Shown here: in pieces, positions 1 through 64,000 of the stretch | How the letters are laid out: each line of letters opens with the position of its first letter | How positions within the stretch are numbered: the stretch's first letter is position 1 | DNA from: an uncultured Methanosarcinales archaeon | GTDB lineage: Archaea > Nanobdellota > Nanobdellia > Woesearchaeales > GW2011-AR15 | Assembly: GCA_964441565.1 (NCBI GenBank) | Contig: CAYTWW010000004.1 | Coordinates: forward strand, 35,407-99,406 | Length of the DNA: 64,000 nucleotides | Direction: 5' to 3' | The notes under the pieces: model-generated | The model's database searches: none | The model's input: the letters and a program-made list of their open reading frames with translations, nothing else | Told to the model about the DNA's origin: nothing | Made by a program: the position numbers and the translations under genes

Positions 1-1879
1 GTATCTCCATCTTCCTGTCGTCTACTTTCGCAGATTCCACTTCTGGCAGGCTTTCAAGCTCCTTTCGGAGGACCCAAAGCTCCTGCTCAGTGAAGCAACT
101 GTCCTCAAGGCAGATGAAGACTATCCTTTCCTTGGAAGTGTCTGCGATGCTGTATATGGAGAGAAGAAGCTCCTTATAGGATCTGGTCCACTTCACATAT
201 TCCAACCTATCTATCATGATGACATCATATCCCTCAGGGATGGATTGAAGGGTCTCGAGAGACAGAGGAAGAAAGCTATGAGGGAATCCCAACTGTCTCT
301 CTTTCCTGCCAATATGCAGTATCTTCTTCCCTTCCTGCCAGTACTGGCTAAGAAGAGAGATTATCTTAGGCTCTTGATGAGGACTGTAGCTGTAGCAGGA
401 ACCCTGGGTTATCCTGCCGAGTGCGCTTCTCATAGATGTCACATCTGTGCCGATGATGAGCAGTTGAGGATTGCTGCTGTTCTTGTTTATGCGGCTGCAG
501 CTGAACACGATGTCCTTGCATCCATGCCTATTGCATAATTGGTTCTCGAAGACCCTGGATTCCCTGCCTTCGCATACCTGCCGGAGGATCGATATGAAGC
601 AGGCAAGTGTCTCGGGCAGGTTGTCCGAGAAGATGTTCCGGTATAGCATCGACCTCCTAGAGACGCCTGTGACATTGGCGATGGTATCATTCCACAAGAG
701 TATGTTTCCCAGCGAGTCAAGGCACACGATGACCTCTGAGGCACCGTCAATAAGATTCTCCAGCTGCTCTTTGGCAGACTGCAGCTCGTCTTCTATCAGT
801 TTGCGCCTTGTTATGTCTCTGACTGCAAGGATCATCGTCTCTGTGCCTGCCACACTCATCCTGCTTGTCGTCGCCTCGATAGGGAAGACCGACCCGTCCT
901 TCTTCCGGTGCAGCCTGAAGGGGATTGTCATGCTATGGTACTCGACAATCTTCTGGGACTTCTCAGGTTCAGCAGACAGATCAGTCAGCATCATCTCGGA
1001 GAATTCAGATGCCTCATATCCGTAGAGGTCGCAGGCGGCGTTGTTGGATTCTATTATCCGTAATGTCACAGGATCTATCAGGAACACTGCGTCTGAAAGG
1101 AAGTCATATAGCGTCCTATACCTTCTCCCGCTCTCGATTATCTCATCTTCAGCCTTCTTCCTCTTGTCAATATCTATGCAGGTGCCGATGAATCCTTCGA
1201 AATCCCCCTCGGAATCAAAGATCGGAAGTCCTGATTCGCTTATCCATCTGTATGTCCCATCATGATGCCTGAGACGGTACTCCATCTCATAAGGTTGCTC
1301 CCGAGCCACATTCTCATCGAATAGCTGGCATGTCTGCTGCAGATCGTCCGGGTGAATGTCATCTTTCCAACCATCACCTATCTGTTCCTCCAGCTTCCTG
1401 CCTGTGAAGTCAAGCCATGACTTGTTGAAGTAATCAATATGACCCTTCTTATCGGATTTCCAGATAGGGATCATCACCTCATCCAGGATCCTCATATAGA
1501 AGTCCCTTGAACGTACCAGGATGCTCTCGCGTTGTCTCAGTTCTGTAAGGTCGTTGATAGTGACCATGACAGTCGATGCGCTTATTGGTATAAAAGTCAA
1601 GTGAAGGCTTCTGTCTCCTACCTTCTGCTCAGCTGACATGCTGGTCCCAGAGATCTTGACTGCTCTTAGCTTGTCGATAAGAGAAGAAGCGAGCTCGTGC
1701 GTGAGGAACTTGTCAAGAGAAAGTCCTGCTTCTGCCCTTCGGATGCCAAGAAGCCTAATAGCGCTCTTGTTCACGAAAGAGCACACGCTATCGAATGTAA
1801 GTACGAGTATCCCATTGTTGCTTGACTCAGCAAGCTCAGTCAAGGAAGATACACCGTTCTCATCCAGGGATGCCAGACA
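1..1879 (-). CDS. Multi-PAS-domain sensor protein, partial (C-terminus runs off the left window edge)
   Basis: Manual translation of the minus strand gives one continuous frame from ATG at 1879 to position 1 with no stop. There are at least three PAS-like blocks with typical signatures (…FDENVAREQPYEMEYRLRHHDGTYRWISESGLPIFDSEGDFEGFIGTCIDI…; …KDGSVFPIEATTSRMSVAGTETMILAVRDITRRKLIEDELQ…; …VIVCLDSLGNILLWNDTIANVTGVSRRSMLYRNIF…). The + strand ORFs listed for 245-1265 and 1638-1901 are out-of-frame overlaps of this gene. A TATATA box at ~1903-1912 lies ~25 nt upstream on the minus strand. Confidence 0.75.
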
Positions 1880-1885
1880 TTCGAC

Positions 1886-1915
1886 GTTTATAAAAATATA
1901 GATACGCAAACAATT
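1886..1915. promoter_or_regulatory. Divergent AT-rich promoter region (TTTATAAAAATATA / TATATA boxes) between PAS sensor gene (-) and GT4 gene (+)
   Basis: 60-bp intergenic spacer holding two TATA-like elements. Archaeal BRE/TATA typically sits ~25-30 bp upstream of leaderless starts. Confidence 0.35.
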
Positions 1916-1939
1916 ATATACTTGGGCGCCAGAGTCCAG

Positions 1940-3133
1940 ATGATGCTAAGGCTTGCATTCCTCGCACCTGAATTCATCCCTGCATGGGGCGGTGTCGGCG
2001 CATATTCAGAGGAGCTTGTCCGCTCCCTGTCAAAGAGGGGAGACATCGAGATCCATGTCCTCACTCCGAGCAGGGGGGCACAGTTCGATCCAAAGGCTGT
2101 CGAAGCGAACTTCGGAGGGAGGATAAAGGTGCATGCCATCTCCAAAGCCTCTGACACTTTCTTTTATAATTTCCATTTCCAGCGAGCAGTCCTCCGCGAG
2201 CTGCCACGCCTCCACAAGCTGCACTCCTTTGATCTGATCCATTCAGCGAATCTTGTGCAGATGCCTGACATCTTCCAGAAACTTTTCCGCAGGCTCGATA
2301 TACCTACTGTCTGCACAATACACTCGACGATCCAGAGCCAGGTGAGGGCAAGCCTGGACTCTTCGAAGAAGCTGTGGAAGATGGGTCCTTCAGAATATCT
2401 CAGCCTGATGCTCTACCCGGTGATAAGCACACTGCAATCTGCATATGTCAGGAGGACGACCAGGTTCATAACAGTATCGAGGAAGATGGCAATAAGCCTT
2501 GAGAAGCAGCTTGGTGTCCATCCCATAACTCCCGTCCATAACGGTGTTGACCTCGACCTCTTCAGAAAGCATAAAGGAGGATTCCCAGATGTCAGTGCAG
2601 CAGCAGGCAAAAGGCCTGTGATCCTCTACTCCGGCCGTCTGGTCTCACAGAAAGGTCTCTCCCTCTTTGTCAGGCTCATGGAAGAGCTTGATGCTTTCTT
2701 TGTCATCGCTGGCTCTGGCGAGCCCGATGTCATCCTCAGGCAGCTCAGGAATATTCCGATAGAGAAATATATGTTCCTCGGCCATGTCGACAGGAAGGAG
2801 CTTCCCGGCCTCTATGGCACATCAGACATCTTCGTCCTCCCATCCTACAGCGAGAATCTTCCTATGAGCATCCTGGAATCCATGGCCATGGGATGCTCTG
2901 TGGTCTCTACAGATGTTGGAGCAGTCGATGAGATGGTGGAGCATGGAAAGACAGGACTGTTGTGCAGACCAGGAGACTACACAGGACTCAAGCATGAAGT
3001 GGCATCGCTAATAGAGGACCCAAGGAAAAGGAAGTCTCTTGCTGAAGCTGCGCTGAAGAAGGTAAGGAAAGAGTTCAATTCCGATAGGATGGCAGATAAG
3101 ACCTTAGATGTCTACAAGGAGGTCATCAGATGA
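1940..3133 (+). CDS. Glycosyltransferase family 4 (GT-B, RfaB/WcaL-like)
   Basis: ORF track 1922..3133 uses a TTG. The likely ATG is at 1940 (MMLRLAFLAPEF). C-terminal GT4 signature …SYSENLPMSILESMAMGCSVVSTDVGAVDEMVEHGKTGLL…. Confidence 0.8.
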   Translation: MMLRLAFLAPEFIPAWGGVGAYSEELVRSLSKRGDIEIHVLTPSRGAQFDPKAVEANFGGRIKVHAISKASDTFFYNFHFQRAVLRELPRLHKLHSFDLIHSANLVQMPDIFQKLFRRLDIPTVCTIHSTIQSQVRASLDSSKKLWKMGPSEYLSLMLYPVISTLQSAYVRRTTRFITVSRKMAISLEKQLGVHPITPVHNGVDLDLFRKHKGGFPDVSAAAGKRPVILYSGRLVSQKGLSLFVRLMEELDAFFVIAGSGEPDVILRQLRNIPIEKYMFLGHVDRKELPGLYGTSDIFVLPSYSENLPMSILESMAMGCSVVSTDVGAVDEMVEHGKTGLLCRPGDYTGLKHEVASLIEDPRKRKSLAEAALKKVRKEFNSDRMADKTLDVYKEVIR

Positions 3134-3158
3134 TGACAGGTCAGGTGGGGAGTCTGCC

Positions 3159-4214
3159 ATGAGGATACTCTTTGTCGCTGCTCATATCGGCAAAGGTGGT
3201 GGCCAGGCTGTGCAGGCTGCCCGCATCATCTCTGAGATAAGGAAGAAAGGCCATTCCTGCCTGCTCCTGGCACTATCCACAAAAGAGAAGCTTGTCCAGG
3301 AGCCTTGCAAGACAATATATGCAGGAAGGCTGTCATTCCCTCGCGGCGTCCTTCAGCTCAGAAGCGAGATACTCAAGCAAAGATTCGATGTTGTCCAGTG
3401 CTTCGATCCCTTCTTCTCTCTTCCTGCCGCCTATCTTGCAGGTGCTCAGCCGAGGGTCCTGAGGATAGGGATGAATCCGGTCAAGGAGTTCAGCCAGAGG
3501 AGGATGCCTATCCACGAGGTGATCTTCTCAACACTCTTCCCGACGCTGCTCAAGGACACAAAGGTAGTTGTCAATTCTGAGGCTCTGGCTGATGATTATC
3601 TGGAGCACGATCCCTGGATCATCCGTAATGGCTTCAGCATCACGAAGACGATGAAAAAGCACAGCCAGGCAGAGAAGATAAGGCTCCTCTATTCAGGCAA
3701 GGTCATACCGAGGAAGAACCTGGAAGTTGTCTTCGAAGCCATAAGAGGCCTTCCAGTCAGCTTCATCATACTCGGCAATATCAATGAGGAGCATTACGGC
3801 AATCATTACTACGAACACCTGAGAAAGAGATACAAGGGAGGAGACTTCACATTCCTTGGCGAGAAGCCAAGCTCTGAAGTGGAATCAGAGTTACTGGAAG
3901 CAGATGCATTTGTCAATCCGTCTCTCCTGGAAGGAAGCCCGAACTCTGTCATAGAGGCGATGATAGCAGGCCTGCCGGTCCTCTGCTCAGACATCCCTGA
4001 GCACAGGGAGATAATGAGTCCTGAGAGAGGTATATTCTTCAAGGATGCAGAAGGACTGAGGCAAGGGATAAGGAAGCTGGCTGATCCGCATCTCAGGGAG
4101 AGGATGGGCAGTGCCGGAAGGAGATATGCTGAAGAACATCATGACATCGCCAGGAAGGCAGATGAATACCTGATGCTCTATGAATCGATACGGAACGAAG
4201 GGGGAGGAAGATGA
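3159..4214 (+). CDS. Glycosyltransferase family 4
   Basis: Internal start MRILFVAAHIGKGGGQA preceded by GGTGGGGAG RBS. C-terminal GT4 motif …PSLLEGSPNSVIEAMIAGLPVLCSDIP…. The stop overlaps the next start (ATGA). Confidence 0.8.
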   Translation: MRILFVAAHIGKGGGQAVQAARIISEIRKKGHSCLLLALSTKEKLVQEPCKTIYAGRLSFPRGVLQLRSEILKQRFDVVQCFDPFFSLPAAYLAGAQPRVLRIGMNPVKEFSQRRMPIHEVIFSTLFPTLLKDTKVVVNSEALADDYLEHDPWIIRNGFSITKTMKKHSQAEKIRLLYSGKVIPRKNLEVVFEAIRGLPVSFIILGNINEEHYGNHYYEHLRKRYKGGDFTFLGEKPSSEVESELLEADAFVNPSLLEGSPNSVIEAMIAGLPVLCSDIPEHREIMSPERGIFFKDAEGLRQGIRKLADPHLRERMGSAGRRYAEEHHDIARKADEYLMLYESIRNEGGGR

Positions 4215-5212
4215 AGATCCTCATCGTGACCCTTGGCATCCCTCCCTTTGTAGGAGGGGCAGAGAATGTTGCTTGGGACCTCGCCCACCATCTGAAAGAC
4301 CAGGCAGAGATCGCGCTCCTTTGCGGAGGAGATCTTGACAAGATCCAGATGATCGACGGCATGAAGGTCATCATGGTGAAGAGAAGATTTCCCTACACGC
4401 TTCATTTCGAACTCCTTAGGAAGCGACTGGAGGAGGTCGCTTCAGGCTTCGATGTCGTGAATGTGCATGGCACCCTTCCTTTCGGATACGCGCTCAGGAA
4501 GGCGAAAGCTAAGAAGATAATCACCTGCCATGGCATGGAAAGGGAGGACTGGAGCATGGAAGGCATATTCAACAGCCTCTTCATACCTGCTGCTATTCGG
4601 GCAGCTGATGCAGTGACAGCCCCTGGAAAAGGTTTCTCTCAATATCTCCAGAAGAGATACAGGATACCTGTCAGGACGATCCCGAATGGTATCGACCTGA
4701 AGCTTTTCCAGGATCTTGGCAAGAAGAGGGAGCCTAAGAGTGTGCTCTTCGCAGGAAGGTTCGCGAAGATCAAAGGCATTGCGATGCTCAGGCAGGTTGC
4801 CGGGCTTATGCCAGACCATAATTTCACATGCATCGGGGAGGGACCTCTCGCAGACATGCTGTTTGCAAACAACATCACCATCCTGCCAAAGATGGACAGG
4901 AAGCAGCTTGTCCAGGAATATAATAAGCATGAGTCCTGCCTTTTCCCTTCTGTCTCAGAGAATTTCCCGCTAGCTGCACTTGAGGCGAAAGCATGCGGCT
5001 GCCGAGTTGTCGCATCAGGAGCATTCGCAGATGTGCTTGAGGATGGTGTCGATGGGCTGATCGTCAGCAGGTACGAAGCCACGGAATTCAGGGACGCCAT
5101 AAAAAGGGCAAGGAAGATGACAGGCCTCCCTATGAAAGCAAGATCATCTGTAAAGAGATTCGGGTGGGAAGAAGTGTCAGGAGAATATCTCAGGTTGTTC
5201 TCTAGTGTCTGA
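4211..5212 (+). CDS. Glycosyltransferase family 4
   Basis: MKILIVTLGIPPFVGGAENVAWDLA… N-terminal GT-B domain. C-terminal …FPSVSENFPLAALEAKACGCRVVAS… EX7E-like motif. Confidence 0.8.
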   Translation: MKILIVTLGIPPFVGGAENVAWDLAHHLKDQAEIALLCGGDLDKIQMIDGMKVIMVKRRFPYTLHFELLRKRLEEVASGFDVVNVHGTLPFGYALRKAKAKKIITCHGMEREDWSMEGIFNSLFIPAAIRAADAVTAPGKGFSQYLQKRYRIPVRTIPNGIDLKLFQDLGKKREPKSVLFAGRFAKIKGIAMLRQVAGLMPDHNFTCIGEGPLADMLFANNITILPKMDRKQLVQEYNKHESCLFPSVSENFPLAALEAKACGCRVVASGAFADVLEDGVDGLIVSRYEATEFRDAIKRARKMTGLPMKARSSVKRFGWEEVSGEYLRLFSSV

Positions 5213-6281
5213 GCCGTGCCTTTATTTTCTCTCTTGTTTCCATGATCCTATTGTACAGCGGCCTGTTCCCCCTCAGTTTCTGTATCGCTCTCTTGCGGAT
5301 ATGATGGATATGCTTCGCCAGGCCTGTGAAGACCTCAAGCTCATAGTTTGCAGAAGAATGGTTGCTGTATTCTGACTTGTAAGACTGATCTCCCCGAGTG
5401 AAGTCGAAGCATGTGATGCCTTCATCGATAGCATGCCTGATTATCGACAGCGTATTAGCATTCCCTGGGGAGACACGGCTGAACTCCTTGTCATATGTTA
5501 TCGTATAGCTGTAATATGTCCGGTCATAGATATAGATGACTTCTGATGCGATTATCCTATCCTTTTCAAATACTGTGAACAGCTGCATCATCCCTTTCTT
5601 CCAGAGCGAGAGGTAGAGTTCATGGAAGAATCTCTTATGCTTCGGGTCTGCGAAATAGCTTGGGCTTGCAGTGTTCTCCCATCTTTGGATGTGGAACCTT
5701 GCGAGGCTTGAGAAAGCATCCTCGAATCCTCTCTCATCGATCGCTTTGCTGAACCTGAAATCAGGCGATCTCATGAACATCTTGAGCTTGCGTCTCTGCT
5801 TGAATACAGCATGCTCCATCTTCTCAAAATCCTGTGTGGCATCAGGTCCTATCATGAACTGGAACGTGTCTGCGATATGCGAGATGAGTCCGATGCCATT
5901 CTCCTGGCAATAGGAAAGAATGCAGGACCCGCCGGGTATCTCCTGCAGGTGCATCCGTCTTCCTCCTATGGCTTTGAATATCTCAGGCAGCACATCCTGC
6001 GTATGGTCCTTGTGGATGATGAAGTCATTGTAGTCAGACAAGGGCGTGCCGAGGAATCTTGTCACTCCTCGCTCGACAAAGAGCGGAGCGATGCCCAGGA
6101 GCTTTCCTCCTTCTCGTACAGTGATGATCTCCAGCTTGCCCTCCATGAACTCCTTTGTCCACGCGAGTATCCAATCAGATGTCTGGAAGAATGTCCTGGT
6201 GGAAGAAGAATGCATGAGTCCATCCCACTCAGGCCTCAGGTCCTCCATCCCTGCCAAGCTTGTGACTATCTTGATTTCCAT
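5202..6281 (-). CDS. GNAT-fold acyltransferase of the FemAB/CelD (BioF2-like, Acetyltransf_6) type, putative glycan-modifying enzyme
   Basis: 359 aa. Overall architecture and size are consistent with CelD/FemAB-like proteins in polysaccharide loci. No catalytic motif verified. Confidence 0.45.
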   Translation of the reverse strand: MEIKIVTSLAGMEDLRPEWDGLMHSSSTRTFFQTSDWILAWTKEFMEGKLEIITVREGGKLLGIAPLFVERGVTRFLGTPLSDYNDFIIHKDHTQDVLPEIFKAIGGRRMHLQEIPGGSCILSYCQENGIGLISHIADTFQFMIGPDATQDFEKMEHAVFKQRRKLKMFMRSPDFRFSKAIDERGFEDAFSSLARFHIQRWENTASPSYFADPKHKRFFHELYLSLWKKGMMQLFTVFEKDRIIASEVIYIYDRTYYSYTITYDKEFSRVSPGNANTLSIIRHAIDEGITCFDFTRGDQSYKSEYSNHSSANYELEVFTGLAKHIHHIRKRAIQKLRGNRPLYNRIMETREKIKARLRH

Positions 6282-7222
6282 CTGAACCTCTCCAGGAAAA
6301 CATCTATGCCAGCGAGCTTAGCAGGCATGTCTTGAGGAGATTCATCGCCAGCCACATACACTCGCGGGATCATCATCCTATCACATTCGGTTGTCACGAA
6401 TCCTATCCTTGTTGTGAAAGCTGCTTCATATCCTGCCTTTTTCGCTGATACAGCTGTCTCCCTGACAAAGCCTCCGTCAGGATACGCCAAACTCCTGCAA
6501 GAACTAAGCCTCCTGGCAATGGTCTTGCGTGACAAGACCAGCTCTTCGCTTGCCACATCTGCTTCTTCATTGGGGAGGATGACGTGTGTCATGGTGTGCG
6601 ACCCATAGGAGAACACATCCTGGCATGCCTTCAGGTCCTTCCAGTCCATGAAGACCTTGCTCCTGGGAGTCTCTCGCGAGAAAAAGCTGAGGATGGAATC
6701 TATCTCACTTCTTCTGAGCTTTTTTAGTATCCTCCTGGCTTCTGCAATGCGATTGAAGCTGAGAGTGCCCTTGCTTGTCTTGATGGATCTATGCTTCTTC
6801 AGAGCATAATGCAGTATATCCCACCATGGCATCGCATCAGGACTATCCGCGAACCTGGGTACTATGAACACAGTCCCAGGTATCCCAAGCTCTTTCATCA
6901 CAGGATAGGCATTCTCCTTCAGATCAAGATAACCATCATCGAATGTCACGAGCACGCTTCTAGGAGGGAAAGGCTTCTCTGCCTTCAAATGGAGGAGGAA
7001 TCTGTCCATGCTCAGCACATCAAAATCCTTCAGGATCCCCATATGTTTCCTGAAGAGTCCTGGATCGACGCGGAGCGTCGGGTCTCCGATGCCAGGACTG
7101 CCTACCCTATGGTACATGAGGACTATCACCTTGCCTTCATTCTTCTTATAGAGGGCAGGGAGGAACGCAGAGATCATCCGTGAAGCGATCTTCTTGACAG
7201 CAGTTGTCATAGTCCTTTGCAC
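6266..7222 (-). CDS. Polysaccharide deacetylase (NodB homology domain, CE4)
   Basis: …RSVLVTFDDGYLDLKENAYPVMKELGIPGTVFIV… carries the canonical TFDDG motif of CE4 deacetylases. Confidence 0.75.
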   Translation of the reverse strand: MQRTMTTAVKKIASRMISAFLPALYKKNEGKVIVLMYHRVGSPGIGDPTLRVDPGLFRKHMGILKDFDVLSMDRFLLHLKAEKPFPPRSVLVTFDDGYLDLKENAYPVMKELGIPGTVFIVPRFADSPDAMPWWDILHYALKKHRSIKTSKGTLSFNRIAEARRILKKLRRSEIDSILSFFSRETPRSKVFMDWKDLKACQDVFSYGSHTMTHVILPNEEADVASEELVLSRKTIARRLSSCRSLAYPDGGFVRETAVSAKKAGYEAAFTTRIGFVTTECDRMMIPRVYVAGDESPQDMPAKLAGIDVFLERFRWKSR

Positions 7223-8010
7223 TTGCGGCAGATGTCGTTTGTGTACACCCCTTTCCGCAGCTCCTTCCTGAGGGTCTTGAATCTCTCACTGTTCCAGATG
7301 CTGACAATATCCTCATCCATGACGTTACCCAGCTTCACAGAGCTGAAATAGTCATTAGAGCACAGGATGACGTTTCCATCGACATCGATGAAGAGCGAGT
7401 TGAGATCGCAATTCGCAGAGAACTTCACCTTCTTCGGCTTCACCAGCCCCCCCCTGTTCGACAGCTCGCAGTCATCGTTGACGATGCGGTAGTCGATCCT
7501 CTGGGCTTCCCTCTTATCAAGGCTTCTCAGGAACTCTGACATTGCCTTTGGCATCTCCTTGTCATATTGGGAGATTATGAACTTGTCCATGCCGGCCTTT
7601 ACAAGCGAATCGAACCTCTCCCTGTCAAGGAGGTCGCCATTGGTATAGATGACTATCGTCGCTCCTGGAAGGGAATCATGGATGATCCTCGTTATCTCCT
7701 CAAGCCTCTTGTCAAGCAGCGGCTCTCCATAGAGATGTGGTGAGATCCAGCCGCTGTACCTTATCTGCTTCAGGTCTGCGGCCAGTTTCTCGACGACAGC
7801 CATCTTCATGAGCTGGTGCTTCTTCGGACTTGTGCTCACAGGGCAGAAATGGCATCTGCGGTTGCATGTGGTTATCGTCTGGAACTCGATGAATGAGAAG
7901 AAATCTGCAGTATGATACCTGATGATGTTGTTGAGACTGAAGTATGCCTTCTGGGCAAGCCTTGATTTGCCAAAGACCGCCTGGCCGATGCTGTAGATAC
8001 GTCCTGCCAT
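7207..8010 (-). CDS. Radical SAM / SPASM-domain protein
   Basis: CxxxCxxC cluster (TTCNRRCHFCPVS) near the N-terminus and a C-terminal Cys pair (…NDICRKCKGL). The size (~267 aa) and GDL motif are typical of the small rSAM/SPASM enzymes found in archaeal glycosylation loci. Confidence 0.7.
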   Translation of the reverse strand: MAGRIYSIGQAVFGKSRLAQKAYFSLNNIIRYHTADFFSFIEFQTITTCNRRCHFCPVSTSPKKHQLMKMAVVEKLAADLKQIRYSGWISPHLYGEPLLDKRLEEITRIIHDSLPGATIVIYTNGDLLDRERFDSLVKAGMDKFIISQYDKEMPKAMSEFLRSLDKREAQRIDYRIVNDDCELSNRGGLVKPKKVKFSANCDLNSLFIDVDGNVILCSNDYFSSVKLGNVMDEDIVSIWNSERFKTLRKELRKGVYTNDICRKCKGL

Positions 8011-8070
8011 CCTGTTTAATGTCTTCCCTGCTGCTATAAATATTTTCCCTTAGCGCGTACTGAGAGAATC

Positions 8071-10155
8071 CTAGACAGGGAAGTTCCTGTTATAGTATAT
8101 CATCATCTGCCCATTCGTGTAGATGAGATCAAGATCATCTGAACCTGAGAACTTGTCAAGCTTCTCATCTGGCAGGGGTTCGCCATATGAGAAGCTCGGA
8201 TAGATCTTCGTGTGGCTGTTGATGGCGAAGTAGCTTATCCCTGCCTGGTCCTTGGTATGCCTGTAGATTCCGAAATCAATATCTTCCTTCTGCAGCATCC
8301 AGCCAAGGTCTGAGGAGTTGGCCAGATAGAATTGCGACACCCAGAAGTCTGTCGTAACGTCGAAGCGGAATCTTGATGAATAGATGTCGAACACAGTCGT
8401 GTCTCCGAACAACCTCCGTGTCCTGGCGTTGGCATCCAGCCATCTGCCTGCCTCCACCAGCTCGACTGTATAGGTGCTTGCGCTCTCAAGAGGCAGGACC
8501 TCCCCTGCCTCCCTGTTGATGCCTGTCCCAAGGCCCAGGAATATGCCGCCTATGAAAAAGATGAGCGAGAGACCTGCAAGGGTCAGGAGAGGGAGGAGAT
8601 TCCTTACCCTCTGCTCGATGAAATGATATCCATATACGATGAAAAGACTTGGTATGAGGGAGAAGAATGGAAGAAACAATTGCACCATGACTGCAAGGCT
8701 GCTTGTCAGGAATACTGCTGTGAATGCATAATATGCGAAAGAAGCAAGAGCGAGGTATGCTATGAAATAATTGAGGTCCTTCTTCCATGACTTTGATGCA
8801 TAGACGGCAAAGCCTGCGAAGCTCGCCAGGACAAACAAGCCCTGCGAGAGGATTATCAGGTAGCGCTCAAAAGGCCTGCTGATATGCACAGATGATGAGA
8901 CTGCTGATTGCTCCAAATCTGCCAGACGGCTGAAGAAGCTCCCGATATTCTCTAAGAAGCCTTTTGCGTAGAGTATATCAGTAGTGAGGAGCACACCTGT
9001 AGCAGCCTCCCACACAAGGAATATTGCAGCGAACACCAGCACCTTCTGCCCCAGATGGAGGAATGACGAGCCTGCTATCGCCTTCTTCTGCTCAGGGAGG
9101 AGCCTGACCAGGATCTCCCTGAAGATATATGCTCCAATGAGTATCCCAAGGAAACCTATGCTTATCGAATGGTTCGAGATCACGATGAATACGGCGAAGA
9201 TATGATACAGATAGGACCAGATCACATCCTTGTCATCCATCTCCTTCATGGCCGCATATATCGCCATCATCAGGAAGAATAAGGAGATGGTCCTCCTGGA
9301 TATGCCAAGCTCAAGCCATTCTGATGTCATCAGGCATATGAATGTCGCAAGAGCTGGAGTGAAGCTTCTTGGCTTGGACATGAAAACAGAGAAGAACGTG
9401 TACAGTATGAACACAGAGGCCACCTTGAAAAGTATGAAGAGGATGTACTTTGAGACGAAGAATGGAGAAAGCCCAGTTACAAGGGCTATCGCTGCGATCA
9501 TGTAGTGGAGGACCGGGGTGTATCCATAGTAGTCCTGGGCGAAGCCTGTCCCGCTCTTCGCATCCAGCCTTCCCTGCTCGATGATCAGTTCTGCCACCTG
9601 GCTCTCGAAATTGACATCCTTCGCCATCTGGTGGACAGCTGGCATGCTGCCCAGGATTATCATGTTGCTGCCAAGAGCAAATATCAGGAGGCAGACCAAC
9701 TTCATATCGCTCTTGACTGAGACAAGGTTCCAGAGCGATACAAGCGAGAAGCCAGCCAAGAAGATCCAGACAGGAAGCGAGAAGCCAAGCGCTGTCTTGA
9801 ATGCGAATGAGAGGAGGATTATTCCTGCGACAAGAGACTGTATCAGGAGCTGCACCAGATCGACTGGCTCAGGCAGCCTGGATCGAGGAAGCTTCCTCAT
9901 AGAGAATATGATGAGGATGCCTATCTCGATAAGTATCAGCAAGAAGAAGGAATTCCTGGAGATCATCCCCTTCCCATCCACCTGGACCACTCCGAGGAGG
10001 AAGAGGACGACGGTATTCATGATGGCAGAAAGCAGGAACCCAAGAGAGATCTTCGAAGGGACATCCAACCCTCTGACAAGCACACTGATGAGAAGATATC
10101 CTGGGACAAGAGTCACGAGAAGCGTCGCCAGGATGACGATCAGAAAATTGATCAT
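8071..10155 (-). CDS. Large polytopic membrane protein (≥12 predicted TM segments plus C-terminal extracellular domain); candidate polymerase/GT-C-like enzyme (DUF2206-like)
   Basis: 694 aa, very hydrophobic N-terminal 550 aa and a soluble C-terminal ~140 aa. No WWDYG motif, so it is not called AglB. Confidence 0.5.
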   Translation of the reverse strand: MINFLIVILATLLVTLVPGYLLISVLVRGLDVPSKISLGFLLSAIMNTVVLFLLGVVQVDGKGMISRNSFFLLILIEIGILIIFSMRKLPRSRLPEPVDLVQLLIQSLVAGIILLSFAFKTALGFSLPVWIFLAGFSLVSLWNLVSVKSDMKLVCLLIFALGSNMIILGSMPAVHQMAKDVNFESQVAELIIEQGRLDAKSGTGFAQDYYGYTPVLHYMIAAIALVTGLSPFFVSKYILFILFKVASVFILYTFFSVFMSKPRSFTPALATFICLMTSEWLELGISRRTISLFFLMMAIYAAMKEMDDKDVIWSYLYHIFAVFIVISNHSISIGFLGILIGAYIFREILVRLLPEQKKAIAGSSFLHLGQKVLVFAAIFLVWEAATGVLLTTDILYAKGFLENIGSFFSRLADLEQSAVSSSVHISRPFERYLIILSQGLFVLASFAGFAVYASKSWKKDLNYFIAYLALASFAYYAFTAVFLTSSLAVMVQLFLPFFSLIPSLFIVYGYHFIEQRVRNLLPLLTLAGLSLIFFIGGIFLGLGTGINREAGEVLPLESASTYTVELVEAGRWLDANARTRRLFGDTTVFDIYSSRFRFDVTTDFWVSQFYLANSSDLGWMLQKEDIDFGIYRHTKDQAGISYFAINSHTKIYPSFSYGEPLPDEKLDKFSGSDDLDLIYTNGQMMIYYNRNFPV

Positions 10156-10547
10156 GGCTCCACCTCGAAATGTATCTCAAGATCGCCGGCGGACACTGAG
10201 ATCCGCTGATGGGAAGATGCAGCAGTGAATCTGGCAGCAAGTATTTGCGAGGCGCCTGGAAGCAAGGAGACTTCCTTCTCATACAACAAGGACTGGCTGC
10301 TCCCGGTGATCTGCATCGCTTTGACATGATAGGATTCCTTTGTCCCTCCTCTGTTGGAGATCATGAAGGCGAATGTCTGCTCTGTCCCTGGAACAGCTGT
10401 CCTTGGGAGGGATGCATGGTCCACAAACGAAAGCTCTGAGAAATCGCTTCCTCTGTCAAGGAGAGTGAACGATACATAGAGTATCGACGTGAGCGCAGAT
10501 ACAAGCAGGATGATGAGTACGCTTGATATGAGCTTTCTCTGCATCAT
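10152..10547 (-). CDS. Small N-terminally membrane-anchored protein (DUF1616-like partner of the upstream large membrane protein)
   Basis: 131 aa with an N-terminal TM (SSVLIILLVSALTSILYVSFTLL). Its stop overlaps the start of the 694-aa gene. Confidence 0.45.
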   Translation of the reverse strand: MMQRKLISSVLIILLVSALTSILYVSFTLLDRGSDFSELSFVDHASLPRTAVPGTEQTFAFMISNRGGTKESYHVKAMQITGSSQSLLYEKEVSLLPGASQILAARFTAASSHQRISVSAGDLEIHFEVEP

Positions 10548-10636
10548 CTCAAGCCTGATTCCTTAACATATAAATATTTCTGATTCACTTCTAATCAATG
10601 ATTAAATTTATATAGTTTTTACCTATCGGAGGAACG

Positions 10637-11881
10637 ATGAAGAGACTCTCCGGATTCCTTGCTGATAAGCTTGTCGCAAACTCTCTTCTGCTTATCATCG
10701 ATGCTGGTTTCATGGCAGGAGTAGGTTTCCTGTTCTGGAAGATTGTGACATATTTCCTAGATCCTGCTGAAGTAGGGATAGCTTCCACAGTGCTGTCTGC
10801 AGTGGCATTCCTCGCCAATCTTTCCCTTCTAGGTTTTGACATGGCGATAATCAGGCATCTCGCGAAGGCCGACGACCGGAGGGAACTTACGAGATCCCTG
10901 CTCAGCGCTACCACGATAGCAGCGATTATCGCAGGGGGCCTCTTCCTTGTCCTGACGGATGTTGTGGCGCCTAAGCTTGCGTTCCTTCTCGACCATGCCT
11001 GGCTCGCGGCTGCCTTCATCATGATCGTCGTCTTCAATACTGCCTTCCTGTTCATCGATGCCATTCTGATATCCAAGGGAAACATCTTCCATAAGCTCTT
11101 CAAGACTTCTGTCTTCAATCTGACGAAAGTCGGGACAGTGTTCCTCCTTTTTTCGATGGGCGCAGGAGGGATCCTCATCGGCTACGGAAGCTCAGTCGCT
11201 CTGGCTGTGGTCTTCTCTGTGGCAATGCTTTGGAGGACGCACGGCACAGACAGCATAACCCTGGGCTTCCCTAAGGTGAGTGTCATAAAGGAGTATGCAG
11301 GCCTGTCCTTCGCAAATTTCTTCTCCCGGGTCGTCTCGAACCTGCCGAGCGTGGCTCTACCTCTGATTGTCCTGTATCATCTCACACCAAGCGATGCGGC
11401 ATTCCTCAACATATCTGTCATGCTCTCCTCCATCATAGCAAATGTCTCAAGCGGGATATCTGCATCGCTCTTCTCATCTGGATCTGGCGATGATAACCAT
11501 TCCCCCTATATCAAGAAGAGCATCCTCCTCACTTTCGCCCTTCTCCTGCCGGCAATCGCATTCCTTGTCTTATTCGCAAGGCCGATCCTGGGCTTCTTCG
11601 GCGCAGAATACTCTGAGAATGCGCTTGATCTCTTCCGCCTGCTTTGCATCAGCCAGCTCGGCTTCGCCGTAGAATCGATAATCTTCATCGTCATGAACCT
11701 CAAGAAGGATGGTAAAGGCATAATCTCGATGACTGCTCTTGTAGCCCTCATCACGATCATGTCATCTCTGTTTGTGAAGGATCTCGGCATCGCATGGGTC
11801 GGTGTCTCATACATCATAGCATATGTGGTAGCGATCCTGGTGTTTGGAAACAGGCTGCTGGAGCATATGGACAATGCGTAA
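10637..11881 (+). CDS. Oligo/polysaccharide flippase (MOP superfamily, Wzx/PST-like)
   Basis: 414 aa with ~12 TM and the typical PST-family topology and composition. Confidence 0.65.
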   Translation: MKRLSGFLADKLVANSLLLIIDAGFMAGVGFLFWKIVTYFLDPAEVGIASTVLSAVAFLANLSLLGFDMAIIRHLAKADDRRELTRSLLSATTIAAIIAGGLFLVLTDVVAPKLAFLLDHAWLAAAFIMIVVFNTAFLFIDAILISKGNIFHKLFKTSVFNLTKVGTVFLLFSMGAGGILIGYGSSVALAVVFSVAMLWRTHGTDSITLGFPKVSVIKEYAGLSFANFFSRVVSNLPSVALPLIVLYHLTPSDAAFLNISVMLSSIIANVSSGISASLFSSGSGDDNHSPYIKKSILLTFALLLPAIAFLVLFARPILGFFGAEYSENALDLFRLLCISQLGFAVESIIFIVMNLKKDGKGIISMTALVALITIMSSLFVKDLGIAWVGVSYIIAYVVAILVFGNRLLEHMDNA

Positions 11882-13199
11882 GCGAGTATGGACTTTGATA
11901 GTGGTAGCGGTGGTCGTGCTTGCCTGCCTTCTATTCATCCTCATGCAGGAGGAAAGACCTGTCGAGGTCATCATCCCTCCTGAGCACGTGAAGGCATTCC
12001 CTGGTGCGATCGGCTACGGTTCTGACACGCCTGGAGGAAGAGGCGGCAGGACCATATACGTCACAAGCACTGAAGACAGCGGCCCAGGAAGCCTCAGGGA
12101 AGCGCTCAAGGCTGAAGGCAAGAGGATAGTCGTCTTTGCCGTCGCAGGGACGATACACCTGAAGGAGCCGCTCGATATATCAAGGCCATATGTGACAATC
12201 GCAGGCCAGACTGCCCCAGCACCTGGGATAACGCTTGTCGGAGCACCGATGACAATCAGGACGCATGATGTGATAGTCCGGCATATAAGAAGCAGGCCAG
12301 GGGACGGGCCAGGATTCGATCCAGAGGACAGGGACGGTTTCCAGATACTTGATGCGAAAGATGTCATCCTTGATCATGTCTCAGCGACATGGGCCATCGA
12401 TGAGAACATCGGGCTTTGGTACTCTCCGAGCGATATCACCATACAGGATTCGATAATAGCAGAAGCCCTGTATGAGAGCAGGCATCCTGAAGGGATCCAC
12501 AGCATGGGCCTCTTGGTCGGAGATGGCTCTCAGCGAGTGACTGTCGCACGCAATCTCTTCGCCCACAACAATGAGAGGAATCCTCTTATGAAAGGTGGCA
12601 CAAGGACAGATATCGTCAATAATGTCGTCTATGGCTGGTGCCCGGGAGGATGGGGCACCCATTTCGCTGATCCCGAAGACTCCGGACCTCTCCAGGCAAG
12701 AGTGGTGGCCAACTACTATATCGGTGCAAGGAGATGCACTGCCCCCATCAAGCTCTCTGAGATAGATAAGAAGTCAAGGATATCTGTGACAGGTAATATT
12801 CTTGAAGCACGAGGCTACAAGTCAAGCGCTGACATGGACCTCCTGCGCATCGCATCTCATATCCTGGATGGTGAGCCCGGAATCTTTGATTTTGATATAC
12901 TGTCAGCTGAAGCGTCTTATGATCGTGTGATCAGCTCAGCCGGAGCATTCCCCCGCGACGGCATCGATTCCCGCATTGTCGAAGAGACGCAGGAAAGGAG
13001 AGGAAGCAAGATCGATTCTCCCCCAGAAGGATATCCTGCCCCTGCCGGAATCATCCCACTCTTGGACTCAGACCTTGACGGGATGCCTGACAGCTGGGAA
13101 GAGACCCATGGGCTTGATCCTGCTGATGCCTCAGACAGTGTGGCAGACAGGGATGGCGACGGCTACACGAATATCGAGGAATACATCAACTCTATCTGA
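11874..13199 (+). CDS. Secreted right-handed beta-helix protein, pectate-lyase-like (PL1-type), with C-terminal Ca-binding D-x-D-x-D motifs
   Basis: Internal ATG at 11874 (MRKRVWTLIVVAVVVLACLLFIL signal/anchor). …DGFQILDAKDVILDHVSATWAIDENIG… resembles the vWiDH region of pectate lyases. C-terminal …DSDLDGMPDSWEETHGLDPADASDSVADRDGDGYTNIEEY…. Confidence 0.55.
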   Translation: MRKRVWTLIVVAVVVLACLLFILMQEERPVEVIIPPEHVKAFPGAIGYGSDTPGGRGGRTIYVTSTEDSGPGSLREALKAEGKRIVVFAVAGTIHLKEPLDISRPYVTIAGQTAPAPGITLVGAPMTIRTHDVIVRHIRSRPGDGPGFDPEDRDGFQILDAKDVILDHVSATWAIDENIGLWYSPSDITIQDSIIAEALYESRHPEGIHSMGLLVGDGSQRVTVARNLFAHNNERNPLMKGGTRTDIVNNVVYGWCPGGWGTHFADPEDSGPLQARVVANYYIGARRCTAPIKLSEIDKKSRISVTGNILEARGYKSSADMDLLRIASHILDGEPGIFDFDILSAEASYDRVISSAGAFPRDGIDSRIVEETQERRGSKIDSPPEGYPAPAGIIPLLDSDLDGMPDSWEETHGLDPADASDSVADRDGDGYTNIEEYINSI

Positions 13200-13299
13200 T
13201 GAGCTAGGTGTGAAGTGCTGGAATAATCGTAAGGAAGTACTTGAGGCTCCAATGCATCAGAGGTTACAGGTACTAGTATGCAAGTCCTATGTGCCTGGT

Positions 13300-13600
13300 G
13301 ATCCTACTATGAAAGGAAGCACCCAGTCCCATGAATGGTTTTATGCAGTGATGGGAGAAAAAAGAATTTTTGAACATTTTTTCCGTCCTGGAAATCTCTT
13401 TTTGCTGGCTCAAGATCAGGGAATACCTTAAAAAAGAGACCTGGAAAAACTGAATCAATTTATTCCGATCACTGCTTCCATTGTGTGATATCGGAACCTC
13501 GGTACTACCAGGACGCAAGTCCTAAGTGCCAGGGGAGAATCGATGCCAAGACTAACGACCTGACTACCTTGGTGATGCCTAGGATCCTGTGTACTAGGTG
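13300..13600. repeat. Copy A of a dispersed composite intergenic repeat family (forward orientation)
   Basis: Shares ordered blocks with loci at 28.2, 39.4-39.8 and 48.7-49.1 kb: GTGATGGGAGAAAAAAGAATTTTT…TCTCTTTTT-loop-AAAAAAGAGACCTGGAAAAAC…TTCCGATCAC, then hairpin unit ACCAGGACGCAAGTCCTAAG and CTACCTTGG. Confidence 0.75.
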
Positions 13601-13629
13601 GGTCAACCCCTTTCTCCTTCCAGGCAAAC

Positions 13630-13640
13630 CTATAAAAACT
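13630..13640 (+). promoter_or_regulatory. TATA-like box (CTATAAAAACT) ~25 bp upstream of the 13664 start
   Basis: Position and composition typical of an archaeal TATA. Confidence 0.35.
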
Positions 13641-13663
13641 CATTCCACATGTATGGCTTTAGG

Positions 13664-13927
13664 ATGGAGACAGCAAAGAGAGATGAGATCCTAGCCAGGA
13701 TACTGGAGCTCAAGAAGAAGCAGGACCCGACAATGCTTGAGAAGCTCAAGGTCATAAGGTTCTACTACAACACTGAGAAGCTTGAGAAGGAGCGCATCTA
13801 CAAGGAAGTGCCCTGGCCAAAGAAAGATGTCGACAGCATCCTCGAGGACCTGGACAAGGAAAGGCAGAAACCACGGCCAAAGAGATATTACGTCAGCCTG
13901 AAAGAGCCGCTTGAAGAAGGATATTAG
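13664..13927 (+). CDS. Small Lys/Glu-rich hypothetical protein (88 aa)
   Basis: ORF track 13598..13927. ATG at 13664 (METAKRDEILARILELKKKQ…) fits the TATA spacing. No recognisable domain. Confidence 0.4.
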   Translation: METAKRDEILARILELKKKQDPTMLEKLKVIRFYYNTEKLEKERIYKEVPWPKKDVDSILEDLDKERQKPRPKRYYVSLKEPLEEGY

Positions 13928-13942
13928 AACATTCTTATAACT

Positions 13943-13955
13943 AAATATAAATAGA
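13943..13955 (+). promoter_or_regulatory. TATA-like box (TAAATATAAATAG) ~27 bp upstream of 13978
   Basis: AT-rich box at the canonical distance from the ATG. Confidence 0.35.
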
Positions 13956-13977
13956 AATTACAAGATATAGTATCTTT

Positions 13978-14661
13978 GTGTTCAATAGTCATGCTAGAAT
14001 TGAGCGAGAGATGCCTTCTTCCTTAAGGACTCATCTTCTAAACAGAGTTCCATCATGGGAGAAGAAGATTGTTGGAAATATTAGAATCTACTTGAAAGAT
14101 CAACTGGATGATTCCTCCATGAATGGATACTATTCTAGCAGTGCAAATAGAATAGTAATAAGGACTGGTTGCGATTATACGAGTACTTTTTTCCATGAAT
14201 GGGGACATGCTTTTGACCACAAAGTCGGCATTCATCTATATAATACAAGGATATCACTGACTGATGAATGGGTTAGGCTGTCACGGAAGCACAGAGAGAT
14301 ACTTAATGAGAAAGGTATACTCTCTCAGTACTGGTCTGCACAGCTTGAAGGAGAGGCCTTTGCTGAGGCTTATAGGAAACTTAGAAGCGGTGAAGAGCTG
14401 CCAAACGACATAAAATCCTTTTTCAATTACCTTGAACATAAGGAAATTCTTGAGCTCAGCGAAAAATTAAGGAGAGACTTTCCCCTTAGTGAGACCCAAC
14501 GTGATAGGAAGCTAAATGAACCACCAAGAGTGCTTAGCCAGTATTCTCGAGAATGGGTTAGTAGGGATCTTAAGGAAAAACTTGACTCTCCAAATACTAA
14601 ATCCAGTCATATCAGTTGGATCTCGGATTTATTTGGCAAGCTTATCAGGCGAAGAAATTAG
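13978..14661 (+). CDS. Putative gluzincin-type zinc metallopeptidase (HExxH…E), compositionally atypical
   Basis: …CDYTSTFFHEWGHAFDHKVG… (HExxH) followed ~50 aa later by …QLEGEAFAEAYRKL… as a candidate third ligand. The ORF is ~40% GC against ~50% for its neighbours. Confidence 0.45.
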   Translation: MFNSHARIEREMPSSLRTHLLNRVPSWEKKIVGNIRIYLKDQLDDSSMNGYYSSSANRIVIRTGCDYTSTFFHEWGHAFDHKVGIHLYNTRISLTDEWVRLSRKHREILNEKGILSQYWSAQLEGEAFAEAYRKLRSGEELPNDIKSFFNYLEHKEILELSEKLRRDFPLSETQRDRKLNEPPRVLSQYSREWVSRDLKEKLDSPNTKSSHISWISDLFGKLIRRRN

Positions 14662-15272
14662 TTTTTGTTCTTGATCCTCTTGGTCCTGAAGATCGTCTCT
14701 CTCTCTTGTTCTTCAAGCCTCAGCTCAATGAAGCTTTTGACCCGCATGAGCTTCGGGATGACCTCGAACTCAAGCGCATTGACTCTCCTCTTTGTCCTGT
14801 CTATCTCAGACAGCAGACGCTTGAGGCTTGTCTCCACCTCAGCTGCCAGCAGGATATATTCAAGCAGCTCCTCATAGGCGCTTGTCGCCTCCATCGCAGG
14901 GATGCTTGGCGACATCAGCCCATATCCCCTGTCCATCAGCTTCTTCTTCTGTATGCTTGAATCTATCTTTGGTACGACCACGCCCATGATGTTCTTTGTC
15001 GTGACAGTCACTTCTGGCTGGTCCTTGATCGCAAGTGCGAGTGAATGCAGCTCAAGGTCGCTGTCCATGACGCGTGCCATATCTACCTTGCTGTGCGCAT
15101 CCTTGTACTTGGCAGCAAGCTCCTTCCTGATGCTCCTTATCCTCTTCAAGACTTCGAAGAACTCGAGGATGAGCCCATCTCTCTTCTTCTTCAGGAGCTT
15201 ATGGCCAGACCTCGCTAATTTGATCCTGTTCTTCAGCTTCATCAGCTCTGAGCGGGTTGGTTTGATATCCAT
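14658..15272 (-). CDS. atpD: A1AO (V/A-type) ATP synthase subunit D
   Basis: MDIKPTRSELMKLKNRIKLARSGHKLLKKKRDGLILEF… is the typical coiled-coil subunit D. It is the last gene of the H-I-K-E-C-F-A-B-D operon. Confidence 0.85.
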   Translation of the reverse strand: MDIKPTRSELMKLKNRIKLARSGHKLLKKKRDGLILEFFEVLKRIRSIRKELAAKYKDAHSKVDMARVMDSDLELHSLALAIKDQPEVTVTTKNIMGVVVPKIDSSIQKKKLMDRGYGLMSPSIPAMEATSAYEELLEYILLAAEVETSLKRLLSEIDRTKRRVNALEFEVIPKLMRVKSFIELRLEEQERETIFRTKRIKNKN

Positions 15273-15413
15273 GTTCTTCTTTCACGAGGAAGCTTTTGGC
15301 TTCCAGTGCCCAGGAAATCCCGGATTTCCTTGGGCTTTGACTCCACCTTTCTTTGGAAGATTCAAAGAAAGGTGGATTCTCTGGGTTCTTTGTCTTTTAT
15401 TGTATGTTAGAAT

Positions 15414-16802
15414 CTATTCTTTCCCAGGATAATACTTCTCCCTGAGCTCAGGTTTTATCCTTGTCAGCATCTGCTTAGGCATCCTGCCCATCAGCTCCCA
15501 TCCAAGCCCAAGCGTCCTCTGGATATCCCTGTTCTCAGTCTTTGCCTGCCTGACAAACTCAGCCTCGAAATCATCTGCGAACTTGAGGAGCTTCTTATCC
15601 TTGTCAGACAAGGCTTCCTCTCCGACGATCGCGACAAGCCCTCTCAGGTCCCTTCCTTCAGCATAGTTCGCATACAGCTGGTCAGAGACTTGCTTGTGGT
15701 CCTCTCTTGTCTTCTCAGGGCCGATGCCAGAATTCATCAGTCTTGATAGCGACGGGAGGATGTCGATAGGAGGATAGACTCCCTTCCTGTGCAGGTCTCG
15801 CGCAAGCACTATCTGTCCCTCTGTGATGTATCCTGTGAGATCAGGGATAGGATGAGTGATATCGTCGCCCATCATCGTGAGGATAGGGATCTGGGTTATC
15901 GAACCTTTCTTCCCCTTGATCATGCCTGCCCTCTCATAGAGGGATGCGAGATCTGTGTACATGTATCCAGGATATCCCCTTCGCCCTGGGATCTCTTCCC
16001 TCGCTGCGCCTATCTCCCGAAGCGCTTCGCAGTAGTTTGTCATGTCTGTCATGATGACAAGCACATGCATGTCATGCTCGAATGCAAGATACTCAGCAGC
16101 TGTGAGAGCCATCCTTGGTGTGATAAGCCTTTCGACTGCTGGATCATTCGCAAGGTTGAGGAACACGACAGCCCTCTCAAGCGCACCGGTCTTCTCGAAA
16201 TCCCTGATGAAATACTGGGACTCCTCGTTTGTGATGCCCATGGCTGCGAAGACGACTGCGAAATTCTCTCCCTTCCCAGCGACCTTGGCCTGCCTTGCTA
16301 TCTGGAGCGCGATCTCATTATGGGGGAGGCCGCTTCCTGAGAAGATCGGCAGCTTCTGCCCCCTGACGAGAGTATTACAGCCATCTATTGTCGAGATCCC
16401 TGTCTGTATGAAATCAGCCGGGCTTCTCCTCGAATATGGATTTATCGCCTGTCCTGTTATCTCCAGCCTCTGTTCCGGGACTATCTCAGGCCCCCCATCG
16501 ATCGGTTTCCCAGAGCCGGAGAGGATCCTCCCAAGCATATCCTTTGCCACATTCAGCTTGATTGTCTCTCCAAGGAATTTCACCCATGTGTTGTTCCGGT
16601 CTATGCCGCCTGTCCCTTCGAAGACCTGGACGACGACGATATCCTTGCTTGTGTCAAGCACCTGGCCGTTCTTGATGGTCCCGTCGGAAAGCCTGATCTC
16701 GACAAGGTCATTGTACCCCACCTCGTGAGTCTTCTCGACGAAGATGAGCGGTCCTTCGATACTCTTTATGGTCTTGTATTCCTTTAGCATCATGATCACC
16801 AC
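15414..16802 (-). CDS. atpB: A1AO ATP synthase subunit B (regulatory)
   Basis: …[20 protein letters not shown]… and a conserved subunit B core. The start may be the internal MLKEYK at 16790. Confidence 0.9.
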
Positions 16803-18541
16803 GCAGAAGCTTTCTCGAACTCCTGCTTCATCTCCCTCTTGATCTCCTGTATCTCTGTCTTGTAATCTTCTATGAACTTGATGTTTGCCATGCGCTCCTT
16901 GGCATCCATCGTGATCACGCTGTCGATGGTAGCTCCATCTTCAAGCGACTTCCTCGCGCTCTCTGCGAAGAACTCGATGAGTTCCATGATCATATAGGTC
17001 TTCTCAAGCGGACAGTAGGTGTCCACATCATGGAATGCGTTCTGCTGGAGGAAGAACTCCCTTATCATCCTCGCGACCTCGAGGGTCAGCTGCTGCCTCT
17101 CAGGGAGCGCGTCGCTTCCCACAAGCTGCACGATCTCAAGAAGCTTCTCCTCTTCCTGGAGATAGCTCATCATCTTCCCGACAAGCACGCTCCAGTCCTT
17201 GTTCACGCTCTGGTTGAACCAGCCGGAGAGAGTGTCCATGTAGAGGCTGTATGATGTCAGCCAGTTTATCGATGGGAAATGCCTTCTCTGCGCAAGCCTT
17301 GGATCAAGCGCCCAGAATGTCTTTATGACCCTGAGCGTATTCTGGGTGACAGGCTCGCTGAAATCCCCTCCTGGAGGACTCACTGCCCCTATCACGCTGA
17401 CTGACCCCTCTGGCCCTGACAAGGCGACAACTTTCCCAGCTCTCTCGTAGAACTGTGCAAGCCTTGTCGAAAGGTATGCAGGATAGCCTTCCTCCCCTGG
17501 CATCTCCTCAAGCCTTGATGAGATCTCCCTCATCGCCTCTGCCCAACGCGATGTGGAGTCTGCCATGAGCGCCACATGATAGCCCATGTCCCGGTAGTAT
17601 TCTGCGATAGTCATCCCTGTGTATACGCTCGCCTCTCTGGCAGCAACAGGCATGTTTGAGGTGTTTGCGATGAGGACAGTCCTGTTCATCAAAGGCTTCT
17701 TTGACTTTGGATCCTCAAGCTCAGGGAACTCAGTGAGGACTTCTGTCATCTCATTGCCTCGCTCTCCGCAGCCGATGTAGACGATGATATCAGCATCAGC
17801 CCATTTGGCAAGGCTCTGCTGTGTGACAGTCTTTCCTGTCCCGAATCCACCTGGGATCGCTGCCATCCCTCCCTTGGCAAGCGGGAATAGCGCGTCTATG
17901 ACGCGCTGGCCAGTGATGAGAGGGACCTCAGGTGTGAGCTTCTTCTTCGAGATCCTCGGAGTCCTGACAGGCCATCTCTGCGCAAGCTTGAGCACCTCTC
18001 CGTTGTCAAGCTTGGCGACAGTCTCCTCGACTGTGTATTCTCCGCTCTTGATCTCTGAGATCCTTCCTTTGTATCTTGGATAAGGAGGGACCATGATCCT
18101 GTGGATTATCCCAGGAGACTCTTCCACAGTGCCGATGACCATGCCTGGCTCGACTGCATCCCCTTTCTTTAAATCAGGCTTGAACATCCACTTCTTCTTC
18201 ACATCAAGACCATTCGCGCTGACTCCTCTCTGGATGAAATTCCCCATCTCCTCCTCAAGGACCGGAAGCGGCCTCTGGATGCCATCATAGATGCTTGTCA
18301 GGAGCCCAGGTCCCAGGTTCACAGACAACGGCTCGCCCGTATTCACGACAGGCTCGCCAGGCCTTATCCTCGAAGTGTCTTCATACACCTGGATCGTGAC
18401 CTTGTCACCTTCTATTTGGATGACCTCGCCCATCAGTTTCTCTTCTCCCACTGTTACAAGGTCGTACATGCGTGCCTCAAGGCCTTCGGCGACTATCACC
18501 GGGCCTGCTATCCTGTAGATTGTTCCTTTCATTATTATCAC
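16796..18541 (-). CDS. atpA: A1AO ATP synthase subunit A (catalytic)
   Basis: Walker [11 protein letters not shown], …[21 protein letters not shown]…. At 581 aa it has the non-homologous insert region typical of A-type A subunits. Confidence 0.95.
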
Positions 18542-18855
18542 ATCGATGACAGGTCCACACCAAGAGAGTTCTTTATCATCTCGTCAAGATGCTCCTGTTC
18601 TTCCTTCTCTGAGAGAGCCATGAATATAGGCTTGGAAAGATTGTCGAGTCTCTTCCTCATCTCCTTGGACAGCTGTGCCATGGTCTTCTCATCCGAGACG
18701 ACTATCCCTGCGTCCCTGGTGGTCGCGAGGTCTGAGAAGAGCCTGTCAAGCTCCTGCTGGCTGGCTCCTTCAGGGACACTCACGATATCCCGTATCCCTG
18801 CGAGCTCGAACCCCAGCGTGAACTGCGAGTCCCCCACAACAAATATCCTGGCCAT
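18538..18855 (-). CDS. atpF: A1AO ATP synthase subunit F
   Basis: 105 aa, [21 protein letters not shown]…. Position between C and A. Confidence 0.8.
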
Positions 18856-18864
18856 CTTCCAATC

Positions 18865-19866
18865 CTATACTACAATCCTTGATTCTATGAAAGCCTCGTC
18901 CAGCCCCAGCTGCTTGGCCTTTATGATCGTGCTGAGATTCCTTATCTCAAGCTCCTTTGCGAACATGTATGCGATTATCGAATTTATCGATTGGGGATAG
19001 TAATGATGGACCTCCTGCGTCTCTCTCAGGAGCATCCTGTCCATCCTTGCCTTGATATCTGTCAGGCTCCCTTCCTTCTCGACAAGTGCGGCGTATGGTC
19101 CTGACCCGATGATCTTGATGGCCGATTCGACATCTTTGGCTTCAGCCATCCTGTCCAGCTCCTGCTTCCTGAGCCTCTTGCCCTCATAGAACAGGAACTC
19201 CTTTATGTCCTTGGGTTCCATGTTAGCCTTCTTGAGCTTGAGCACAGTCTCAAGATTCTGCATATCCACTTCGATCAGCAGGTAATCCCTCAGGTTTGCA
19301 TCCGGCATAGTGGAGACGAACATGAGCAGGTCATGATAATACTGCTTGTCAAGGGCATTCTCGATAGCGACCAGGTTTGATCCTTTCAGGTCTATCCTTG
19401 AGGCATCGATCCCGGATTCCTCGATGATCCCTTCAGGCGTATCCCTGGCAAGCATCCTCTCTATCCTCTTCTCATCGGATGTCCCGCCTGGGACAAGCAT
19501 CTCCTGTATCTTTTCCCTGGGTAGATTGCGCATCTTCCCTCTCAGGATGGTCTTGAGGTTCCAGTAGTCCCGTTTCTTGAGATATTCATCGATCAGGCTC
19601 CTGAGATTGTCATCAGAGATCCGTCTGAGCTTCTCGATCGTCCTCTTGAAGTTTGTGGTGAGCGCAGCTTCAAGGAGAATCACTCCCGACTTTGAGATTG
19701 CATATTTCTCGATCTCATCTTCATATCCGTTCTCTCCCAGATACCTGGTGATCTCAGGTATCTTCATCCTTACAAGCTTCATATACTCTGCTCTGGGGAT
19801 GAGCTTCGAACGCATCACAGAGACGCGCGCGAAGGTGTACGGATTGAACCTGGCCTTAAGCGCCAT
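18865..19866 (-). CDS. atpC: A1AO ATP synthase subunit C
   Basis: 333 aa helical protein at the canonical position. Confidence 0.8.
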   Translation of the reverse strand: MALKARFNPYTFARVSVMRSKLIPRAEYMKLVRMKIPEITRYLGENGYEDEIEKYAISKSGVILLEAALTTNFKRTIEKLRRISDDNLRSLIDEYLKKRDYWNLKTILRGKMRNLPREKIQEMLVPGGTSDEKRIERMLARDTPEGIIEESGIDASRIDLKGSNLVAIENALDKQYYHDLLMFVSTMPDANLRDYLLIEVDMQNLETVLKLKKANMEPKDIKEFLFYEGKRLRKQELDRMAEAKDVESAIKIIGSGPYAALVEKEGSLTDIKARMDRMLLRETQEVHHYYPQSINSIIAYMFAKELEIRNLSTIIKAKQLGLDEAFIESRIVV

Positions 19867-20431
19867 TGAAGTAAGTCCTCGCTATCTGTGGGATGTTCTC
19901 CTGATAAGCCTGCCTCAGCAATGTGTCATAGCTCAGGTCAAGCCTCACAGATCCATCCTTGGAGACAGCGATGATACCTCCTGATATCTGAGCAGGCTCG
20001 ACCTTGGCATCTCCCTTAGGGACATATCCTCTGTCCTTCTCGTTGACCATGATCGTGCCTATGTCCATGATCCCTGATGCCTTTCCAGCAAGAGTCGTCA
20101 CATGGGCCTTGCGTCGCTCAGCAGCGAATCCCTGGATGTTCTCCTTGGCTTCAGCATAGAGTTCAGCGAGAAGCAGGTTCTGGCTCTCCAGGAGCGATCT
20201 CCTCTTCTCGAACTCAAGGCCGCTGAATAGCTGACGCTTGTATGCTTCAGCCTTTCCTCTCGCATCCTCTTCCTGCTGCTCTCTGTACCTTCTGGCCTCT
20301 TCCTCTGCTTTCGAGAGTAACTTCTGCTTCTCGCTCTCAGCTTCCTGGATTATCGCCTTCTCTTTCGCTTTCGCGGTGCTGAGGATGTCCTCCTTCAGCT
20401 CTTCGAATGCCATGGATCTACGCCTGCGCAA
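19856..20431 (-). CDS. atpE: A1AO ATP synthase subunit E
   Basis: 191 aa, charged coiled-coil N-terminus plus globular C-terminus. Position between K and C. Confidence 0.8.
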   Translation of the reverse strand: MRRRRSMAFEELKEDILSTAKAKEKAIIQEAESEKQKLLSKAEEEARRYREQQEEDARGKAEAYKRQLFSGLEFEKRRSLLESQNLLLAELYAEAKENIQGFAAERRKAHVTTLAGKASGIMDIGTIMVNEKDRGYVPKGDAKVEPAQISGGIIAVSKDGSVRLDLSYDTLLRQAYQENIPQIARTYFNGA

Positions 20432-20654
20432 GACCGACTATCAGGATCGCGACGACAAGGCCGAAGATGACTATCGACTCAGGGATGACAGTGAGGATAA
20501 GCCCTTTTCCGAAAAGCTCCTCCTTCTCAGCCATCGCACCGACAGCTGCAGTGCCAATCGCCTGCTCTGCCATCGCAGTCGCGATCGCTGTCGCTCCTAT
20601 AGAGAGTGCCGCACCCAGCGCCACCATTCCTGTTCCTACATCTACCATTTTCAT
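20418..20654 (-). CDS. atpK: A1AO ATP synthase subunit K (proteolipid c, single hairpin ~8 kDa)
   Basis: MKMVDVGTGMVALGAALSIGATAIATAMAEQAIG…LILTVIPESIVIFGLVVAILIVG. Two TM helices, with the conserved carboxylate (E) in helix 2. Confidence 0.9.
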   Translation of the reverse strand: MKMVDVGTGMVALGAALSIGATAIATAMAEQAIGTAAVGAMAEKEELFGKGLILTVIPESIVIFGLVVAILIVGLAQA

Positions 20655-20660
20655 TTCCTC

Positions 20661-22535
20661 CTATCTTGATTGGCCGAACGCCTTGAACCTCTGTCCTCCA
20701 CCCTTGAAGAACTTGCCGAAGAACTCCACATAATGGAGCCTCAGGCTGTGGAGGAATGGGCTAAGTATGCCCAGCGCGATATTTATAATGTGTCCTATCA
20801 CAAGCACGAAGATGCCGATCACTATGCCAGGTCCGCCTGAATGGAACAGTTCGCCTGACAGATCATTGACGACGACAGCCAGGGAGACTGATGCGAGGCC
20901 GACTGCCATGAGCCGAGCATATGAAAGGATGTTGCTTAGTATTCCAGGAAGCTCTAGCGCTCCTCTTATGCCTTCGCCTAGGATTATGAGGACAATCGCC
21001 ACAGCTGAGATTGCTATGAGCGGTATCATCGGAGGGACTATGAGGCTCGCGATCTGCCCATATTGCCCAGACAGGACCCCCAGGTTGCCCAGAAGCCAGA
21101 TCAGGAGCGGAGTGAGGAGCAGCCATCCAGCTTTCTCCATCACCGCATGCTTCAGCCCATGATGCCTGTATATGTTCACAAAACCGATGATATGCCCGAT
21201 CATCACATGGACGATACCGATCAGGACAGACAAAGTGAGCAGGTCAGTTATCTGGTGGGACCTTGATAGGAGATGGGGGAAGTGTATCGTCTCATGCCCA
21301 AGCTCGATCTCCTCAAGTCCGAATGCCTCTCCGAAGACCATGCCGAAGACAATGGTCGACAAGGATGCTATCATCAATGCATCCAGTATCATCCTTGCTC
21401 CTGGCATCTTCTTCTTCAGGAAGAAGAACAGGCCTAGAGTTATGATCCCGTATCCTACATCTCCCAGCATGAATCCGAAGAATATAGGGAAAGTCAGGAA
21501 CATGAAGAACGTCGGATCTATCTCTCCGTATCTGGGAAGCGTGTAGAGGTCCATGAAGAACCTGAATGGTTCCACAAGCTTCGGATGGTTGAGGGACACC
21601 GGAGCCTCCTCATGCACCTCCTCTGCCTGGATGTCGATCTTCCCTTTCGCGCTCTTCATTAGACGCTCCGTCATCCCTCTTACCTTTGCTGTCGGGACAT
21701 AGCCTCTTATTATGAATGTGTTCTCTGATGTCGCGAACCTGAGAGGCGCTTCTGCTATCTCGTTCTTGATTGTTGCCATCCTCTCAGCTGAGACAAGCAT
21801 GCTCCTGTTGGCTTTGGAAAGGTCTGACAGCTGCTTCTTTATCCTATCAAGCTCTGACTGAGCCCTCTCTGCGGAATCTCCCAGTTTCCTGTGCCTGAGC
21901 CCCGGAGTGCCTTTGATCTTGTACTGCTCCCTGATATATGGCACTTCTATCGGAATAAAATCTGCTGACTGGAGGAGCTTCTCTGCTTTCTCCTTCCTCC
22001 CTTTATCGACAAACAGGGCGAGGGCATATATCCCTTCTACCTTCTCTTCTGCATATGCCGCCTTCCTGAGGGCGGAGTCAACTTCCTCGCCTATGCTTCT
22101 CCTCGCATAGCCAATATAATATAGAGGGAAGCCAGGAAGCTCAAGATTGAGCGCCTTGAGGCTTGCCTGCTGCTTCTTAGGGCTGAGCAGATGGATGGCC
22201 TTCTCATGGAATCCCTTGCGCTCGACAAGCTCCAGGACCTTGGGATATAGTTCATCTGCTCTTTTCCTGGCTTCCTCCAGGGTGATATCCTTCTCCATCT
22301 CGCCAGGCTTTATGCTGAGATAGGACATCAGCGTCCTGAGCCTCACAAGGAGCGTCGATACCTCCTCATTGTCAAGGAACGGCCGGCCCAGATCGAACAG
22401 GTCCTCCCCCTCTTCCTTTGAGTAGTCGACTATATGGAACTGGCTCTGGCGGTGCAGCTCCTCGATCACTTCCCTCATCGCGCTTTTTGCGCCGACAAGA
22501 GTGACCTTTGACATGCGTTCAGGCTGTATCATCAT
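20661..22535 (-). CDS. atpI: A1AO ATP synthase subunit I (a-subunit, membrane stator)
   Basis: 624 aa. The N-terminal half is soluble and the C-terminal half is polytopic (…RLMAVGLASVSLAVVVN…). Confidence 0.9.
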   Translation of the reverse strand: MMIQPERMSKVTLVGAKSAMREVIEELHRQSQFHIVDYSKEEGEDLFDLGRPFLDNEEVSTLLVRLRTLMSYLSIKPGEMEKDITLEEARKRADELYPKVLELVERKGFHEKAIHLLSPKKQQASLKALNLELPGFPLYYIGYARRSIGEEVDSALRKAAYAEEKVEGIYALALFVDKGRKEKAEKLLQSADFIPIEVPYIREQYKIKGTPGLRHRKLGDSAERAQSELDRIKKQLSDLSKANRSMLVSAERMATIKNEIAEAPLRFATSENTFIIRGYVPTAKVRGMTERLMKSAKGKIDIQAEEVHEEAPVSLNHPKLVEPFRFFMDLYTLPRYGEIDPTFFMFLTFPIFFGFMLGDVGYGIITLGLFFFLKKKMPGARMILDALMIASLSTIVFGMVFGEAFGLEEIELGHETIHFPHLLSRSHQITDLLTLSVLIGIVHVMIGHIIGFVNIYRHHGLKHAVMEKAGWLLLTPLLIWLLGNLGVLSGQYGQIASLIVPPMIPLIAISAVAIVLIILGEGIRGALELPGILSNILSYARLMAVGLASVSLAVVVNDLSGELFHSGGPGIVIGIFVLVIGHIINIALGILSPFLHSLRLHYVEFFGKFFKGGGQRFKAFGQSR

Positions 22536-22855
22536 GCATCACCTATGATTTCCTCAAGCTTCTGCATGATGAGATCTGAGGCTTTCTTCCTGTTCACCCT
22601 GGCGCTCTGTTCCAGCGCCCTCTGGCTTTCTTTTGCCTTCTCCATCCTTTTCTGCATCTCAGCCTCAGCCGAAGCCTTCTCCTTCGCAAGGTAATCTTCT
22701 GCATCCCTCTCTGCCGTGATCCTCTCGTTTGCCAGCTGCATTGAGGCCTCCTCCTTGGCGCGCGAGATCATCTCTTCTTTCTGTTGCAAGGCAGATCTCT
22801 CGATATCGCTCGCCTGCTTCTCTACTTCTCTTATCTTCAGGACAGTATCTTCCAT
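22532..22855 (-). CDS. atpH: A1AO ATP synthase subunit H
   Basis: 107 aa charged coiled coil. First gene of the operon. Confidence 0.75.
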   Translation of the reverse strand: MEDTVLKIREVEKQASDIERSALQQKEEMISRAKEEASMQLANERITAERDAEDYLAKEKASAEAEMQKRMEKAKESQRALEQSARVNRKKASDLIMQKLEEIIGDA

Positions 22856-23740
22856 CTAATCTACCTTGTTTGTTATATGCCAGTCTGATAGTATCTCAGC
22901 GATGTGGTCCAGAAGGCCGATTATCCTCTCACGATAGAATGTCTTCGTGTCAGTCACCTCGACCTTCTCGAATCTTGAGACCTCCTTGATGAAGGAGACC
23001 ACATAGTTCTGGTCTATGTTTGCTATCGTCTCTTCCAGATGCTTCATCACAAGGAACACATCATCCAGGAGCTTGTCTGTCTTCTCGAGCCTGATGATAT
23101 CATCGGTAAGCTGTTCCAGCGTCCTTGAGATGAGTCCGATATAGAACAACTCGATATGCTTGAGCTTCGAATCCCTCCTGTACATGAATGAGCTGATGAT
23201 AGCCTTGTGGATCAGGAGATTGCTCTTATCTATCTCTTCCTCATATCTTGAGATGAGTTCTGGCAGCTCCCCCTGCTTTATGAGCGTGATTATGCTCTTT
23301 ATCTTCCTTATCATGTTGCCCAGAAGCAGGTCTGGGTCTCGTAGCGATATCGATGTCTGGCAGGTGATCTTGTTCTCGTCGAAATCCACGAGCTCGAGTC
23401 CTCCGAGGAGCTTCTTGTGCTCAAGTATCTGCTCAGCTGAGAGAGACTTCGGAAGAGTTATCTCGAAGCTCCTGACAGGGTTGATGAAGGTCGCGATGAT
23501 GATCTTATTGATCACATCCTGGCTCTTCTCTGACAGGTCCATCTTCAGGCTTGCCTGCTGCTTGGCCGCAAGCTTCGGGTGGATCATCAGATCCCCTCTT
23601 GTGTTCTTCTCCAGCGCTACTACAGAATCGGTCGTGATATTATGTTCCCTGCACCAGTTCGCAGGAAGATAGACATAATGGGTGGATCCTGATCTCTGGA
23701 CCTTTCTCGTCTCCATGATGCCGGGAAAACCGCTTACCAT
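22856..23740 (-). CDS. Putative transcription regulator with N-terminal AbrB/SpoVT-type swapped-hairpin domain and PhoU-like helical C-terminal domain
   Basis: …TRKVQRSGSTHYVYLPANWCREHNITTDSVVALE… resembles AbrB/MazE DNA-binding folds. The stop abuts the atpH start codon, and a TATA-like ATTTATATATGG lies upstream at ~23750-23760. Confidence 0.45.
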   Translation of the reverse strand: MVSGFPGIMETRKVQRSGSTHYVYLPANWCREHNITTDSVVALEKNTRGDLMIHPKLAAKQQASLKMDLSEKSQDVINKIIIATFINPVRSFEITLPKSLSAEQILEHKKLLGGLELVDFDENKITCQTSISLRDPDLLLGNMIRKIKSIITLIKQGELPELISRYEEEIDKSNLLIHKAIISSFMYRRDSKLKHIELFYIGLISRTLEQLTDDIIRLEKTDKLLDDVFLVMKHLEETIANIDQNYVVSFIKEVSRFEKVEVTDTKTFYRERIIGLLDHIAEILSDWHITNKVD

Positions 23741-23811
23741 ATATAAATCTATTTACACTACCTATATCTACTGAAACCAATTTGCCCCTATCTTGGATAG
23801 GCTCATTTCAA

Positions 23812-23826
23812 AATTTATTTATACCC
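23812..23826 (+). promoter_or_regulatory. TATA-like box (AAATTTATTTATACC) ~30 bp upstream of the GalE-like gene
   Basis: Followed by a GGTGA RBS and the ATG at 23856. Confidence 0.35.
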
Positions 23827-23855
23827 CCTTCTATTCAAGAGGCAAAGGTGATATC

Positions 23856-24770
23856 ATGAGGATACTTCTTACCGGCGGAGCCGGTTTCATCGGCAGCAAT
23901 CTCACAGACGAGCTGATCTCTAAAGGCCATGAAGTCATCGTGGTCGATGACCTTTCTTCTGGAAAGCAGAAGAACCTGAATCCAAAAGCCAGGTTCTACC
24001 AGATGGACCTGAGGGACCCAAGGCTTTCAGAGGTATTCGAGAAGCATAAGCCAGACATTGTCAACAATCATGCTGCCCAGATCTCTGTCACAAACTCTGT
24101 CTCTGATCCTATCAAGGATGCTGAGATAAATATAATCGGACTTCTGAACGTGCTGAAGAACGCAAAAGAATATGGTGCAAAGAAAGTCATCTCTGTGAGC
24201 TCAGGAGGAGTTGTCTACGGAGAACCACCGCTCCCTGCCAGGGAGGATATGCCCTTCGATCCTCTATCCCCATACGGAATAAGCAAGACCACAGGAGAAT
24301 TCTACCTGAGGTTCTACAGCAAGGTCCACGGCCTCAGATACACAATATTTCGCTACAGCAATGTCTTCGGCCCGAGACAGGATCCCCATGGCGAGGCAGG
24401 AGTGATCGCGATATTCTCACGGCTCATGCTCAAAGGGAACCAGCCCAAGATCTTCGGCACAGGAGAGGCGCAGAGGGACTACGTGTATGTGAAGGATGTC
24501 GTGAACGCAAACATCCTGGCCATGGAGATGGGAGACCAGGAGGCATTCAATATCGGCACAGGCACCCCTACTTCTGTGAACGAATTATTCAGGAAGCTGA
24601 AGGCAGCGACCGGATATAAGGGAGAAGCCAAGTACGAACCTGAGAGGCCAGGAGAACTGATGAAGAACTACCTGGATGCGAGCAAGGCCAAGGCGATCCT
24701 GGGCTGGCAGCCAAAGTATTCCCTGGAGGACGGCCTGAAGGAGACAGTCGAATACTTCAGGAACGAATAG
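23856..24770 (+). CDS. NAD-dependent epimerase/dehydratase (UDP-sugar 4-epimerase GalE-like, SDR family)
   Basis: MRILLTGGAGFIGSNLTDELISKGHEVIVVDDLSSG (GxxGxxG Rossmann), …SPYGISK… with the YxxxK catalytic motif. Confidence 0.85.
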   Translation: MRILLTGGAGFIGSNLTDELISKGHEVIVVDDLSSGKQKNLNPKARFYQMDLRDPRLSEVFEKHKPDIVNNHAAQISVTNSVSDPIKDAEINIIGLLNVLKNAKEYGAKKVISVSSGGVVYGEPPLPAREDMPFDPLSPYGISKTTGEFYLRFYSKVHGLRYTIFRYSNVFGPRQDPHGEAGVIAIFSRLMLKGNQPKIFGTGEAQRDYVYVKDVVNANILAMEMGDQEAFNIGTGTPTSVNELFRKLKAATGYKGEAKYEPERPGELMKNYLDASKAKAILGWQPKYSLEDGLKETVEYFRNE

Positions 24771-25049
24771 ATCTTCAATTTTTCTTGTTGTATAATTCTG
24801 CTTCAGTTCCATGGACTCATTCCATCAAACTGGAACACAATCTTTGGACACTCTCACTTGGAAGTCTGGATCCAAGGATCTCAAGATTCTTCGAACTTGC
24901 ACTTTTGAAAAAAAGAGCAGATATTCAGGCACTAGATATCTTCTGTTTCCTTGGATGCTTCTTATGCAAAGTGACAACCGATCATCCAACTTTTCATATC
25001 ATTACCGAGAACCAAGGTTCTCGGTCTCTCCTCGTGTCTGCGAATTTCA

Positions 25050-25445
25050 CCGCAGCTGCACAAAGCAGAATCATCAGGCAAAGCAATCGTGTGCACCTGC
25101 TTTGGAAATTGAGATTTTTTGAGAATCTTAGCATTGTTGGAATCAACAGACCGAAGGCATATCACATCACGCTGATGAATGATGACTTCTACCGCCTATC
25201 TATGGTGACTTGGCTGCCTGGCCATACTGCCTCGCCGACCGCCTGGGCTGAATCTGGACGCATACGCTGCAACGAAAAGCAGCTGCACAAAGCAGAGTAT
25301 CAAGCTGAGCATCTCTTTATCTGCTTTGGAATTCGTCAGTCTTTCGTTATCCTTTGCACTCATTGCAACATCAGACCGGAGGCCATCAAATCCAATTGAT
25401 GAATGATGACTTCTGTCCAGCTTGTCTATGGTCACTTAGGCCACC
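25050..25445. repeat. Two tandem direct-repeat units (~225-bp period) in a ~0.8-kb non-coding region
   Basis: Both units begin with GCAGCTGCACAAAGCAGA (25052, 25279) and end with CAGACCG(A/G)AGGC…TGATGAATGATGACTTCT…CTATGGT(G/C)ACTT(G/A)GG (25147, 25372). The middles have diverged. A perfect hairpin CCGAGAACC-AA-GGTTCTCGG precedes them at ~24997-25016. Confidence 0.6.
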
Positions 25446-25557
25446 TACTCAGCCACCTAGCCTTGCCGACAGCCAGGACTGGACAATATTAGAACAACAT
25501 CCATGAGAATTTCTCGTCCGTGTTCCTCCCCATCATTCTCTCTCATGCCCACCGATA

Positions 25558-25567
25558 GCTATTTAAA
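25558..25567 (+). promoter_or_regulatory. TATA box (CTATTTAAATG) 25 bp upstream of rpl10e ATG
   Basis: Leaderless-type spacing. Confidence 0.4.
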
Positions 25568-25590
25568 TGCCTGCAATTTTCATTGCCCCC

Positions 25591-26112
25591 ATGGCAAGAT
25601 TACGAAGCTTCATCGCATACAGGAAACTCGACAGACCATATACGAGGAAGTCCAAGTTCAGGAAAAAATCCTTCATAAGGGCCAATCCTCACTGCAAGGT
25701 CATCAAGTTCGATCTCGGTAACACAAGCGGCACATTCACACACAGGCTTGATCTCGTCTCCAAAGAGGCGCTCCAGATCAGGGATAACGCCCTCGAATCC
25801 GCAAGGCAGTCCATCAACAGGGGACTTGAGAAAAAGCTTGGCAAGGTCAACTATCACCTGAAAGTCAGGTCTTATCCGCATCACATCCTGAGGGAGCATG
25901 CTCTCGCGTCAGGAGCAGGAGCAGATAGGTTCTCGACAGGTATGGCTGGATCATTCGGCAAGCCTGCTGGTATCGCTGCAAGGATGAAGGCCGGACAGGC
26001 AATCATGTCATGCTATGTCAACGAGGATTTCATCAAGATGGCTAGGGCATCCATGATCAGGGGAAAATACAAGCTTCCCTGCCAGTGCCAGATTGTCGAG
26101 AACAAGCTTTGA
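25591..26112 (+). CDS. rpl10e: 50S ribosomal protein L10e (uL16)
   Basis: MARLRSFIAYRKLDRPYTRKSKFRKKSFIRANPHCKVIKFDLGN… is the archaeal L10e N-terminus. The track ORF starts 8 codons earlier at a non-conserved extension. Confidence 0.9.
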   Translation: MARLRSFIAYRKLDRPYTRKSKFRKKSFIRANPHCKVIKFDLGNTSGTFTHRLDLVSKEALQIRDNALESARQSINRGLEKKLGKVNYHLKVRSYPHHILREHALASGAGADRFSTGMAGSFGKPAGIAARMKAGQAIMSCYVNEDFIKMARASMIRGKYKLPCQCQIVENKL

Positions 26113-26332
26113 TTACAACTTGGATTCATATCCTGCAGCATAGTTTCCAAGAGCAAACTTTAATTTGCCGTTTAGCAAATTAAGCGATTCATGACACAAG
26201 TTGTAATCTCAGAAATTCCGGTCATGTAGGAATTTCTTTTGATTAAGATTCATTTCTGATTTATTCTGTTATTATTGAAATCCTTCACTTTTTACATATA
26301 TTGCTACCCCCAACCTCTAAACAAGAACGGGG

Positions 26333-27148
26333 GTGAATAAAGTGAAAGTTGCTATTGGTGTGATTTTGGCTGCATTGTTTGCCCTGCCTTTTGCAGCAGC
26401 GGGGCTTGAGATAGCTCCCTGGTACCCGCAGGGGAACAGCTACGTGTTTCTGTGCAGTATCCCGGACACGAGTTACGACTGGGACTTTGGTGATGGCGAG
26501 AAGCTGTATGACATAGCAGAGAGTTCGGTCTATCATACCTTCGAATCGCCAGGCACCTATGAAGTGTACTGCGAAGCAGGTGGAGAGAGGCATCTCCTCA
26601 GGGTGAAGGTCGGGACAGAGGAGCTTGTCCCTCCTGTCGATGGCGCATCAGCCAAGGTCAGCATCGCTCCATGGTATCCTCAGGAGAACAGGTATGTCTT
26701 CATCTGCGAGGAGGATGGATTCGAAGCGACAAGCTATGACTGGGATTTTGGAGACGGGCATAAGATCTATGACCTGCCGTTCGACAATGTCTTCCATGAA
26801 TTCTCTTCTGAAGGAGACTACTTGGTGAGCTGTACCGCATCTGACGGATTGACCAGGGTCGGAGCGTCGACGCTCATCGTTGGAGGAATACCTGAAGTCC
26901 CAACTGAGCTATCTGACGTGGAACTGTCTGTGGCTCCATGGTTCCCACAGGGGCTGGATGTCGTCTTCAACTGCGATGCGGGTTTTGATGCAGAGGAGTA
27001 TCTCTTTGAGTTCGGCGATGGAAGCTCGCTTAAGGTGGATTTCGACAACGTATACCACACATTCCCTGCATCAGGCGGATATGAAGTCACATGCACTGCT
27101 AAGAAAGGCGAGATGGTAGGCAAAGACTCTCTATTTGTCGAGGTCTAG
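26333..27148 (+). CDS. Secreted protein with three PKD-domain repeats
   Basis: GTG start after a GGGGGTG RBS. Signal peptide MNKVKVAIGVILAALFALPFAAAG. Three ~85-aa repeats each containing APWYPQ… and the PKD signature YDWDFGDG. Confidence 0.8.
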   Translation: MNKVKVAIGVILAALFALPFAAAGLEIAPWYPQGNSYVFLCSIPDTSYDWDFGDGEKLYDIAESSVYHTFESPGTYEVYCEAGGERHLLRVKVGTEELVPPVDGASAKVSIAPWYPQENRYVFICEEDGFEATSYDWDFGDGHKIYDLPFDNVFHEFSSEGDYLVSCTASDGLTRVGASTLIVGGIPEVPTELSDVELSVAPWFPQGLDVVFNCDAGFDAEEYLFEFGDGSSLKVDFDNVYHTFPASGGYEVTCTAKKGEMVGKDSLFVEV

Positions 27149-28122
27149 TCTCTTTTTTTCTTCTTCTCAGACCATAGCCTCTTGCTGAGCGCATCGATAT
27201 CTGTATAGATCTCTGGATGCTTCTCCCTGAAATCAGAGATTGTCAGCTCCTCCAGGATATCGGTCTTTGATAGGAAGAGGATCACAGGCTTTCCAAGTTC
27301 CATTGTCTTTTCGAGCAGCTTGTCCTGGCTCTCGACAGGATATTCTTCTGTGAGGTCGTAGACATACACGATCTGGTCCGCGAGATGGAGCATGGCCAGA
27401 TGCGCATGCCTCTCGATCGGATTCATCTTCTTGAACCTGTCCAGCGTCCCTGGAGTGTCGATGAGCTGTATCTTGTCCTTGTACTCATCTTCCATGTAGC
27501 CGAGGTTCAGCGATTTTGTCGTGAAAGGATACGCATTGACCTCTGGCTTGGCAGAAGTCAGCTTCGACAGCAGAGTCGATTTTCCGACATTAGGGAACCC
27601 TGCGATGCAGACAGTGAACATCTTTGTCTTTATCGATGGGAAGCCCTTCATCGCTTTCCTTGTCTCTTCCAGATACTCAAGGTTCTTCTTGATCTGCTTG
27701 AGGAGGCTTGCTACCCTGCCATAATATTCCTTCCTGAACCTGTTGATGACCTTGACATCCTCGGTCTTCACAATCTTCTTATGATAGATCTTGTGGAAAT
27801 CAGATATCTTCCCCTCGCACCACTTGACTGCTCCCAGGCTCTTCTTGAGAAGCGGATAATCCAGCGTGGTCTTTATCAGGTCTGTGTAGAATGGATCCAG
27901 CTTGTCGATCTCTGGGTAAGCGGTGAGGATATTCATCAGCTTCTCAGAGAGCGTGTCCCTGACAACGCCTATCTTCATCAGCTCGACACGCTTCGCTTTT
28001 CTCAGAGGATCGTCCTTCTTCTTCTTCGATCTCTCCTCATCAGACCTCTTCTTCGCCCTGCTATAGGCAAGGTCTAGGAAGAAGTCCGGCCCTTCGATAG
28101 TCTTGAGATCCTGGAAGTTCAT
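27145..28122 (-). CDS. NOG1-family GTP-binding protein (archaeal nucleolar GTPase 1 homologue)
   Basis: Internal start MNFQDLKTIEGPDFFLDLAYSRA (NOG1 N-terminal domain), G1 GFPNVGKSTLLSKLT, G3 DTPG. A TTTAAATA box lies ~25 bp upstream (28145-28152, minus strand). Confidence 0.8.
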   Translation of the reverse strand: MNFQDLKTIEGPDFFLDLAYSRAKKRSDEERSKKKKDDPLRKAKRVELMKIGVVRDTLSEKLMNILTAYPEIDKLDPFYTDLIKTTLDYPLLKKSLGAVKWCEGKISDFHKIYHKKIVKTEDVKVINRFRKEYYGRVASLLKQIKKNLEYLEETRKAMKGFPSIKTKMFTVCIAGFPNVGKSTLLSKLTSAKPEVNAYPFTTKSLNLGYMEDEYKDKIQLIDTPGTLDRFKKMNPIERHAHLAMLHLADQIVYVYDLTEEYPVESQDKLLEKTMELGKPVILFLSKTDILEELTISDFREKHPEIYTDIDALSKRLWSEKKKKRD

Positions 28123-28204
28123 ATCGAGAAGGAATCCACCTGCCTTTAAATAGGTTGGTAATAGGACTAGGAAATGTCGAAATCTGAGATTATATATCGT
28201 TGCA

Positions 28205-28410
28205 GACTTTACCAAGGTTCCGATTGCTAGCAATCTCGCTGATCGGAATTAGACAACGTCGTTAAGTTTTTCCAGTTCTCTTTTTTAAGGCTGTCACCCG
28301 AATGTGGAGCTAGTAAAAAGAGATTTTCAGGACGAGAAAAGACGAACGACTTTTTTTAACTCCATCACTGCACAAATAGCTTGATAGGGGAGCCTCTGGT
28401 GCTTCTTCTT
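28205..28410. repeat. Copy B of the dispersed composite intergenic repeat (reverse orientation relative to copies A/D)
   Basis: …GATCGGAATTAGACAACGTCGTTAAGTTTTTCCAGTTCTCTTTTTT-loop-AAAAAGAGATTTTCAGGACGAGAAAAGACG…CACTGCACAAATAGCTTGATAGGGGAGCCTCTGGTGCTTC aligns to the reverse complement of 48725-48925. Confidence 0.75.
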
Positions 28411-28494
28411 TGAATAATCTCACTGCTTTGACTTACCATAAAAACATTGCATACTCTCCTTTTCATTGAATCATATCGTCCCTCTCCCCCAAAA

Positions 28495-28505
28495 CTATAA
28501 ATACC
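28495..28505 (+). promoter_or_regulatory. TATA box (CTATAAATACC) ~25 bp upstream of the MFS gene ATG
   Basis: Canonical spacing to the ATG at 28526. Confidence 0.35.
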
Positions 28506-28525
28506 GTCTCCCCAACCGCAACTGC

Positions 28526-29872
28526 ATGAAGAAGGAACAGAAGATCAAGGATTCGCTACGCTACAGCATCCTCGATGGCATCTTCTACTCATCGATGGTC
28601 GGCTTTGGAGAATCTTTCTTCTCAGCATTCGCTGTCTTCCTCAATGCGACAAGCTTCCAGATAGGACTCATAGGTTCCCTCCCACAGATGTTAGGATCCT
28701 TATCACAGCTTTACAGCAACAAGCTCATGGAACGGATCAAGTCGAGGAAGAGGCTTGTCTCCCTGGGCGCGTTCCTCCAGGGCATCATGTACATCCCAGT
28801 CATACTCACATACTTCTTCGGGGAACTGCGGGTCTTCCACCTCATCCTCTTCGTCAGCTTGTACTGGGTCTTCTCTGCGATAGTATCTCCTGCTTGGAAC
28901 TCATGGATGGGAGACCTTGTCCCCGAGAACGAGAGAGGAAGCTATTTCGGCAGGCGCAACAAGCTTGCAGGCTTCGCAAGCTATATCGGGTTCGTGCTGG
29001 GCGGATTTGTCCTCCAGCGTATATCTCACGCGAACAGGGATGTCTTCATAGGTTTCATCGCCATCTTCAGCATTGCTCTTGTATCCAGGATGGTATCAGT
29101 CAGCTATGTGCTAAAGAAATATGAACCCAGATACAGTCTCCACAAGAAGCTCCAGTTCTCGTTCCTTGATTTCATAAAGAAGGCAGGCTACAACAACTAC
29201 GGCCTTTTCACCATCTTCCTTTCATTGATGAATTTCGCGACTTACATAGCTGCTCCATACTTCGCAGCTTACATGCTCAATGACCTCAGGTTCGACTATC
29301 TGACTTTCACAGTGGTATCGACAATGTCTCTCCTGGTGAAATACATCTCCATGCCTATCTGGGGGAAGGCATCTGATCGCTTCGGTGCGATAAAGGTGCT
29401 GAGCCTGACAGGCTTCTTTGTCCCGACTGTCGCGATACTCTGGATATTCTCAAGGAACTTCTGGTATCTCCTCGCTATCCAGGCCTGGTCAGGATTCATA
29501 TGGGCGGGTTTCGAGCTGTCCAGCTTCAAGTTCATCTATGACACGACCACACCTGAGAAGCGAGCCACCTGTGTCGCTTACTACAATGTCATGAACGGAA
29601 CAGGGATGTTCCTCGGCGCGCTTCTCGGCTCATTCCTCCTGGGTTTCAACACGTTCTTCTGGTCAGATTACCTGTTCATCTTCATGCTGTCCACATTCGC
29701 AAGATTCATACCTGCGATACTCTTCATCCCGAAGCTCAAGGAGGTCAGGAAGGTAGAGGATGTGAAGTACCATGAGCTCTTCTTCAATGTCCTCACGACA
29801 ATGCCGACGATCGGCATCATCTATGATCTGATACCATTGCCCAAGGAGAAGAAGACCAAAAAGCTTTTATAG
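28526..29872 (+). CDS. MFS-type transporter
   Basis: ~12 TM, about 450 aa, typical MFS loop composition. Internal start MKKEQKIKDS… chosen by the TATA spacing. Confidence 0.7.
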   Translation: MKKEQKIKDSLRYSILDGIFYSSMVGFGESFFSAFAVFLNATSFQIGLIGSLPQMLGSLSQLYSNKLMERIKSRKRLVSLGAFLQGIMYIPVILTYFFGELRVFHLILFVSLYWVFSAIVSPAWNSWMGDLVPENERGSYFGRRNKLAGFASYIGFVLGGFVLQRISHANRDVFIGFIAIFSIALVSRMVSVSYVLKKYEPRYSLHKKLQFSFLDFIKKAGYNNYGLFTIFLSLMNFATYIAAPYFAAYMLNDLRFDYLTFTVVSTMSLLVKYISMPIWGKASDRFGAIKVLSLTGFFVPTVAILWIFSRNFWYLLAIQAWSGFIWAGFELSSFKFIYDTTTPEKRATCVAYYNVMNGTGMFLGALLGSFLLGFNTFFWSDYLFIFMLSTFARFIPAILFIPKLKEVRKVEDVKYHELFFNVLTTMPTIGIIYDLIPLPKEKKTKKLL

Positions 29873-29893
29873 TCAGGATATAATTATTCATCT

Positions 29894-30526
29894 TTGATGA
29901 TCAACTTCATATCTCAGTTCCTGGACAAGTTCTTCAACAGGCTTTTCAGACGGAAGAAGAAGGTAAAGCTGGGTCTCTATGGCCCACCCAACGGTGGCAA
30001 GACCACGCTTGCGAACAGGATCTGCCAGGACTGGCTTGGCGAAGACATGGGCTCAGTCTCAGAGGTCGCTCATGAGACTAGGGAGATCCAGATCAAGGAG
30101 CAGGTCACGATAAAGGCAAAGGGAAAAGAGCTGACTTTCAATCTCGTCGACACACCTGGTATCGCTACCAAGATAGATTATGAGGATTTCCTAAAGCACA
30201 TGGACGAGAAGGATGCCAAGAAGCGAGCCAAGGAAGCGACCAAGGGAGTCATCGATTCCATCAAGTGGCTTGACGACATGGACACAGTCATCGTCGTACT
30301 CGATTCCACGATCGATCCTTATTCCCAGGTCAACATAACGATCATCGGCAATCTCCAGGCAAGGAACATCCCTGTCGTGATCGCTGCGAACAAGGTCGAC
30401 CTGAAGAAATCAGATATCAAGAGGATCGAGGCAGCGTTCCCCCAGTACAAGGTCATCGGCATCTCAGCAAAGCACGGAGACAACATCGATGAGTTCTACG
30501 AGAAGCTCATCGACCTGGTGGCATAA
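29894..30526 (+). CDS. Small GTP-binding protein (archaeal conserved GTPase)
   Basis: G1 GLYGPPNGGKTTL, G3 DTPG, G4 NKVD, G5 SAK. Confidence 0.75.
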   Translation: MMINFISQFLDKFFNRLFRRKKKVKLGLYGPPNGGKTTLANRICQDWLGEDMGSVSEVAHETREIQIKEQVTIKAKGKELTFNLVDTPGIATKIDYEDFLKHMDEKDAKKRAKEATKGVIDSIKWLDDMDTVIVVLDSTIDPYSQVNITIIGNLQARNIPVVIAANKVDLKKSDIKRIEAAFPQYKVIGISAKHGDNIDEFYEKLIDLVA

Positions 30527-30527
30527 G

Positions 30528-30914
30528 ATGCTCACTCTCCAGTTCGTCCCATATGCAGAGATTTCTACTCTGGATTCAGAGAAGAGGATAAAGAAGCTTC
30601 TTGCGCTTGTCAAGGAGGAGAAGATAGTCCTTCTTGAAGGCAGGCTCCAGAAAGGGGAGGAAGCTGGCCTTATCCAGAAGACAATGGAAGATATCGATGA
30701 GTCATTCAAAGGCATCGAGCTTGGCGTCATCTATCCTGATGAGAAGGCCAACGGATTCTTCAGGAGGCTTCATCAGCTGATGATAAGGGCTGTCCTTGGA
30801 GCACGTGAAGGCTTCACAGTCATCGGACCTGCCAGTATAATCAAGGAGATAAAACGAGATCCGAACAAGATCCAGCTCTTCACTGTCGACAAGAAAGAGA
30901 AGAAGAAGAAGTAA
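30528..30914 (+). CDS. Conserved archaeal hypothetical protein (DUF2073-like), partner of the GTPase
   Basis: The start overlaps/abuts the GTPase stop. MLTLQFVPYAEISTLDSEKRIKKLLALVKEEKIVLLEG…. Confidence 0.5.
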   Translation: MLTLQFVPYAEISTLDSEKRIKKLLALVKEEKIVLLEGRLQKGEEAGLIQKTMEDIDESFKGIELGVIYPDEKANGFFRRLHQLMIRAVLGAREGFTVIGPASIIKEIKRDPNKIQLFTVDKKEKKKK

Positions 30915-30916
30915 TA

Positions 30917-31306
30917 ATGCCACATCAGTGCGTCAAGTGCGGACGATTGTACGATAACGAAGGTCTTGACCTGACCAAGGGCTGCGATTGCGGCGGAAAA
31001 CTATTCTTCTTTGTCAAGAAAGAGCATCTTGACGACATGAAGCGATTCGCATACAGGCTCTCCAAGAACGAGAAGAGCCAGATCGAGGAGGATGTCTATG
31101 ATATACTAGGCATCGAGCGCGAGAAGGACCAGCCAGTCATCCTCGACTTCGAATCCATACGCGTTCTCAAGCCAGGCAAGTACGAGCTCGACCTTGTCAA
31201 TCTCTTCAAGGACCGGCCGCTCATCTACAAGCTGGAGGAAGGCAAGTACATGATCGATCTCCCAGAGAGCTTCAAGAAAGAACTAGACGCTAAGAAGAAG
31301 AAATAG
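30917..31306 (+). CDS. Zn-ribbon protein (CxxC…CxC)
   Basis: MPHQCVKCGRLYDNEGLDLTKGCDCGGKLFF…. Third member of the conserved GTPase/DUF/Zn-ribbon triad. Confidence 0.6.
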   Translation: MPHQCVKCGRLYDNEGLDLTKGCDCGGKLFFFVKKEHLDDMKRFAYRLSKNEKSQIEEDVYDILGIEREKDQPVILDFESIRVLKPGKYELDLVNLFKDRPLIYKLEEGKYMIDLPESFKKELDAKKKK

Positions 31307-31468
31307 CCATTTTCTTTGGCTCCACCTTTATTTTATGGTTTAAAAGAAAGGTGGAATCTTTAGAATTATTCAAAGGAGAGCTTGCCATCAGAGAAAAAGT
31401 AGGACTTATTTTCTTCATACATGCTAAACTTCGTTACCATTAAATACACCTCCCTCCTCCTTTACTTC

Positions 31469-32233
31469 ATGCTAGTCGACGTCCACGCGCACCTTGATGA
31501 GGTTTTCTTCGGAAAAGACATAGATGATATGCTTGGACGCAGCAGGAAAGCGAGGGTAGCTGCCATAATCGCCAATGGCGTCGACAGGAATACTAACAGG
31601 CAGGTCCTCGCCCTGGCTGAGAGGCACAGCATCATAAGGCCTGCACTTGGCATCTATCCGATGGACAAGCTGAGGAAGGAGACTGGCAAGGATCCTGATT
31701 TCACAGCAGATGAAGAGCTTTCCTTCATCGCCTCGAAGGCAGGAGGACTTGCAGCGCTTGGCGAATGCGGGCTTGATTTCTCTGATTCCACTGAAGAGGA
31801 GAAGAAGGAGCAGGAGCGGATCTTCATGACCCTTATAGAGATCGCGATGAAAGAGAAAAAGCCGATCATCGTCCATTCAAGGAAAGCTGAAGAGAGATGC
31901 ATCGATCTCCTGGAGGCATCAGGCCATAAGAAGATTGTCATGCACTGCTTCTCTGGAAAAAAGGCCTTGGTCGAGAGGATCAGGAAGAACAGATGGTATT
32001 TCTCGATACCCGCAAATATCGTCCGCTCAGAGCATTTCCAGAAGATCGTTGAAGAGACGCCGATGTCCCAGCTCCTCACTGAGACCGATGCGCCATTCCT
32101 GTCGCCCTACAAGGACCAGAAGAATGAGCCTGCCTTCGTCATCGAGACCATAAGGATTATGGCTCGCATCAAGGGGATCACTGAAGAAGAGGCAGAGAAT
32201 CTTGTCTTCATGAACTATCAGCGATTGTTCTAG
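31469..32233 (+). CDS. tatD: TatD-family metal-dependent hydrolase (DNase)
   Basis: MLVDVHAHLDE… (HxH motif), …IVHSR…, …LLTETDAPFLSP…. Confidence 0.85.
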   Translation: MLVDVHAHLDEVFFGKDIDDMLGRSRKARVAAIIANGVDRNTNRQVLALAERHSIIRPALGIYPMDKLRKETGKDPDFTADEELSFIASKAGGLAALGECGLDFSDSTEEEKKEQERIFMTLIEIAMKEKKPIIVHSRKAEERCIDLLEASGHKKIVMHCFSGKKALVERIRKNRWYFSIPANIVRSEHFQKIVEETPMSQLLTETDAPFLSPYKDQKNEPAFVIETIRIMARIKGITEEEAENLVFMNYQRLF

Positions 32234-33108
32234 CGATCCTTGGGAGTGAGACGCTTGCTCTGCAATACCTTGGCTAGGAGCTCAGACATCGGAAGGGGGA
32301 CATCATTCCTCTTGAAATCTAGGCTGTGTAGATTGCCTATTATCCCTTCCAGAAGAAGCTCTGGCTTTGGGTCTAGGTCCATCATTATCGTGCTGTGGCA
32401 CGTCACACCATCAGTCCCATTGATCCCTGGCATCTCCCGCAGATCCCTTTCAGCACGTCTGTTCGGCATGCTCTTATGCATCACCATCACTGGCAGGGAT
32501 GCAGCTGCACTATTGTACTTCTCCGCAAGGACAGGTATCCCATCATAACTGTGCAGCAAAGGTTCCCCAGACAGCCCAGCGCCCTCGAATGCGAATGGGT
32601 GGGGATAGATGAGCAGGGGAAAATTTTGTCGCATCAGCTCATTCAGTGTTAACAGGTCGCCATCATCCTTCCTGAATCCTGGGATATCAGAAGAAGGTAC
32701 GATCACTTCATAATTAGGCCTTGCATAGGAGGAAGGTCCTGATGTAGCCTTACCTCCTTCTGGCTTAACAAAGATTTCATATGCAGTCAGGACGTCAAGG
32801 CTTCTTCCTCCGCCTGCAATCCTGTGTCCATACACTTCCCCTCCTAAAGTCAACTCTTCCCCCAGATTTAGATCTCTCTCTGCAAGTGCTGTCCTGAACC
32901 CCTCCATCTGGCAGAGACCTAGGAACCCAGGCCACTCGCCATGCTCATCTTCAAATCTTGCGACAGCATGCCTGTGCTGGGTGTAGAATATGCCATCGGC
33001 GCGGCCGATATTGTTGGCTGCCCAGGAAACCATTCCTCTCATATAAGCTTCCAGTCCCAGCATCGCAGATGCAGGATTATGCACATGGAGACCAAGCGAA
33101 TACCTCAT
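32230..33108 (-). CDS. Hypothetical protein, possibly a zinc-dependent amidohydrolase (AstE/AspA- or M14-like)
   Basis: Only a weak LGLHVHNPAS motif near the N-terminus. No confident family assignment. Confidence 0.25.
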   Translation of the reverse strand: MRYSLGLHVHNPASAMLGLEAYMRGMVSWAANNIGRADGIFYTQHRHAVARFEDEHGEWPGFLGLCQMEGFRTALAERDLNLGEELTLGGEVYGHRIAGGGRSLDVLTAYEIFVKPEGGKATSGPSSYARPNYEVIVPSSDIPGFRKDDGDLLTLNELMRQNFPLLIYPHPFAFEGAGLSGEPLLHSYDGIPVLAEKYNSAAASLPVMVMHKSMPNRRAERDLREMPGINGTDGVTCHSTIMMDLDPKPELLLEGIIGNLHSLDFKRNDVPLPMSELLAKVLQSKRLTPKDR

Positions 33109-33213
33109 CCCTATTGGTTCAACCTGCCTATATATAAAACTGAAGGAAACGGTCCTACCGGGCGGACTGGGCCATGAAAAGATTCAAATATAGATTATGC
33201 TCGACGCGAATAG

Positions 33214-33987
33214 ATGGATCCAATCAGGGACTACACAAAAGAGAAGGTGATCTATGTGTCTAGAGGTGACTGGGGAGAAGAGCCTTCGACGATAGTCTGG
33301 AAAGGTCTTTCTCCTGGCATGGTGCCTGTCGCGATAAAAAGGACAAAGGATAGATCAGGCTACAGGCGCGAGAGAGATGCTCTCGGAAGGCTCACAGGCT
33401 ACCCTAATATCGTCCAGATGGTAGATTCCTTTCATGAGGATCCATGGTATTACATGATTACAACATACGAAGGAGAGAAGGACCTTCCGCATTGCAAGGA
33501 TAGCTTGGGTCTTCCGGATATGCTCCAGCGGATGTCTAAGATATCATATGCCCTTGATCACACCCATAAGTGCGGGATAGTGCATGCCGATGTGAATCCG
33601 GTGAACATCCGGATCAACGGCAGCACGACCACTTTGATAGACTTCGACCTGGCTAGGGGTCTCTATATGCCCATCCTTACTATCGGTCTTGAAAAACCCC
33701 TTTACTATTGGTCAGCCAGGGACAGGAACTCCATCATCACCCTGGCAATGCCAAGACTGGATATACACTCTGTCGGAGCCACTATCGATAATTTCGCAGG
33801 TGATCTGTTGTATGGCGAATGTTGGCATGGGTTCCTTCACTCCCACAGCAAAGAACCCAGGGGAGCGGATGCAGAAAAGCTTTCAAGACTGCTTCATAGG
33901 ATCATGGAAGAGACGAAGACTGCCTCTGACCTGGCTCACCTTCTGGAGGATTCATCAGGTAATCCTGCATTCACGAGGCTATCATGA
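33214..33987 (+). CDS. Protein-kinase-like fold protein (ePK/Kdo-WaaP lipopolysaccharide kinase-like)
   Basis: Catalytic loop HKCGIVHADVNPVNIRI (HxDxxxxN) and DFDLA (DFG-equivalent). Confidence 0.6.
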   Translation: MDPIRDYTKEKVIYVSRGDWGEEPSTIVWKGLSPGMVPVAIKRTKDRSGYRRERDALGRLTGYPNIVQMVDSFHEDPWYYMITTYEGEKDLPHCKDSLGLPDMLQRMSKISYALDHTHKCGIVHADVNPVNIRINGSTTTLIDFDLARGLYMPILTIGLEKPLYYWSARDRNSIITLAMPRLDIHSVGATIDNFAGDLLYGECWHGFLHSHSKEPRGADAEKLSRLLHRIMEETKTASDLAHLLEDSSGNPAFTRLS

Positions 33988-35237
33988 ACGCATTCTATCA
34001 TCGGCCAGGAGAGGGACGGCCGATTATGGTAGTCAGCGCCAATATCGGCCTTGGTAATCCCAGGTTCCTTGATGCCCTTTGCAGGCATCTGGCACTGCAG
34101 TCGACAAGGCCTGTCACAGGAATATTCGCAGATGACTTCAATCTTATAACTTCCAGGCTTTCAGAGAAATTCCTCAGGAGTCCTCATCGGGAGAAAGCAA
34201 GGACTGGAGACGAATCCTACAACACATTGGAAGGATATCTGAGGAGCAGAGGAGAGCTCGGTGCAGCAAATATCGCGAAAGCTCGGCTTGGTACAGATGC
34301 AGTGTTTGGACCATGGGCTGCATGGGCTGCGAAGCAAAGTATGGATGTCATCGGTACACAGGAGCTTCCGCTGGCATGCCTGGCAAGCAGGATGGAGGGA
34401 AAAGACATCCATCTCGGCCTGTATATCGCAGACACTATCGAGAAGCCAGCAGTCCATAGGATAGTCCCTCACCTTGATGCCTTGTGGCTCACATCTGGCT
34501 ATGATAGCGCGTTTGGAGGATACAGGGAGTTCCTGCCCGCGTATCAGAAAGGCGACCTGCTATCGATGTTCTCCAGCCAGCCGATCACAGGCACGATCCT
34601 CCCTCCTGAGATTGCGGAAAAAAGAGGGGAGAATTACATAAAGAGATGGGCTGAGATAGATAAGGTCATCTCAGGAAAACAATCACTTGAGGTCTGCATC
34701 ATCTCCTCAGGCTCCGGGATCAATCATGGCTGTGCCTATGATATCCTGGGTTCCCTTGAAGGCTTATCCGGAGTGAACATCAACGCCATCGCGACACAGC
34801 CTGTGGATGTGCCTTTATATTCAGCGTTGGATGGTCGGCTTGTCAGGAATCCCAACTCCAGCTATGCAGACAAGCATCAATTGATAGATGCATCCTATGA
34901 GATGCTCCAGAGATGCCATCTGGCCATAATCAGCCCAGGAGAGCTGGCCTCGATCTGCGAGGCTCTCGGGATACCATTCCTGATGATGAAAGGACGTGGA
35001 TTCAATGAGCTGCACAACTCCCAGGTCTATGAAGGTTTCTGCACAGGCATCCCGCTGCCTGATGCAAGCAAGGTTGGACAACTTATAAGATGCCTGGTCA
35101 ATCCGGATGATCCTCAGATCTACAAATTCAGAGAGGAATATCAGACAGATGGATATAGGGCAAGGAATGGATCACCTGACAAGGCATACACCCTTCCTTC
35201 CCAGGGTGTGACAAAGCTGCTTGAGAGCTTCATATAA
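33984..35237 (+). CDS. Putative GT-B-fold glycosyltransferase (MurG/MGDG-synthase-like), overlapping the kinase gene by ATGA
   Basis: Two Rossmann-like halves (MVVSANIGLGNPRFLDAL… and …AIISPGELASICEALGIPFLMM…). Low-confidence family call. Confidence 0.35.
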   Translation: MNAFYHRPGEGRPIMVVSANIGLGNPRFLDALCRHLALQSTRPVTGIFADDFNLITSRLSEKFLRSPHREKARTGDESYNTLEGYLRSRGELGAANIAKARLGTDAVFGPWAAWAAKQSMDVIGTQELPLACLASRMEGKDIHLGLYIADTIEKPAVHRIVPHLDALWLTSGYDSAFGGYREFLPAYQKGDLLSMFSSQPITGTILPPEIAEKRGENYIKRWAEIDKVISGKQSLEVCIISSGSGINHGCAYDILGSLEGLSGVNINAIATQPVDVPLYSALDGRLVRNPNSSYADKHQLIDASYEMLQRCHLAIISPGELASICEALGIPFLMMKGRGFNELHNSQVYEGFCTGIPLPDASKVGQLIRCLVNPDDPQIYKFREEYQTDGYRARNGSPDKAYTLPSQGVTKLLESFI

Positions 35238-35253
35238 AAAAAAGAATTTGAGA

Positions 35254-35694
35254 TCATCCTGCTCTCTTTGCGAGAAATCCGCCTATGCCTGCTAGCGCAG
35301 CCAATGCCCCAAGTGTGCCGAACTCAGGCGCATCCGGGATCTCATCTCCGCAGAGCGTGATATGGCTGATATCCTTGTTATCAAGGTCGCTCTTGTGAGA
35401 AGTACCTGAAGATCCGCCTGCATAGGTGTAGTAGTTCTGACCTCCTTTAGCTAATGCACCGTTCGCTCCCGGGCTTGATGTCCACAACGCAGTGGTTGCA
35501 TTGCCATCGATGCTCACCTCATAGCCGGATCTGACACCTTCTTCGCTGACCATGTATGAGTTCCCTGCCCACTCCCATTTCACGATGCCGAAGTCAAATC
35601 CCCTATCGATGCACTCTGAATCAGGAGAACCGACCTTGGCCAGACCACCAGAAGCAAGCATAAAAAATATCACAACCATCAGGATTTTCTTCAT
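35254..35694 (-). CDS. Secreted PEF-CTERM sorting-signal protein
   Basis: Signal peptide MKKILMVVIFFMLASGGLA. C-terminus …DAPEFGTLGALAALAGIGGFLAKRAG* (PEF motif, hydrophobic helix, basic tail). Confidence 0.8.
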   Translation of the reverse strand: MKKILMVVIFFMLASGGLAKVGSPDSECIDRGFDFGIVKWEWAGNSYMVSEEGVRSGYEVSIDGNATTALWTSSPGANGALAKGGQNYYTYAGGSSGTSHKSDLDNKDISHITLCGDEIPDAPEFGTLGALAALAGIGGFLAKRAG

Positions 35695-35728
35695 TTGACC
35701 ACCTCTTTGAAATAAATAAAAGAAAAGA

Positions 35729-36322
35729 TCAATTCTTCTTTCTCTTGACAGAAAGATAAGCGCCAGCTCCGGCAAGCACAAGTGCTGCTCCGACTGTGCC
35801 GAACTCAGGAGCCTCGCCGTCAGGTGTTGGCTCGCTTATGCAGTATCCTCTCACTGCATCTACTTCGACAGCATCGTTCCAATCGTCGCTCTTGATCTTG
35901 ACATATCTTACTGACTGATAGGATGTGAAAGCGATAGATAGCTCGTCATCCCCCTTTCCATCTGTCGATCCGACATACTCCCATCCTGCGTTAGGCTGGT
36001 TTGATACATAGATATCCACATCAAACTCACGTGAGTTGTCCTGATAGACCTTGAAGTCGAATCCAAGCCTGTCCCAGACCTCTTCTCCTTCTCCCATATC
36101 CAGGACGATGTATGATCCTGCCTTGTTCAGATAAGCGTACCTGTTGTCATCCTCTCCGACAGCTTTCTGTGCATTTGTCACTGAACCGCTTGTCACTGCT
36201 ACTGCATTGGCATAAGCGATCTCATCATCTCCTGCCCAGTAAGCTCCCTTAGGGCAGCTGTGTGCCAGCACGCTTGTGGCGAGCAAGGCGAAGACAGCCA
36301 TTATCACGATTGATTTCTTCAT
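35729..36322 (-). CDS. Secreted PEF-CTERM sorting-signal protein
   Basis: GGAGG RBS, signal peptide MKKSIVIMAVFALLATSVLA. C-terminus …GEAPEFGTVGAALVLAGAGAYLSVKRKKN*. Confidence 0.8.
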   Translation of the reverse strand: MKKSIVIMAVFALLATSVLAHSCPKGAYWAGDDEIAYANAVAVTSGSVTNAQKAVGEDDNRYAYLNKAGSYIVLDMGEGEEVWDRLGFDFKVYQDNSREFDVDIYVSNQPNAGWEYVGSTDGKGDDELSIAFTSYQSVRYVKIKSDDWNDAVEVDAVRGYCISEPTPDGEAPEFGTVGAALVLAGAGAYLSVKRKKN

Positions 36323-36502
36323 GTTTTTTCCTCCACGGGGACGCATTGATTGTATGTTCCCCCTGATTAGGAGTTATTGAAGTGGAGCTATTATATATAC
36401 TTTTCGGAAATGTTATTACTTTGGAATAGTACCATGTTATGATGTAGTCTTGATAGAGAATCAGCATTGCCTATTTACAAATTAAGAATGAGCAAAAAAA
36501 AA

Positions 36503-36994
36503 TTAATTCTTCCTCTTCCTGGCAGCATATACGCCAGCGACTGCGAGGAAAGCACCTGCTCCGAGCACGGTGAACTCAGGGATGAATGCTGTACCAGTCT
36601 CCTGGACCTTGACATTATCTCCTTCCATGCCATTCACGACATAAGCGAATGATCCGCCCATGGCGTTTTCTGTCTCGAGCATGATGACTCCGCATCCATT
36701 CTCATTGGTAGGTGTGGTTACGACTGTAGCTTTGAAGACATTTGTATCAGTATCTACTGCATCAAAGCAATCAGCGTCGTCGTTTCCGTCAAAGCAGTAG
36801 TCAGTGATGACCAGTGGCATACCAACAATAGGTGTTGATCCTTCAACATCGTTTTTATAGATGCATGCATCTACATAGACGGTGTCATCTGATTCCATGC
36901 CAACATCATACGGATTCAGGATTATCTCTGTTCCTGCAAGAGCAGTCGACACCATGACGAGTGCCATTGCCATAAAAGCCATTGTCTTATTCAT
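36503..36994 (-). CDS. Secreted Cys-rich PEF-CTERM sorting-signal protein
   Basis: GGAGGT RBS, signal MNKTMAFMAMALVMVSTALA. C-terminus …TAFIPEFTVLGAGAFLAVAGVYAARKRKN*. Confidence 0.8.
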   Translation of the reverse strand: MNKTMAFMAMALVMVSTALAGTEIILNPYDVGMESDDTVYVDACIYKNDVEGSTPIVGMPLVITDYCFDGNDDADCFDAVDTDTNVFKATVVTTPTNENGCGVIMLETENAMGGSFAYVVNGMEGDNVKVQETGTAFIPEFTVLGAGAFLAVAGVYAARKRKN

Positions 36995-37145
36995 GTTTCT
37001 TGACCTCCAAAAGGGATTGTGATTACTGTATATTGTGATTATTACCCCCTATATTTGGTTAGATAACTCCTAAGTTATATATAAACTTTTCCGTTATTCA
37101 TTAGTTAGTGACAATATCATATGTCGTAATATTTATGCACAGTTC

Positions 37146-37736
37146 CTACCAGAATTGGAAGCTCTGCGTATAGACGACAAAGAATCCAAGTGCGAGATTC
37201 GCCACAGCATGCGCTATTATGCATGGACCGATGCTTTTCCTTTTGAAATATAGGAGATTCAGAAGAGCTCCTGTCAAGAGGCCGGCCAGCCATCTCGTAT
37301 GAGAGAAGCCGAAGAACAGAACTGTGATGATGAAGCTTGGAAGTGTAAAACCTGGCTTGACCTTCCTCCAGTCCTTATCAATTATCCATCTGAGCAGGAA
37401 TGACCTTGTGAAGAACTCCTCAACTACAGGAGCAAGGACCACACCTGTCAAGAGCTTCAGAGCGATGTCCAGGGATGTGTAATCATATATCACATCTGGT
37501 CCGGTCTTTGGATAGAAAGGATCTAGGAGAACCCAAAGCGCGAAGATCGCGATTCCCAGCGCTACTGCGAGCACATCGAACGTGATCCTGAACTTAAGAT
37601 CCCTCCTGTATATATATAGACATACAGAGACTGCAAGTATCTTGAAGATCAGGGCCACTGTCAGGTTTCCAGTCAGATAATGAGCTAGAGGGAATGAGAA
37701 CAGGTAGACTGCGAATGTCACGATGAGAGGTATCAC
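37146..37736 (-). CDS. CPBP-family (CAAX protease / Abi, PF02517-like) intramembrane metalloprotease, candidate sorting protease for neighbouring PEF-CTERM proteins
   Basis: 196 aa, about 6 TM. All three CPBP motifs are present in order: EExxxR (VVEEFFTRSFLL), FxxxH (FGFSHTRW), HxxxN (IAHAVANL). GTG start, with a TATA ATTTTATATAGG ~25 nt upstream (37756-37767). Confidence 0.75.
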   Translation of the reverse strand: MIPLIVTFAVYLFSFPLAHYLTGNLTVALIFKILAVSVCLYIYRRDLKFRITFDVLAVALGIAIFALWVLLDPFYPKTGPDVIYDYTSLDIALKLLTGVVLAPVVEEFFTRSFLLRWIIDKDWRKVKPGFTLPSFIITVLFFGFSHTRWLAGLLTGALLNLLYFKRKSIGPCIIAHAVANLALGFFVVYTQSFQFW

Positions 37737-37797
37737 AACTATATGTTAGGAAATCCTATATAAAATGGTTTCTGTCGACAGTCTATTTGGCAGCTAA

Positions 37798-37819
37798 TTC
37801 ACTATCTAGCAATAGTGAA
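37798..37819. promoter_or_regulatory. Perfect inverted repeat TTCACTAT-CTAGCA-ATAGTGAA in the divergent CPBP / PEF-CTERM intergenic region
   Basis: 8-bp arms with a 6-bp spacer, between the two divergent TATA boxes (37756-37767 and 37838-37848). Candidate operator. Confidence 0.4.
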
Positions 37820-37876
37820 AAACATAGATTTAAATATAGCGGATGTTTTTGCCATCTTCATCAAGGGGGTAGACCT

Positions 37877-38353
37877 ATGAAAAGAACAATAATCCTGTTC
37901 ATGCTCATGATTGCTTCCGTAATGGCGGAAAGCATCCAGCCTATGGCATGCGATCCATTCGCCCCATCGGCAGAATTCGAAGAGGGAGCAGACATCTGCT
38001 TCTACGGCACAGGCTTTGATGAGCCAGTCGACCTTGCTCTGAGGGACAAGGCCACAGAAGAGGAGGTAGGGACCATAATCGATGCTGATGTCGACAATGG
38101 TGTCCTGAGCACTGTCTTCTCAGGCAGGTTCTTCGAGAATGTGAAGGCTGGCATCTACAGGCTCTTCATCAATCTCAGAGACAGAGACCTTGAGTACTCT
38201 GAAGACATCGTAGTGAGAGGCCAGATGGCTGATGACGATGACGATGATGACGATGATCCGACTGATCCTTCAGTCCCTGAATTCGGGACGATAGCTGCGG
38301 GCCTTGGCCTTATTGGCGCTGGAGCATATGCTGCAAGGAGGCGAAGGATATGA
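37877..38353 (+). CDS. Secreted PEF-CTERM protein with poly-Asp (D9) acidic tract
   Basis: GGGGGT RBS, signal MKRTIILFMLMIASVMA. …GQMADDDDDDDDDPTDPSVPEFGTIAAGLGLIGAGAYAARRRRI*. Confidence 0.8.
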   Translation: MKRTIILFMLMIASVMAESIQPMACDPFAPSAEFEEGADICFYGTGFDEPVDLALRDKATEEEVGTIIDADVDNGVLSTVFSGRFFENVKAGIYRLFINLRDRDLEYSEDIVVRGQMADDDDDDDDDPTDPSVPEFGTIAAGLGLIGAGAYAARRRRI

Positions 38354-39291
38354 GAAAGATACTTTTCATACTAGCTCTGCTCTCAGCTGCAGTGTTGGCA
38401 GATTGCGACCAGGTCGCTTGCCTCAATCAGGCTGAGAAAGCATGGTGCTCCCCAGGAGACTCTGCCTGTGTATTCTCTGAATGCGGCTTTTTTGAAGAGA
38501 GCGATGCAGATGGAGACAGCTGGACAGACAGCTGCGATGCATTCCCACAGGATGCTTCAGAGCAGGTGGATTATGACGCAGATGGCTGCGGCCACAACTC
38601 AGACATCGACGATCTCGACCATTCTGAAGTCTCTGGCTGTGAGGTCATCACAGACGATGATGACGATGATGACGATGACGACACAGAGGATACAGACGAG
38701 GATGGCATCGAAGACGAGTCTGACAACTGTCCAACTGTCGCAAACCCTGACCAGGCAGATAATGACGGAGATGGCCTAGGCGATGCATGTGACAACTGTC
38801 CTTCGACATCAAATCCTGACCAGGCAAATGCTGACGCAGACGGAACAGGCGATGCTTGCGAAGTTGTCGAGAAGAAAGAAAGCATCAGCTCAGGGAGCGG
38901 AGGAAGCGGACTAGGCACAGGCATCTGCATGTCAAGGGCATGGAGATGCGGTGAGTGGTCAGCATGCGAAGAAGGAACGCAGACAAGGACCTGCGATCAG
39001 ATCAACTTCGACTGCAAGGGTGACGAGAACAAGCCAAAGGAATCGCAGACCTGCGAGATGCCTGTCGAAGAAGTGATCCAGACACAGGACCAGCAGTCTG
39101 AAGAGACGGAAGAAGAGACCCAGGAGGAGACGGCAACAGTCACTCCTGTAAAGGAAGATAGTGCAGGGCTTTCAGGCATCACAGGAAATGTGATAGACGT
39201 GCCTAGGGGAGAATTCAACCCATGGATCCTGCTTCCAGTGTTCCTCGGCGGACTCTTGCTGATCTTCCTGTTCTTCAGGAAGAAGAACTGA
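38350..39291 (+). CDS. Secreted Cys-rich thrombospondin-type-3-repeat (Ca-binding) surface protein with poly-Asp tract and a C-terminal TM/basic anchor
   Basis: Signal MRKILFILALLSAAVLA. TSP3 repeats DNCPTVANPDQADNDGDGLGDACDNCPSTSNPDQANADADGTGDAC. D10 tract. C-terminus …NPWILLPVFLGGLLLIFLFFRKKN*. Confidence 0.7.
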   Translation: MRKILFILALLSAAVLADCDQVACLNQAEKAWCSPGDSACVFSECGFFEESDADGDSWTDSCDAFPQDASEQVDYDADGCGHNSDIDDLDHSEVSGCEVITDDDDDDDDDDTEDTDEDGIEDESDNCPTVANPDQADNDGDGLGDACDNCPSTSNPDQANADADGTGDACEVVEKKESISSGSGGSGLGTGICMSRAWRCGEWSACEEGTQTRTCDQINFDCKGDENKPKESQTCEMPVEEVIQTQDQQSEETEEETQEETATVTPVKEDSAGLSGITGNVIDVPRGEFNPWILLPVFLGGLLLIFLFFRKKN

Positions 39292-39374
39292 ATTTTTTCA
39301 TCTATTTTCTTGTGCTGAATCATTTCTTACACGTTGGAGGAACACCTGATAAGGTTCATGACATCAAGGTATCG

Positions 39375-39830
39375 ACTACTACCAAGGCATTATTCCTCTC
39401 TAGTTTCTCGTGGTGCTCGTAGTACTTTGTTTTTCCACAGATCAGAGAAGAGATTTTTCAAGAAGTGAAGAGACTGTTGCTTTACTCACTGCACATCAGA
39501 GCGTGATATGGGAGCCTCTGGCACTTATGGCTTCACAGAATCACCAAGGTGCTCAGGACTTTTCGTCCTGGCACCCACTAGGGTGGCCAAGACGAAGTCT
39601 TGGTATCACTCGAAGTATCTCGTGATTCCGATCTGATTGATTACCAAGGCACTGAGGACTAGCGTCCTGGTAGCACCAAGGCTTCCGATATTGCGCGATG
39701 GAAGCAGTGATCGGAATTAAGCAATGTCTTTTTCTTTTCCAGCTCTTTTTTCTGATTATCAGTATGAAATAAAGGCTCATTTACACCTACAGGAGCCTCT
39801 GGTGCTTCTTTCCAGGTGAATGAAGCCAAC
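39375..39830. repeat. Copy C of the dispersed composite intergenic repeat (rearranged, partly inverted)
   Basis: TATCACTCGAAGTATCTCGTGATTCCGATCT (39603-39633) matches the reverse complement of 48905-48935 exactly. Hairpin units GCTCAGGACTTTTCGTCCTGGC and CACTGAGGACTAGCGTCCTGG. Two GGGAGCCTCTGG(C/T)(A/G)CTTC boxes (39510, 39792). …GATCGGAATTAAG…TTTTCCAGCTCTTTTTT…. Confidence 0.75.
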
Positions 39831-39848
39831 TGGTTCGCTTAAGTTAGC

Positions 39849-40952
39849 CTACACAGCTTTCTCAGCGACTCTCCAGGTCCACATGACATTGATGATGTAG
39901 TTCCAGACGAATGCGACAAGGATGCCGACCAGATTGGCAGCCAGGTAATACATATTGAACTTCTCTACAAGCAGCAGCAGTATCAGGTAGTTGATGGCAA
40001 ATCCTCCGGCTGCTGCGATATGGAACTTAGCGAGCTTGCCCATGAATGAACCGCCTTTGACTTCCCTGAAGGTCCAAAGGTTGTTAAGGAAGAAATTCCA
40101 GAGGATGGAGAGTTCGACAGCTATCGGGCTTGAATACAGATACTTGATCTTCGCATGCTCTGTGAGAAGCCATAGGAACAGCATGTTGATGAAGATGCCT
40201 GTCCCTCCTACAAGGCTGAACTTGATGAGCTTCTCGCTTGACTTCATCCTGAGACGCACACTGTTCATGAAGAACTCCTGCATGTCCTTCCTGCTGATCT
40301 TCGACTCCCCATGCTGCCTGAGCCGGAAGACCAGAGGGATCTCTTTTACACGAGCGCCGTGCCTGAGGAATTCGTAGAGGACTGTGGATTGGAACGCATA
40401 TCCCTTGGTCTCAAGATCCTCTTTCTTTATCTTCTTGTATATCGAGGTCCTCAGCGCCCTGTAGCCGGATGTGCAATCATTGACCTTGTAGAGCCCTGCT
40501 ACGAACCTGGCGAAGAAGTTCCCCCCTCTTGATATGATCTGCCTTGTGATGGGGAACCCAGGCGTGCCTCCGCCTGGGATGTACCTCGAACCTATCACGA
40601 AATCATATCCTTCGTCGATGGCACGCATGAAATGCGGGATGAGGTCCGGAGGATGCTGCAGGTCAGCGTCCATCTCGAGCATCACATCTGCTTTCAGATG
40701 ATGCGCCGCATGGTCGAAGCCTCGGATATAGGCAGCGCCAAGCCCATTCTTCTCCCCAAGGAGGAGATGTATGTTCTTATGCTTCTGCTGGAATTTCCTG
40801 ACTTCGTCGGCTGTGCCGTCAGGACTCTTATCATCGACGACAAGTATGTGCATGTCATGCTTGATCTTCCTGAACTCTTCAAGGAGGAGGGGGATGAGTT
40901 TTTTGATATTCTGCTTTTCGTTATATGTCGGTAGGACAATCACTGCTTTCAT
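39849..40952 (-). CDS. GT2 glycosyltransferase of the dolichyl-phosphate mannose/glucose synthase (Dpm1-like) type fused to a C-terminal GtrA-like membrane domain
   Basis: Internal start MKAVIVLPTYNEKQNIKKL…, …LVVDDKSPDGTADEV…, DAD (…EMDADLQHPP…). C-terminal 4-TM GtrA-like region. Confidence 0.8.
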   Translation of the reverse strand: MKAVIVLPTYNEKQNIKKLIPLLLEEFRKIKHDMHILVVDDKSPDGTADEVRKFQQKHKNIHLLLGEKNGLGAAYIRGFDHAAHHLKADVMLEMDADLQHPPDLIPHFMRAIDEGYDFVIGSRYIPGGGTPGFPITRQIISRGGNFFARFVAGLYKVNDCTSGYRALRTSIYKKIKKEDLETKGYAFQSTVLYEFLRHGARVKEIPLVFRLRQHGESKISRKDMQEFFMNSVRLRMKSSEKLIKFSLVGGTGIFINMLFLWLLTEHAKIKYLYSSPIAVELSILWNFFLNNLWTFREVKGGSFMGKLAKFHIAAAGGFAINYLILLLLVEKFNMYYLAANLVGILVAFVWNYIINVMWTWRVAEKAV

Positions 40953-41058
40953 AAGCAGGATTCCAGTGAAAGGACTATAAAAATATTTCCCGAATAATCT
41001 GAAGGTACGAGACGTCATCTCTAAAGGGTGATAAACTTTATATCTAGGATCCTACCAC

Positions 41059-42096
41059 TTGCCGGATATGACGACCATGACATCCTTCTTGGGAGCAGAT
41101 CTTACTCTCACAGATATTGCGAGGATGATGAGGAGGATCGCACCTATTCTGGAGGAATCATCATACATATGGGGTTCATCAGCAAGCTGGGCAACTCCTG
41201 GCGCTTCACCAAGGTTCAATCTGCTCGACGGAGAGTACTTCAGTCTCCCCATAAGATTATCGCAAGGCATCTGGGTCATCCAGAACTGGCCTAATGGCGA
41301 TGGAGGGATGAATGATCAGGTAGAAAAAGACAGGAACTACACTGATTCGCAGCGTGCATCAAGGTTCTTGCCCACGCAGATGGGTTCGATGGTCGCATGC
41401 GTCAATGGGCGTATGGGAGACAGGAGGCTTCAGGGATCTGTCAACGAAGTATCAGGTCATGAGCTCCGAGGCTTCCTGACGAAGACATATCCTCTTTCTG
41501 AAGGTGAATTGTCAGGGCAGTTCTACAGGACAGTAATAAATGGATCCACATTGCCAGATTCAGAAAAGAGGTGGTGCGCTCAGGCGAGTCTTGAAGGTCT
41601 GATGGAGAGTTTCACAAGAAGCATACCTTTCAACCTCTTCGCATCTGGTCTTGCTGACAAGTATCTCGAGAAGACAACTCCTCCATGGTCGCTAGCCTAT
41701 AGACGCATGGTTGAAGGCGCTGATCTGGAAAGCCTGGGGGTGTTGGAAGAGATATACTATACTTTTGACAATTCCAGCTTCATCGCTTCTACGAGGCCAG
41801 AGATACTATCAATGGCAATCTATCTGGCTGGAAAGAATGGAAAAAACTCAGTGCCTATCTACAAGCTACGAGATGACCAATGGGTGCTAGCAACTCTTCA
41901 TGAGGATACTGAGAATACGGTCAGGATATTGAGGAATGCTGATGAGACAGCTGTTGGGGAAGTTGAACAGGTGACGCAGCTAAACTGCCGACCTCCATTG
42001 ACAGATGACTATGGACGACCTTGGCTAGGCCATAGGATCGCATATCAGTTAGACGGAGAAAAGAACTCTTTCTATCTCGATGAGAGGAAACTATAA
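41059..42096 (+). CDS. Hypothetical protein (345 aa, soluble)
   Basis: Long ORF with coding-like composition. No motif recognised. Confidence 0.4.
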   Translation: MPDMTTMTSFLGADLTLTDIARMMRRIAPILEESSYIWGSSASWATPGASPRFNLLDGEYFSLPIRLSQGIWVIQNWPNGDGGMNDQVEKDRNYTDSQRASRFLPTQMGSMVACVNGRMGDRRLQGSVNEVSGHELRGFLTKTYPLSEGELSGQFYRTVINGSTLPDSEKRWCAQASLEGLMESFTRSIPFNLFASGLADKYLEKTTPPWSLAYRRMVEGADLESLGVLEEIYYTFDNSSFIASTRPEILSMAIYLAGKNGKNSVPIYKLRDDQWVLATLHEDTENTVRILRNADETAVGEVEQVTQLNCRPPLTDDYGRPWLGHRIAYQLDGEKNSFYLDERKL

Positions 42097-42109
42097 ATAG
42101 CAGCCAGGA

Positions 42110-43174
42110 GTGCGATTCAATCTTATGATACTTGAGATATCGCTCCTGATCCTCTCGATCTTCCTCCTCTCTTCAGGGAGCGACGTATTTGTAGATGCTG
42201 TCAGCAGGCTGGCTAAGAGGCTTGGTGTCTCAGAATTCATAATCGGGCTTACCATGGTCGCATTCGCGACAAGCCTTCCTGAGCTTGCTTCGACCATCGT
42301 GTCCGCATACCAGGGCCATCATGGCATTATCGTAGGAAATGTCATCGGCAGCAACCTTGCGAATATCGGACTGATCCTGGGCCTCTCGGCTATGATCTCG
42401 ACTCTCAAGGTAGACACAGAGGTCCTGAAGAGGGATGGGTACATCATGGGATTCGCGACTCTCTTGTTCTATATCTTCGCCTTGAATAAAAAGATCTCAA
42501 GGTTGGAGGCGTTCTTCTTCATCCTCATCTATTTCGCCTACATACTGTTCCTCCTGAAATCGAAGAAGCTTTTCAAGGAGTATCACTTCAAGGAGTTCTT
42601 CGATTACTTCCTGAAGTTCGAATACATCAATACACTCTATGAGATAACCCGTCCTCCTGTCCTGCCTGACAGGAGGATCTTCCTCAAGACAGAAAGGCAG
42701 GCAGAGAGCTACGTGAAGAAGAAGATGATCAAGGATGGTCTCCTTGCTTCCGCATCCATTGTCATGGTTGTGGTGGGAGCCAATCTTCTGGTGAGCAATT
42801 CCATCTGGCTCGCAAGCCTGATCGGTATCCCTCAGGCTTTTGTCGGGCTCACAGTGGTCGCCATAGGCACTTCCCTCCCTGAGCTGACTGTCTCTCTATC
42901 TGCAGCAAGGAAAGGTTTCGCGAACATGGCTGTAGGGAACATCCTGGGAAGCAACATCGCAAATATCCTCCTCATCATGTCAGTCGGGTCTATCGTATCC
43001 CCTGTCGAGATATCTGTCACCAATCTTGTGTTCGTGATACCGTTCCTCTTCTTCCTGTCAAGCCTCCTTATGTTCTTCATCAGCCTGGATGGGAAGATAG
43101 ACAGGATGAAAGGCAGCGTGCTGATGATCCTCTACATCGTATTCATCTGCATCTCATTCATCTACGGGCTCTAG
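42110..43174 (+). CDS. Na+/Ca2+ (cation/Ca2+) exchanger, CaCA family (YrbG-like)
   Basis: Two alpha-repeats: GTSLPELASTIVSA… and …GTSLPELTVSLSAA…, each preceded by GSNLANIG / GSNIANIL. Confidence 0.85.
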   Translation: MRFNLMILEISLLILSIFLLSSGSDVFVDAVSRLAKRLGVSEFIIGLTMVAFATSLPELASTIVSAYQGHHGIIVGNVIGSNLANIGLILGLSAMISTLKVDTEVLKRDGYIMGFATLLFYIFALNKKISRLEAFFFILIYFAYILFLLKSKKLFKEYHFKEFFDYFLKFEYINTLYEITRPPVLPDRRIFLKTERQAESYVKKKMIKDGLLASASIVMVVVGANLLVSNSIWLASLIGIPQAFVGLTVVAIGTSLPELTVSLSAARKGFANMAVGNILGSNIANILLIMSVGSIVSPVEISVTNLVFVIPFLFFLSSLLMFFISLDGKIDRMKGSVLMILYIVFICISFIYGL

Positions 43175-43926
43175 ATGAAGAGAAGGAAGATCCCGAGGAG
43201 GAAGCAGTAGGCTGAGAAGGCATAGAACATATTCTTCTTGATTATCCTGATCAGGAGCCTCATGGAGACAAATCCAGTGACTATGGCTGTCATCATGCCT
43301 GCGAGCGTCGGTAGCAAATCCAGGCCTGCGATGCCTGGAAGCTTCAACACTGTCGCTCCGAGGACAAGGGGGATGAACAGGAGGAACGAGAACCTTGCTG
43401 CCTCTTCCCTGTCAATTCCCAGGAGCAGCGCTGAAGAGATTGTGGATCCTGACCTTGATACTCCGGGGAGGACTGCCAGGGCCTGGATTGCCCCGATCGC
43501 GACAGAGCTCGCGAAGGTCATCTTCTCATGGTTGACAATAGGATACCTTGACAGGTATAATAGGGCTGAAGTGAGGAGCAGCCCATAACCGACGATCCTA
43601 AGGTCTGAGAACGCAGAATCTATGAAATCTCCGAGGAAGACTCCCGCAAGAGCTGCAGGGACTGTCGCGATGCATAGGAGCAGGAACATCTTAAGTGCCT
43701 TCGGTTCCCTCCTGAGTATGCCGACCAAAAGCCAGTGGATATCTTTCCAGAAGACGACAAGCACTACAAGGAGGCTAGCGATATGGAGGGCGACATCGAG
43801 CGCCACTGCTTCCCCCACGCCAAGGAAGTGCTGGACAATCGCAAGGTGGCCGGATGAGCTTATAGGCAGCCATTCAGTGACTCCCTGGACTGCGCCAAGC
43901 AATATCGCCTCCCAGACAGTGACCAT
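43171..43926 (-). CDS. uppP: Undecaprenyl-diphosphatase (BacA/UppP)
   Basis: MVTVWEAILLGAVQGVTEWLPISSSGHLAIV… is the canonical UppP N-terminus. It has a second …SRSGSTIS… motif. Confidence 0.9.
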   Translation of the reverse strand: MVTVWEAILLGAVQGVTEWLPISSSGHLAIVQHFLGVGEAVALDVALHIASLLVVLVVFWKDIHWLLVGILRREPKALKMFLLLCIATVPAALAGVFLGDFIDSAFSDLRIVGYGLLLTSALLYLSRYPIVNHEKMTFASSVAIGAIQALAVLPGVSRSGSTISSALLLGIDREEAARFSFLLFIPLVLGATVLKLPGIAGLDLLPTLAGMMTAIVTGFVSMRLLIRIIKKNMFYAFSAYCFLLGIFLLFI

Positions 43927-43947
43927 GCATAAGAAGAGGCGGGAGGA

Positions 43948-44343
43948 CTATAAAAAAGCTTCGCGGCGTCTCTTCATCATGAAATGGATCGACCTGCCTA
44001 GGACATAGAATGCCAGGGCACCAAGAGCGCCTGCGAGCATGTCCTTCCTTGAGAAGACCCTGTGGTCTGTCAGCGTGCGCTGCAAGATCTCTATGGCGAC
44101 TGATGCGATTCCAGAATACAGGAGCGCTCCTTCGAATGGCCATCTGAACCTGAGCTCAAGGAGCAGGAGGGAGAGAAGCAGGCTGGTCCCGAAGAATGCG
44201 AGGAAATGCATAGGATACCCAGAGAACACATCTTCACCTATTCCCGGGCTTATCCTTGAGAGCGACGCATAAAGTATGAATGCCTGGCTGGATATGAATG
44301 CTATCGACAGCAGGACTCTTCTCATCGGCTGTGGGAGCGACAT
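43948..44343 (-). CDS. VanZ-like family membrane protein
   Basis: 131 aa, 4 TM. …HFLAFFGTS… and …EILQRTLTDHRVFSRKDMLAGALGA… match the VanZ motifs. Confidence 0.6.
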   Translation of the reverse strand: MSLPQPMRRVLLSIAFISSQAFILYASLSRISPGIGEDVFSGYPMHFLAFFGTSLLLSLLLLELRFRWPFEGALLYSGIASVAIEILQRTLTDHRVFSRKDMLAGALGALAFYVLGRSIHFMMKRRREAFL

Positions 44344-44357
44344 GATGTATATAAAAC

Positions 44358-45809
44358 CTAGTCCAGGAACAAAAGCCTTCCCTCTACCTTGCCACCGATA
44401 TTCTGATGATCACGCAGGTATTCTTCCATGACTTCCTGCATCGATGTGGTGATGACCTTCCCCTGGCCAAGCTCCTCTGGATCAAGGTCAAGGTATGCCT
44501 TTACATTGTTGTAGTGGTAGCCAGGCATGCAGATGGTGTAATCCTTTCCATCGTCTACAGGCTTTCCGCAGATCTCAAGCGATGATAAGCATCTCCTGCT
44601 CTCTGAGTATTTTGCGCTGACACCAGAGTTTACCTGATAGCATTCCCCCTCGCCACCTCTGTTCTCCTTGCGCATGAAGTGGCCAAATGCCCGCTTCAGC
44701 ATGCACCCTTTGACGCTGAACCTGTGCATGCTGTCTGAATAAGGGAAGCTTGTCATGAATTCCTGCAAGGTCACGAGAGGTCCGAGCTTCTTTGTCCTGA
44801 TGGAACCGCTTCCGATAAGGACGACATCTGCTCCTGACACATCCTTGAATGCATCTGCGAAAAGATTGCCCAAGGATGTCTCTATTGTCCTGTCTGGATG
44901 TGTCATCTCCCCGCTGAGCTTGCAGAGGATGGAGCTATATTTCTTATCGACTTCCTTCTTGTATTCCTGGATGTAATCCAGGAGCCTCTTGTCAGGCTCA
45001 GCTATCGAGGAGTCGATAGGGATGAGCTGCCACTTCCACTCGATGATGCTATTGGTGTCATCATCGACAAGGATATCGAACCTTCCTATCTGGTCAGTGC
45101 CTACTCCTGCCTGCGCAATCAAGATGTTGTTGATCTTCTCAGGCTGCTCAAGCACTGTGTGGCTATGGCCGCCGATTATCATGTCGACGCCCCAGCCAGG
45201 GTCGAGGAGGCGTGCAAGCTCCTTGTCTGAGTCGAAACCTATATGTGTCAGGCAGATAGTCAGGTCGATGTCGTCATTCTTGTATGCATTGCATATCCTC
45301 CCGACCTCTCCTGCAGCTTCCTTGAGCGTGACGAAGCTGCCGATGAGCTTGTCCTTGGCCAGGGCATCTATCACCTTCTCTGTGACTATGCCTGTGAAAA
45401 GGACGTCGAACCCTGCCTTGTTCAGGATGAGGTATGGCTTCATCAGGCGCTTGTTGTATGGCTTGATGTAGAGGTTGGCATTGACGATCGGAAAATTCGC
45501 GACCTTCTCGAGGAACAGTAGATGGGGAAGACCGTAATCGAACTCGTGGTTCCCGAGCGCCACGACATCAGGGCAGAGATAGTTCATTATCTCCATCGTC
45601 GAGACTCCCTTGTATTCAGAATCTATGATGGATCCCTGGAGCATGTCTCCGGATATGACGTAGAGGACATTTTCCTCCTCCTTACGGACCTTGTTGATAT
45701 AGCCTGATAGTAGCGCCAGGCCACCTATCATCTTCTCGTTGCCCTGCTCTGCAAGGAAATCTCCATGCATATCATTGGAATGCAGTATAACAAACCTTTT
45801 CGCTGCCAT
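44358..45809 (-). CDS. Bifunctional metallophosphatase/5'-nucleotidase (UshA-like)
   Basis: N-terminal calcineurin-like motifs FVILHSNDMHGDF… and …GNHEFDYG…. C-terminal 5'-nucleotidase domain. Confidence 0.8.
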   Translation of the reverse strand: MAAKRFVILHSNDMHGDFLAEQGNEKMIGGLALLSGYINKVRKEEENVLYVISGDMLQGSIIDSEYKGVSTMEIMNYLCPDVVALGNHEFDYGLPHLLFLEKVANFPIVNANLYIKPYNKRLMKPYLILNKAGFDVLFTGIVTEKVIDALAKDKLIGSFVTLKEAAGEVGRICNAYKNDDIDLTICLTHIGFDSDKELARLLDPGWGVDMIIGGHSHTVLEQPEKINNILIAQAGVGTDQIGRFDILVDDDTNSIIEWKWQLIPIDSSIAEPDKRLLDYIQEYKKEVDKKYSSILCKLSGEMTHPDRTIETSLGNLFADAFKDVSGADVVLIGSGSIRTKKLGPLVTLQEFMTSFPYSDSMHRFSVKGCMLKRAFGHFMRKENRGGEGECYQVNSGVSAKYSESRRCLSSLEICGKPVDDGKDYTICMPGYHYNNVKAYLDLDPEELGQGKVITTSMQEVMEEYLRDHQNIGGKVEGRLLFLD

Positions 45810-45827
45810 ATGCAGATGGGCTTGAAG

Positions 45828-47261
45828 CTACTTTAAAAATTTTGCCAGAGACACAAAATCCTGTTTCCTGTAGATGAGGTTCTGCATAGGGAAGATGATC
45901 ACAGAAGCTGATTGGTCCTGGAGCCTGTGATCCGCATTCAGCTCAGTATAGTCGCGGTAGAGACCTATGGACCAGTGCTCGCTACCTGCCTGGATGGAGA
46001 AGAAGGTGTTAGGCACTTCAGGCGGGGACATGTTTTTCCAATGTGCCAGGACCATCATCTCAGCCCCGAGCTTGGCAAAAACCGGGACATTTGTCTTCAC
46101 GCAGAGACCTTTCCTGTTGACATCATACATCGTCCTCTTCAAAGTAGGCATGGAGATGCCCAGCTTCTTCGCCAGCTCTGACTTCTGTCTGCAGCCAGTG
46201 ACAGCAAGCTGGACCAGCCTTTTCTCCCTCTCTGTGACTTCTACCAATTCTGTCTTCACCATCCTTGGCACAGGCTCCTGGCCAAGGCTGAAGAACCTGT
46301 CGACTATGCCTGCGAAACTGAAGAAATTCATCTTGGATCTCTGGTCGAAGACGTGAAGCATCTCATGCTCAGGCATGAAATTCTTCCTATGATCATGATT
46401 CATCGCCTGCACTGACGACCTGGTCTCCTGATATTCCCTGAAGTCATGGTACATGGTCAGCGAGAATCTTGCTCCGCTGATCACAAGACAGAATATCAGG
46501 TTTGTGCACTTGTCAAGGAACCCGGTGATTTCTTTCCATGCGATAGGATCCTCTTTTGAGATATCCATCTTCTGCCTTGCGTAGGACATATGGATATAGG
46601 GGAATCCCAGAAGGTCATATCGTGGGAGGCAGGCAGGGTAGAAGTAGCCTTCCTTTAGCAACCTGTTCCTGATGCAATTCAGGCTGACCCGGTTCATCCT
46701 CAATTTATCAGCCAGTTGGCTCATGGTGAGGTCCGGATATGCGACCAGGCCGTAGAGCGCCATCTTCTCCATCCTGGTCAATGGGATCTTGGCCAGCTGC
46801 TTCTTCTGGGGGATGTCAACCTGCCTCTTCAACTGAGCTTCCTTCTCTTTGAGTAGCTCCTCGAGGTGGGACTGATAGCTTTCATGTTCCTTCTCTTCCT
46901 TCTTGATATGATCGACATCCTTGGCCTGGACAATCGCCACCTGGTCTCCTCCCAGCTCCATGAGCCTCGCAGAAAGGAGCATGAGATGTATCTCTCCTGA
47001 CGATAAGCGGAACTGGACTTCAAAATCTGTGATAGTTCCTTTCTCCTGAAGCCTCCTATAGAATAGTTCCCTCTGCTTGAGGTTCACCCATGTCCTGCCA
47101 GCAATCTCTTTGGTTCCGATGACCTGGTCATCCTGATAGAAACCATATGACTTCAAGGCTTCGTTTATGTGGAGGATCCTGTTGTCTTCCAAGCGCAGGA
47201 CAAAAGCAGGATCAGGAAGAGCCATGAATATCCTCCTGAATGTGTCATCGTTTTGTTCCAT
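45828..47261 (-). CDS. PAS-domain transcriptional regulator with two HTH modules
   Basis: N-terminal PAS (…FRRIFMALPDPAFVLRLEDNRILHINEA…), coiled-coil linker, HTH-like …LTMSQLADKLRMNRVSLNCIRNRL… and …KSELAKKLGISMPTLKRTMYDV…. Confidence 0.55.
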   Translation of the reverse strand: MEQNDDTFRRIFMALPDPAFVLRLEDNRILHINEALKSYGFYQDDQVIGTKEIAGRTWVNLKQRELFYRRLQEKGTITDFEVQFRLSSGEIHLMLLSARLMELGGDQVAIVQAKDVDHIKKEEKEHESYQSHLEELLKEKEAQLKRQVDIPQKKQLAKIPLTRMEKMALYGLVAYPDLTMSQLADKLRMNRVSLNCIRNRLLKEGYFYPACLPRYDLLGFPYIHMSYARQKMDISKEDPIAWKEITGFLDKCTNLIFCLVISGARFSLTMYHDFREYQETRSSVQAMNHDHRKNFMPEHEMLHVFDQRSKMNFFSFAGIVDRFFSLGQEPVPRMVKTELVEVTEREKRLVQLAVTGCRQKSELAKKLGISMPTLKRTMYDVNRKGLCVKTNVPVFAKLGAEMMVLAHWKNMSPPEVPNTFFSIQAGSEHWSIGLYRDYTELNADHRLQDQSASVIIFPMQNLIYRKQDFVSLAKFLK

Positions 47262-47438
47262 CTTTTCGATTATGTTAAATTCTAGTGGCTTATTATCCTT
47301 TTTGTTTTAGAGATTCCAAATTATTCCTCAGAGGATTTTTATTTTGTAAAAAAAATAGCACCATATATGACAAGAACATAAATTTATATACCTGCATGTG
47401 ATTTAAAACGCTTGTGAAAAGCTTCCAGCTTTATCACA

Positions 47439-47481
47439 ATCGCTCCTACAGTGATGACAATTGACAGCGAACAGGAGCGAT
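47439..47481. promoter_or_regulatory. Inverted repeat ATCGCTCCT-N25-AGGAGCGAT in the divergent promoter region between the PAS-HTH regulator and the radical SAM gene
   Basis: 9-bp perfect arms. An AAATTTATATACC TATA-like element lies ~60 bp further upstream. Confidence 0.4.
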
Positions 47482-47524
47482 CCTTTTCAACATCTATTTA
47501 AGGGCCACATCTTTCTGATCAGAG

Positions 47525-48646
47525 ATGGAGAAGACTCCTTACTACTCATATAGGATAGGCAAGCTGGCAAAAGGCTGCAACGAATGCGTGAAGGGGAACA
47601 AATCAGTGTATTTCATAACAGGCCTTTGCTCAAGCGATTGCTTCTTCTGCCCGATCTCTGATGAGAAAAAGAACAAGGATGTCATCTATATCAATGAGTG
47701 GCCTACCAAGAAGACCAGGGACATATCCAGGGAGATAGAGCTTTGCTCATCAACAGGCGTCGGCATGACCGGAGGCGATCCTCTCCTCTGCATGGATCGG
47801 ACTGTCAAGGCGATCAGGCTCCTTAAGAAAAAAATAGATTTCCATATACATCTGTATACTCCTCTTGACCACGTCGACAGGAAGAAGCTGGCCAGGCTTG
47901 CGGCCGCAGGCCTTGATGAGATCAGGTTCCACCCGGATATCGATGACGACAGGTTGTGGGAAAGGCTTGAGCTGGCGAGGGAATTCGATTGGGATGTCGG
48001 GATAGAGATACCTGTCATACCTGGAAAGCTGAGGGAGACAAAGAGACTCCTGGATTTCATCGCCGGGAAAGTGGATTTCCTCAATCTCAACGAGCTTGAG
48101 TTCTCAGATACGAACTACAACAGGATACTTGAGCATGGTTTCAAGGCGAAGGATGATCTGAGCTATGCTGTGAAAGGCTCTGATCCGATGGCAAAGGCAT
48201 TGCTTAGATATGTTGAGAGGAAAGGGCTCAAGCTGAGGGTCCATTATTGCACAGCGAAGCTCAAGGACAAGGTCCAGCTGTCAGGCAGGATGAAGAGGAG
48301 GAGCAGCAAGGCTTCCCTCCCGTTCGACATAGTCACAGAAGATGGGCTCCTGATCCGGGGCGCGATCTACCTTCCTGAGCTGTTCCCTGGGTTCGACTAT
48401 AGGAAGAGACTCCTTGATGTTGACAGAGATGAGGTCCTTGGCTGGCTGAAGGCATGGAGATCCTCCCTGATAAAGCAATTCAGCCTACCGAAGGAGATGA
48501 TCGCGGTCGATGAGGTGAAGCTCAGGCTGCTCATCCACCCAGCGATCCTATCAGAGATCCACAAGGAGATCGACGGCCGCTCTGCGATAGTTACAGAATA
48601 CCCGACGTATGACATGTTCGAGGTCGAGATCCAGGAACTGATATAG
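47525..48646 (+). CDS. Radical SAM protein (activase-like) with N-terminal Cys4 ribbon
   Basis: CNEC…GLCSSDCFFCP (CxxxCxxC). …GVGMTGGDPLL… is the SAM-binding GGD/E motif. Confidence 0.7.
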   Translation: MEKTPYYSYRIGKLAKGCNECVKGNKSVYFITGLCSSDCFFCPISDEKKNKDVIYINEWPTKKTRDISREIELCSSTGVGMTGGDPLLCMDRTVKAIRLLKKKIDFHIHLYTPLDHVDRKKLARLAAAGLDEIRFHPDIDDDRLWERLELAREFDWDVGIEIPVIPGKLRETKRLLDFIAGKVDFLNLNELEFSDTNYNRILEHGFKAKDDLSYAVKGSDPMAKALLRYVERKGLKLRVHYCTAKLKDKVQLSGRMKRRSSKASLPFDIVTEDGLLIRGAIYLPELFPGFDYRKRLLDVDRDEVLGWLKAWRSSLIKQFSLPKEMIAVDEVKLRLLIHPAILSEIHKEIDGRSAIVTEYPTYDMFEVEIQELI

Positions 48647-48659
48647 TTCTTTTGCAGCA

Positions 48660-49135
48660 TAATTCAGATTCGGGAACCAGATTTTTCAGGGTATCAGGAC
48701 GAAAATCCACCTTGTGATGCCAGCAACAGAAGTGCCAGAGGCTCCCATGCCACCTAATTGTGCAGTGACGGGAGTAAAAAGAATTTTTCGTCTTTTTTTG
48801 TACTGAACATCTCTTTTTTTTGAAAGTCTACGCTTCTAAAAAAAGAGAGCTGGAAAAACAAAAGACGACAATTTCTTCCGATCGGCGAGATCGCTCACGC
48901 CGAAGATCGGAATCACGAGATACTTCGAGTGATACGAGGACGCAGTCCTTAGTACCTTGGTAATCAATTAGATCGGAAGTCACGAGACAGTCGAGTGATG
49001 CCAGGACGAAAAGTCCTCAGCACCACGAGTACCACGAGTGGCACCAGGACCAAGTCCTAAGTGTCACGAGAGAATCGAGTGATACCCAGTACGCTAGTCC
49101 TAAGTACCTTGGCGAATGTCGCGAAGAATTCAGCG
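48660..49135. repeat. Copy D (longest) of the dispersed composite intergenic repeat
   Basis: It contains all modules. There is the GCCAGAGGCTCCC box, then GTGACGGGAGTAAAAAGAATTTTTCG…, the hairpin CTCTTTTTTTT-GAAAGTCTACGCTTCT-AAAAAAAGAGAG, CTGGAAAAAC and TTCCGATCGG. It also carries four hairpin units: ACGAGGACGCAGTCCTTAG, CCAGGACGAAAAGTCCTCAG, CCAGGACCAAGTCCTAAG and GCTAGTCCTAAG. GTACCTTGG recurs twice. Confidence 0.8.
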
Positions 49136-49219
49136 TCGACAACCTCAAAAGAAGTCATGAAGGTTCCATTAAACCCATTCTCGCAAGCATTATAAACAAT
49201 AGAATTCCCCCATCCTGCC

Positions 49220-50755
49220 ATGAAGAGATACCTGCTCATCATCCTGTTCATGGTCCCTGCTCTCGCAGGCTTCTTCATGGCAGGCGACCGTATCTATTCA
49301 AGTGTGCATCCTCCTGACGGCAACAATTACCTGTCCATGATGCAGCAGGCAAAGGAAGGCAGGATCCTCCTGACAAACATGTACACTCCTGAGGATGTCC
49401 CATCGCTCCTCTTCAGGCCTGTCTTCACCCTGGCCGGCTGGGTCTCCGGCCTCACAGGACTCTCAGACCAGATCGTCTATCAGCTTTTCCGCATGGCGGG
49501 GATCGGACTCATCATCTTCTACCTGACAAGATTAGGCAGGCTCTTCTTCAAGGGAAGGCATGAACATCTCTATCTCTACATCGCAATATTCGGAAGCGGC
49601 ATCGGCTGGCTCTTCATCCTCCTATCGACATTCGGCGTCAAGCACTATGGCTCAGTAGACCAATGGATCACTGAAGCCAACAATCTCCTCATCTTCCTCA
49701 GCCATCCCCACACTCTCTTCTCGCTAGCATTCATGATCGCAGGAGCATACCACTTCATGAAAAGCTATGAGAACAGGCAGCTGAAGGATTACCTCATATC
49801 AGCAGCATTCCTCTTCATCGTAGGGATAGAGCATCTATTTGATGTGATAACGATCGGCTCAGCAGTCGCCATCCTCCTGCTCGATGACCTTATCATAACA
49901 AGGAAGCTTGACTGGCAGAGGATCCGGCACCTTATCGTCTGGGGCACGATAATCGTCATCCCATTCATCTACACATATGCGCTCTTCAATGTCCCATCCT
50001 ATTCAGAGTGGAATGATCAGAATGAGCTAGACACTCCTCCTATCCATCAGGTGATATTCGGGTACGGAATAATGGCAGGAGCATCTGCCCTTGCCTTCAT
50101 CCATCTTGCCAGGAATGGATACTCAAAGGTCCGGCCCGAGATAAAGCTGATGATATACTGGATCATCGCGACACTCATCCTCATATATTCCCCGCTCAAT
50201 GTACAGCGCAGGTTCCTGGAAGGCCTGCATGTCCCCATGGCTGTCATGACCGGCATATTCATCTTCTCAGTCCTCCCTCACTACATCAAGGACAGGAGGC
50301 TTGCCTCAGGTCTTTTGATCATCATGATCCTTTTCCTCCCTCTGACAAACATCTACCTGTTCCATAAGAGGACAGTCGCGCAGGACACAGGGAGAGGATC
50401 ATTCCCATACAATGTGCCTGCATATCTGGAACAGGGGGAGGACGAGGCCCTCAGATGGATAGCTGAGAAGACCTCACCTGGCGAGGTAATTCTATCTGGC
50501 TACAATATCGGTAACTATATCCCTGCTTATGCGAACAGACGAGTCTTCCTCGGCCACTGGGCACAGACAATCAGGTTCTATGAGAGAGCTGAGATGGTCG
50601 ACAGCTTCTACAAGACAGGAGACCTCTCGCTCATCGACCATGAGATAGATTACATCTATTATGGCGTAGACGAGAAAGCTTTAAATCCAAGCCTTTCGCT
50701 GCCAGGTGAGGAAGTCTTCCATAACGATCTGGTGCAGATATACAAGGTACGATGA
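49220..50755 (+). CDS. Polytopic membrane protein, putative GT-C-like glycan-processing enzyme
   Basis: 511 aa, ≥10 TM, large extracytoplasmic C-terminal domain. The stop overlaps the flippase start. Confidence 0.45.
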   Translation: MKRYLLIILFMVPALAGFFMAGDRIYSSVHPPDGNNYLSMMQQAKEGRILLTNMYTPEDVPSLLFRPVFTLAGWVSGLTGLSDQIVYQLFRMAGIGLIIFYLTRLGRLFFKGRHEHLYLYIAIFGSGIGWLFILLSTFGVKHYGSVDQWITEANNLLIFLSHPHTLFSLAFMIAGAYHFMKSYENRQLKDYLISAAFLFIVGIEHLFDVITIGSAVAILLLDDLIITRKLDWQRIRHLIVWGTIIVIPFIYTYALFNVPSYSEWNDQNELDTPPIHQVIFGYGIMAGASALAFIHLARNGYSKVRPEIKLMIYWIIATLILIYSPLNVQRRFLEGLHVPMAVMTGIFIFSVLPHYIKDRRLASGLLIIMILFLPLTNIYLFHKRTVAQDTGRGSFPYNVPAYLEQGEDEALRWIAEKTSPGEVILSGYNIGNYIPAYANRRVFLGHWAQTIRFYERAEMVDSFYKTGDLSLIDHEIDYIYYGVDEKALNPSLSLPGEEVFHNDLVQIYKVR

Positions 50756-52209
50756 CAGCAGCAAGAAGGATAGCTAAGAACGCAGGCATCATGTTCATTG
50801 GGGAGAATGCCACAAAAGTCCTGAGCATAATACTCGTCTTCCTTATTGCCAGGCTTCTTGGCGATGTAGACTATGGGAAGTTCACCTTCGCCCTATCCTT
50901 CACAGGTCTCTTCTACATGCTCATAGATTTCGGCACCAGGCTGCTCCTTGTCAGGGAGATCGCCCAGAACAAGGATAAGATACAGAAGATAATCTCGAAC
51001 GTGTTCACCCTCAAGCTTATCACCGGGATCCTGGTATATATCATCCTCAACGTGACTGCATTCCTTCTCGGATACGACAATGTGACTCTTATCGCTATAT
51101 CGATTGCTGGACTCGGCATCATGTTCGAGAGCATGAGCGCGACCCTTTTCGCAATATACCAGGCACATGAGAGGATGGACATACCTGTCATCGCAAAGAT
51201 ACTGCGTGTGATCGTGAGGTTCGCGATCACAGTCCCTATACTTCTCATGGGAGGGACATTCATGCAGGTCCTGATAGCCGCGATTTTTGTCCAGTTCCTC
51301 GACTTCCTGTTCCAGCTCATCGTGACCTTCAGGTTGTATATGAGGCCTGCTCTCGGATGGGATCTCAAGTATATGTTTTCTCTGTTGAAGCGCTCCCTGC
51401 CTTTCCTCCTGGCAGGGGTATTCGTATCAGTTTATTTCAGGATAGATGTGACCATGATGTCCAAGATGGCGCCTACATCCCTTCCTGGTGTCTACACAGC
51501 CGTCAGCAGAGACGCTATCATCGGATGGTACAGCGCAGCATATAATGTTCTCGACGGTATCTCTTCAGTACCTATCGCAGCGATAGCAGCGCTCCTTCCT
51601 GTGGCTATCATCTTCAGGAAGGAATCTGGTGAGAAGCTGCTTGATCTGTTCCGCACATCATCCAGATATCTCACATATCTCTCTATACCCATGGCAGTAG
51701 GAGTGAGCATGCTCGCTGAGAAGATCGTCCTCCTGATCTACAAGGACGCATATATCAATTCAGTCCCTGCGATGATAATCCTTTCCTGGACGATAATACC
51801 CCTGTCCATCAACTATGTCATGGGCACGATGATGGTCGCTGTGCAGAAGGAGAAGGAAGTGGTAGCGGTCCTGATGGGTAATGTGATAATAAATATCATC
51901 CTCAACATCTTCCTCATCCCCAGGCTCAGCCTCTATGGGGCGGCGATGACAACTGTCCTGACAGAGGTATTCTACCTCTCCGGCTATTATTTCCTCATCT
52001 CGCGAGAAGTTGGCAAGCTGGACTGGGCTGCGATGTTCGTCAAACCCTCGATCTCAGCAGCTGTGATGGCGCTTGTCCTCAGCACTGTCGACTATCATCT
52101 ATTCCTCATGATTCCTATCGGCGTAGTAACATATTTCGGTTCCATGTTCGCACTCAGGGCCTTCACTTCAGAAGACATAGACCTTCTCAGGCATCTTGTC
52201 AAGAGATGA
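50752..52209 (+). CDS. Polysaccharide/oligosaccharide flippase (MOP superfamily, Wzx-like)
   Basis: 485 aa, ~14 TM, typical PST family. Confidence 0.65.
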   Translation: MTAARRIAKNAGIMFIGENATKVLSIILVFLIARLLGDVDYGKFTFALSFTGLFYMLIDFGTRLLLVREIAQNKDKIQKIISNVFTLKLITGILVYIILNVTAFLLGYDNVTLIAISIAGLGIMFESMSATLFAIYQAHERMDIPVIAKILRVIVRFAITVPILLMGGTFMQVLIAAIFVQFLDFLFQLIVTFRLYMRPALGWDLKYMFSLLKRSLPFLLAGVFVSVYFRIDVTMMSKMAPTSLPGVYTAVSRDAIIGWYSAAYNVLDGISSVPIAAIAALLPVAIIFRKESGEKLLDLFRTSSRYLTYLSIPMAVGVSMLAEKIVLLIYKDAYINSVPAMIILSWTIIPLSINYVMGTMMVAVQKEKEVVAVLMGNVIINIILNIFLIPRLSLYGAAMTTVLTEVFYLSGYYFLISREVGKLDWAAMFVKPSISAAVMALVLSTVDYHLFLMIPIGVVTYFGSMFALRAFTSEDIDLLRHLVKR

Positions 52210-52210
52210 T

Positions 52211-55200
52211 CTACATTCTGAGCAGCTCGTAGACCTGCTTCTCCTGCCGAATCATCTTCAGGGATGAGAACAGCTCAGACCTGGTGCTGCATGGGATCTC
52301 CAGGCAGTGCTGGTCAAGGAATGACCTGATCTCTCCACTGTTCCTGTAATACTCGTACTCATTGTCAGCCATGTATGGAAGCGCCAGATACAAGCCCTCA
52401 AGGCTATGGAGAGGGAGCCCTGACAAGAGCTGCAGAGGCATCTCAGCCTTCTTCCGGAAGTCCAGGTTTATCACATTCTCAGGCAGTTTGAGGACAGAGC
52501 TCTTCTGAGGTTCGAATTCTCCCAGATAGATATTGTATAGCACCCTGTACATCTCGAGCCTGGAGTCAGATGACATGAGGACCTTTGCGACATCAGGCCT
52601 CCCGACAGACTCTGAAACCCACTGCTGAACAAGGCTTGTGTTCGAGAGCATCCTGAAGCTGTCCTCGCTCATCGCATGCAGGTGTCTGGCAAAGTCATAG
52701 AGAGTATGGGCCTCGCTGCCCTCGGGAAGGACAAGAGGCCTTGCTGCCTTCTTTGTCATGAGCTTTCCGTCTGCTGGCCTTTTCTTGTGTCCCCCTCTGC
52801 CGAAGATGAAGAAGAGTATCGAGCAAAGTAGACATACGACCAAAAAGCCGATTATCGCATCAGCGTGGCTGTTCTTTGCCTGCTTCGGCTCTTCGATCGA
52901 GGAGGACTTCTCTTCGAGCCTCACTTCCTGCTGCTCAGGTACGACAGGTATGGAAGGCTGCTCCATCACAGGAGGACTTGATGTCTTTTCGATTATCTCT
53001 GGTTCTGGCTCTGCTTTTACCACAGATGAACGGCTGAAGCTGCCTCCACCGCCGCCACCACCGCCGCTGCCTCCGCTGCCTCCGCTGCCGCCACCACCGC
53101 CGCCGCTATCACCGCCGCTTTCCTCCTCTTCGACAGCAGCAGTTGCAAGGCTGTATTCAGTGAAATGAGGCACATCAAAGCTGACATTCTCACCTAGCGA
53201 GATGTTCTCGCATATCGGGCAAGGCAGGCCGTCTTTTAGTATGACAGGGTCTGCGAGAGTGACATGGTAGAATGTAATCCTTGCGCTGCGGTTGAGGACT
53301 GGCACCAGTGAGGAATTGATGTATACCTTCCTATCCTCTATCCCGACAAATGAATCCAGGTCGACTGCAGTGACATTGACCTCTCCTCTCAGATTTATCC
53401 TGCCATGGTCAGATATCTCTAGCGTGATCCCCTCGAAAGTCAGGTTGTTCCTATTGAAGTCAGTAGTATGTCCATCAAACTTAGATGCATTCGGATAACC
53501 GGGATCATTGCTCCTTGTTCGTAGGTTGTGGACACCTGAGCTGTAAGCATTCCCATATCTATCAGTCCCATTCACCTTCCAATAATAGTCAGTGTCATTC
53601 TCAAGACCAGTGGCTGTCATCTGGTGGCTTGTGGCCTTTGCTGTGGAATGGAGATAGCTGGGAGCTGACAGGTCCGCATATGTCGAGATGAAGAGGCTAG
53701 CATTCCCTGATTCGTTCAGCGTAAGAGATACCCTGAACCTGTCTGATGAGATGGAGTTGTTCGATATCGCTATGATCGCAGGCGGAGTGATGTCCTCTGG
53801 CTCATTCTCAAGAGTCCGGAAGAAAGAGCTGTTGGTTATGCAGTTATTGTGCCTGTCGCACGTCGTCACATTGAAGTCATAAATAGCGTTGGCTGTCAGG
53901 TCTTGAAAAAAAAAAGTATGCACAGTAGTATAGACTGAGTCGACGACTGTGCCAAGGATCGTCCAGATGGTAGAGTTCGTGGCCTCATTTGTGATGATTG
54001 TGATCTGGCCAGTCTGGTTTGTCGTGATATTCTGATGGATCAACTCAGGATAGCTGATATCCTCCCCGGAACCGGTGATCACATAGTAGTTCGAGTTCTG
54101 GCCGGTTGTTATGTCGAAAGTCACCATGTTGCCTGAGACTGAGAGGACAGGCACGTCAGATCCATCGTCCTTCGTGATTATGAATCCCTGGGTCAGCGAA
54201 AGGTCAGAGCAGTCCACAGTCACTCTCCTTGTCTTAGGTACATCGATATACGGATCCCGCTCCATCGTGTTGGCTGTGAGGACTATTCTTTCTGACGAGA
54301 CCCTGAGATGTGCCTGTGTAGGTTGGTCTGATTCGAATAAAGTTTTTTCTCCGTCATGTATGTATGTTGCATTGAATGCAGCTATCTCTCCAGCCGAATA
54401 TGCGAGCGCCCATCCATCAGTCGACTTGCCTGCATAGGATACTGTTCCATCATTGTCTCCGTCAAAGAGGACTGTGTTCCCTCCGTCAATGAGGCCTTTC
54501 TCAGTCCCATTGATAGCAGTCACTCCCTCTTCAGAGAAGGTGTTCCAGTGATGCGAGAATACAAGGTCCAGGGAAGGATCGCCGATGTCTGTGTAGTAAT
54601 AGCGCCTCCCATACTTGCCGAGGCCTCTGGACCCGCCTGAACAGCTTGTCTTGGAGAAGCAGTAATTTACATTGGTCCTCCCTCCGCCGAAATACACTGG
54701 CGAATCAGAATAGATGAGCTGCGTGGACAGGAAGATGTCCTGGCCAGTCGCAGCATTAGTCCTCCTCGCAGTCCAGTTGAGCCCGCTCACAGTAGATGCG
54801 AACTCATCATCGATGTTGATGAAGTTGTGATAGATGCGGTCCCCCTGCGTCACACCTGACACCTTTGTCCTCTTGACCACTGTGTCGCCGAACTTCACGA
54901 AATACTCCTTCACAGGATCAGCCTTGTAGTACGGACGCCACACGAATGCGCCGGCGAGATTCGCGTCCGCAGTACCCATGTAATCCTCGATGTCGCCGCC
55001 GTACTGCAGTGGAAACTGGCGGAAATTAGGATAATCGGCAGGATAAAGTGCTGGATCACATGTTTTCATTCCATAATACTGGTTTTGTCCATGTTCTCCA
55101 CATTCAGACCTGTAATAGCTTACTAACCCCTCGACATTCTGTGTGTCGTTCGCTAAGCTGATTCCATTTTTCCAGAAATCTGCCCTTGTATCATCTTCAT

Positions 55201-57613
55201 ATGGGACTTGCTCGTAATCAATAAATGGCTCCCCCAGGATATAAAGATAATAGCCCTGAGCTTGGGAGTGTCCCATCCCTCTTTCCTCACCACCATCAAT
55301 CATCAGAAAAGTGTCATTGGAGAAAGTATAGTTCGTCCTCACAATCAAGGTGTCTTCTGCATTGTCAAATACGATTTTTGGCATAGCAGACTCTGGAGCC
55401 TCTTCAGAATCAACTGAGTCAAGGATCTGCTTGTAGAGATATGAGAGAGGATATGTTCTCATGGCACTCGATTCAGATATGTTGAAAGCATACTGTCTAA
55501 TCCAAAGTGATGTCTTCTTAGTGTTCAGGTCATCGCACATCAGAGCAAAGAAAAGCGGAGTATCCCACCCTGTGAACAAGCTGTCGTCGATCTTCTGATA
55601 GCTGTTTGAATCTCCTTTTTGCACTGACCTAAGGTAAAAAGGCTCATCATTTCTGGAATCTGACCCTTTGTAGTTACCATCAAGCAGCATAACAATATGC
55701 TCTCTTGCCATAGCACAAAAGGCATTATTATACTCTTCAATATCTATGAGCGAGTTCCGATATCTCATCCAAAGGACATCAGCTAGGTGAGGAAAAGCAT
55801 AAGTTCTGTAACCATATCCTTCCTGATACATATGCCAGGAGTCATTCTTGTATGACTGAAGTATCTTGTCTTCCCTGTCCATCCATTCATCTGGTATGTT
55901 CTTGCCCCAGTACTGGTCGCTGAGATTATGGATAAGAGTAGGGTTCTCGGCATACTCTCCGATGAAGCTATAGCAGAATCCACCCATCCCTGATCCAAAA
56001 GCCAATCCATTGTCCCCTGCAATCAAAGCGTCATTGTCGAGATCAGGGCGATCTCCGGGATGGTTAACGAACAGCTGGCAGATATCATGAGCTTTTCGCG
56101 AAAGATCCTCCTGCTCCTCTTGTGTAAAATAGGGAACCATCATATCATAGGCAATAGCAACATGAAGGTATTGATGGAACGCCTGGTTGGAAGTGAATGA
56201 CGAGAGGCTCCTGTTCAGCCAGCCATGTATGTGATCACTTGCAACCTTACAATTGTTTGTGTTTTCATATCCATTATGCATACAACTCATTGCAGCCTGG
56301 CGTGCATTCACAGCATAGGGGTCAGCGCTGTCTCCTGAATATCCTTCATTCCAGTCGGAGGATACAAAGTTATTAATCCAATTGCAGGAGTCATAAGCCA
56401 CCTCGTTTTCTGGATCAGAGCAAAAAGGGATGTAGGAATTATACTCATCAAGTGAGAAATGAAACCATGGCCTGTCCTTGAAGGGGATGTAGATCCTTTG
56501 GGCATTGTTATCCTCAACATCCTCCTCTACACTATCGTCAGTATCAATCTTAACAAATCCTGAATGCCATCCATATGACTTCTCCCAATTGCATATTATC
56601 TCTGTTTCTTCCATCCCTGAAAGAGAAAGGCTGTCTTCACATAAAACAGTTCCATCCATATCCACTTTGTAGACGAAGGGTCCGGTTGGCTCTGATCCAG
56701 CGTTCCTTATAATGATTGAGAGAGGCATTTCACCTATTGGATCTAGAAGATTACTTCCAGTGTAGTCTCGTGGCAAGGTGTACCTGATAGATTTAACATA
56801 AATATCTTTTTCAGGAGGCGAACCAAGTCGTTCCTCATTGTAAATTGCCTGGACATCTAATGTAGAGAAATTGCTTCTTCTCCAGATTCTCAGCTCATCT
56901 AGGTAACCTACAATATCCTGAGAAAATATCCCTGCTCCAACTCTTAGCATGCTCCCAGAAGTCATATTTGGGGTACCGAAGGGTGTGCTTGAATTCACAA
57001 CCAGTTCTCCGTTCTTCCATACATAGCTCCTCTGTTTGTCATATTGTAGGAAGTAGAAAGTCCATTGATCTGTAGGTGACTCCTGAGTATCCCCTGGAAA
57101 AGCTTTCACTTCACCTCCTTGCGCCCATACATGAAGGTTCATCCCATAGCCTGCTTCAGTCACATGCAGGTATTTAGGCCCTCCACAGCATCCTTCATGC
57201 CCGATATCCATAATGTCAAAAGAGTTTGCTCCTGAGACCGAAATAGTTGGATATAACCAGAAAGCCACTGCAATGCCGTCCGAAAGCTGAAATTTACTGG
57301 ATGAGTTGAGATAGTCAGCACCACCATCAGCAGAGAAATCAGCGCACCCGTTAATCTTGGATTGTGCTCTATCAAGCCATTCACCTGAGCGAAATGGAGT
57401 AAACTCGTGATCGTAGCCGGAATAATCCGTCCATGGCGATGAAGAATCATCGAAAGTCAGGTTCAGTACAAGATCAGATGAAAATGAGGAGCTAGCGGGA
57501 AAAATCACAAAGGCATCAGGTTTGAAACCAAGGAGATACACCACAGCCAGGCATGCACTGACAAGAAAGATGAGTGCAAATATTTTGAATATCCTTATTC
57601 CCCCTGCCATCAA
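52211..57613 (-). CDS. Giant (1800 aa) type-I membrane surface protein with an N-terminal LamG/ConA-like domain, a polysaccharide-lyase-like (heparinase II/III-like) central region, a Gly/Ser linker, a single TM and a ~190-aa cytoplasmic tail
   Basis: N-terminal signal/anchor MMAGGIRIFKIFALIFLVSACLAVVYL. …EEEESGGDSGGGGGGSGGSGGSGGGGGGGGSFSR… linker. TM AIIGFLVVCLLCSILFFIF followed by a basic stop-transfer. Domain calls are inferred from sequence patterns only. Confidence 0.5.
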   Translation of the reverse strand: MMAGGIRIFKIFALIFLVSACLAVVYLLGFKPDAFVIFPASSSFSSDLVLNLTFDDSSSPWTDYSGYDHEFTPFRSGEWLDRAQSKINGCADFSADGGADYLNSSSKFQLSDGIAVAFWLYPTISVSGANSFDIMDIGHEGCCGGPKYLHVTEAGYGMNLHVWAQGGEVKAFPGDTQESPTDQWTFYFLQYDKQRSYVWKNGELVVNSSTPFGTPNMTSGSMLRVGAGIFSQDIVGYLDELRIWRRSNFSTLDVQAIYNEERLGSPPEKDIYVKSIRYTLPRDYTGSNLLDPIGEMPLSIIIRNAGSEPTGPFVYKVDMDGTVLCEDSLSLSGMEETEIICNWEKSYGWHSGFVKIDTDDSVEEDVEDNNAQRIYIPFKDRPWFHFSLDEYNSYIPFCSDPENEVAYDSCNWINNFVSSDWNEGYSGDSADPYAVNARQAAMSCMHNGYENTNNCKVASDHIHGWLNRSLSSFTSNQAFHQYLHVAIAYDMMVPYFTQEEQEDLSRKAHDICQLFVNHPGDRPDLDNDALIAGDNGLAFGSGMGGFCYSFIGEYAENPTLIHNLSDQYWGKNIPDEWMDREDKILQSYKNDSWHMYQEGYGYRTYAFPHLADVLWMRYRNSLIDIEEYNNAFCAMAREHIVMLLDGNYKGSDSRNDEPFYLRSVQKGDSNSYQKIDDSLFTGWDTPLFFALMCDDLNTKKTSLWIRQYAFNISESSAMRTYPLSYLYKQILDSVDSEEAPESAMPKIVFDNAEDTLIVRTNYTFSNDTFLMIDGGEERGMGHSQAQGYYLYILGEPFIDYEQVPYEDDTRADFWKNGISLANDTQNVEGLVSYYRSECGEHGQNQYYGMKTCDPALYPADYPNFRQFPLQYGGDIEDYMGTADANLAGAFVWRPYYKADPVKEYFVKFGDTVVKRTKVSGVTQGDRIYHNFINIDDEFASTVSGLNWTARRTNAATGQDIFLSTQLIYSDSPVYFGGGRTNVNYCFSKTSCSGGSRGLGKYGRRYYYTDIGDPSLDLVFSHHWNTFSEEGVTAINGTEKGLIDGGNTVLFDGDNDGTVSYAGKSTDGWALAYSAGEIAAFNATYIHDGEKTLFESDQPTQAHLRVSSERIVLTANTMERDPYIDVPKTRRVTVDCSDLSLTQGFIITKDDGSDVPVLSVSGNMVTFDITTGQNSNYYVITGSGEDISYPELIHQNITTNQTGQITIITNEATNSTIWTILGTVVDSVYTTVHTFFFQDLTANAIYDFNVTTCDRHNNCITNSSFFRTLENEPEDITPPAIIAISNNSISSDRFRVSLTLNESGNASLFISTYADLSAPSYLHSTAKATSHQMTATGLENDTDYYWKVNGTDRYGNAYSSGVHNLRTRSNDPGYPNASKFDGHTTDFNRNNLTFEGITLEISDHGRINLRGEVNVTAVDLDSFVGIEDRKVYINSSLVPVLNRSARITFYHVTLADPVILKDGLPCPICENISLGENVSFDVPHFTEYSLATAAVEEEESGGDSGGGGGGSGGSGGSGGGGGGGGSFSRSSVVKAEPEPEIIEKTSSPPVMEQPSIPVVPEQQEVRLEEKSSSIEEPKQAKNSHADAIIGFLVVCLLCSILFFIFGRGGHKKRPADGKLMTKKAARPLVLPEGSEAHTLYDFARHLHAMSEDSFRMLSNTSLVQQWVSESVGRPDVAKVLMSSDSRLEMYRVLYNIYLGEFEPQKSSVLKLPENVINLDFRKKAEMPLQLLSGLPLHSLEGLYLALPYMADNEYEYYRNSGEIRSFLDQHCLEIPCSTRSELFSSLKMIRQEKQVYELLRM

Positions 57614-58638
57614 TCCTTAAAAGAAGTATGCTGTATAAAAAACTTGCTTAAAATACCCCTGGCAACACCCTCAGCGTATCTCGCTGAAACAGCAATTAGA
57701 AGTGCAGCGATGAACATCAGGATCATTCTAACAGGGAAGGGGAATATTGATACTGCAGAAGTAACAATTGAAAAAACTGTGAAATGAGTTAAGAAAAGAT
57801 AAAGAGAAAGCTTTCCAATCTCTTCCAGCAAGGGTGCCCGCATATCTCTGAGAAAAGAATAGAGTAATAGAAACAGGCTGATTGTAAGTGCTTGCTGACC
57901 AATGATCAGGAAAAGTGAGTCTACAAGTGTTGAAATGATTGATAGAATAAGAATGCAAAAGTATAGAGAAACCTGTTTTGATGAAATCAGCCTGGAGGAA
58001 AAATGAAAAACAAGTACCCCAAATACAAGCTCTGATAATCTTGAAAAAATAAGAACCCTATACCAGAGGTCTGAGCTGGGATTAGAAAGAAAAATCAGCA
58101 TTCTAGTGATAATTGACAATGCAATGCAGCCAATGCCTGTCGCTCTAGGATACTTTCTATAAAATCCGACAAGACCAGGGAAGAATATTATGATGGAGAG
58201 TAAAAGAGTGATGTACCACCAACTGCCATCAACAGCACCGGAATACTGAAGGAAAAAACCATGTATTCCGAGAAGATGTAGCAGAATTGCGCCTGGCGTT
58301 AGGTAAAGTCTTCCTTTGAGGATAAGAGGGAATACTATGAACATCAGGAGAAGCGTCCAATACAGGGGTAGAATACTAAGTATCCTTTTTCGTAGCCAGT
58401 TACGATAATCATTGTTCCTTGAGAAATTGACTCCTGCAACAATGATGAATAACCCCACACCTGCATATCCGAGTGACATAATAGTCATCAGGAGTGAAGT
58501 AGTATTTCCTCTTAAAAAATCCAGTAACAAACCCTTGGCCAGAGGCCAATTATAAGACATACCAAACGCATGGAACAGCATCACCAAAAGGATTGCTATA
58601 CCCTTAATCTTGTCTATTGTGTGATCTCTTCCTGTCAC
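57610..58638 (-). CDS. Acyltransferase family 3 (membrane O-acyltransferase, OatA/WecH-like)
   Basis: …IDKIKGIAILLVMLFHAFG… is the typical AT3 N-terminus. 10 TM. Confidence 0.75.
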   Translation of the reverse strand: MTGRDHTIDKIKGIAILLVMLFHAFGMSYNWPLAKGLLLDFLRGNTTSLLMTIMSLGYAGVGLFIIVAGVNFSRNNDYRNWLRKRILSILPLYWTLLLMFIVFPLILKGRLYLTPGAILLHLLGIHGFFLQYSGAVDGSWWYITLLLSIIIFFPGLVGFYRKYPRATGIGCIALSIITRMLIFLSNPSSDLWYRVLIFSRLSELVFGVLVFHFSSRLISSKQVSLYFCILILSIISTLVDSLFLIIGQQALTISLFLLLYSFLRDMRAPLLEEIGKLSLYLFLTHFTVFSIVTSAVSIFPFPVRMILMFIAALLIAVSARYAEGVARGILSKFFIQHTSFKD

Positions 58639-59351
58639 TTCTGAACCTTAATCTTACCTAGCCTGAATCTGAGTTCCGCAGAGTTTTTGATATAGTCTCT
58701 TACAGTCTTCCCTATCTTTACCGTGCTACCTGAATCATCTATCCAGTCAACAGGAATCTCTTTTATCTTGAAACCTATTTTTTCAGCAATCAATAGCAGC
58801 TCAGTATCAAAGAAGAATTCATTGTCTTTTATGAATGGTTCCAGTTTCATGAACACTTCTTTTCTGACTCCTTTAAAACCGCATTGCATATCATGTATCT
58901 TTGTAAAGTAGAAAGCCTTAATGAGAGCATTATACCCCCTTGATAAAACCTCTCTCTTGAATCCTCGCTGTACAACTGAACCTTTGATTAGTCTGGATCC
59001 CACAACAATGTCTGCTCCCTGTGAAAATTCTCTCAGCATGCACGGAAACGCATCCAGACTTGTCGATAGGTCTATGTCCATGAATGTCAGTATGTCGCAA
59101 TCACTCTCCTTCCATACCGTTCTGAGGGCAACTCCCCTTCCCTTTATAGGGATCCGCACATATTTAACAAATGGAAATTCCCTTGAGATCCTTTCCATCA
59201 CTGCGGGAGTATTATCCGTGGAGGCATTATCAGCAACCACTATCCGGCATACAGTAATGTGCATTTTTTTGAGAAATTCAATCGTAGACCTGATGCTCTT
59301 TTCCAATGTTTCTGCTTCATTATATACCGGAAAAGTAATGAGGACATCCAT
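58635..59351 (-). CDS. GT2 glycosyltransferase (dolichyl-phosphate hexose transferase-like)
   Basis: MDVLITFPVYNEAETL…, …VVADNASTDNT…, …DIDLS… (DxD). Confidence 0.8.
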   Translation of the reverse strand: MDVLITFPVYNEAETLEKSIRSTIEFLKKMHITVCRIVVADNASTDNTPAVMERISREFPFVKYVRIPIKGRGVALRTVWKESDCDILTFMDIDLSTSLDAFPCMLREFSQGADIVVGSRLIKGSVVQRGFKREVLSRGYNALIKAFYFTKIHDMQCGFKGVRKEVFMKLEPFIKDNEFFFDTELLLIAEKIGFKIKEIPVDWIDDSGSTVKIGKTVRDYIKNSAELRFRLGKIKVQK

Positions 59352-59426
59352 AATGCGTAAAAAGAGAATACAATATAAAAGGGTTTCGAATTAGTGACTT
59401 TGATAGTAAAATTATAATATTAGTGA

Positions 59427-61088
59427 TTGTTCAGAAGGTCTGTGAACAAAATTGCTGCTGCAGTAGCCTATCTCTTAATGGCTTTACTGTTCACGTTTCC
59501 ACTTGTTTTTAACATAAGTTCAATGATGGTAGGAGTTGAGGAAGACAACTACCAGTTCTTGTGGAATATGTGGTGGATGAAGAGGTCGCTATTTCGAGAG
59601 GATCTACTACATACGGATATGTTATTCTATTCTCATGGCGCTGACCTTACATATCACTCCCTGACTTACTACAACTCAATAATCTCAATAGCTCTGCAGC
59701 CATTTTTCCCTCTACCAGTCATATACAACTTACTGTCAATACAGATACTTGTCTTATCAGCATTCTTCACGTACCTTCTTGTATTGGAACTGACCCAGGA
59801 AACAAAATCTGCATTTCTAGCTGGCGCATTTTTCGGTTTCTCACCCTATCTTTTGATGAAGCTCTCCCATCATCTCAATATTGCGAGCGTCCAGTTCATC
59901 CCGCTGACACTGCTCATGATGCTGCGGATAAGCAAAAATCCTAGATTCTCAAATGCGGTATACCTTTCACTCTCATTTCTGCTCGTTACACTTTGCGACT
60001 GGCATCATGGTCTGATCACAGGATTATTTATGCTGTTATTTTTCTTATTCCAATTTTATAGAGAAAGAAGCTTTTACATTATTAAGTACTTAGCTTTCTC
60101 TTGCTTAATTTTTGTAGTTCTGATTGCCCCTTTTGCTTTTCCACTGCTAAAAGGGTTGAACAGTTTTGATGAGCTTCAGATGGGTGGATATGACTATAAC
60201 AAGCTGGATCTCTTATCAATAGCTGTTCCATCCTATGATCAGAGCATATGGGGAAGGTTTTTTCGCCCACTTTATGAACGATTTGAAGGCAATGACTGGG
60301 AGAATGTAGCTTTCATCGGAATAGTCCCAGGTATCTTATTAGTTCTTTATGTCTACAAAAAAAAATATCCGGATATCTGGATATCAATGTTCATCGTATT
60401 TTATGTGCTATCGCTTGGATCACACCTTGGTGTCTTTGGCCACTCTGTGCTTAATCTCAAGGGGCAGACAATGAGCACATTATGGTTTTCAGATCACCTT
60501 CCGGACATTTCTTTAAGGATTCCCCTTCCCTTTATGTTGATTCAAAACCTTCCGTTTTTCAGCATTATCCGCACTCCCAACAGGTTCGTGATAATTGCAT
60601 ATCTTATGGCTGCTGTCATGCTGGCATATTCAGTAAAAGAAATTTGCCAGGGGAAAAGATATCTTCACTGGCTTCTTCTGTTCCTAATAATTTTTGAGTT
60701 TATTGCAATTCCATTTCCGCTGAGCAGAATTGAGGTTCCAGAAGCATATTCCTCACTGGGAATGGGGAGTCAGCCAATTATTGAGTTTCCCTCAGATAAC
60801 TACAAATCTGATGCAAAATATATGTTCTATCAAACGTACCACGAGAGGCCAATATTATCAGGATACGCCTCAAGGTCAGGTGAGACAGAAAAGTGGCTTT
60901 CTCTTGCCATTAACAGGACACTATTGTCTGAGCCAGATGCCTTCAGGAAATATGTCGGGGAGCTGAATGTCAGCCATATCCTTGTTCACAAAAATCTTCT
61001 CACATTGGACGAGCAATTTGCAGCAGAAGAAAGCTTAAAAGGTTTGGAAAAAACATCCTATGGTGATATTGATGTCTATAGAACATAA
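59427..61088 (+). CDS. Polytopic membrane protein (YfhO/GT-C-like), glycan-processing candidate
   Basis: 553 aa, ≥12 TM. Contains an A10 homopolymer at ~60353-60362 encoding KKK. Confidence 0.45.
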   Translation: MFRRSVNKIAAAVAYLLMALLFTFPLVFNISSMMVGVEEDNYQFLWNMWWMKRSLFREDLLHTDMLFYSHGADLTYHSLTYYNSIISIALQPFFPLPVIYNLLSIQILVLSAFFTYLLVLELTQETKSAFLAGAFFGFSPYLLMKLSHHLNIASVQFIPLTLLMMLRISKNPRFSNAVYLSLSFLLVTLCDWHHGLITGLFMLLFFLFQFYRERSFYIIKYLAFSCLIFVVLIAPFAFPLLKGLNSFDELQMGGYDYNKLDLLSIAVPSYDQSIWGRFFRPLYERFEGNDWENVAFIGIVPGILLVLYVYKKKYPDIWISMFIVFYVLSLGSHLGVFGHSVLNLKGQTMSTLWFSDHLPDISLRIPLPFMLIQNLPFFSIIRTPNRFVIIAYLMAAVMLAYSVKEICQGKRYLHWLLLFLIIFEFIAIPFPLSRIEVPEAYSSLGMGSQPIIEFPSDNYKSDAKYMFYQTYHERPILSGYASRSGETEKWLSLAINRTLLSEPDAFRKYVGELNVSHILVHKNLLTLDEQFAAEESLKGLEKTSYGDIDVYRT

Positions 61089-62517
61089 AAAGTATAGGAT
61101 CTTGTTGCTACTGGCAATTGTCGGTCTTCTTCTAAGGCTTTACCTACTGGACAAGCAAAGCCTCTGGAATGATGAGGCTGATGAAGTTATGCTTCTGAAG
61201 CGATCAAGCCTTTTCCAGCTTGCCACAGGTGAAGAGTTCGACCAGAGCCATCCTCCACTATATCATCTTGCTCTTGGAGCATGGACTTCCGTCTTTGGAT
61301 ATAGTCGTTCATCGGTAAGATTACCTTCTGTTCTGTTTGGAGTAGCTGCTATCATAGGCACTTACTTCATTGGAAAACTCATTTTTAATACAGAGACTGC
61401 TCTTGCTGCAGCTTTTCTTCTTGCGATTTCCCCTTTCCATATAATGCAGAGCCAAATTGTAAGACCATATGGACTCCTGATATTGTTAGGTATCATCAAT
61501 CTCTACTTCTTCTTCAAGTATAGAGATACAAAAAAAAAACTTTACCTTTTGGCTTTCACGGTAACCGCAATCCTCATGAATTATACCCATTATTTTGCTG
61601 CACTACAGATCGCAACGCTTAATGCAGCCCTTATACTGTGGCACAGGCATGCTTTTGATCGGAGATGGATTATGGCAAACATTATTATCGCACTCGCATC
61701 TTTGCCTCTTATTGCCTTGATATCAAAGGGGCTTGGACAGGGAGCAGGTGCGAGGACTTTTTTTAGCCCTCTTGAAATTGCCTATCTTGCCCAGATGTTC
61801 TCGATTGGGTCAGCAGGTTTCATTTTCAAGTTATCAACACTAAAGGAAGATATTATTGCCCACCTGCCAGTGCTGGCTATAACAGCAGCCGCCTATGGAT
61901 ACTTGCTCCTTACATTTGTCAGGGACTTCAGCAGATGGAAGAAGAACAATAACATTACGTTGTTGATTTTCTTCATACTTATGCCAACAATATTGCTCTA
62001 TGTTTCAGGGTTTGTTTACCCCTTATTTCGTGCAAGGTATCTATCATTCATCTATCCTGCTGTTGTACTTATCATCTCCTATGTAATAGCGAACCTGTCC
62101 AGACCTAAACTGGCTTTTACTGTTATTGCGGGTCTAAGTATCTTCTCGCTGTCCAGCTACTACTTTTCATATCAGAGCGAACCATGGGAACAGATCTGCG
62201 AATATATTGAAGCTAATGGAGATCAAGGAGACCTTATCCTTGCTTCTAGGACAAAGCCTTTCGCATACTGCTATTCAGGAACTGCTCGTCACCAATTCAT
62301 CCTTGATATGGATGAAGACCAGATTTTGGCATATCCTTCTATTTGGTTGGTCCTTTCCAACTACCGACAAAGCTATGCTCACGAGACAGAAGAGCTGAAG
62401 GATATACTTAATGCGAGCTATAGAACAGTAGATGAAAGGTTTTTCAAAGATGACATGAACATCATATCCGGAGACATAATTGTGTATCATTTCATAAGAA
62501 GTAGTAACTTACAATGA
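61060..62517 (+). CDS. GT-C glycosyltransferase of the ArnT/PMT (GT39/GT83-like) type
   Basis: First extracytoplasmic loop …LYLLDKQSLWNDEADEVMLLKRS… (DE motif), polytopic. Contains an A10 tract (~61535-61544). Confidence 0.55.
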   Translation: MVILMSIEHKKYRILLLLAIVGLLLRLYLLDKQSLWNDEADEVMLLKRSSLFQLATGEEFDQSHPPLYHLALGAWTSVFGYSRSSVRLPSVLFGVAAIIGTYFIGKLIFNTETALAAAFLLAISPFHIMQSQIVRPYGLLILLGIINLYFFFKYRDTKKKLYLLAFTVTAILMNYTHYFAALQIATLNAALILWHRHAFDRRWIMANIIIALASLPLIALISKGLGQGAGARTFFSPLEIAYLAQMFSIGSAGFIFKLSTLKEDIIAHLPVLAITAAAYGYLLLTFVRDFSRWKKNNNITLLIFFILMPTILLYVSGFVYPLFRARYLSFIYPAVVLIISYVIANLSRPKLAFTVIAGLSIFSLSSYYFSYQSEPWEQICEYIEANGDQGDLILASRTKPFAYCYSGTARHQFILDMDEDQILAYPSIWLVLSNYRQSYAHETEELKDILNASYRTVDERFFKDDMNIISGDIIVYHFIRSSNLQ

Positions 62518-63812
62518 AACCGAAGTACATGATCTTCGTAGGTACTTTTATTGTATTAATGCTACTTACAAAGACAACAGTGCCATCAGGTAATCCTGCA
62601 TCTCGCTTTGCCTCTGTGGAATCTCTTGTAGAAAGAGGTACATGGGCTATTGACAATTCGTCATTCTTCGGGGATGCAAACACTTATGATCCGGAGGGAG
62701 CTGAGCCGCTAATGATGAGGAATTCGCAAGAGGCAATAAACGGGACTAATGATATGGTCCAGATTAACGGCAGGTTTTACTCAGATAAACCTCCGGTACT
62801 GTCACTCCTTGCTGCCTTTCCATATTTAATACTCTATAACCTTGGAATCACTTTTTCAGCTGCAGGCAACATGGCAGTGTATCTCCTGACATTGTTCACT
62901 GTTGGCCTATCTGTCTCTCTCCTTGCGATGCTTTTTTTCATTGAAGCAGAAAAAACAGGTCAGAAGACAGCAGGAGCCTTCACGTTACTGATGATCTTTG
63001 GCACCCTTATTCTGCCATATTCGGTCACGTTTAACAACCATATTTTCTCTGCGGTCTGCATCTTTGCATCATATACACTCATCCGAAACGTGCAGGGCAT
63101 GGGTCTTACTCTCGCTGGTTTCCTAGCTGGCATGGGATTTGTAATAGACTTGGTGAGCGGTGGAGTATTCATGGCCTTGTTCGGCGTACTAGTCATTATT
63201 AACAAAGGTTGGAAGAGTGCACTGCTGTTTTGTGTTCCATGTGTGTTCCCACTAATTCTTCACTGCATTATTAACATCCCAATTACAGGCGATGTCATGC
63301 CTGGCGCAATGCATCCAGAGTACTGGGATTATCCAGGATCAGACTTCAGCGCGTCAACACTTACTGGAGTTTCTCTGAACCTTTCCGGCTTAACTACATA
63401 CACATTCCATCTTTTGTTCGGCTATAGGGGCATGTTTTTGTTCTTCCCAGTTCTGCTTTTTGCATGTATCTATTTGTTAGGTTCACTGCGGGTTCAAAAG
63501 GAAAGACTATATAGCCTGTCTATCCTGACAGGTTCAGTTGCAGTCATTTTATACTATGCACTATTTTCTGATAATTTTGGAGGATGGTCTTATGGTGTTA
63601 GATGGTTTGTCCCTCTGATTCCAATTCTTATGACTGGTCTTTATCGTGCTGGCAAGATCAATCGATTGTTCATCGTTGCCTCAGTTATTTCAATCGTGTC
63701 TGCATTGATAGGACTATATCAGCCATGGACTGACATGTGGTATAGCCCAATTCCATTCATAAACAACTTAAGGGAGATAGCAATCCTGGTTAAAAGCATA
63801 CTATTCAAGTGA
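62514..63812 (+). CDS. Polytopic membrane protein, GT-C-like
   Basis: 432 aa, ≥10 TM. ATGA overlap with the upstream gene. Confidence 0.45.
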   Translation: MKPKYMIFVGTFIVLMLLTKTTVPSGNPASRFASVESLVERGTWAIDNSSFFGDANTYDPEGAEPLMMRNSQEAINGTNDMVQINGRFYSDKPPVLSLLAAFPYLILYNLGITFSAAGNMAVYLLTLFTVGLSVSLLAMLFFIEAEKTGQKTAGAFTLLMIFGTLILPYSVTFNNHIFSAVCIFASYTLIRNVQGMGLTLAGFLAGMGFVIDLVSGGVFMALFGVLVIINKGWKSALLFCVPCVFPLILHCIINIPITGDVMPGAMHPEYWDYPGSDFSASTLTGVSLNLSGLTTYTFHLLFGYRGMFLFFPVLLFACIYLLGSLRVQKERLYSLSILTGSVAVILYYALFSDNFGGWSYGVRWFVPLIPILMTGLYRAGKINRLFIVASVISIVSALIGLYQPWTDMWYSPIPFINNLREIAILVKSILFK

Positions 63813-64000
63813 TTTCAATGCCTTATTAAGCCCTTTCAGAAAAATTTCAAGAGAGAATTTTTTGGCTGCTGCATTTGCTGCTTGGGTAAGTCTATCCGGT
63901 CCCTGAATAGCCTTTGTTGTCAGTTCAGGGAGCTCAGCGGGATTATCCCATATAAGTCCTCCCTTTCCCACAACTTCAGGTTGAGCTCCAAGATTTATGA
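63801..64000 (-). CDS. Partial CDS (C-terminal 66 codons of a gene running off the right edge)
   Basis: The minus-strand frame reads …INLGAQPEVVGKGGLIWDNPAELPELTTKAIQGPDRLTQAANAAAKKFSLEIFLKGLNKALKSLE* with the stop at 63801-63803. Not in the ORF track because the start lies outside the window. Confidence 0.3.
   Translation of the reverse strand, partial: INLGAQPEVVGKGGLIWDNPAELPELTTKAIQGPDRLTQAANAAAKKFSLEIFLKGLNKALKSLE

Follow-up and report, generated by a model that had tools for sequence, protein, structure and literature searches.

Four loci in the 64-kb window, that is, the whole stretch of 64,000 nucleotides analysed here, carry six units of a single non-coding repeat family, which we read, with moderate confidence, as a lineage-specific modular hairpin repeat of the REP/BIME/BOX kind that probably serves as a transcript-end module as well. 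A seventh unit, F, lies 5.3 kb to the left of the window and was reached via other assemblies of the same population, giving seven units within ~100 kb. Each unit (160–480 nt) consists of a head of ~190 nt, followed by 0 to 4 copies of a ~43-nt double-hairpin module (X+Y) and ending in CCTTGG. The initial annotation had listed four, possibly five, copies; the four loci are real, but they hold six units (A0, A, B, C1, C2 and D), with the seventh outside the window. The units occur in either orientation and in intergenic DNA only. The window’s largest gaps between genes measure 573, 557, 449 and 403 bp; these four coincide precisely with the repeat loci and make up 1,982 of the 4,384 intergenic bases (45%). 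The earlier claim that copies mark boundaries between gene blocks holds in a weak sense only: what the units fill are the longest spacers between genes.

The genome carrying the repeats is archaeal, as seen from its A-type ATP synthase operon, ribosomal protein L10e and OapB/OapC, and the host, a small archaeon not yet in culture, is DPANN/Woesearchaeota-like. Among named proteins, the best matches to its TatD come from Candidatus Woesearchaeota MAGs at only 55–64% identity, no homologue of its TYW3 above 43% was found, and the TatD proteins of its two nearest relatives are 64% and 62% identical. The window is part of a 191-kb NCBI MAG contig. Assemblies of the host population (≥99.6% identical) exist for at least seven JGI samples and one SRA run, and ~100 kb of its genome was covered by the window together with flanking contigs of the same population. 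Host promoters are clear (TTTATATA, TATTTAAA or TATAAA); their position 20–35 nt 5′ of the ATG implies leaderless mRNAs.

Unit layout and coordinates of the loci

The elements of a complete unit are, in order, as follows:

Box1: (G)AAGYRCCAGAGGCTCC(C), then a spacer of ~15 nt
Box2: TGTGCAGTGAYGGGAG, then an A/T-rich stretch (AAAAAGAATTTTT…)
Long imperfect A/T-rich hairpin: inner stem TCTCTTTTT / AAAAAGAGA
3′-arm block of 20 nt: AAAAAGAGANCTGGAAAAAC, with CTGGAAAAAC after the inner stem, then a spacer of ~15 nt
Hairpin H3: TTCCGATC-loop-GATCGGAA, then CCTTGGT
Array: two alternating small hairpins, X and Y, with the tail (T/C)ACCTTGG
Hairpin X: TCAC-GA-G-(4–6 nt)-C-GA-GTGA
Hairpin Y: CCAGGAC-(3–5 nt)-GTCCTNAG, plus three outer pairs

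The element strand is the plus strand for A and D and the minus strand for B and C. The units and their parts lie at the following positions:

Locus A, 13229–13585, plus strand
Unit A0, 13229–13312, plus strand: truncated; box1 variant AAGTACTTGAGGCTCC at 13235–13250, degenerate Y, CCTGGTGAT
Unit A head, 13316–13496, plus strand: profile E = 4.6e-48; degenerate box1 13318–13333; box2 13342–13357; long A/T hairpin with inner stem 13395–13403 / 13431–13439; CTGGAAAAAC 13441–13450; H3 TTCCGATC…ATCGGAA 13463–13496
Locus A array, 13497–13585, plus strand: Y at ~13508–13526, degenerate X, degenerate Y, CCTTGG 13567–13572
Locus B, 28205–28412, minus strand: head without X/Y array; profile E = 1.1e-55; box1 28389–28404; box2 28359–28374; A/T hairpin with inner stem 28315–28323 / 28277–28285 and outer stem GTCGTT/AACGAC; CTGGAAAA 28268–28275; H3 28218–28248; CCTTGG 28212–28217
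Locus C, 39375–39815, minus strand: tandem pair C1 + C2
Unit C1, 39535–39815, minus strand: profile E = 1.4e-10; box1 39792–39807; box2 and 5′ arm absent; 3′ arm with CTGGAAAA 39735–39750; H3 39683–39716; array Y-X-Y′-hairpin-Y 39544–39682, Y′ being a compensatory variant (CCAAGAC/GTCTTGG)
Unit C2, 39375–39534, minus strand: degenerate, in direct tandem after C1; profile E = 2.6e-06; box1 39511–39526; truncated box2; 5′ arm TCTCTTCTC joined to TGGAAAAAC; degenerate X; CCTTGG 39382–39387
Locus D, 48660–49135, plus strand
Locus D leading remnant, 48660–48724, plus strand: T5 run 48682–48686, degenerate Y, ACCTTGTGATGCC, then box1
Unit D head, 48725–48912, plus strand: complete; profile E = 9e-55; box1 48730–48745; box2 48759–48774; long A/T hairpin 48779–48877 (outer stem TCGTCTTTT/AAAAGACGA, z = −3.2) with inner stem 48810–48821 / 48838–48848; CTGGAAAAAC 48850–48859; H3 48876–48912
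Locus D array, 48913–49112, plus strand: four X+Y modules, namely X1 48913–48932, Y1 48935–48952, an extra GATCGGAA 48971–48978, X2 48980–48998, Y2 49001–49020, X3 49023–49041, Y3 49044–49061, X4 49064–49082 and Y4 49086–49104; tail CCTTGG 49107–49112
Unit F, contig L200 positions 311–488, minus strand: box1 GAAGTACCTGAGGCTCCC, box2 TGTGCGGTGATGGGAG, A/T hairpin collapsed

In unit F, unrelated perfect hairpins take up ~270 nt behind the head, before the X+Y modules begin. The number of modules is 0 in B, ~2 (decayed) in A, ~3 in C1 and 4 in D. What had been described as one reiterated hairpin unit is indeed a reiterated array, but one composed of two alternating hairpins. The box1 of A0, found as a match with two mismatches, matches the variant in unit F.

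As for the surroundings, A, C1 and D each come directly downstream of an element-strand gene, and C and F are, in addition, downstream of a gene of the opposite strand. Locus B is situated between the divergent promoters of the genes for a NOG1 GTPase and an MFS protein. The initial annotation placed one copy at an AT-rich island. Locus D does not lie on the border of the AT-rich stretch: the drop in GC begins at ~55 kb, within a gene for 1,800 amino acids and 6 kb past locus D.

Similarity between copies and database searches

All blocks named in the initial annotation were found when the four loci were read, with counts far above those of shuffled sequence. Box1 (AAGYRCCAGAGGCTCC) with up to two mismatches matched five times against 0.18 expected, a count reached by none of 100 shuffles, and the 20-nt 3′-arm block AAAAAGAGANCTGGAAAAAC matched three times against 0.02 expected by shuffles. 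Pairwise BLAST between loci gave E values from 1e-14 to 1e-19 at 68–80% identity over 100–180 nt. A profile HMM built from four heads was run over ~150 kb, including the window, 20 kb of contig flanking it and 47 kb from the relatives; it recovered known units at E = 1e-45 to 1e-55, the partial C1 and C2 at 1e-10 and 3e-6, and nothing beyond the known units in this sequence.

The similarity is unevenly distributed along the units. The longest exact segment common to C and D, reported initially as 31 nt in opposite orientation, exists and is inverted, although its length is 32 nt (48904–48935 versus 39603–39634). The arrays of C1 and D are 95–96% identical over 26–38 nt, while their heads reach only ~77%. 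The H3 of D and F agree at 95% over 41 nt, B, D and F being alike in this hairpin, and the H3 loops of A and C1 agree at 87% over 38 nt, with a similar first Y. Such a mosaic fits recombination or gene conversion combined with module reiteration.

Searches for a known identity were negative within their scope. Rfam 15 gave no match at gathering score over the whole window and, at E ≤ 10 for loci C, D and F, only chance-level microRNA-type hairpins of up to 20 bits. BLAST against plasmid and phage collections returned no match to the repeats. The exact pattern CCAGAGGCTCC-N10-25-TGCAGTGA had 22 matches in 185,579 species genomes (GTDB), all chance-like: 21 belong to unrelated bacterial or archaeal MAGs, as judged from record titles only, and the inspected archaeal one, in a Methanomethylophilaceae MAG, lies within a gene. 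In JGI metagenome contigs, the pattern AAAGAG-N0-2-CTGGAAAA-N10-26-TTCCGATC gave 19 chance matches, none with the flanking blocks of the family. These lay mostly in apparent coding sequence, and the collection evidently does not contain the source sample. Three pattern scans of viral contigs produced chance matches only, and the literature on the motif strings and on DPANN repeats yielded nothing relevant.

It is very improbable that the units are decayed genes, remains of a known insertion sequence or an assembly artefact. A coding origin might be suspected from a 56-aa ORF called inside C1 and from a 21-aa mini-ORF open in the heads of B and D. However, the former is spurious, its product having no relative but itself among 5.8 billion proteins, and stop codons of all three kinds occur in every frame of the units. 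The mini-ORF, considered as a candidate small protein, was rejected: it is broken in A and C2, and its differences are 4 synonymous versus 6 non-synonymous. Neither plasmid nor phage DNA matches the repeats, and an artefact is opposed by the independent assembly of the same repeat sequences from at least seven samples. The derivation from a known IS or a degraded gene, named initially as a possible refutation, found no homology in its favour; likewise, the family is not confined to the four loci, given unit F, and some covariation is present in X and Y.

Several other identities were considered and rejected. A CRISPR array or leader does not fit, as X and Y alternate without unique spacers and TRF finds no regular array. 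For the template and variable repeats of a DGR, the differences between copies are not adenine-specific and a reverse transcriptase is absent, and for ORB boxes of a replication origin, seven units per 100 kb are too frequent. Box C/D and K-turn RNAs have RUGAUGA and CUGA boxes and a 3-nt bulge beside tandem G·A pairs; here, the tandem G·A of X lacks a bulge, the GUGAUG(G/C) motifs have no partner CUGA in register, and there is no C/D match in Rfam. Fragments of group II introns were dismissed with no Rfam match.

Stem pairing, oligo-T runs and the possible transcripts

Locus D folds far better than its shuffles on both strands (z = −5.25 and −5.07). In A, B and D, either strand forms the long A/T hairpin, with z from −0.6 to −3.2, the modest values being due to A-runs and T-runs that pair in shuffles too. 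The sequence of its outer stem varies while the two arms remain complementary: TCGTCTTTT/AAAAGACGA in D, GTCGTT/AACGAC in B and TTTTTCC/GGAAAAA in A. The proposal of a conserved stem with a variable loop holds for these three, where the TCTCTTTTT/AAAAAGAGA stem-loop is intact, but not for the others: C1 has the 3′ arm only, C2 the 5′ arm only, and in F the hairpin has collapsed. Since the AAAAAGAGANCTGGAAAAAC block, with its AAAAAGAG-CTGGAAAA part, is kept in C1 and F, where the pairing partner is lost, it points to a signal in the sequence rather than to a stem. RNAalifold, suggested initially as a check, gave no covariation support on four heads (covariation term +0.75), and the head is conserved as sequence and not via covarying pairs.

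The small hairpins behave differently. Compensation was assessed on eight paralogous modules from loci C, D and F, the structure having been read from the same modules. In their stems, 90% of cells are paired versus 22–37% when the 3′ partner is slid; 4 of the 13 pairs changed on both sides, and the observed score was reached by 2 of 500 shuffles. The closing pair of X is UA in four modules, CG in three and UG in one, the outer pairs of Y alternate between UA and CG and among AU, GC and GU, and one inner Y pair went from GC to AU in C1. The unpaired cells are balanced between G·U-type and A·C, favouring neither strand, and the tandem G·A motif in X (CGAG/CGAG) is stabilising on the element strand only.

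Part of this evidence would suit a family of paralogous non-coding RNAs that are expressed and structured, for example as scaffolds or sponges of several hairpins to which an RNA-binding protein attaches: the strong folding of locus D on both strands, the compensatory changes in X and Y with some G·U intermediates, the strand-specific tandem G·A together with the UA/CG/UG covariation of the outer pair, and the conservation of AAAAAGAGANCTGGAAAAAC even where its opposite arm is gone. We nevertheless consider such a family unlikely. No Rfam match was seen even at E ≤ 10, and no canonical TATA box is conserved inside or ahead of the units, though host promoters are obvious, which speaks against the units being separate genes. 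T-runs early in the head on the element strand would end a transcript begun upstream, and the arrays are followed by no T-run on this strand. In addition, non-Watson–Crick cells favour both strands about equally, and the number and type of modules vary by copy, B having none. The small-RNA family proposed initially is, as a set of independent genes, not supported, in view of the missing TATA box, the early oligo-T runs and the strand-neutral wobble pairs.

The T-runs belong to the preferred reading, in which the units are hairpin repeats that probably also act at transcript ends. The repeat loci, 3% of the sequence, contain 24 of the window’s 123 T/A runs of at least 5 nt. A, B and D have oligo-T runs on each strand, and those of C are confined to the plus strand, its element strand having none; they sit early in the units, and none follows an array on the element strand. 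Oligo-T runs are an established archaeal termination signal, for which hairpins are not normally required, and their presence beside stable hairpins in the heads makes a bidirectional stop with a 3′-end structure a plausible, inferred function. The units would thus probably also provide such a stop and such a structure for transcripts from neighbouring genes. They share with archaeal oligo-T terminators the runs of 5–8 T directly after genes, here on both strands within ~100 nt, but ordinary terminators are not embedded in a conserved repeat of 200–480 nt. Two loci were recorded against the putative terminator role: C, without a T-run on the element strand, and B, which lies between divergent promoters, where no transcript needs to be stopped.

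Possible spread of the units and assembly breaks

As judged by sequence comparison, the repeat family is lineage-specific: no members were found in the two nearest relatives over the ~47 kb covered. The spacer between the NOG1-GTPase and MFS genes is 403 bp in the host versus 128 bp in the nearest relative, L058, and the excess is unit B. This relative is only 64% identical in protein, and the spacer sequences consequently cannot be aligned. The comparison with related genomes proposed initially found the family absent from these relatives. No filled-versus-empty insertion polymorphism was seen among contigs from seven samples, all of one population and with the same insertions.

A non-autonomous transposon, be it a MITE or a palindromic element of the IS200/IS605 or RAYT type with its transposase elsewhere in the genome, might explain why the units are dispersed in both orientations through intergenic DNA only, why they are limited to one lineage, and why locus B resembles an insertion of ~275 bp relative to the 128-bp spacer. 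Moreover, locus D lies between two copies of the 7-nt sequence AATTCAG in direct orientation (near 48655 and 49127). Against a transposon, this repeat was seen at locus D only, the other three loci yielding no equivalent, and the units have ragged 3′ ends and a variable number of modules. Terminal inverted repeats are absent, the inverted-repeat scan having found pairs only between loci or within hairpins; the head start (GAAGYRCCAGAGG) and the array end (…AGTACCTTGG) are alike as direct, not inverted, repeats. IS200/IS605-type elements, which use subterminal hairpins, likewise have neither TIRs nor TSDs, a point in favour of that variant. Units in tandem, and Y remnants that precede box1 at A, C2 and D, are also contrary to a transposon, and so are the lack of polymorphism among the seven samples and the divergence of the empty-site relative, which leaves its spacers unalignable. 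Neither transposase nor integrase nor reverse transcriptase was found in the gene tables (~100 kb) or in Pfam/NCBIfam scans. A strict MITE is not supported, for want of terminal inverted repeats, of a consistent target-site duplication and of a transposase within ~100 kb, and the transposon explanation as a whole is improbable.

For the preferred hairpin repeat, the spread of the family and the likeness of its copies would result from DNA-level processes, in which copies recombine or undergo gene conversion, and the number of X/Y modules may have changed by slippage or unequal exchange. Alternatively, a hairpin-recognising enzyme encoded elsewhere might act in trans. Because the samples represent the same population with the same insertions and document no mobility event, a spread by transposition is pure conjecture.

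The repeats coincide with ends of assemblies, three of which have an end within locus F and one just past locus A: contigs of 58.8 and 86 kb start within the hairpin region of F, a 1.15-kb contig ends within the F head, and a 16.9-kb contig ends 80 nt past locus A. Contigs L202 and L204 are the same through F and the first X+Y module and then continue into different genes, the cause being a rearrangement or, alternatively, chimeric joining at the array.

Relation to known repeats and meaning for the host

A close architectural parallel is the pneumococcal BOX element, boxA-(boxB)n-boxC. It has the same ordered head, variable internal module of ~43–45 nt and short tail, and, like the present units, is strictly intergenic, lacks coding capacity, is found in both orientations and has a predicted fold of several stable hairpins. 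The likeness is one of architecture, homology in sequence not being expected across domains. The present units differ in their archaeal host, in the much longer head (~190 nt) with oligo-T runs, and in a head and tail that are not mutually complementary and form no TIR-like ends. We know of no enzyme that mobilises BOX elements.

REP and BIME elements of Enterobacteria and Pseudomonas, REPs having been described in bacteria, resemble the arrays in their short imperfect palindromes (X and Y are 18–20 nt) placed with fixed linkers, and also in compensatory stem changes, location after genes and mosaic arrangement of units. In contrast to BIMEs, which alternate in orientation, all X/Y of an array point the same way; the arrays are, unlike REPs, attached to a long conserved head, and the RAYT transposase gene of REP systems was not seen within ~100 kb. 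The NIMEs and Correia elements of Neisseria are also mosaic intergenic arrays, which can carry promoter or terminator signals and alter the expression of neighbours. However, Correia elements have 26-nt TIRs and a TA duplication and NIMEs are bounded by dRS3 inverted repeats, all of which are absent here.

Of the initial suggestions, REP-like repeats were the one borne out: the units are non-coding, intergenic and multi-copy, with compensatory hairpin stems, variable modules and mosaic similarity. The family is an archaeal addition to the already known REP/BOX class and not a new kind of system. That it should be a new class of archaeal element, either expressed DPANN multi-hairpin RNAs with the head as start or stop signals and X/Y as a modular protein-binding scaffold, or a TIR-less mobile element with a hairpin-specific enzyme of a kind so far not connected with such archaeal repeats, seems to us decidedly unlikely.

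DPANN-type genomes are small and tightly packed, yet nearly half of the intergenic DNA in these 64 kb is one private repeat family. Expanding repeats occur even in such streamlined genomes, where they break metagenome assemblies and may mediate rearrangements, two assemblies disagreeing beyond one array. No long-standing question is opened by this, and its importance is local, for DPANN genome biology and for assembly. The units give spurious ORF calls, and their T-runs and hairpins likely shape operon boundaries. The profiles of the head and of X/Y offer a handle for studying the spread of repeats in this lineage.

Hairpins and a short reading frame in the repeat units

Unit F, the copy of the repeat family 5.3 kb left of the window, adjoins a stretch of about 270 nt that is nearly all hairpin (L200:1-300, equivalent to L202:1737-2050 on another contig of the same population; 5.4 kb to the left of where the window begins). 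Seven perfect hairpins of 8-10 bp each fill it almost entirely. A long-range stem of 12 bp, AGAAGCCAGAAA/TTTCTGGCTTCT, closes off the cluster, which has the head of unit F on one side and the X/Y hairpin modules of that unit on the other. No Rfam family matched it at E <= 1, and the window holds no further copy. The cluster may represent a structured RNA, or else palindromic modules of another set.

Contigs L202 and L204 match across unit F, from TYW3 as far as the first X+Y module, at 97.8% identity, below the at least 99.6% found elsewhere. Beyond that module, to the left of locus F, they part ways, one continuing into a 101-aa ORF and the other into a Na/Ca exchanger. Either the repeat was the site of a rearrangement or a contig is chimeric.

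Two of the conserved front parts (heads) of the units in the window carry an open mini-ORF of equal length, 21 codons, (TTG)CSDG.KK..SSF.VL.ISF., as follows.

Mini-ORF copies in repeat heads
48757-48822 (+), head D
28309-28374 (-), head B

Between these heads the frame shows 4 synonymous and 6 non-synonymous differences. Since the frame is disrupted in heads A and C2, it is probably a side effect of T-rich sequence.

Other palindromes in the window

A separate small palindrome, TCCACCTTTCTTTG-loop-CAAAGAAAGGTGGA, occurs twice, with 4 half-sites vs 0.24 expected.

Copies of the small palindrome
15342-15376, atpB/atpD spacer
31321-31355, OapC/TatD spacer

The first copy is adjoined by 15310-15333 (CCAGGAAATCC-C-GGATTTCCTTGG), which has CCAGGA…TCCTTGG ends in common with the Y modules, the small hairpins of the repeat arrays. 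Overall, the window holds 19 perfect hairpins with stems of at least 8 bp, where shuffled sequence gives about 6.8. Of the 19, five are intergenic, intergenic DNA being about 7% of the window. Examples are those 3' of the L10e gene (26160-26183 and 26211-26237), and post-gene hairpins may be a general trait of this genome.

Chemotaxis-type and surface-protein genes

Directly left of the window, the products encoded in L198:2524-7648 are a HAMP-domain methyl-accepting chemotaxis protein (MCP), a fusion of CheW with a response regulator, and a protein with multiple PAS domains, whose gene extends to window position ~1909. The nearest named relatives of the genome bearing them are Woesearchaeota, and such an MCP/CheW/PAS set is unusual for a DPANN-type archaeon.

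Tandem repeats were also seen within coding sequence.

Coding tandem repeats
38231-38826, GATGAC repeats and a 69-nt duplication, thrombospondin-type-3-repeat protein gene
53039-53118, 9-nt GCY/ACC period, inside the gene of an 1800-aa Laminin_G_3 surface protein

Within the 1800-aa gene the GC content begins to drop, from ~0.50 to 0.39-0.43 (55000-64000), and the drop carries on across a glycosyltransferase cluster reaching at least 10 kb past the window (L047). This low-GC stretch may be a surface-glycan island, horizontally acquired or fast-evolving.

Follow-up and report, generated by a model that had tools for sequence, protein, structure and literature searches.

The 1,799-residue protein encoded in the window analysed here (a 64,000-nucleotide stretch of DNA from a DPANN archaeon of the Nanoarchaeota/Woesearchaeota type) is a membrane-anchored surface protein, predicted from its sequons to be heavily N-glycosylated, whose 740-residue core is shown by modelling, at moderate confidence, to have the fold class of heparinase II/III-type polysaccharide lyases and of dermatan-sulfate epimerase. 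The core belongs to a small family that is not recognised by annotation resources. Tentatively, and with chances put a little short of even, the protein can be read as an outward-facing glycan lyase or epimerase acting with the adjacent glycan-assembly locus, both the activity and the substrate being predictions.

DPANN archaea are mostly uncultured, and the ways in which they build their envelopes and make contact with other cells are largely unknown; the protein is a concrete candidate in this respect. Since its ectodomain is enzyme-like and of a well-understood fold class, a mechanism and the corresponding mutants are easy to design. With an active core, the toroid-type lyases and epimerases would gain an archaeal branch, and there would be a biochemical way in to the surface glycans of Woesearchaeota or to those of partner cells; an inactive core would leave no more than a large glycoprotein built on a recycled fold, whose interest is local.

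Gene, topology and ectodomain modules

The surface-protein gene that an earlier note on the same DNA had described is present as a single minus-strand open reading frame, which counts 1800 codons when it is called mechanically from TTG 57613 (52211..57613). The start codon is likely the ATG at 57610, one codon past this TTG. This ATG shares bases with the stop codon of the acyltransferase gene that precedes it (TGATG) and agrees with the 1,799-residue JGI gene call. The features of the protein and of its neighbours are collected in Table 1.

Table 1. Features of the lyase-fold gene, its product and the adjacent genes (positions in the window).
Feature	Residues	Position	Strand	Basis or remark
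Whole CDS, 1,799 aa from ATG		52211..57610	minus	stop codon 52211-52213; identical to P0001, JGI gene call
N-terminal hydrophobic segment	11-29	57527..57583	minus	hydropathy; preceded by R6/K9; putative signal peptide or signal anchor
LamG / concanavalin-A-like lectin domain	96-246	56876..57328	minus	Pfam Laminin_G_3, E 4e-11, 43.7 bits
CARDB-like beta-sandwich, borderline	296-371	56501..56728	minus	Pfam CARDB 20.5-22.2 bits vs cut-off 22.7
All-helical half of core	388-743	55385..56452	minus	modelled as alpha/alpha toroid
Family-wide conserved residues, toroid half	W465, Q477, N535, R580, E598, Y602, Y605, D668, R706
Beta-sandwich half of core	747-1115	54269..55375	minus
Conserved residues, sandwich half	R759, D767, H782, D807, R810, N816, K988, Y1001, D1051
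Motif IDGGEERGMGHSQAQGYYLYILGEPFIDY	772-800	55214..55300	minus	H782 aligns with His of H-x-Q/H-x-D strand
Two FN3-like repeats	1185-1273 and 1274-1368	53510..54061	minus	weak Pur_ac_phosph_N (FN3-like) match
A10 (T10 on coding strand)	1233-1236	53906-53915		within FN3-like repeat 1; encodes T1233-F-F-F1236
Conserved membrane-proximal beta domain	1371-1490	53144..53503	minus	aligned in P0002-P0005
Gly/Ser linker SGGGGGGSGGSGGSGGGGGGGGS	1503-1525	53039..53107	minus	"(GGN)n microsatellite" of the earlier note
Pro/Glu/Ser-rich stalk	1526-1585	52859..53038	minus
Transmembrane (TM) helix AIIGFLVVCLLCSILFFIF	1586-1604	52802..52858	minus	Kyte-Doolittle mean 3.07; followed by K/R-rich flank GRGGHKKRPADGKLMTKKAARP
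Cytoplasmic tail, 196 aa	1605-1800	52214..52801	minus	tandem duplication of ~80-aa unit (beta-hairpin plus helices)
Tail repeat 1		52505-52753	minus
Tail repeat 2		52214-52456	minus
Acyltransferase-3 gene (Acyl_transf_3)		57610..58638	minus	10 hydrophobic segments; stop overlaps ATG of lyase-fold gene
GT2 gene		58635..59351	minus	first in three-gene operon; stop overlaps acyltransferase GTG start
TATA-like TTTTATAT		59373-59380		upstream of GT2
Wzx-type flippase gene (Polysacc_synt)		50752-52209	plus	convergent to lyase-fold gene
Convergent pair: 511-aa polytopic membrane protein (~10 TM, no family) coupled to Wzx flippase		49220..52209	plus

Only two hydrophobic segments can be found in the protein, an N-terminal one (Kyte-Doolittle mean 2.72), which is found in most family members, and the TM helix. 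The sequence holds 33 N-x-S/T sequons, as against 15.3 +/- 3.4 in shuffled sequences, and 32/33 of them are located N-terminal to the TM helix. Together with the K/R-rich flank that follows this helix, these features are those of a type I (N-out, C-in) single-pass protein, and the N-terminal signal and single TM proposed earlier are upheld by hydropathy, flank and sequon placement. A PGF-CTERM, archaeosortase-type or lipid anchor was considered and rejected, NCBIfam giving no match and some 196 residues extending beyond the hydrophobic segment.

From outside to inside, the chain runs from the LamG domain through the CARDB-like sandwich, the core, the two FN3-like repeats, the beta domain and the Gly/Ser and Pro/Glu stalk to the TM helix, and ends in a tandem repeat on the cytoplasmic side. 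The LamG-like module had been anticipated in the earlier note and is confirmed by a Pfam match well above the Laminin_G_3 gathering cut-off (27.6 bits); it would be the supplier of glycan binding. Precomputed CARDB matches exist in six homologues (P0003-P0006, P0016 and P0023). The core is followed by about 380 residues of beta modules, comprising the two FN3-like repeats, which align with one another (BLASTP E 0.002) and of which P0002 has one additional copy, and one further domain, the membrane-proximal one, for which the Pfam search yielded no significant match. The stretch of about 1200 residues previously read as lyase-like shrinks to 740 (residues 376-1115): the lyase-like fold is present, and the remainder includes these beta modules.

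A lyase-fold core in a family restricted to DPANN archaea

The family is rare and restricted to DPANN archaea. An exhaustive search recovered 83 representatives, and a profile search of a set of 5.8 billion proteins returned only nine proteins, some of them new. Searches with the whole protein and with four segments gave no match of the core in Pfam or NCBIfam up to E 10 or 1, a Pfam search of 15 diverse family members gave none at E<=10, and PDB profile searches with two family alignments retrieved no chain at E<=10. The core can therefore not be assigned by sequence to Pfam Hepar_II_III, Hepar_II_III_N or their relatives.

At the level of the fold, a model built from a nine-sequence alignment (mean pLDDT 59.8, which is moderate) displays an alpha/alpha toroid in its N-terminal half and an antiparallel beta-sandwich in its C-terminal half, so that the heparinase-II/III-like architecture put forward in the earlier note is recovered. 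The same arrangement is common to the heparinase II/III-type lyases of families PL12, PL15, PL17, PL21, PL39, PL40, PL35 and PL8. Unlike these enzymes, the core shows no detectable sequence membership (Pfam, NCBIfam and PDB profiles), is found in an archaeal host within a membrane-anchored multidomain protein of 1,800 residues with a cytoplasmic domain, and is encoded in a locus that is biosynthetic, not catabolic. Dermatan-sulfate epimerase 1 (6hzn), with 7% identity to the core in the structural alignment, is eukaryotic and located in the Golgi. The baculovirus chondroitin lyase ODV-E66 (3vsn) is a far smaller, N-terminally anchored viral protein that lacks a LamG domain, a stalk and a cytoplasmic domain.

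The core is also the best-conserved region of the protein: its identity is 39-53%, whereas the tail has 6-42% and the stalk domains have 18-48%. In the 57-member alignment from which the residue-conservation figures were drawn, at least 93% conservation is found for the polar and aromatic residues at all 18 core positions listed in Table 1, from W465 through D1051. Among them, H782 pairs by hhalign with the His of 5jmd, 4mmh, 8khv and 3a0o. In this short-segment comparison, the strand GHSQAQ...GEPF..D is matched to the His strand of solved PL12 (heparinase III), PL15 and PL35 lyases with a probability of 43.6% (P 2.4e-4), while column-shuffled controls give at most 1.2%. In Atu3025, the catalytic His is His531, on the H-x-H/Q-x-D strand, which is among the first strands of the sandwich. 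The alignment is suggestive of H782 being the counterpart of the lyase sandwich His. On the toroid, N535, Y602 and Y605 are near-invariant and have a lyase-like spacing. Because core positions 144-231, the stretch containing these candidate Asn and Tyr residues, are modelled with a pLDDT below 50, the toroid half of the putative active site is assigned from conservation and spacing alone.

If active, the core would remove the proton at C5 from a uronic-acid residue, with beta-elimination or epimerisation as the outcome. The candidate catalytic set would consist of H782 from the sandwich together with a Tyr (Y602/Y605) and an Asn (N535) on the toroid.

Glycan-assembly neighbourhood and competing readings

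As the earlier note had it, the gene lies between a flippase and an acyltransferase-3/GT2 pair. GT2, the acyltransferase-3 gene and the lyase-fold gene form a translationally coupled operon. The best NCBIfam similarities of the GT2 are dolichyl-phosphate hexose transferase and AglJ. A GT2 adjoins nearly all homologues, and in L002, L005 and L016, whose homologues show 45-50% identity, a GT2 recurs together with the GT4-Wzx-polytopic-511 module and a polytopic 432-aa GT-C-like gene. The overlapping stops and starts and the conserved synteny are those to be expected of an enzyme that processes glycan within its own cluster in a Wzx-dependent pathway.

As a lyase or epimerase, the protein would work on the outer side of the membrane, its target being the glycan assembled and flipped by the neighbouring locus, which it may trim, release or modify. 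The same trimming, releasing or modifying role is played by in-cluster glycanases of bacterial exopolysaccharide systems, AlgL in the alginate operon being an example of such a role for a lyase. The likeness resides in a degradative-type enzyme being co-encoded and co-transcribed with surface-glycan assembly and export genes; the bacterial enzymes are small, soluble and periplasmic, whereas the archaeal protein is membrane-anchored and multidomain, and the analogy is functional only. Regarding the polymer itself, no UDP-glucose or GDP-mannose dehydrogenase domain (UDPG_MGDP_dh-type) was detected among the approximately 43 window ORFs scanned, so that a nucleotide-sugar dehydrogenase, as a mark of a uronic-acid polymer, is missing among these ORFs. 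An AsnB-type amidotransferase is encoded just outside the window and gives a weak hint only toward a uronic-acid-containing polymer.

The synteny with glycosylation genes agrees equally well with the protein being their substrate. It can thus be envisaged, although we consider it unlikely, that the protein is a non-catalytic structural glycoprotein, S-layer-like or a scaffold, in which the fold survives only to provide rigidity or glycan binding and which the neighbouring genes (GT2, GT-C, flippase and acyltransferase) glycosylate. A sequon density of about twice chance, reaching 3-4 per 100 residues among family members, the operon shared with a Dol-P-hexose-synthase-like GT2, the adjoining GT-C-like polytopic proteins (with outer-face action) and a C-terminal TM anchor of the kind typical for archaeal envelope proteins all point in this direction. 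However, S-layer proteins usually diverge fast, while the core keeps its identity as the flanks drift; a set of His, Tyr, Asn, Arg, Asp and Glu residues that hardly varies among the 57 members, and the retention of the lyase-typical His strand, likewise argue against a structural role.

With a similarly low probability, the protein may be a host-directed adhesin and lyase, in which the LamG domain binds and the core cuts an acidic polysaccharide of a partner's envelope, such as a methanochondroitin-like polymer of a methanogen, opening access for attachment or exchange, the adjacent glycan locus merely decorating the protein. The organism has no known host, and an enzyme directed at a host would not need the conserved operon linkage with glycan-assembly genes that is seen in several genomes.

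Cytoplasmic tail and repeat tracts

The tail was described earlier as a basic and helical domain of about 190 residues; a sizeable tail of 196 residues is indeed present, but it is not basic overall (K+R 22 vs D+E 24), the basic residues being confined to the juxtamembrane stretch. It is modelled with a pLDDT of 85.3, and its internal duplication is significant by hhalign with five-sequence sub-alignments, while BLASTP does not detect it. A folded cytoplasmic domain of about 185 residues, an unusual feature, is conserved in one sub-clade, most family members having no tail. When the window and 16 loci were searched in all six frames, the tail domain came up solely at the C-terminal end of family members. 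Beyond the family, a profile of the tail retrieved nothing from the large protein set, and HMMER searches of Pfam and PDB, run both with the tail and with a profile of stacked single repeats, yielded chance-level matches only. Among solved structures, OrfY of Thermoproteus tenax (4cso) comes closest; it is a soluble protein labelled "transcription factor" by its depositors, and it matches with a Foldseek E of 0.34 over one repeat (78 residues), no match being seen at the sequence level.

These properties bring to mind a transmembrane sensor, in which the ectodomain would bind glycan without turnover and the OrfY-like tandem domain would be the output of a membrane-tethered regulator. While the conservation of the folded domain in the sub-clade, the label borne by OrfY and a PAS plus HTH protein encoded nearby (45828-47261) speak for it, this reading is very improbable: the OrfY match is limited to one repeat and is not significant, searches of the tail brought up no DNA-binding or enzymatic motif and, because most members lack the tail, sensing cannot be the core function of the family. 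In a lyase or epimerase of the tailed sub-clade, the putative role of the OrfY-like tail would most likely be to dock to a cytoplasmic partner or to relay occupancy inward.

A bolder proposition, which we likewise hold to be very improbable, is that the core founds a DPANN-restricted polysaccharide-lyase/epimerase family (a new CAZy PL family), one sub-clade of which has a transmembrane connection to an OrfY-like domain, so that an acidic glycan outside the cell, on being cut or bound, would elicit an intracellular response. The glycan might then be the envelope polymer of a partner cell, e.g., methanochondroitin. Were this true, a molecular handle would be gained on the way in which nano-archaea of the Woesearchaeota type engage other cells.

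Regarding the low-complexity tracts, the Gly/Ser hinge of the earlier note corresponds to the linker of Table 1, and TRF reports tandem arrays of period 3/9/12/15 at 53039-53118. Homologues have G/S-rich linkers of differing lengths at the equivalent position. The GGN array thus exists and encodes the linker, but the length polymorphism suspected for it was not encountered, as the same 23-residue G/S run is carried by all three copies, 99.8% identical, that other assemblies contain. The A/T10 tract noticed near 53900 exists as well and gives no sign of variability. Phase variation through either tract was rejected, since the GGN tract is in frame and encodes a linker, the A10 tract encodes FFF and the three near-identical copies are constant. 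The FFF encoded by the A10 tract is also present in P0002.

Topology, ectodomain and repeat tracts

Apart from four corrections, the overall description of the surface protein in the earlier note was right. The ORF that it reported is present, although its strand has to be corrected to minus (see the table below). Directly after the TTG codon comes an ATG at 57610 that shares bases with the stop codon of the acyltransferase gene upstream (TGATG), and the publicly called gene (P0001, 1,799 aa) uses this ATG. In a Kyte-Doolittle scan, only residues 11-29 and 1586-1604 are hydrophobic, the latter bearing out the proposed single TM helix, and a K/R-rich flank (GRGGHKKRPADGKLMTKKAARP) directly follows this second segment. 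The protein has 33 N-x-S/T sequons vs 15.3 +/- 3.4 in shuffles, and all except one (32/33) sit N-terminal of the TM helix.

The lectin-like module is confirmed as a LamG domain at residues 96-246 (Pfam Laminin_G_3, E 4e-11). A CARDB domain gives a borderline Pfam match, and the ectodomain also contains two FN3-like repeats (mutual similarity E 0.002) and is completed by a further conserved beta domain. The lyase-like block, put at about 1200 aa in the earlier note, does exist but covers about 740 aa, the remainder being the FN3-like repeats and the beta domain. The family builds its ectodomains in a highly modular way. Some relatives (P0007, P0013, P0015, P0017, P0028, P0042, and P0043) reach 2,300-3,060 aa, the core following 800-1,500 aa of additional N-terminal modules, and several LamG-like blocks are visible in the alignment of P0007.

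Coordinates of the target, its sequence tracts and other features of the window
Feature	Positions	Strand	Remarks
Target ORF	52211-57613	-	single uninterrupted ORF; TTG is the mechanical start
G/S run, 23 residues	53039-53107	-	residues 1503-1525
A10 tract	53906-53915		encodes T-F-F-F
Convergent stops, Wzx and target	52209-52211	+/-	one base apart
511-aa protein	49220-50755	+	about 10 hydrophobic segments; translationally coupled to Wzx
477-aa protein	45828-47261	-	PAS domain; just beyond the flippase module
GT2-GtrA fusion	39849-41018	-	11 kb from the target
A/V-type ATP synthase operon	14658-22535	-	subunits D, B, A, C, E, I
Second glycan locus	1922-13199		opposite end of the window
313-aa protein	38350-39291	+	thrombospondin type-3 repeat match
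257-aa protein	33214-33987	+	partial protein-kinase domain

In the region of the G/S run, TRF detects arrays of period 3, 9, 12, and 15. The GGN array keeps the reading frame and codes for a linker. Homologues carry G/S-rich linkers at this position too, but of different lengths, and all 23 linker residues are identical in three copies from other assemblies that are 99.8% identical to the target. The supposed GGN microsatellite is thus real as a repeat array, but its length is unchanged in these three copies. The A/T10 tract is also present, and the FFF that it encodes can be found in P0002, a homologue. Nothing in these data points to either tract serving as a switch, and phase variation through them was rejected. 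Within the target, GC content steps from about 0.50-0.52 at 52.4-54.8 kb to about 0.43 from 55.4 kb; it is about 0.38-0.42 across the GT2, acyltransferase-3, and GT-C genes up to the end of the window and about 0.49-0.51 elsewhere. This step may reflect a mosaic or imported glycan island with its boundary inside the lyase-fold core.

A conserved core with a lyase fold

Conservation along the protein is highest at residues 376-1115, with 39-53% identity to eight homologues, vs 18-48% for the stalk domains and 6-42% for the tail. An AF2 model of this core, built from nine sequences, is of moderate confidence (mean pLDDT 59.8) but clear in layout, with helices at core positions 13-368 and strands at 372-740. 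It matches heparinase II (21.6), PL40 ulvan lyase (21.2), PL15 (19.4), and dermatan-sulfate epimerase 1 (18.4), as well as PL17, PL8, PL12, PL35, and xanthan lyase; partial, sandwich-only matches rank below all these toroid-type enzymes. Since the model has the toroid/beta-sandwich, the fold call of the earlier note stands, and at the level of this model the core shares the fold of heparinase-II/III-type lyases. Yet NCBIfam and PDB profile searches give no match for the core, and in Pfam neither this segment nor 15 diverse members have a match at E values up to 10. The core is most likely a new sequence family inside the heparinase-II/III fold class.

Among 57 full-length cores, residues conserved at 93% or above include W465, Q477, N535, R580, E598, Y602, Y605, D668, and R706 in the helical part, and R759, D767, H782, D807, R810, N816, K988, Y1001, and D1051 in the strand part. 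The sandwich-His strand of solved enzymes was first retrieved by a consensus, which matched heparinase III (5jmd, 4mmh), PL35 (8khv), PL15 Atu3025 (3a0o), and heparinase II. When the family motif region (57 sequences) was aligned with four retrieved lyase segments by hhalign, H782 (in GHSQAQ) paired with the His of HCQPD, HAQPD, HAHMD, and HSHGD (probability 43.6%, P 2.4e-4; 30 column-shuffled controls at most 1.2%). The two His strands are likely homologous, and the alignment is suggestive, not decisive, for H782 as counterpart of the lyase sandwich His. The toroid candidates N535 and Y602/Y605 show lyase-like spacing but are modelled in a stretch with pLDDT below 50. That the core is an active lyase or epimerase is an inference with about even odds. 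The protein would most likely be a lyase or epimerase that faces outward and is assisted by LamG; a host-directed lyase or adhesin is a rival reading of the same LamG and lyase-fold modules.

Family distribution and the C-terminal tail

An exhaustive HMMER search of 1.84 billion proteins with the core profile gave only 83 cluster representatives, nearly all scoring very strongly, and no tail of weak matches to other families. Homologues with a source name all come from Nanoarchaeota or Woesearchaeota MAGs. Among 185,579 species-representative genomes, the 11 homologue loci lie in such MAGs or in three titled 'uncultured Methanosarcinales archaeon'. The family is small, sharply bounded, and DPANN-type. 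The protein would be of interest to those who study carbohydrate-active enzymes or the surfaces of DPANN cells, without being a mechanistic surprise. The Methanosarcinales titles (loci L007, L010, which equals L005, and L012; the remaining loci are Nanoarchaeota or Woesearchaeota) may be an artefact of naming, or the contigs may be DPANN sequence that was binned with a methanogen.

Most family members have one to three TM helices at the end, followed by fewer than 20 residues. A tail of about 200 aa can be found in P0001, P0002, P0003, P0010, P0011, and the fragment P0045; that of P0011 has no detectable similarity to the others, and the homologous tails are alignable over about 185 residues. 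No match outside these was found in a 5.8-billion-protein set, and across the window and 16 loci the domain is seen nowhere but at the C-terminal end of family members. AF2 models the tail with confidence (pLDDT 85.3) as two copies of one unit, a beta-hairpin with four to five helices each, a duplication detected by hhalign (95.4%, E 1.8e-8) and missed by BLASTP. The unusual, folded tail is borne out; it is not basic overall, with K+R 22 vs D+E 24. One sub-clade would have gained this cytoplasmic domain, for one repeat of which the closest solved structure is OrfY of Thermoproteus tenax (4cso), at a Foldseek E of 0.34 that is not significant. A transmembrane sensor, joining ectodomain, TM helix, and this tail, is a rival to the lyase or epimerase reading.

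The glycan-assembly locus and the rest of the window

The neighbours are as described earlier: acyltransferase-3 and GT2 precede the target on its own strand, while the gene of a Wzx-type flippase converges from the opposite side. Successive stop-to-start overlaps link GT2, acyltransferase-3, and the target, and the GT2 ATG is preceded at 22-29 nt by a TATA-like element (TTTTATAT); the three genes most likely form one transcript. The Wzx and target stops are too close together for each gene to have its own terminator. The models closest to the GT2 are dolichyl-phosphate hexose transferase and AglJ. Around the operon can be found a PMT_2/Agl23-like GT-C, a DUF6311-like polytopic protein, a 432-aa polytopic protein that is weakly similar to a putative glycosyltransferase family, GT4 genes, and an AsnB-type amidotransferase. 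The 511-aa protein, without Pfam or NCBIfam match, may be a polymerase or GT-C from a family not yet recognised; its pairing with Wzx is kept in three homologue loci (L002, L005, and L016), where homologues of 45-50% identity again have beside them the GT4-Wzx-511 module, the 432-aa protein, and a GT2, often as a GT2-GtrA fusion. A GT2 adjoins almost all homologues.

This conserved neighbourhood connects the target in function with a system that assembles glycans at the outer face, either as glycan processor or as glycan-decorated protein. As a processor, the lyase or epimerase would act together with the adjacent locus; the rival is a non-catalytic, sequon-bearing glycoprotein that is itself the substrate of that locus. 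No nucleotide-sugar dehydrogenase was found among about 43 window ORFs scanned, so no uronic-acid product is indicated for the locus. GT2-GtrA fusions stand directly beside homologues in L002, L004, and L005, and one lies farther off in the window. The 477-aa PAS protein, with two weak HTH-like stretches (MarR/TrmB-like at about 156-206, HTH at about 340-390), is a candidate local regulator.

JGI metagenome 3300023203 carries the window on an 86-kb contig. No tRNA genes or Rfam matches were found in the window. The ATP synthase operon confirms an archaeal chromosome and is notable in a DPANN-type genome. The second glycan locus contains three GT4, a GNAT-type acetyltransferase, a polysaccharide deacetylase, a radical-SAM/SPASM protein, and a second Polysacc_synt flippase.
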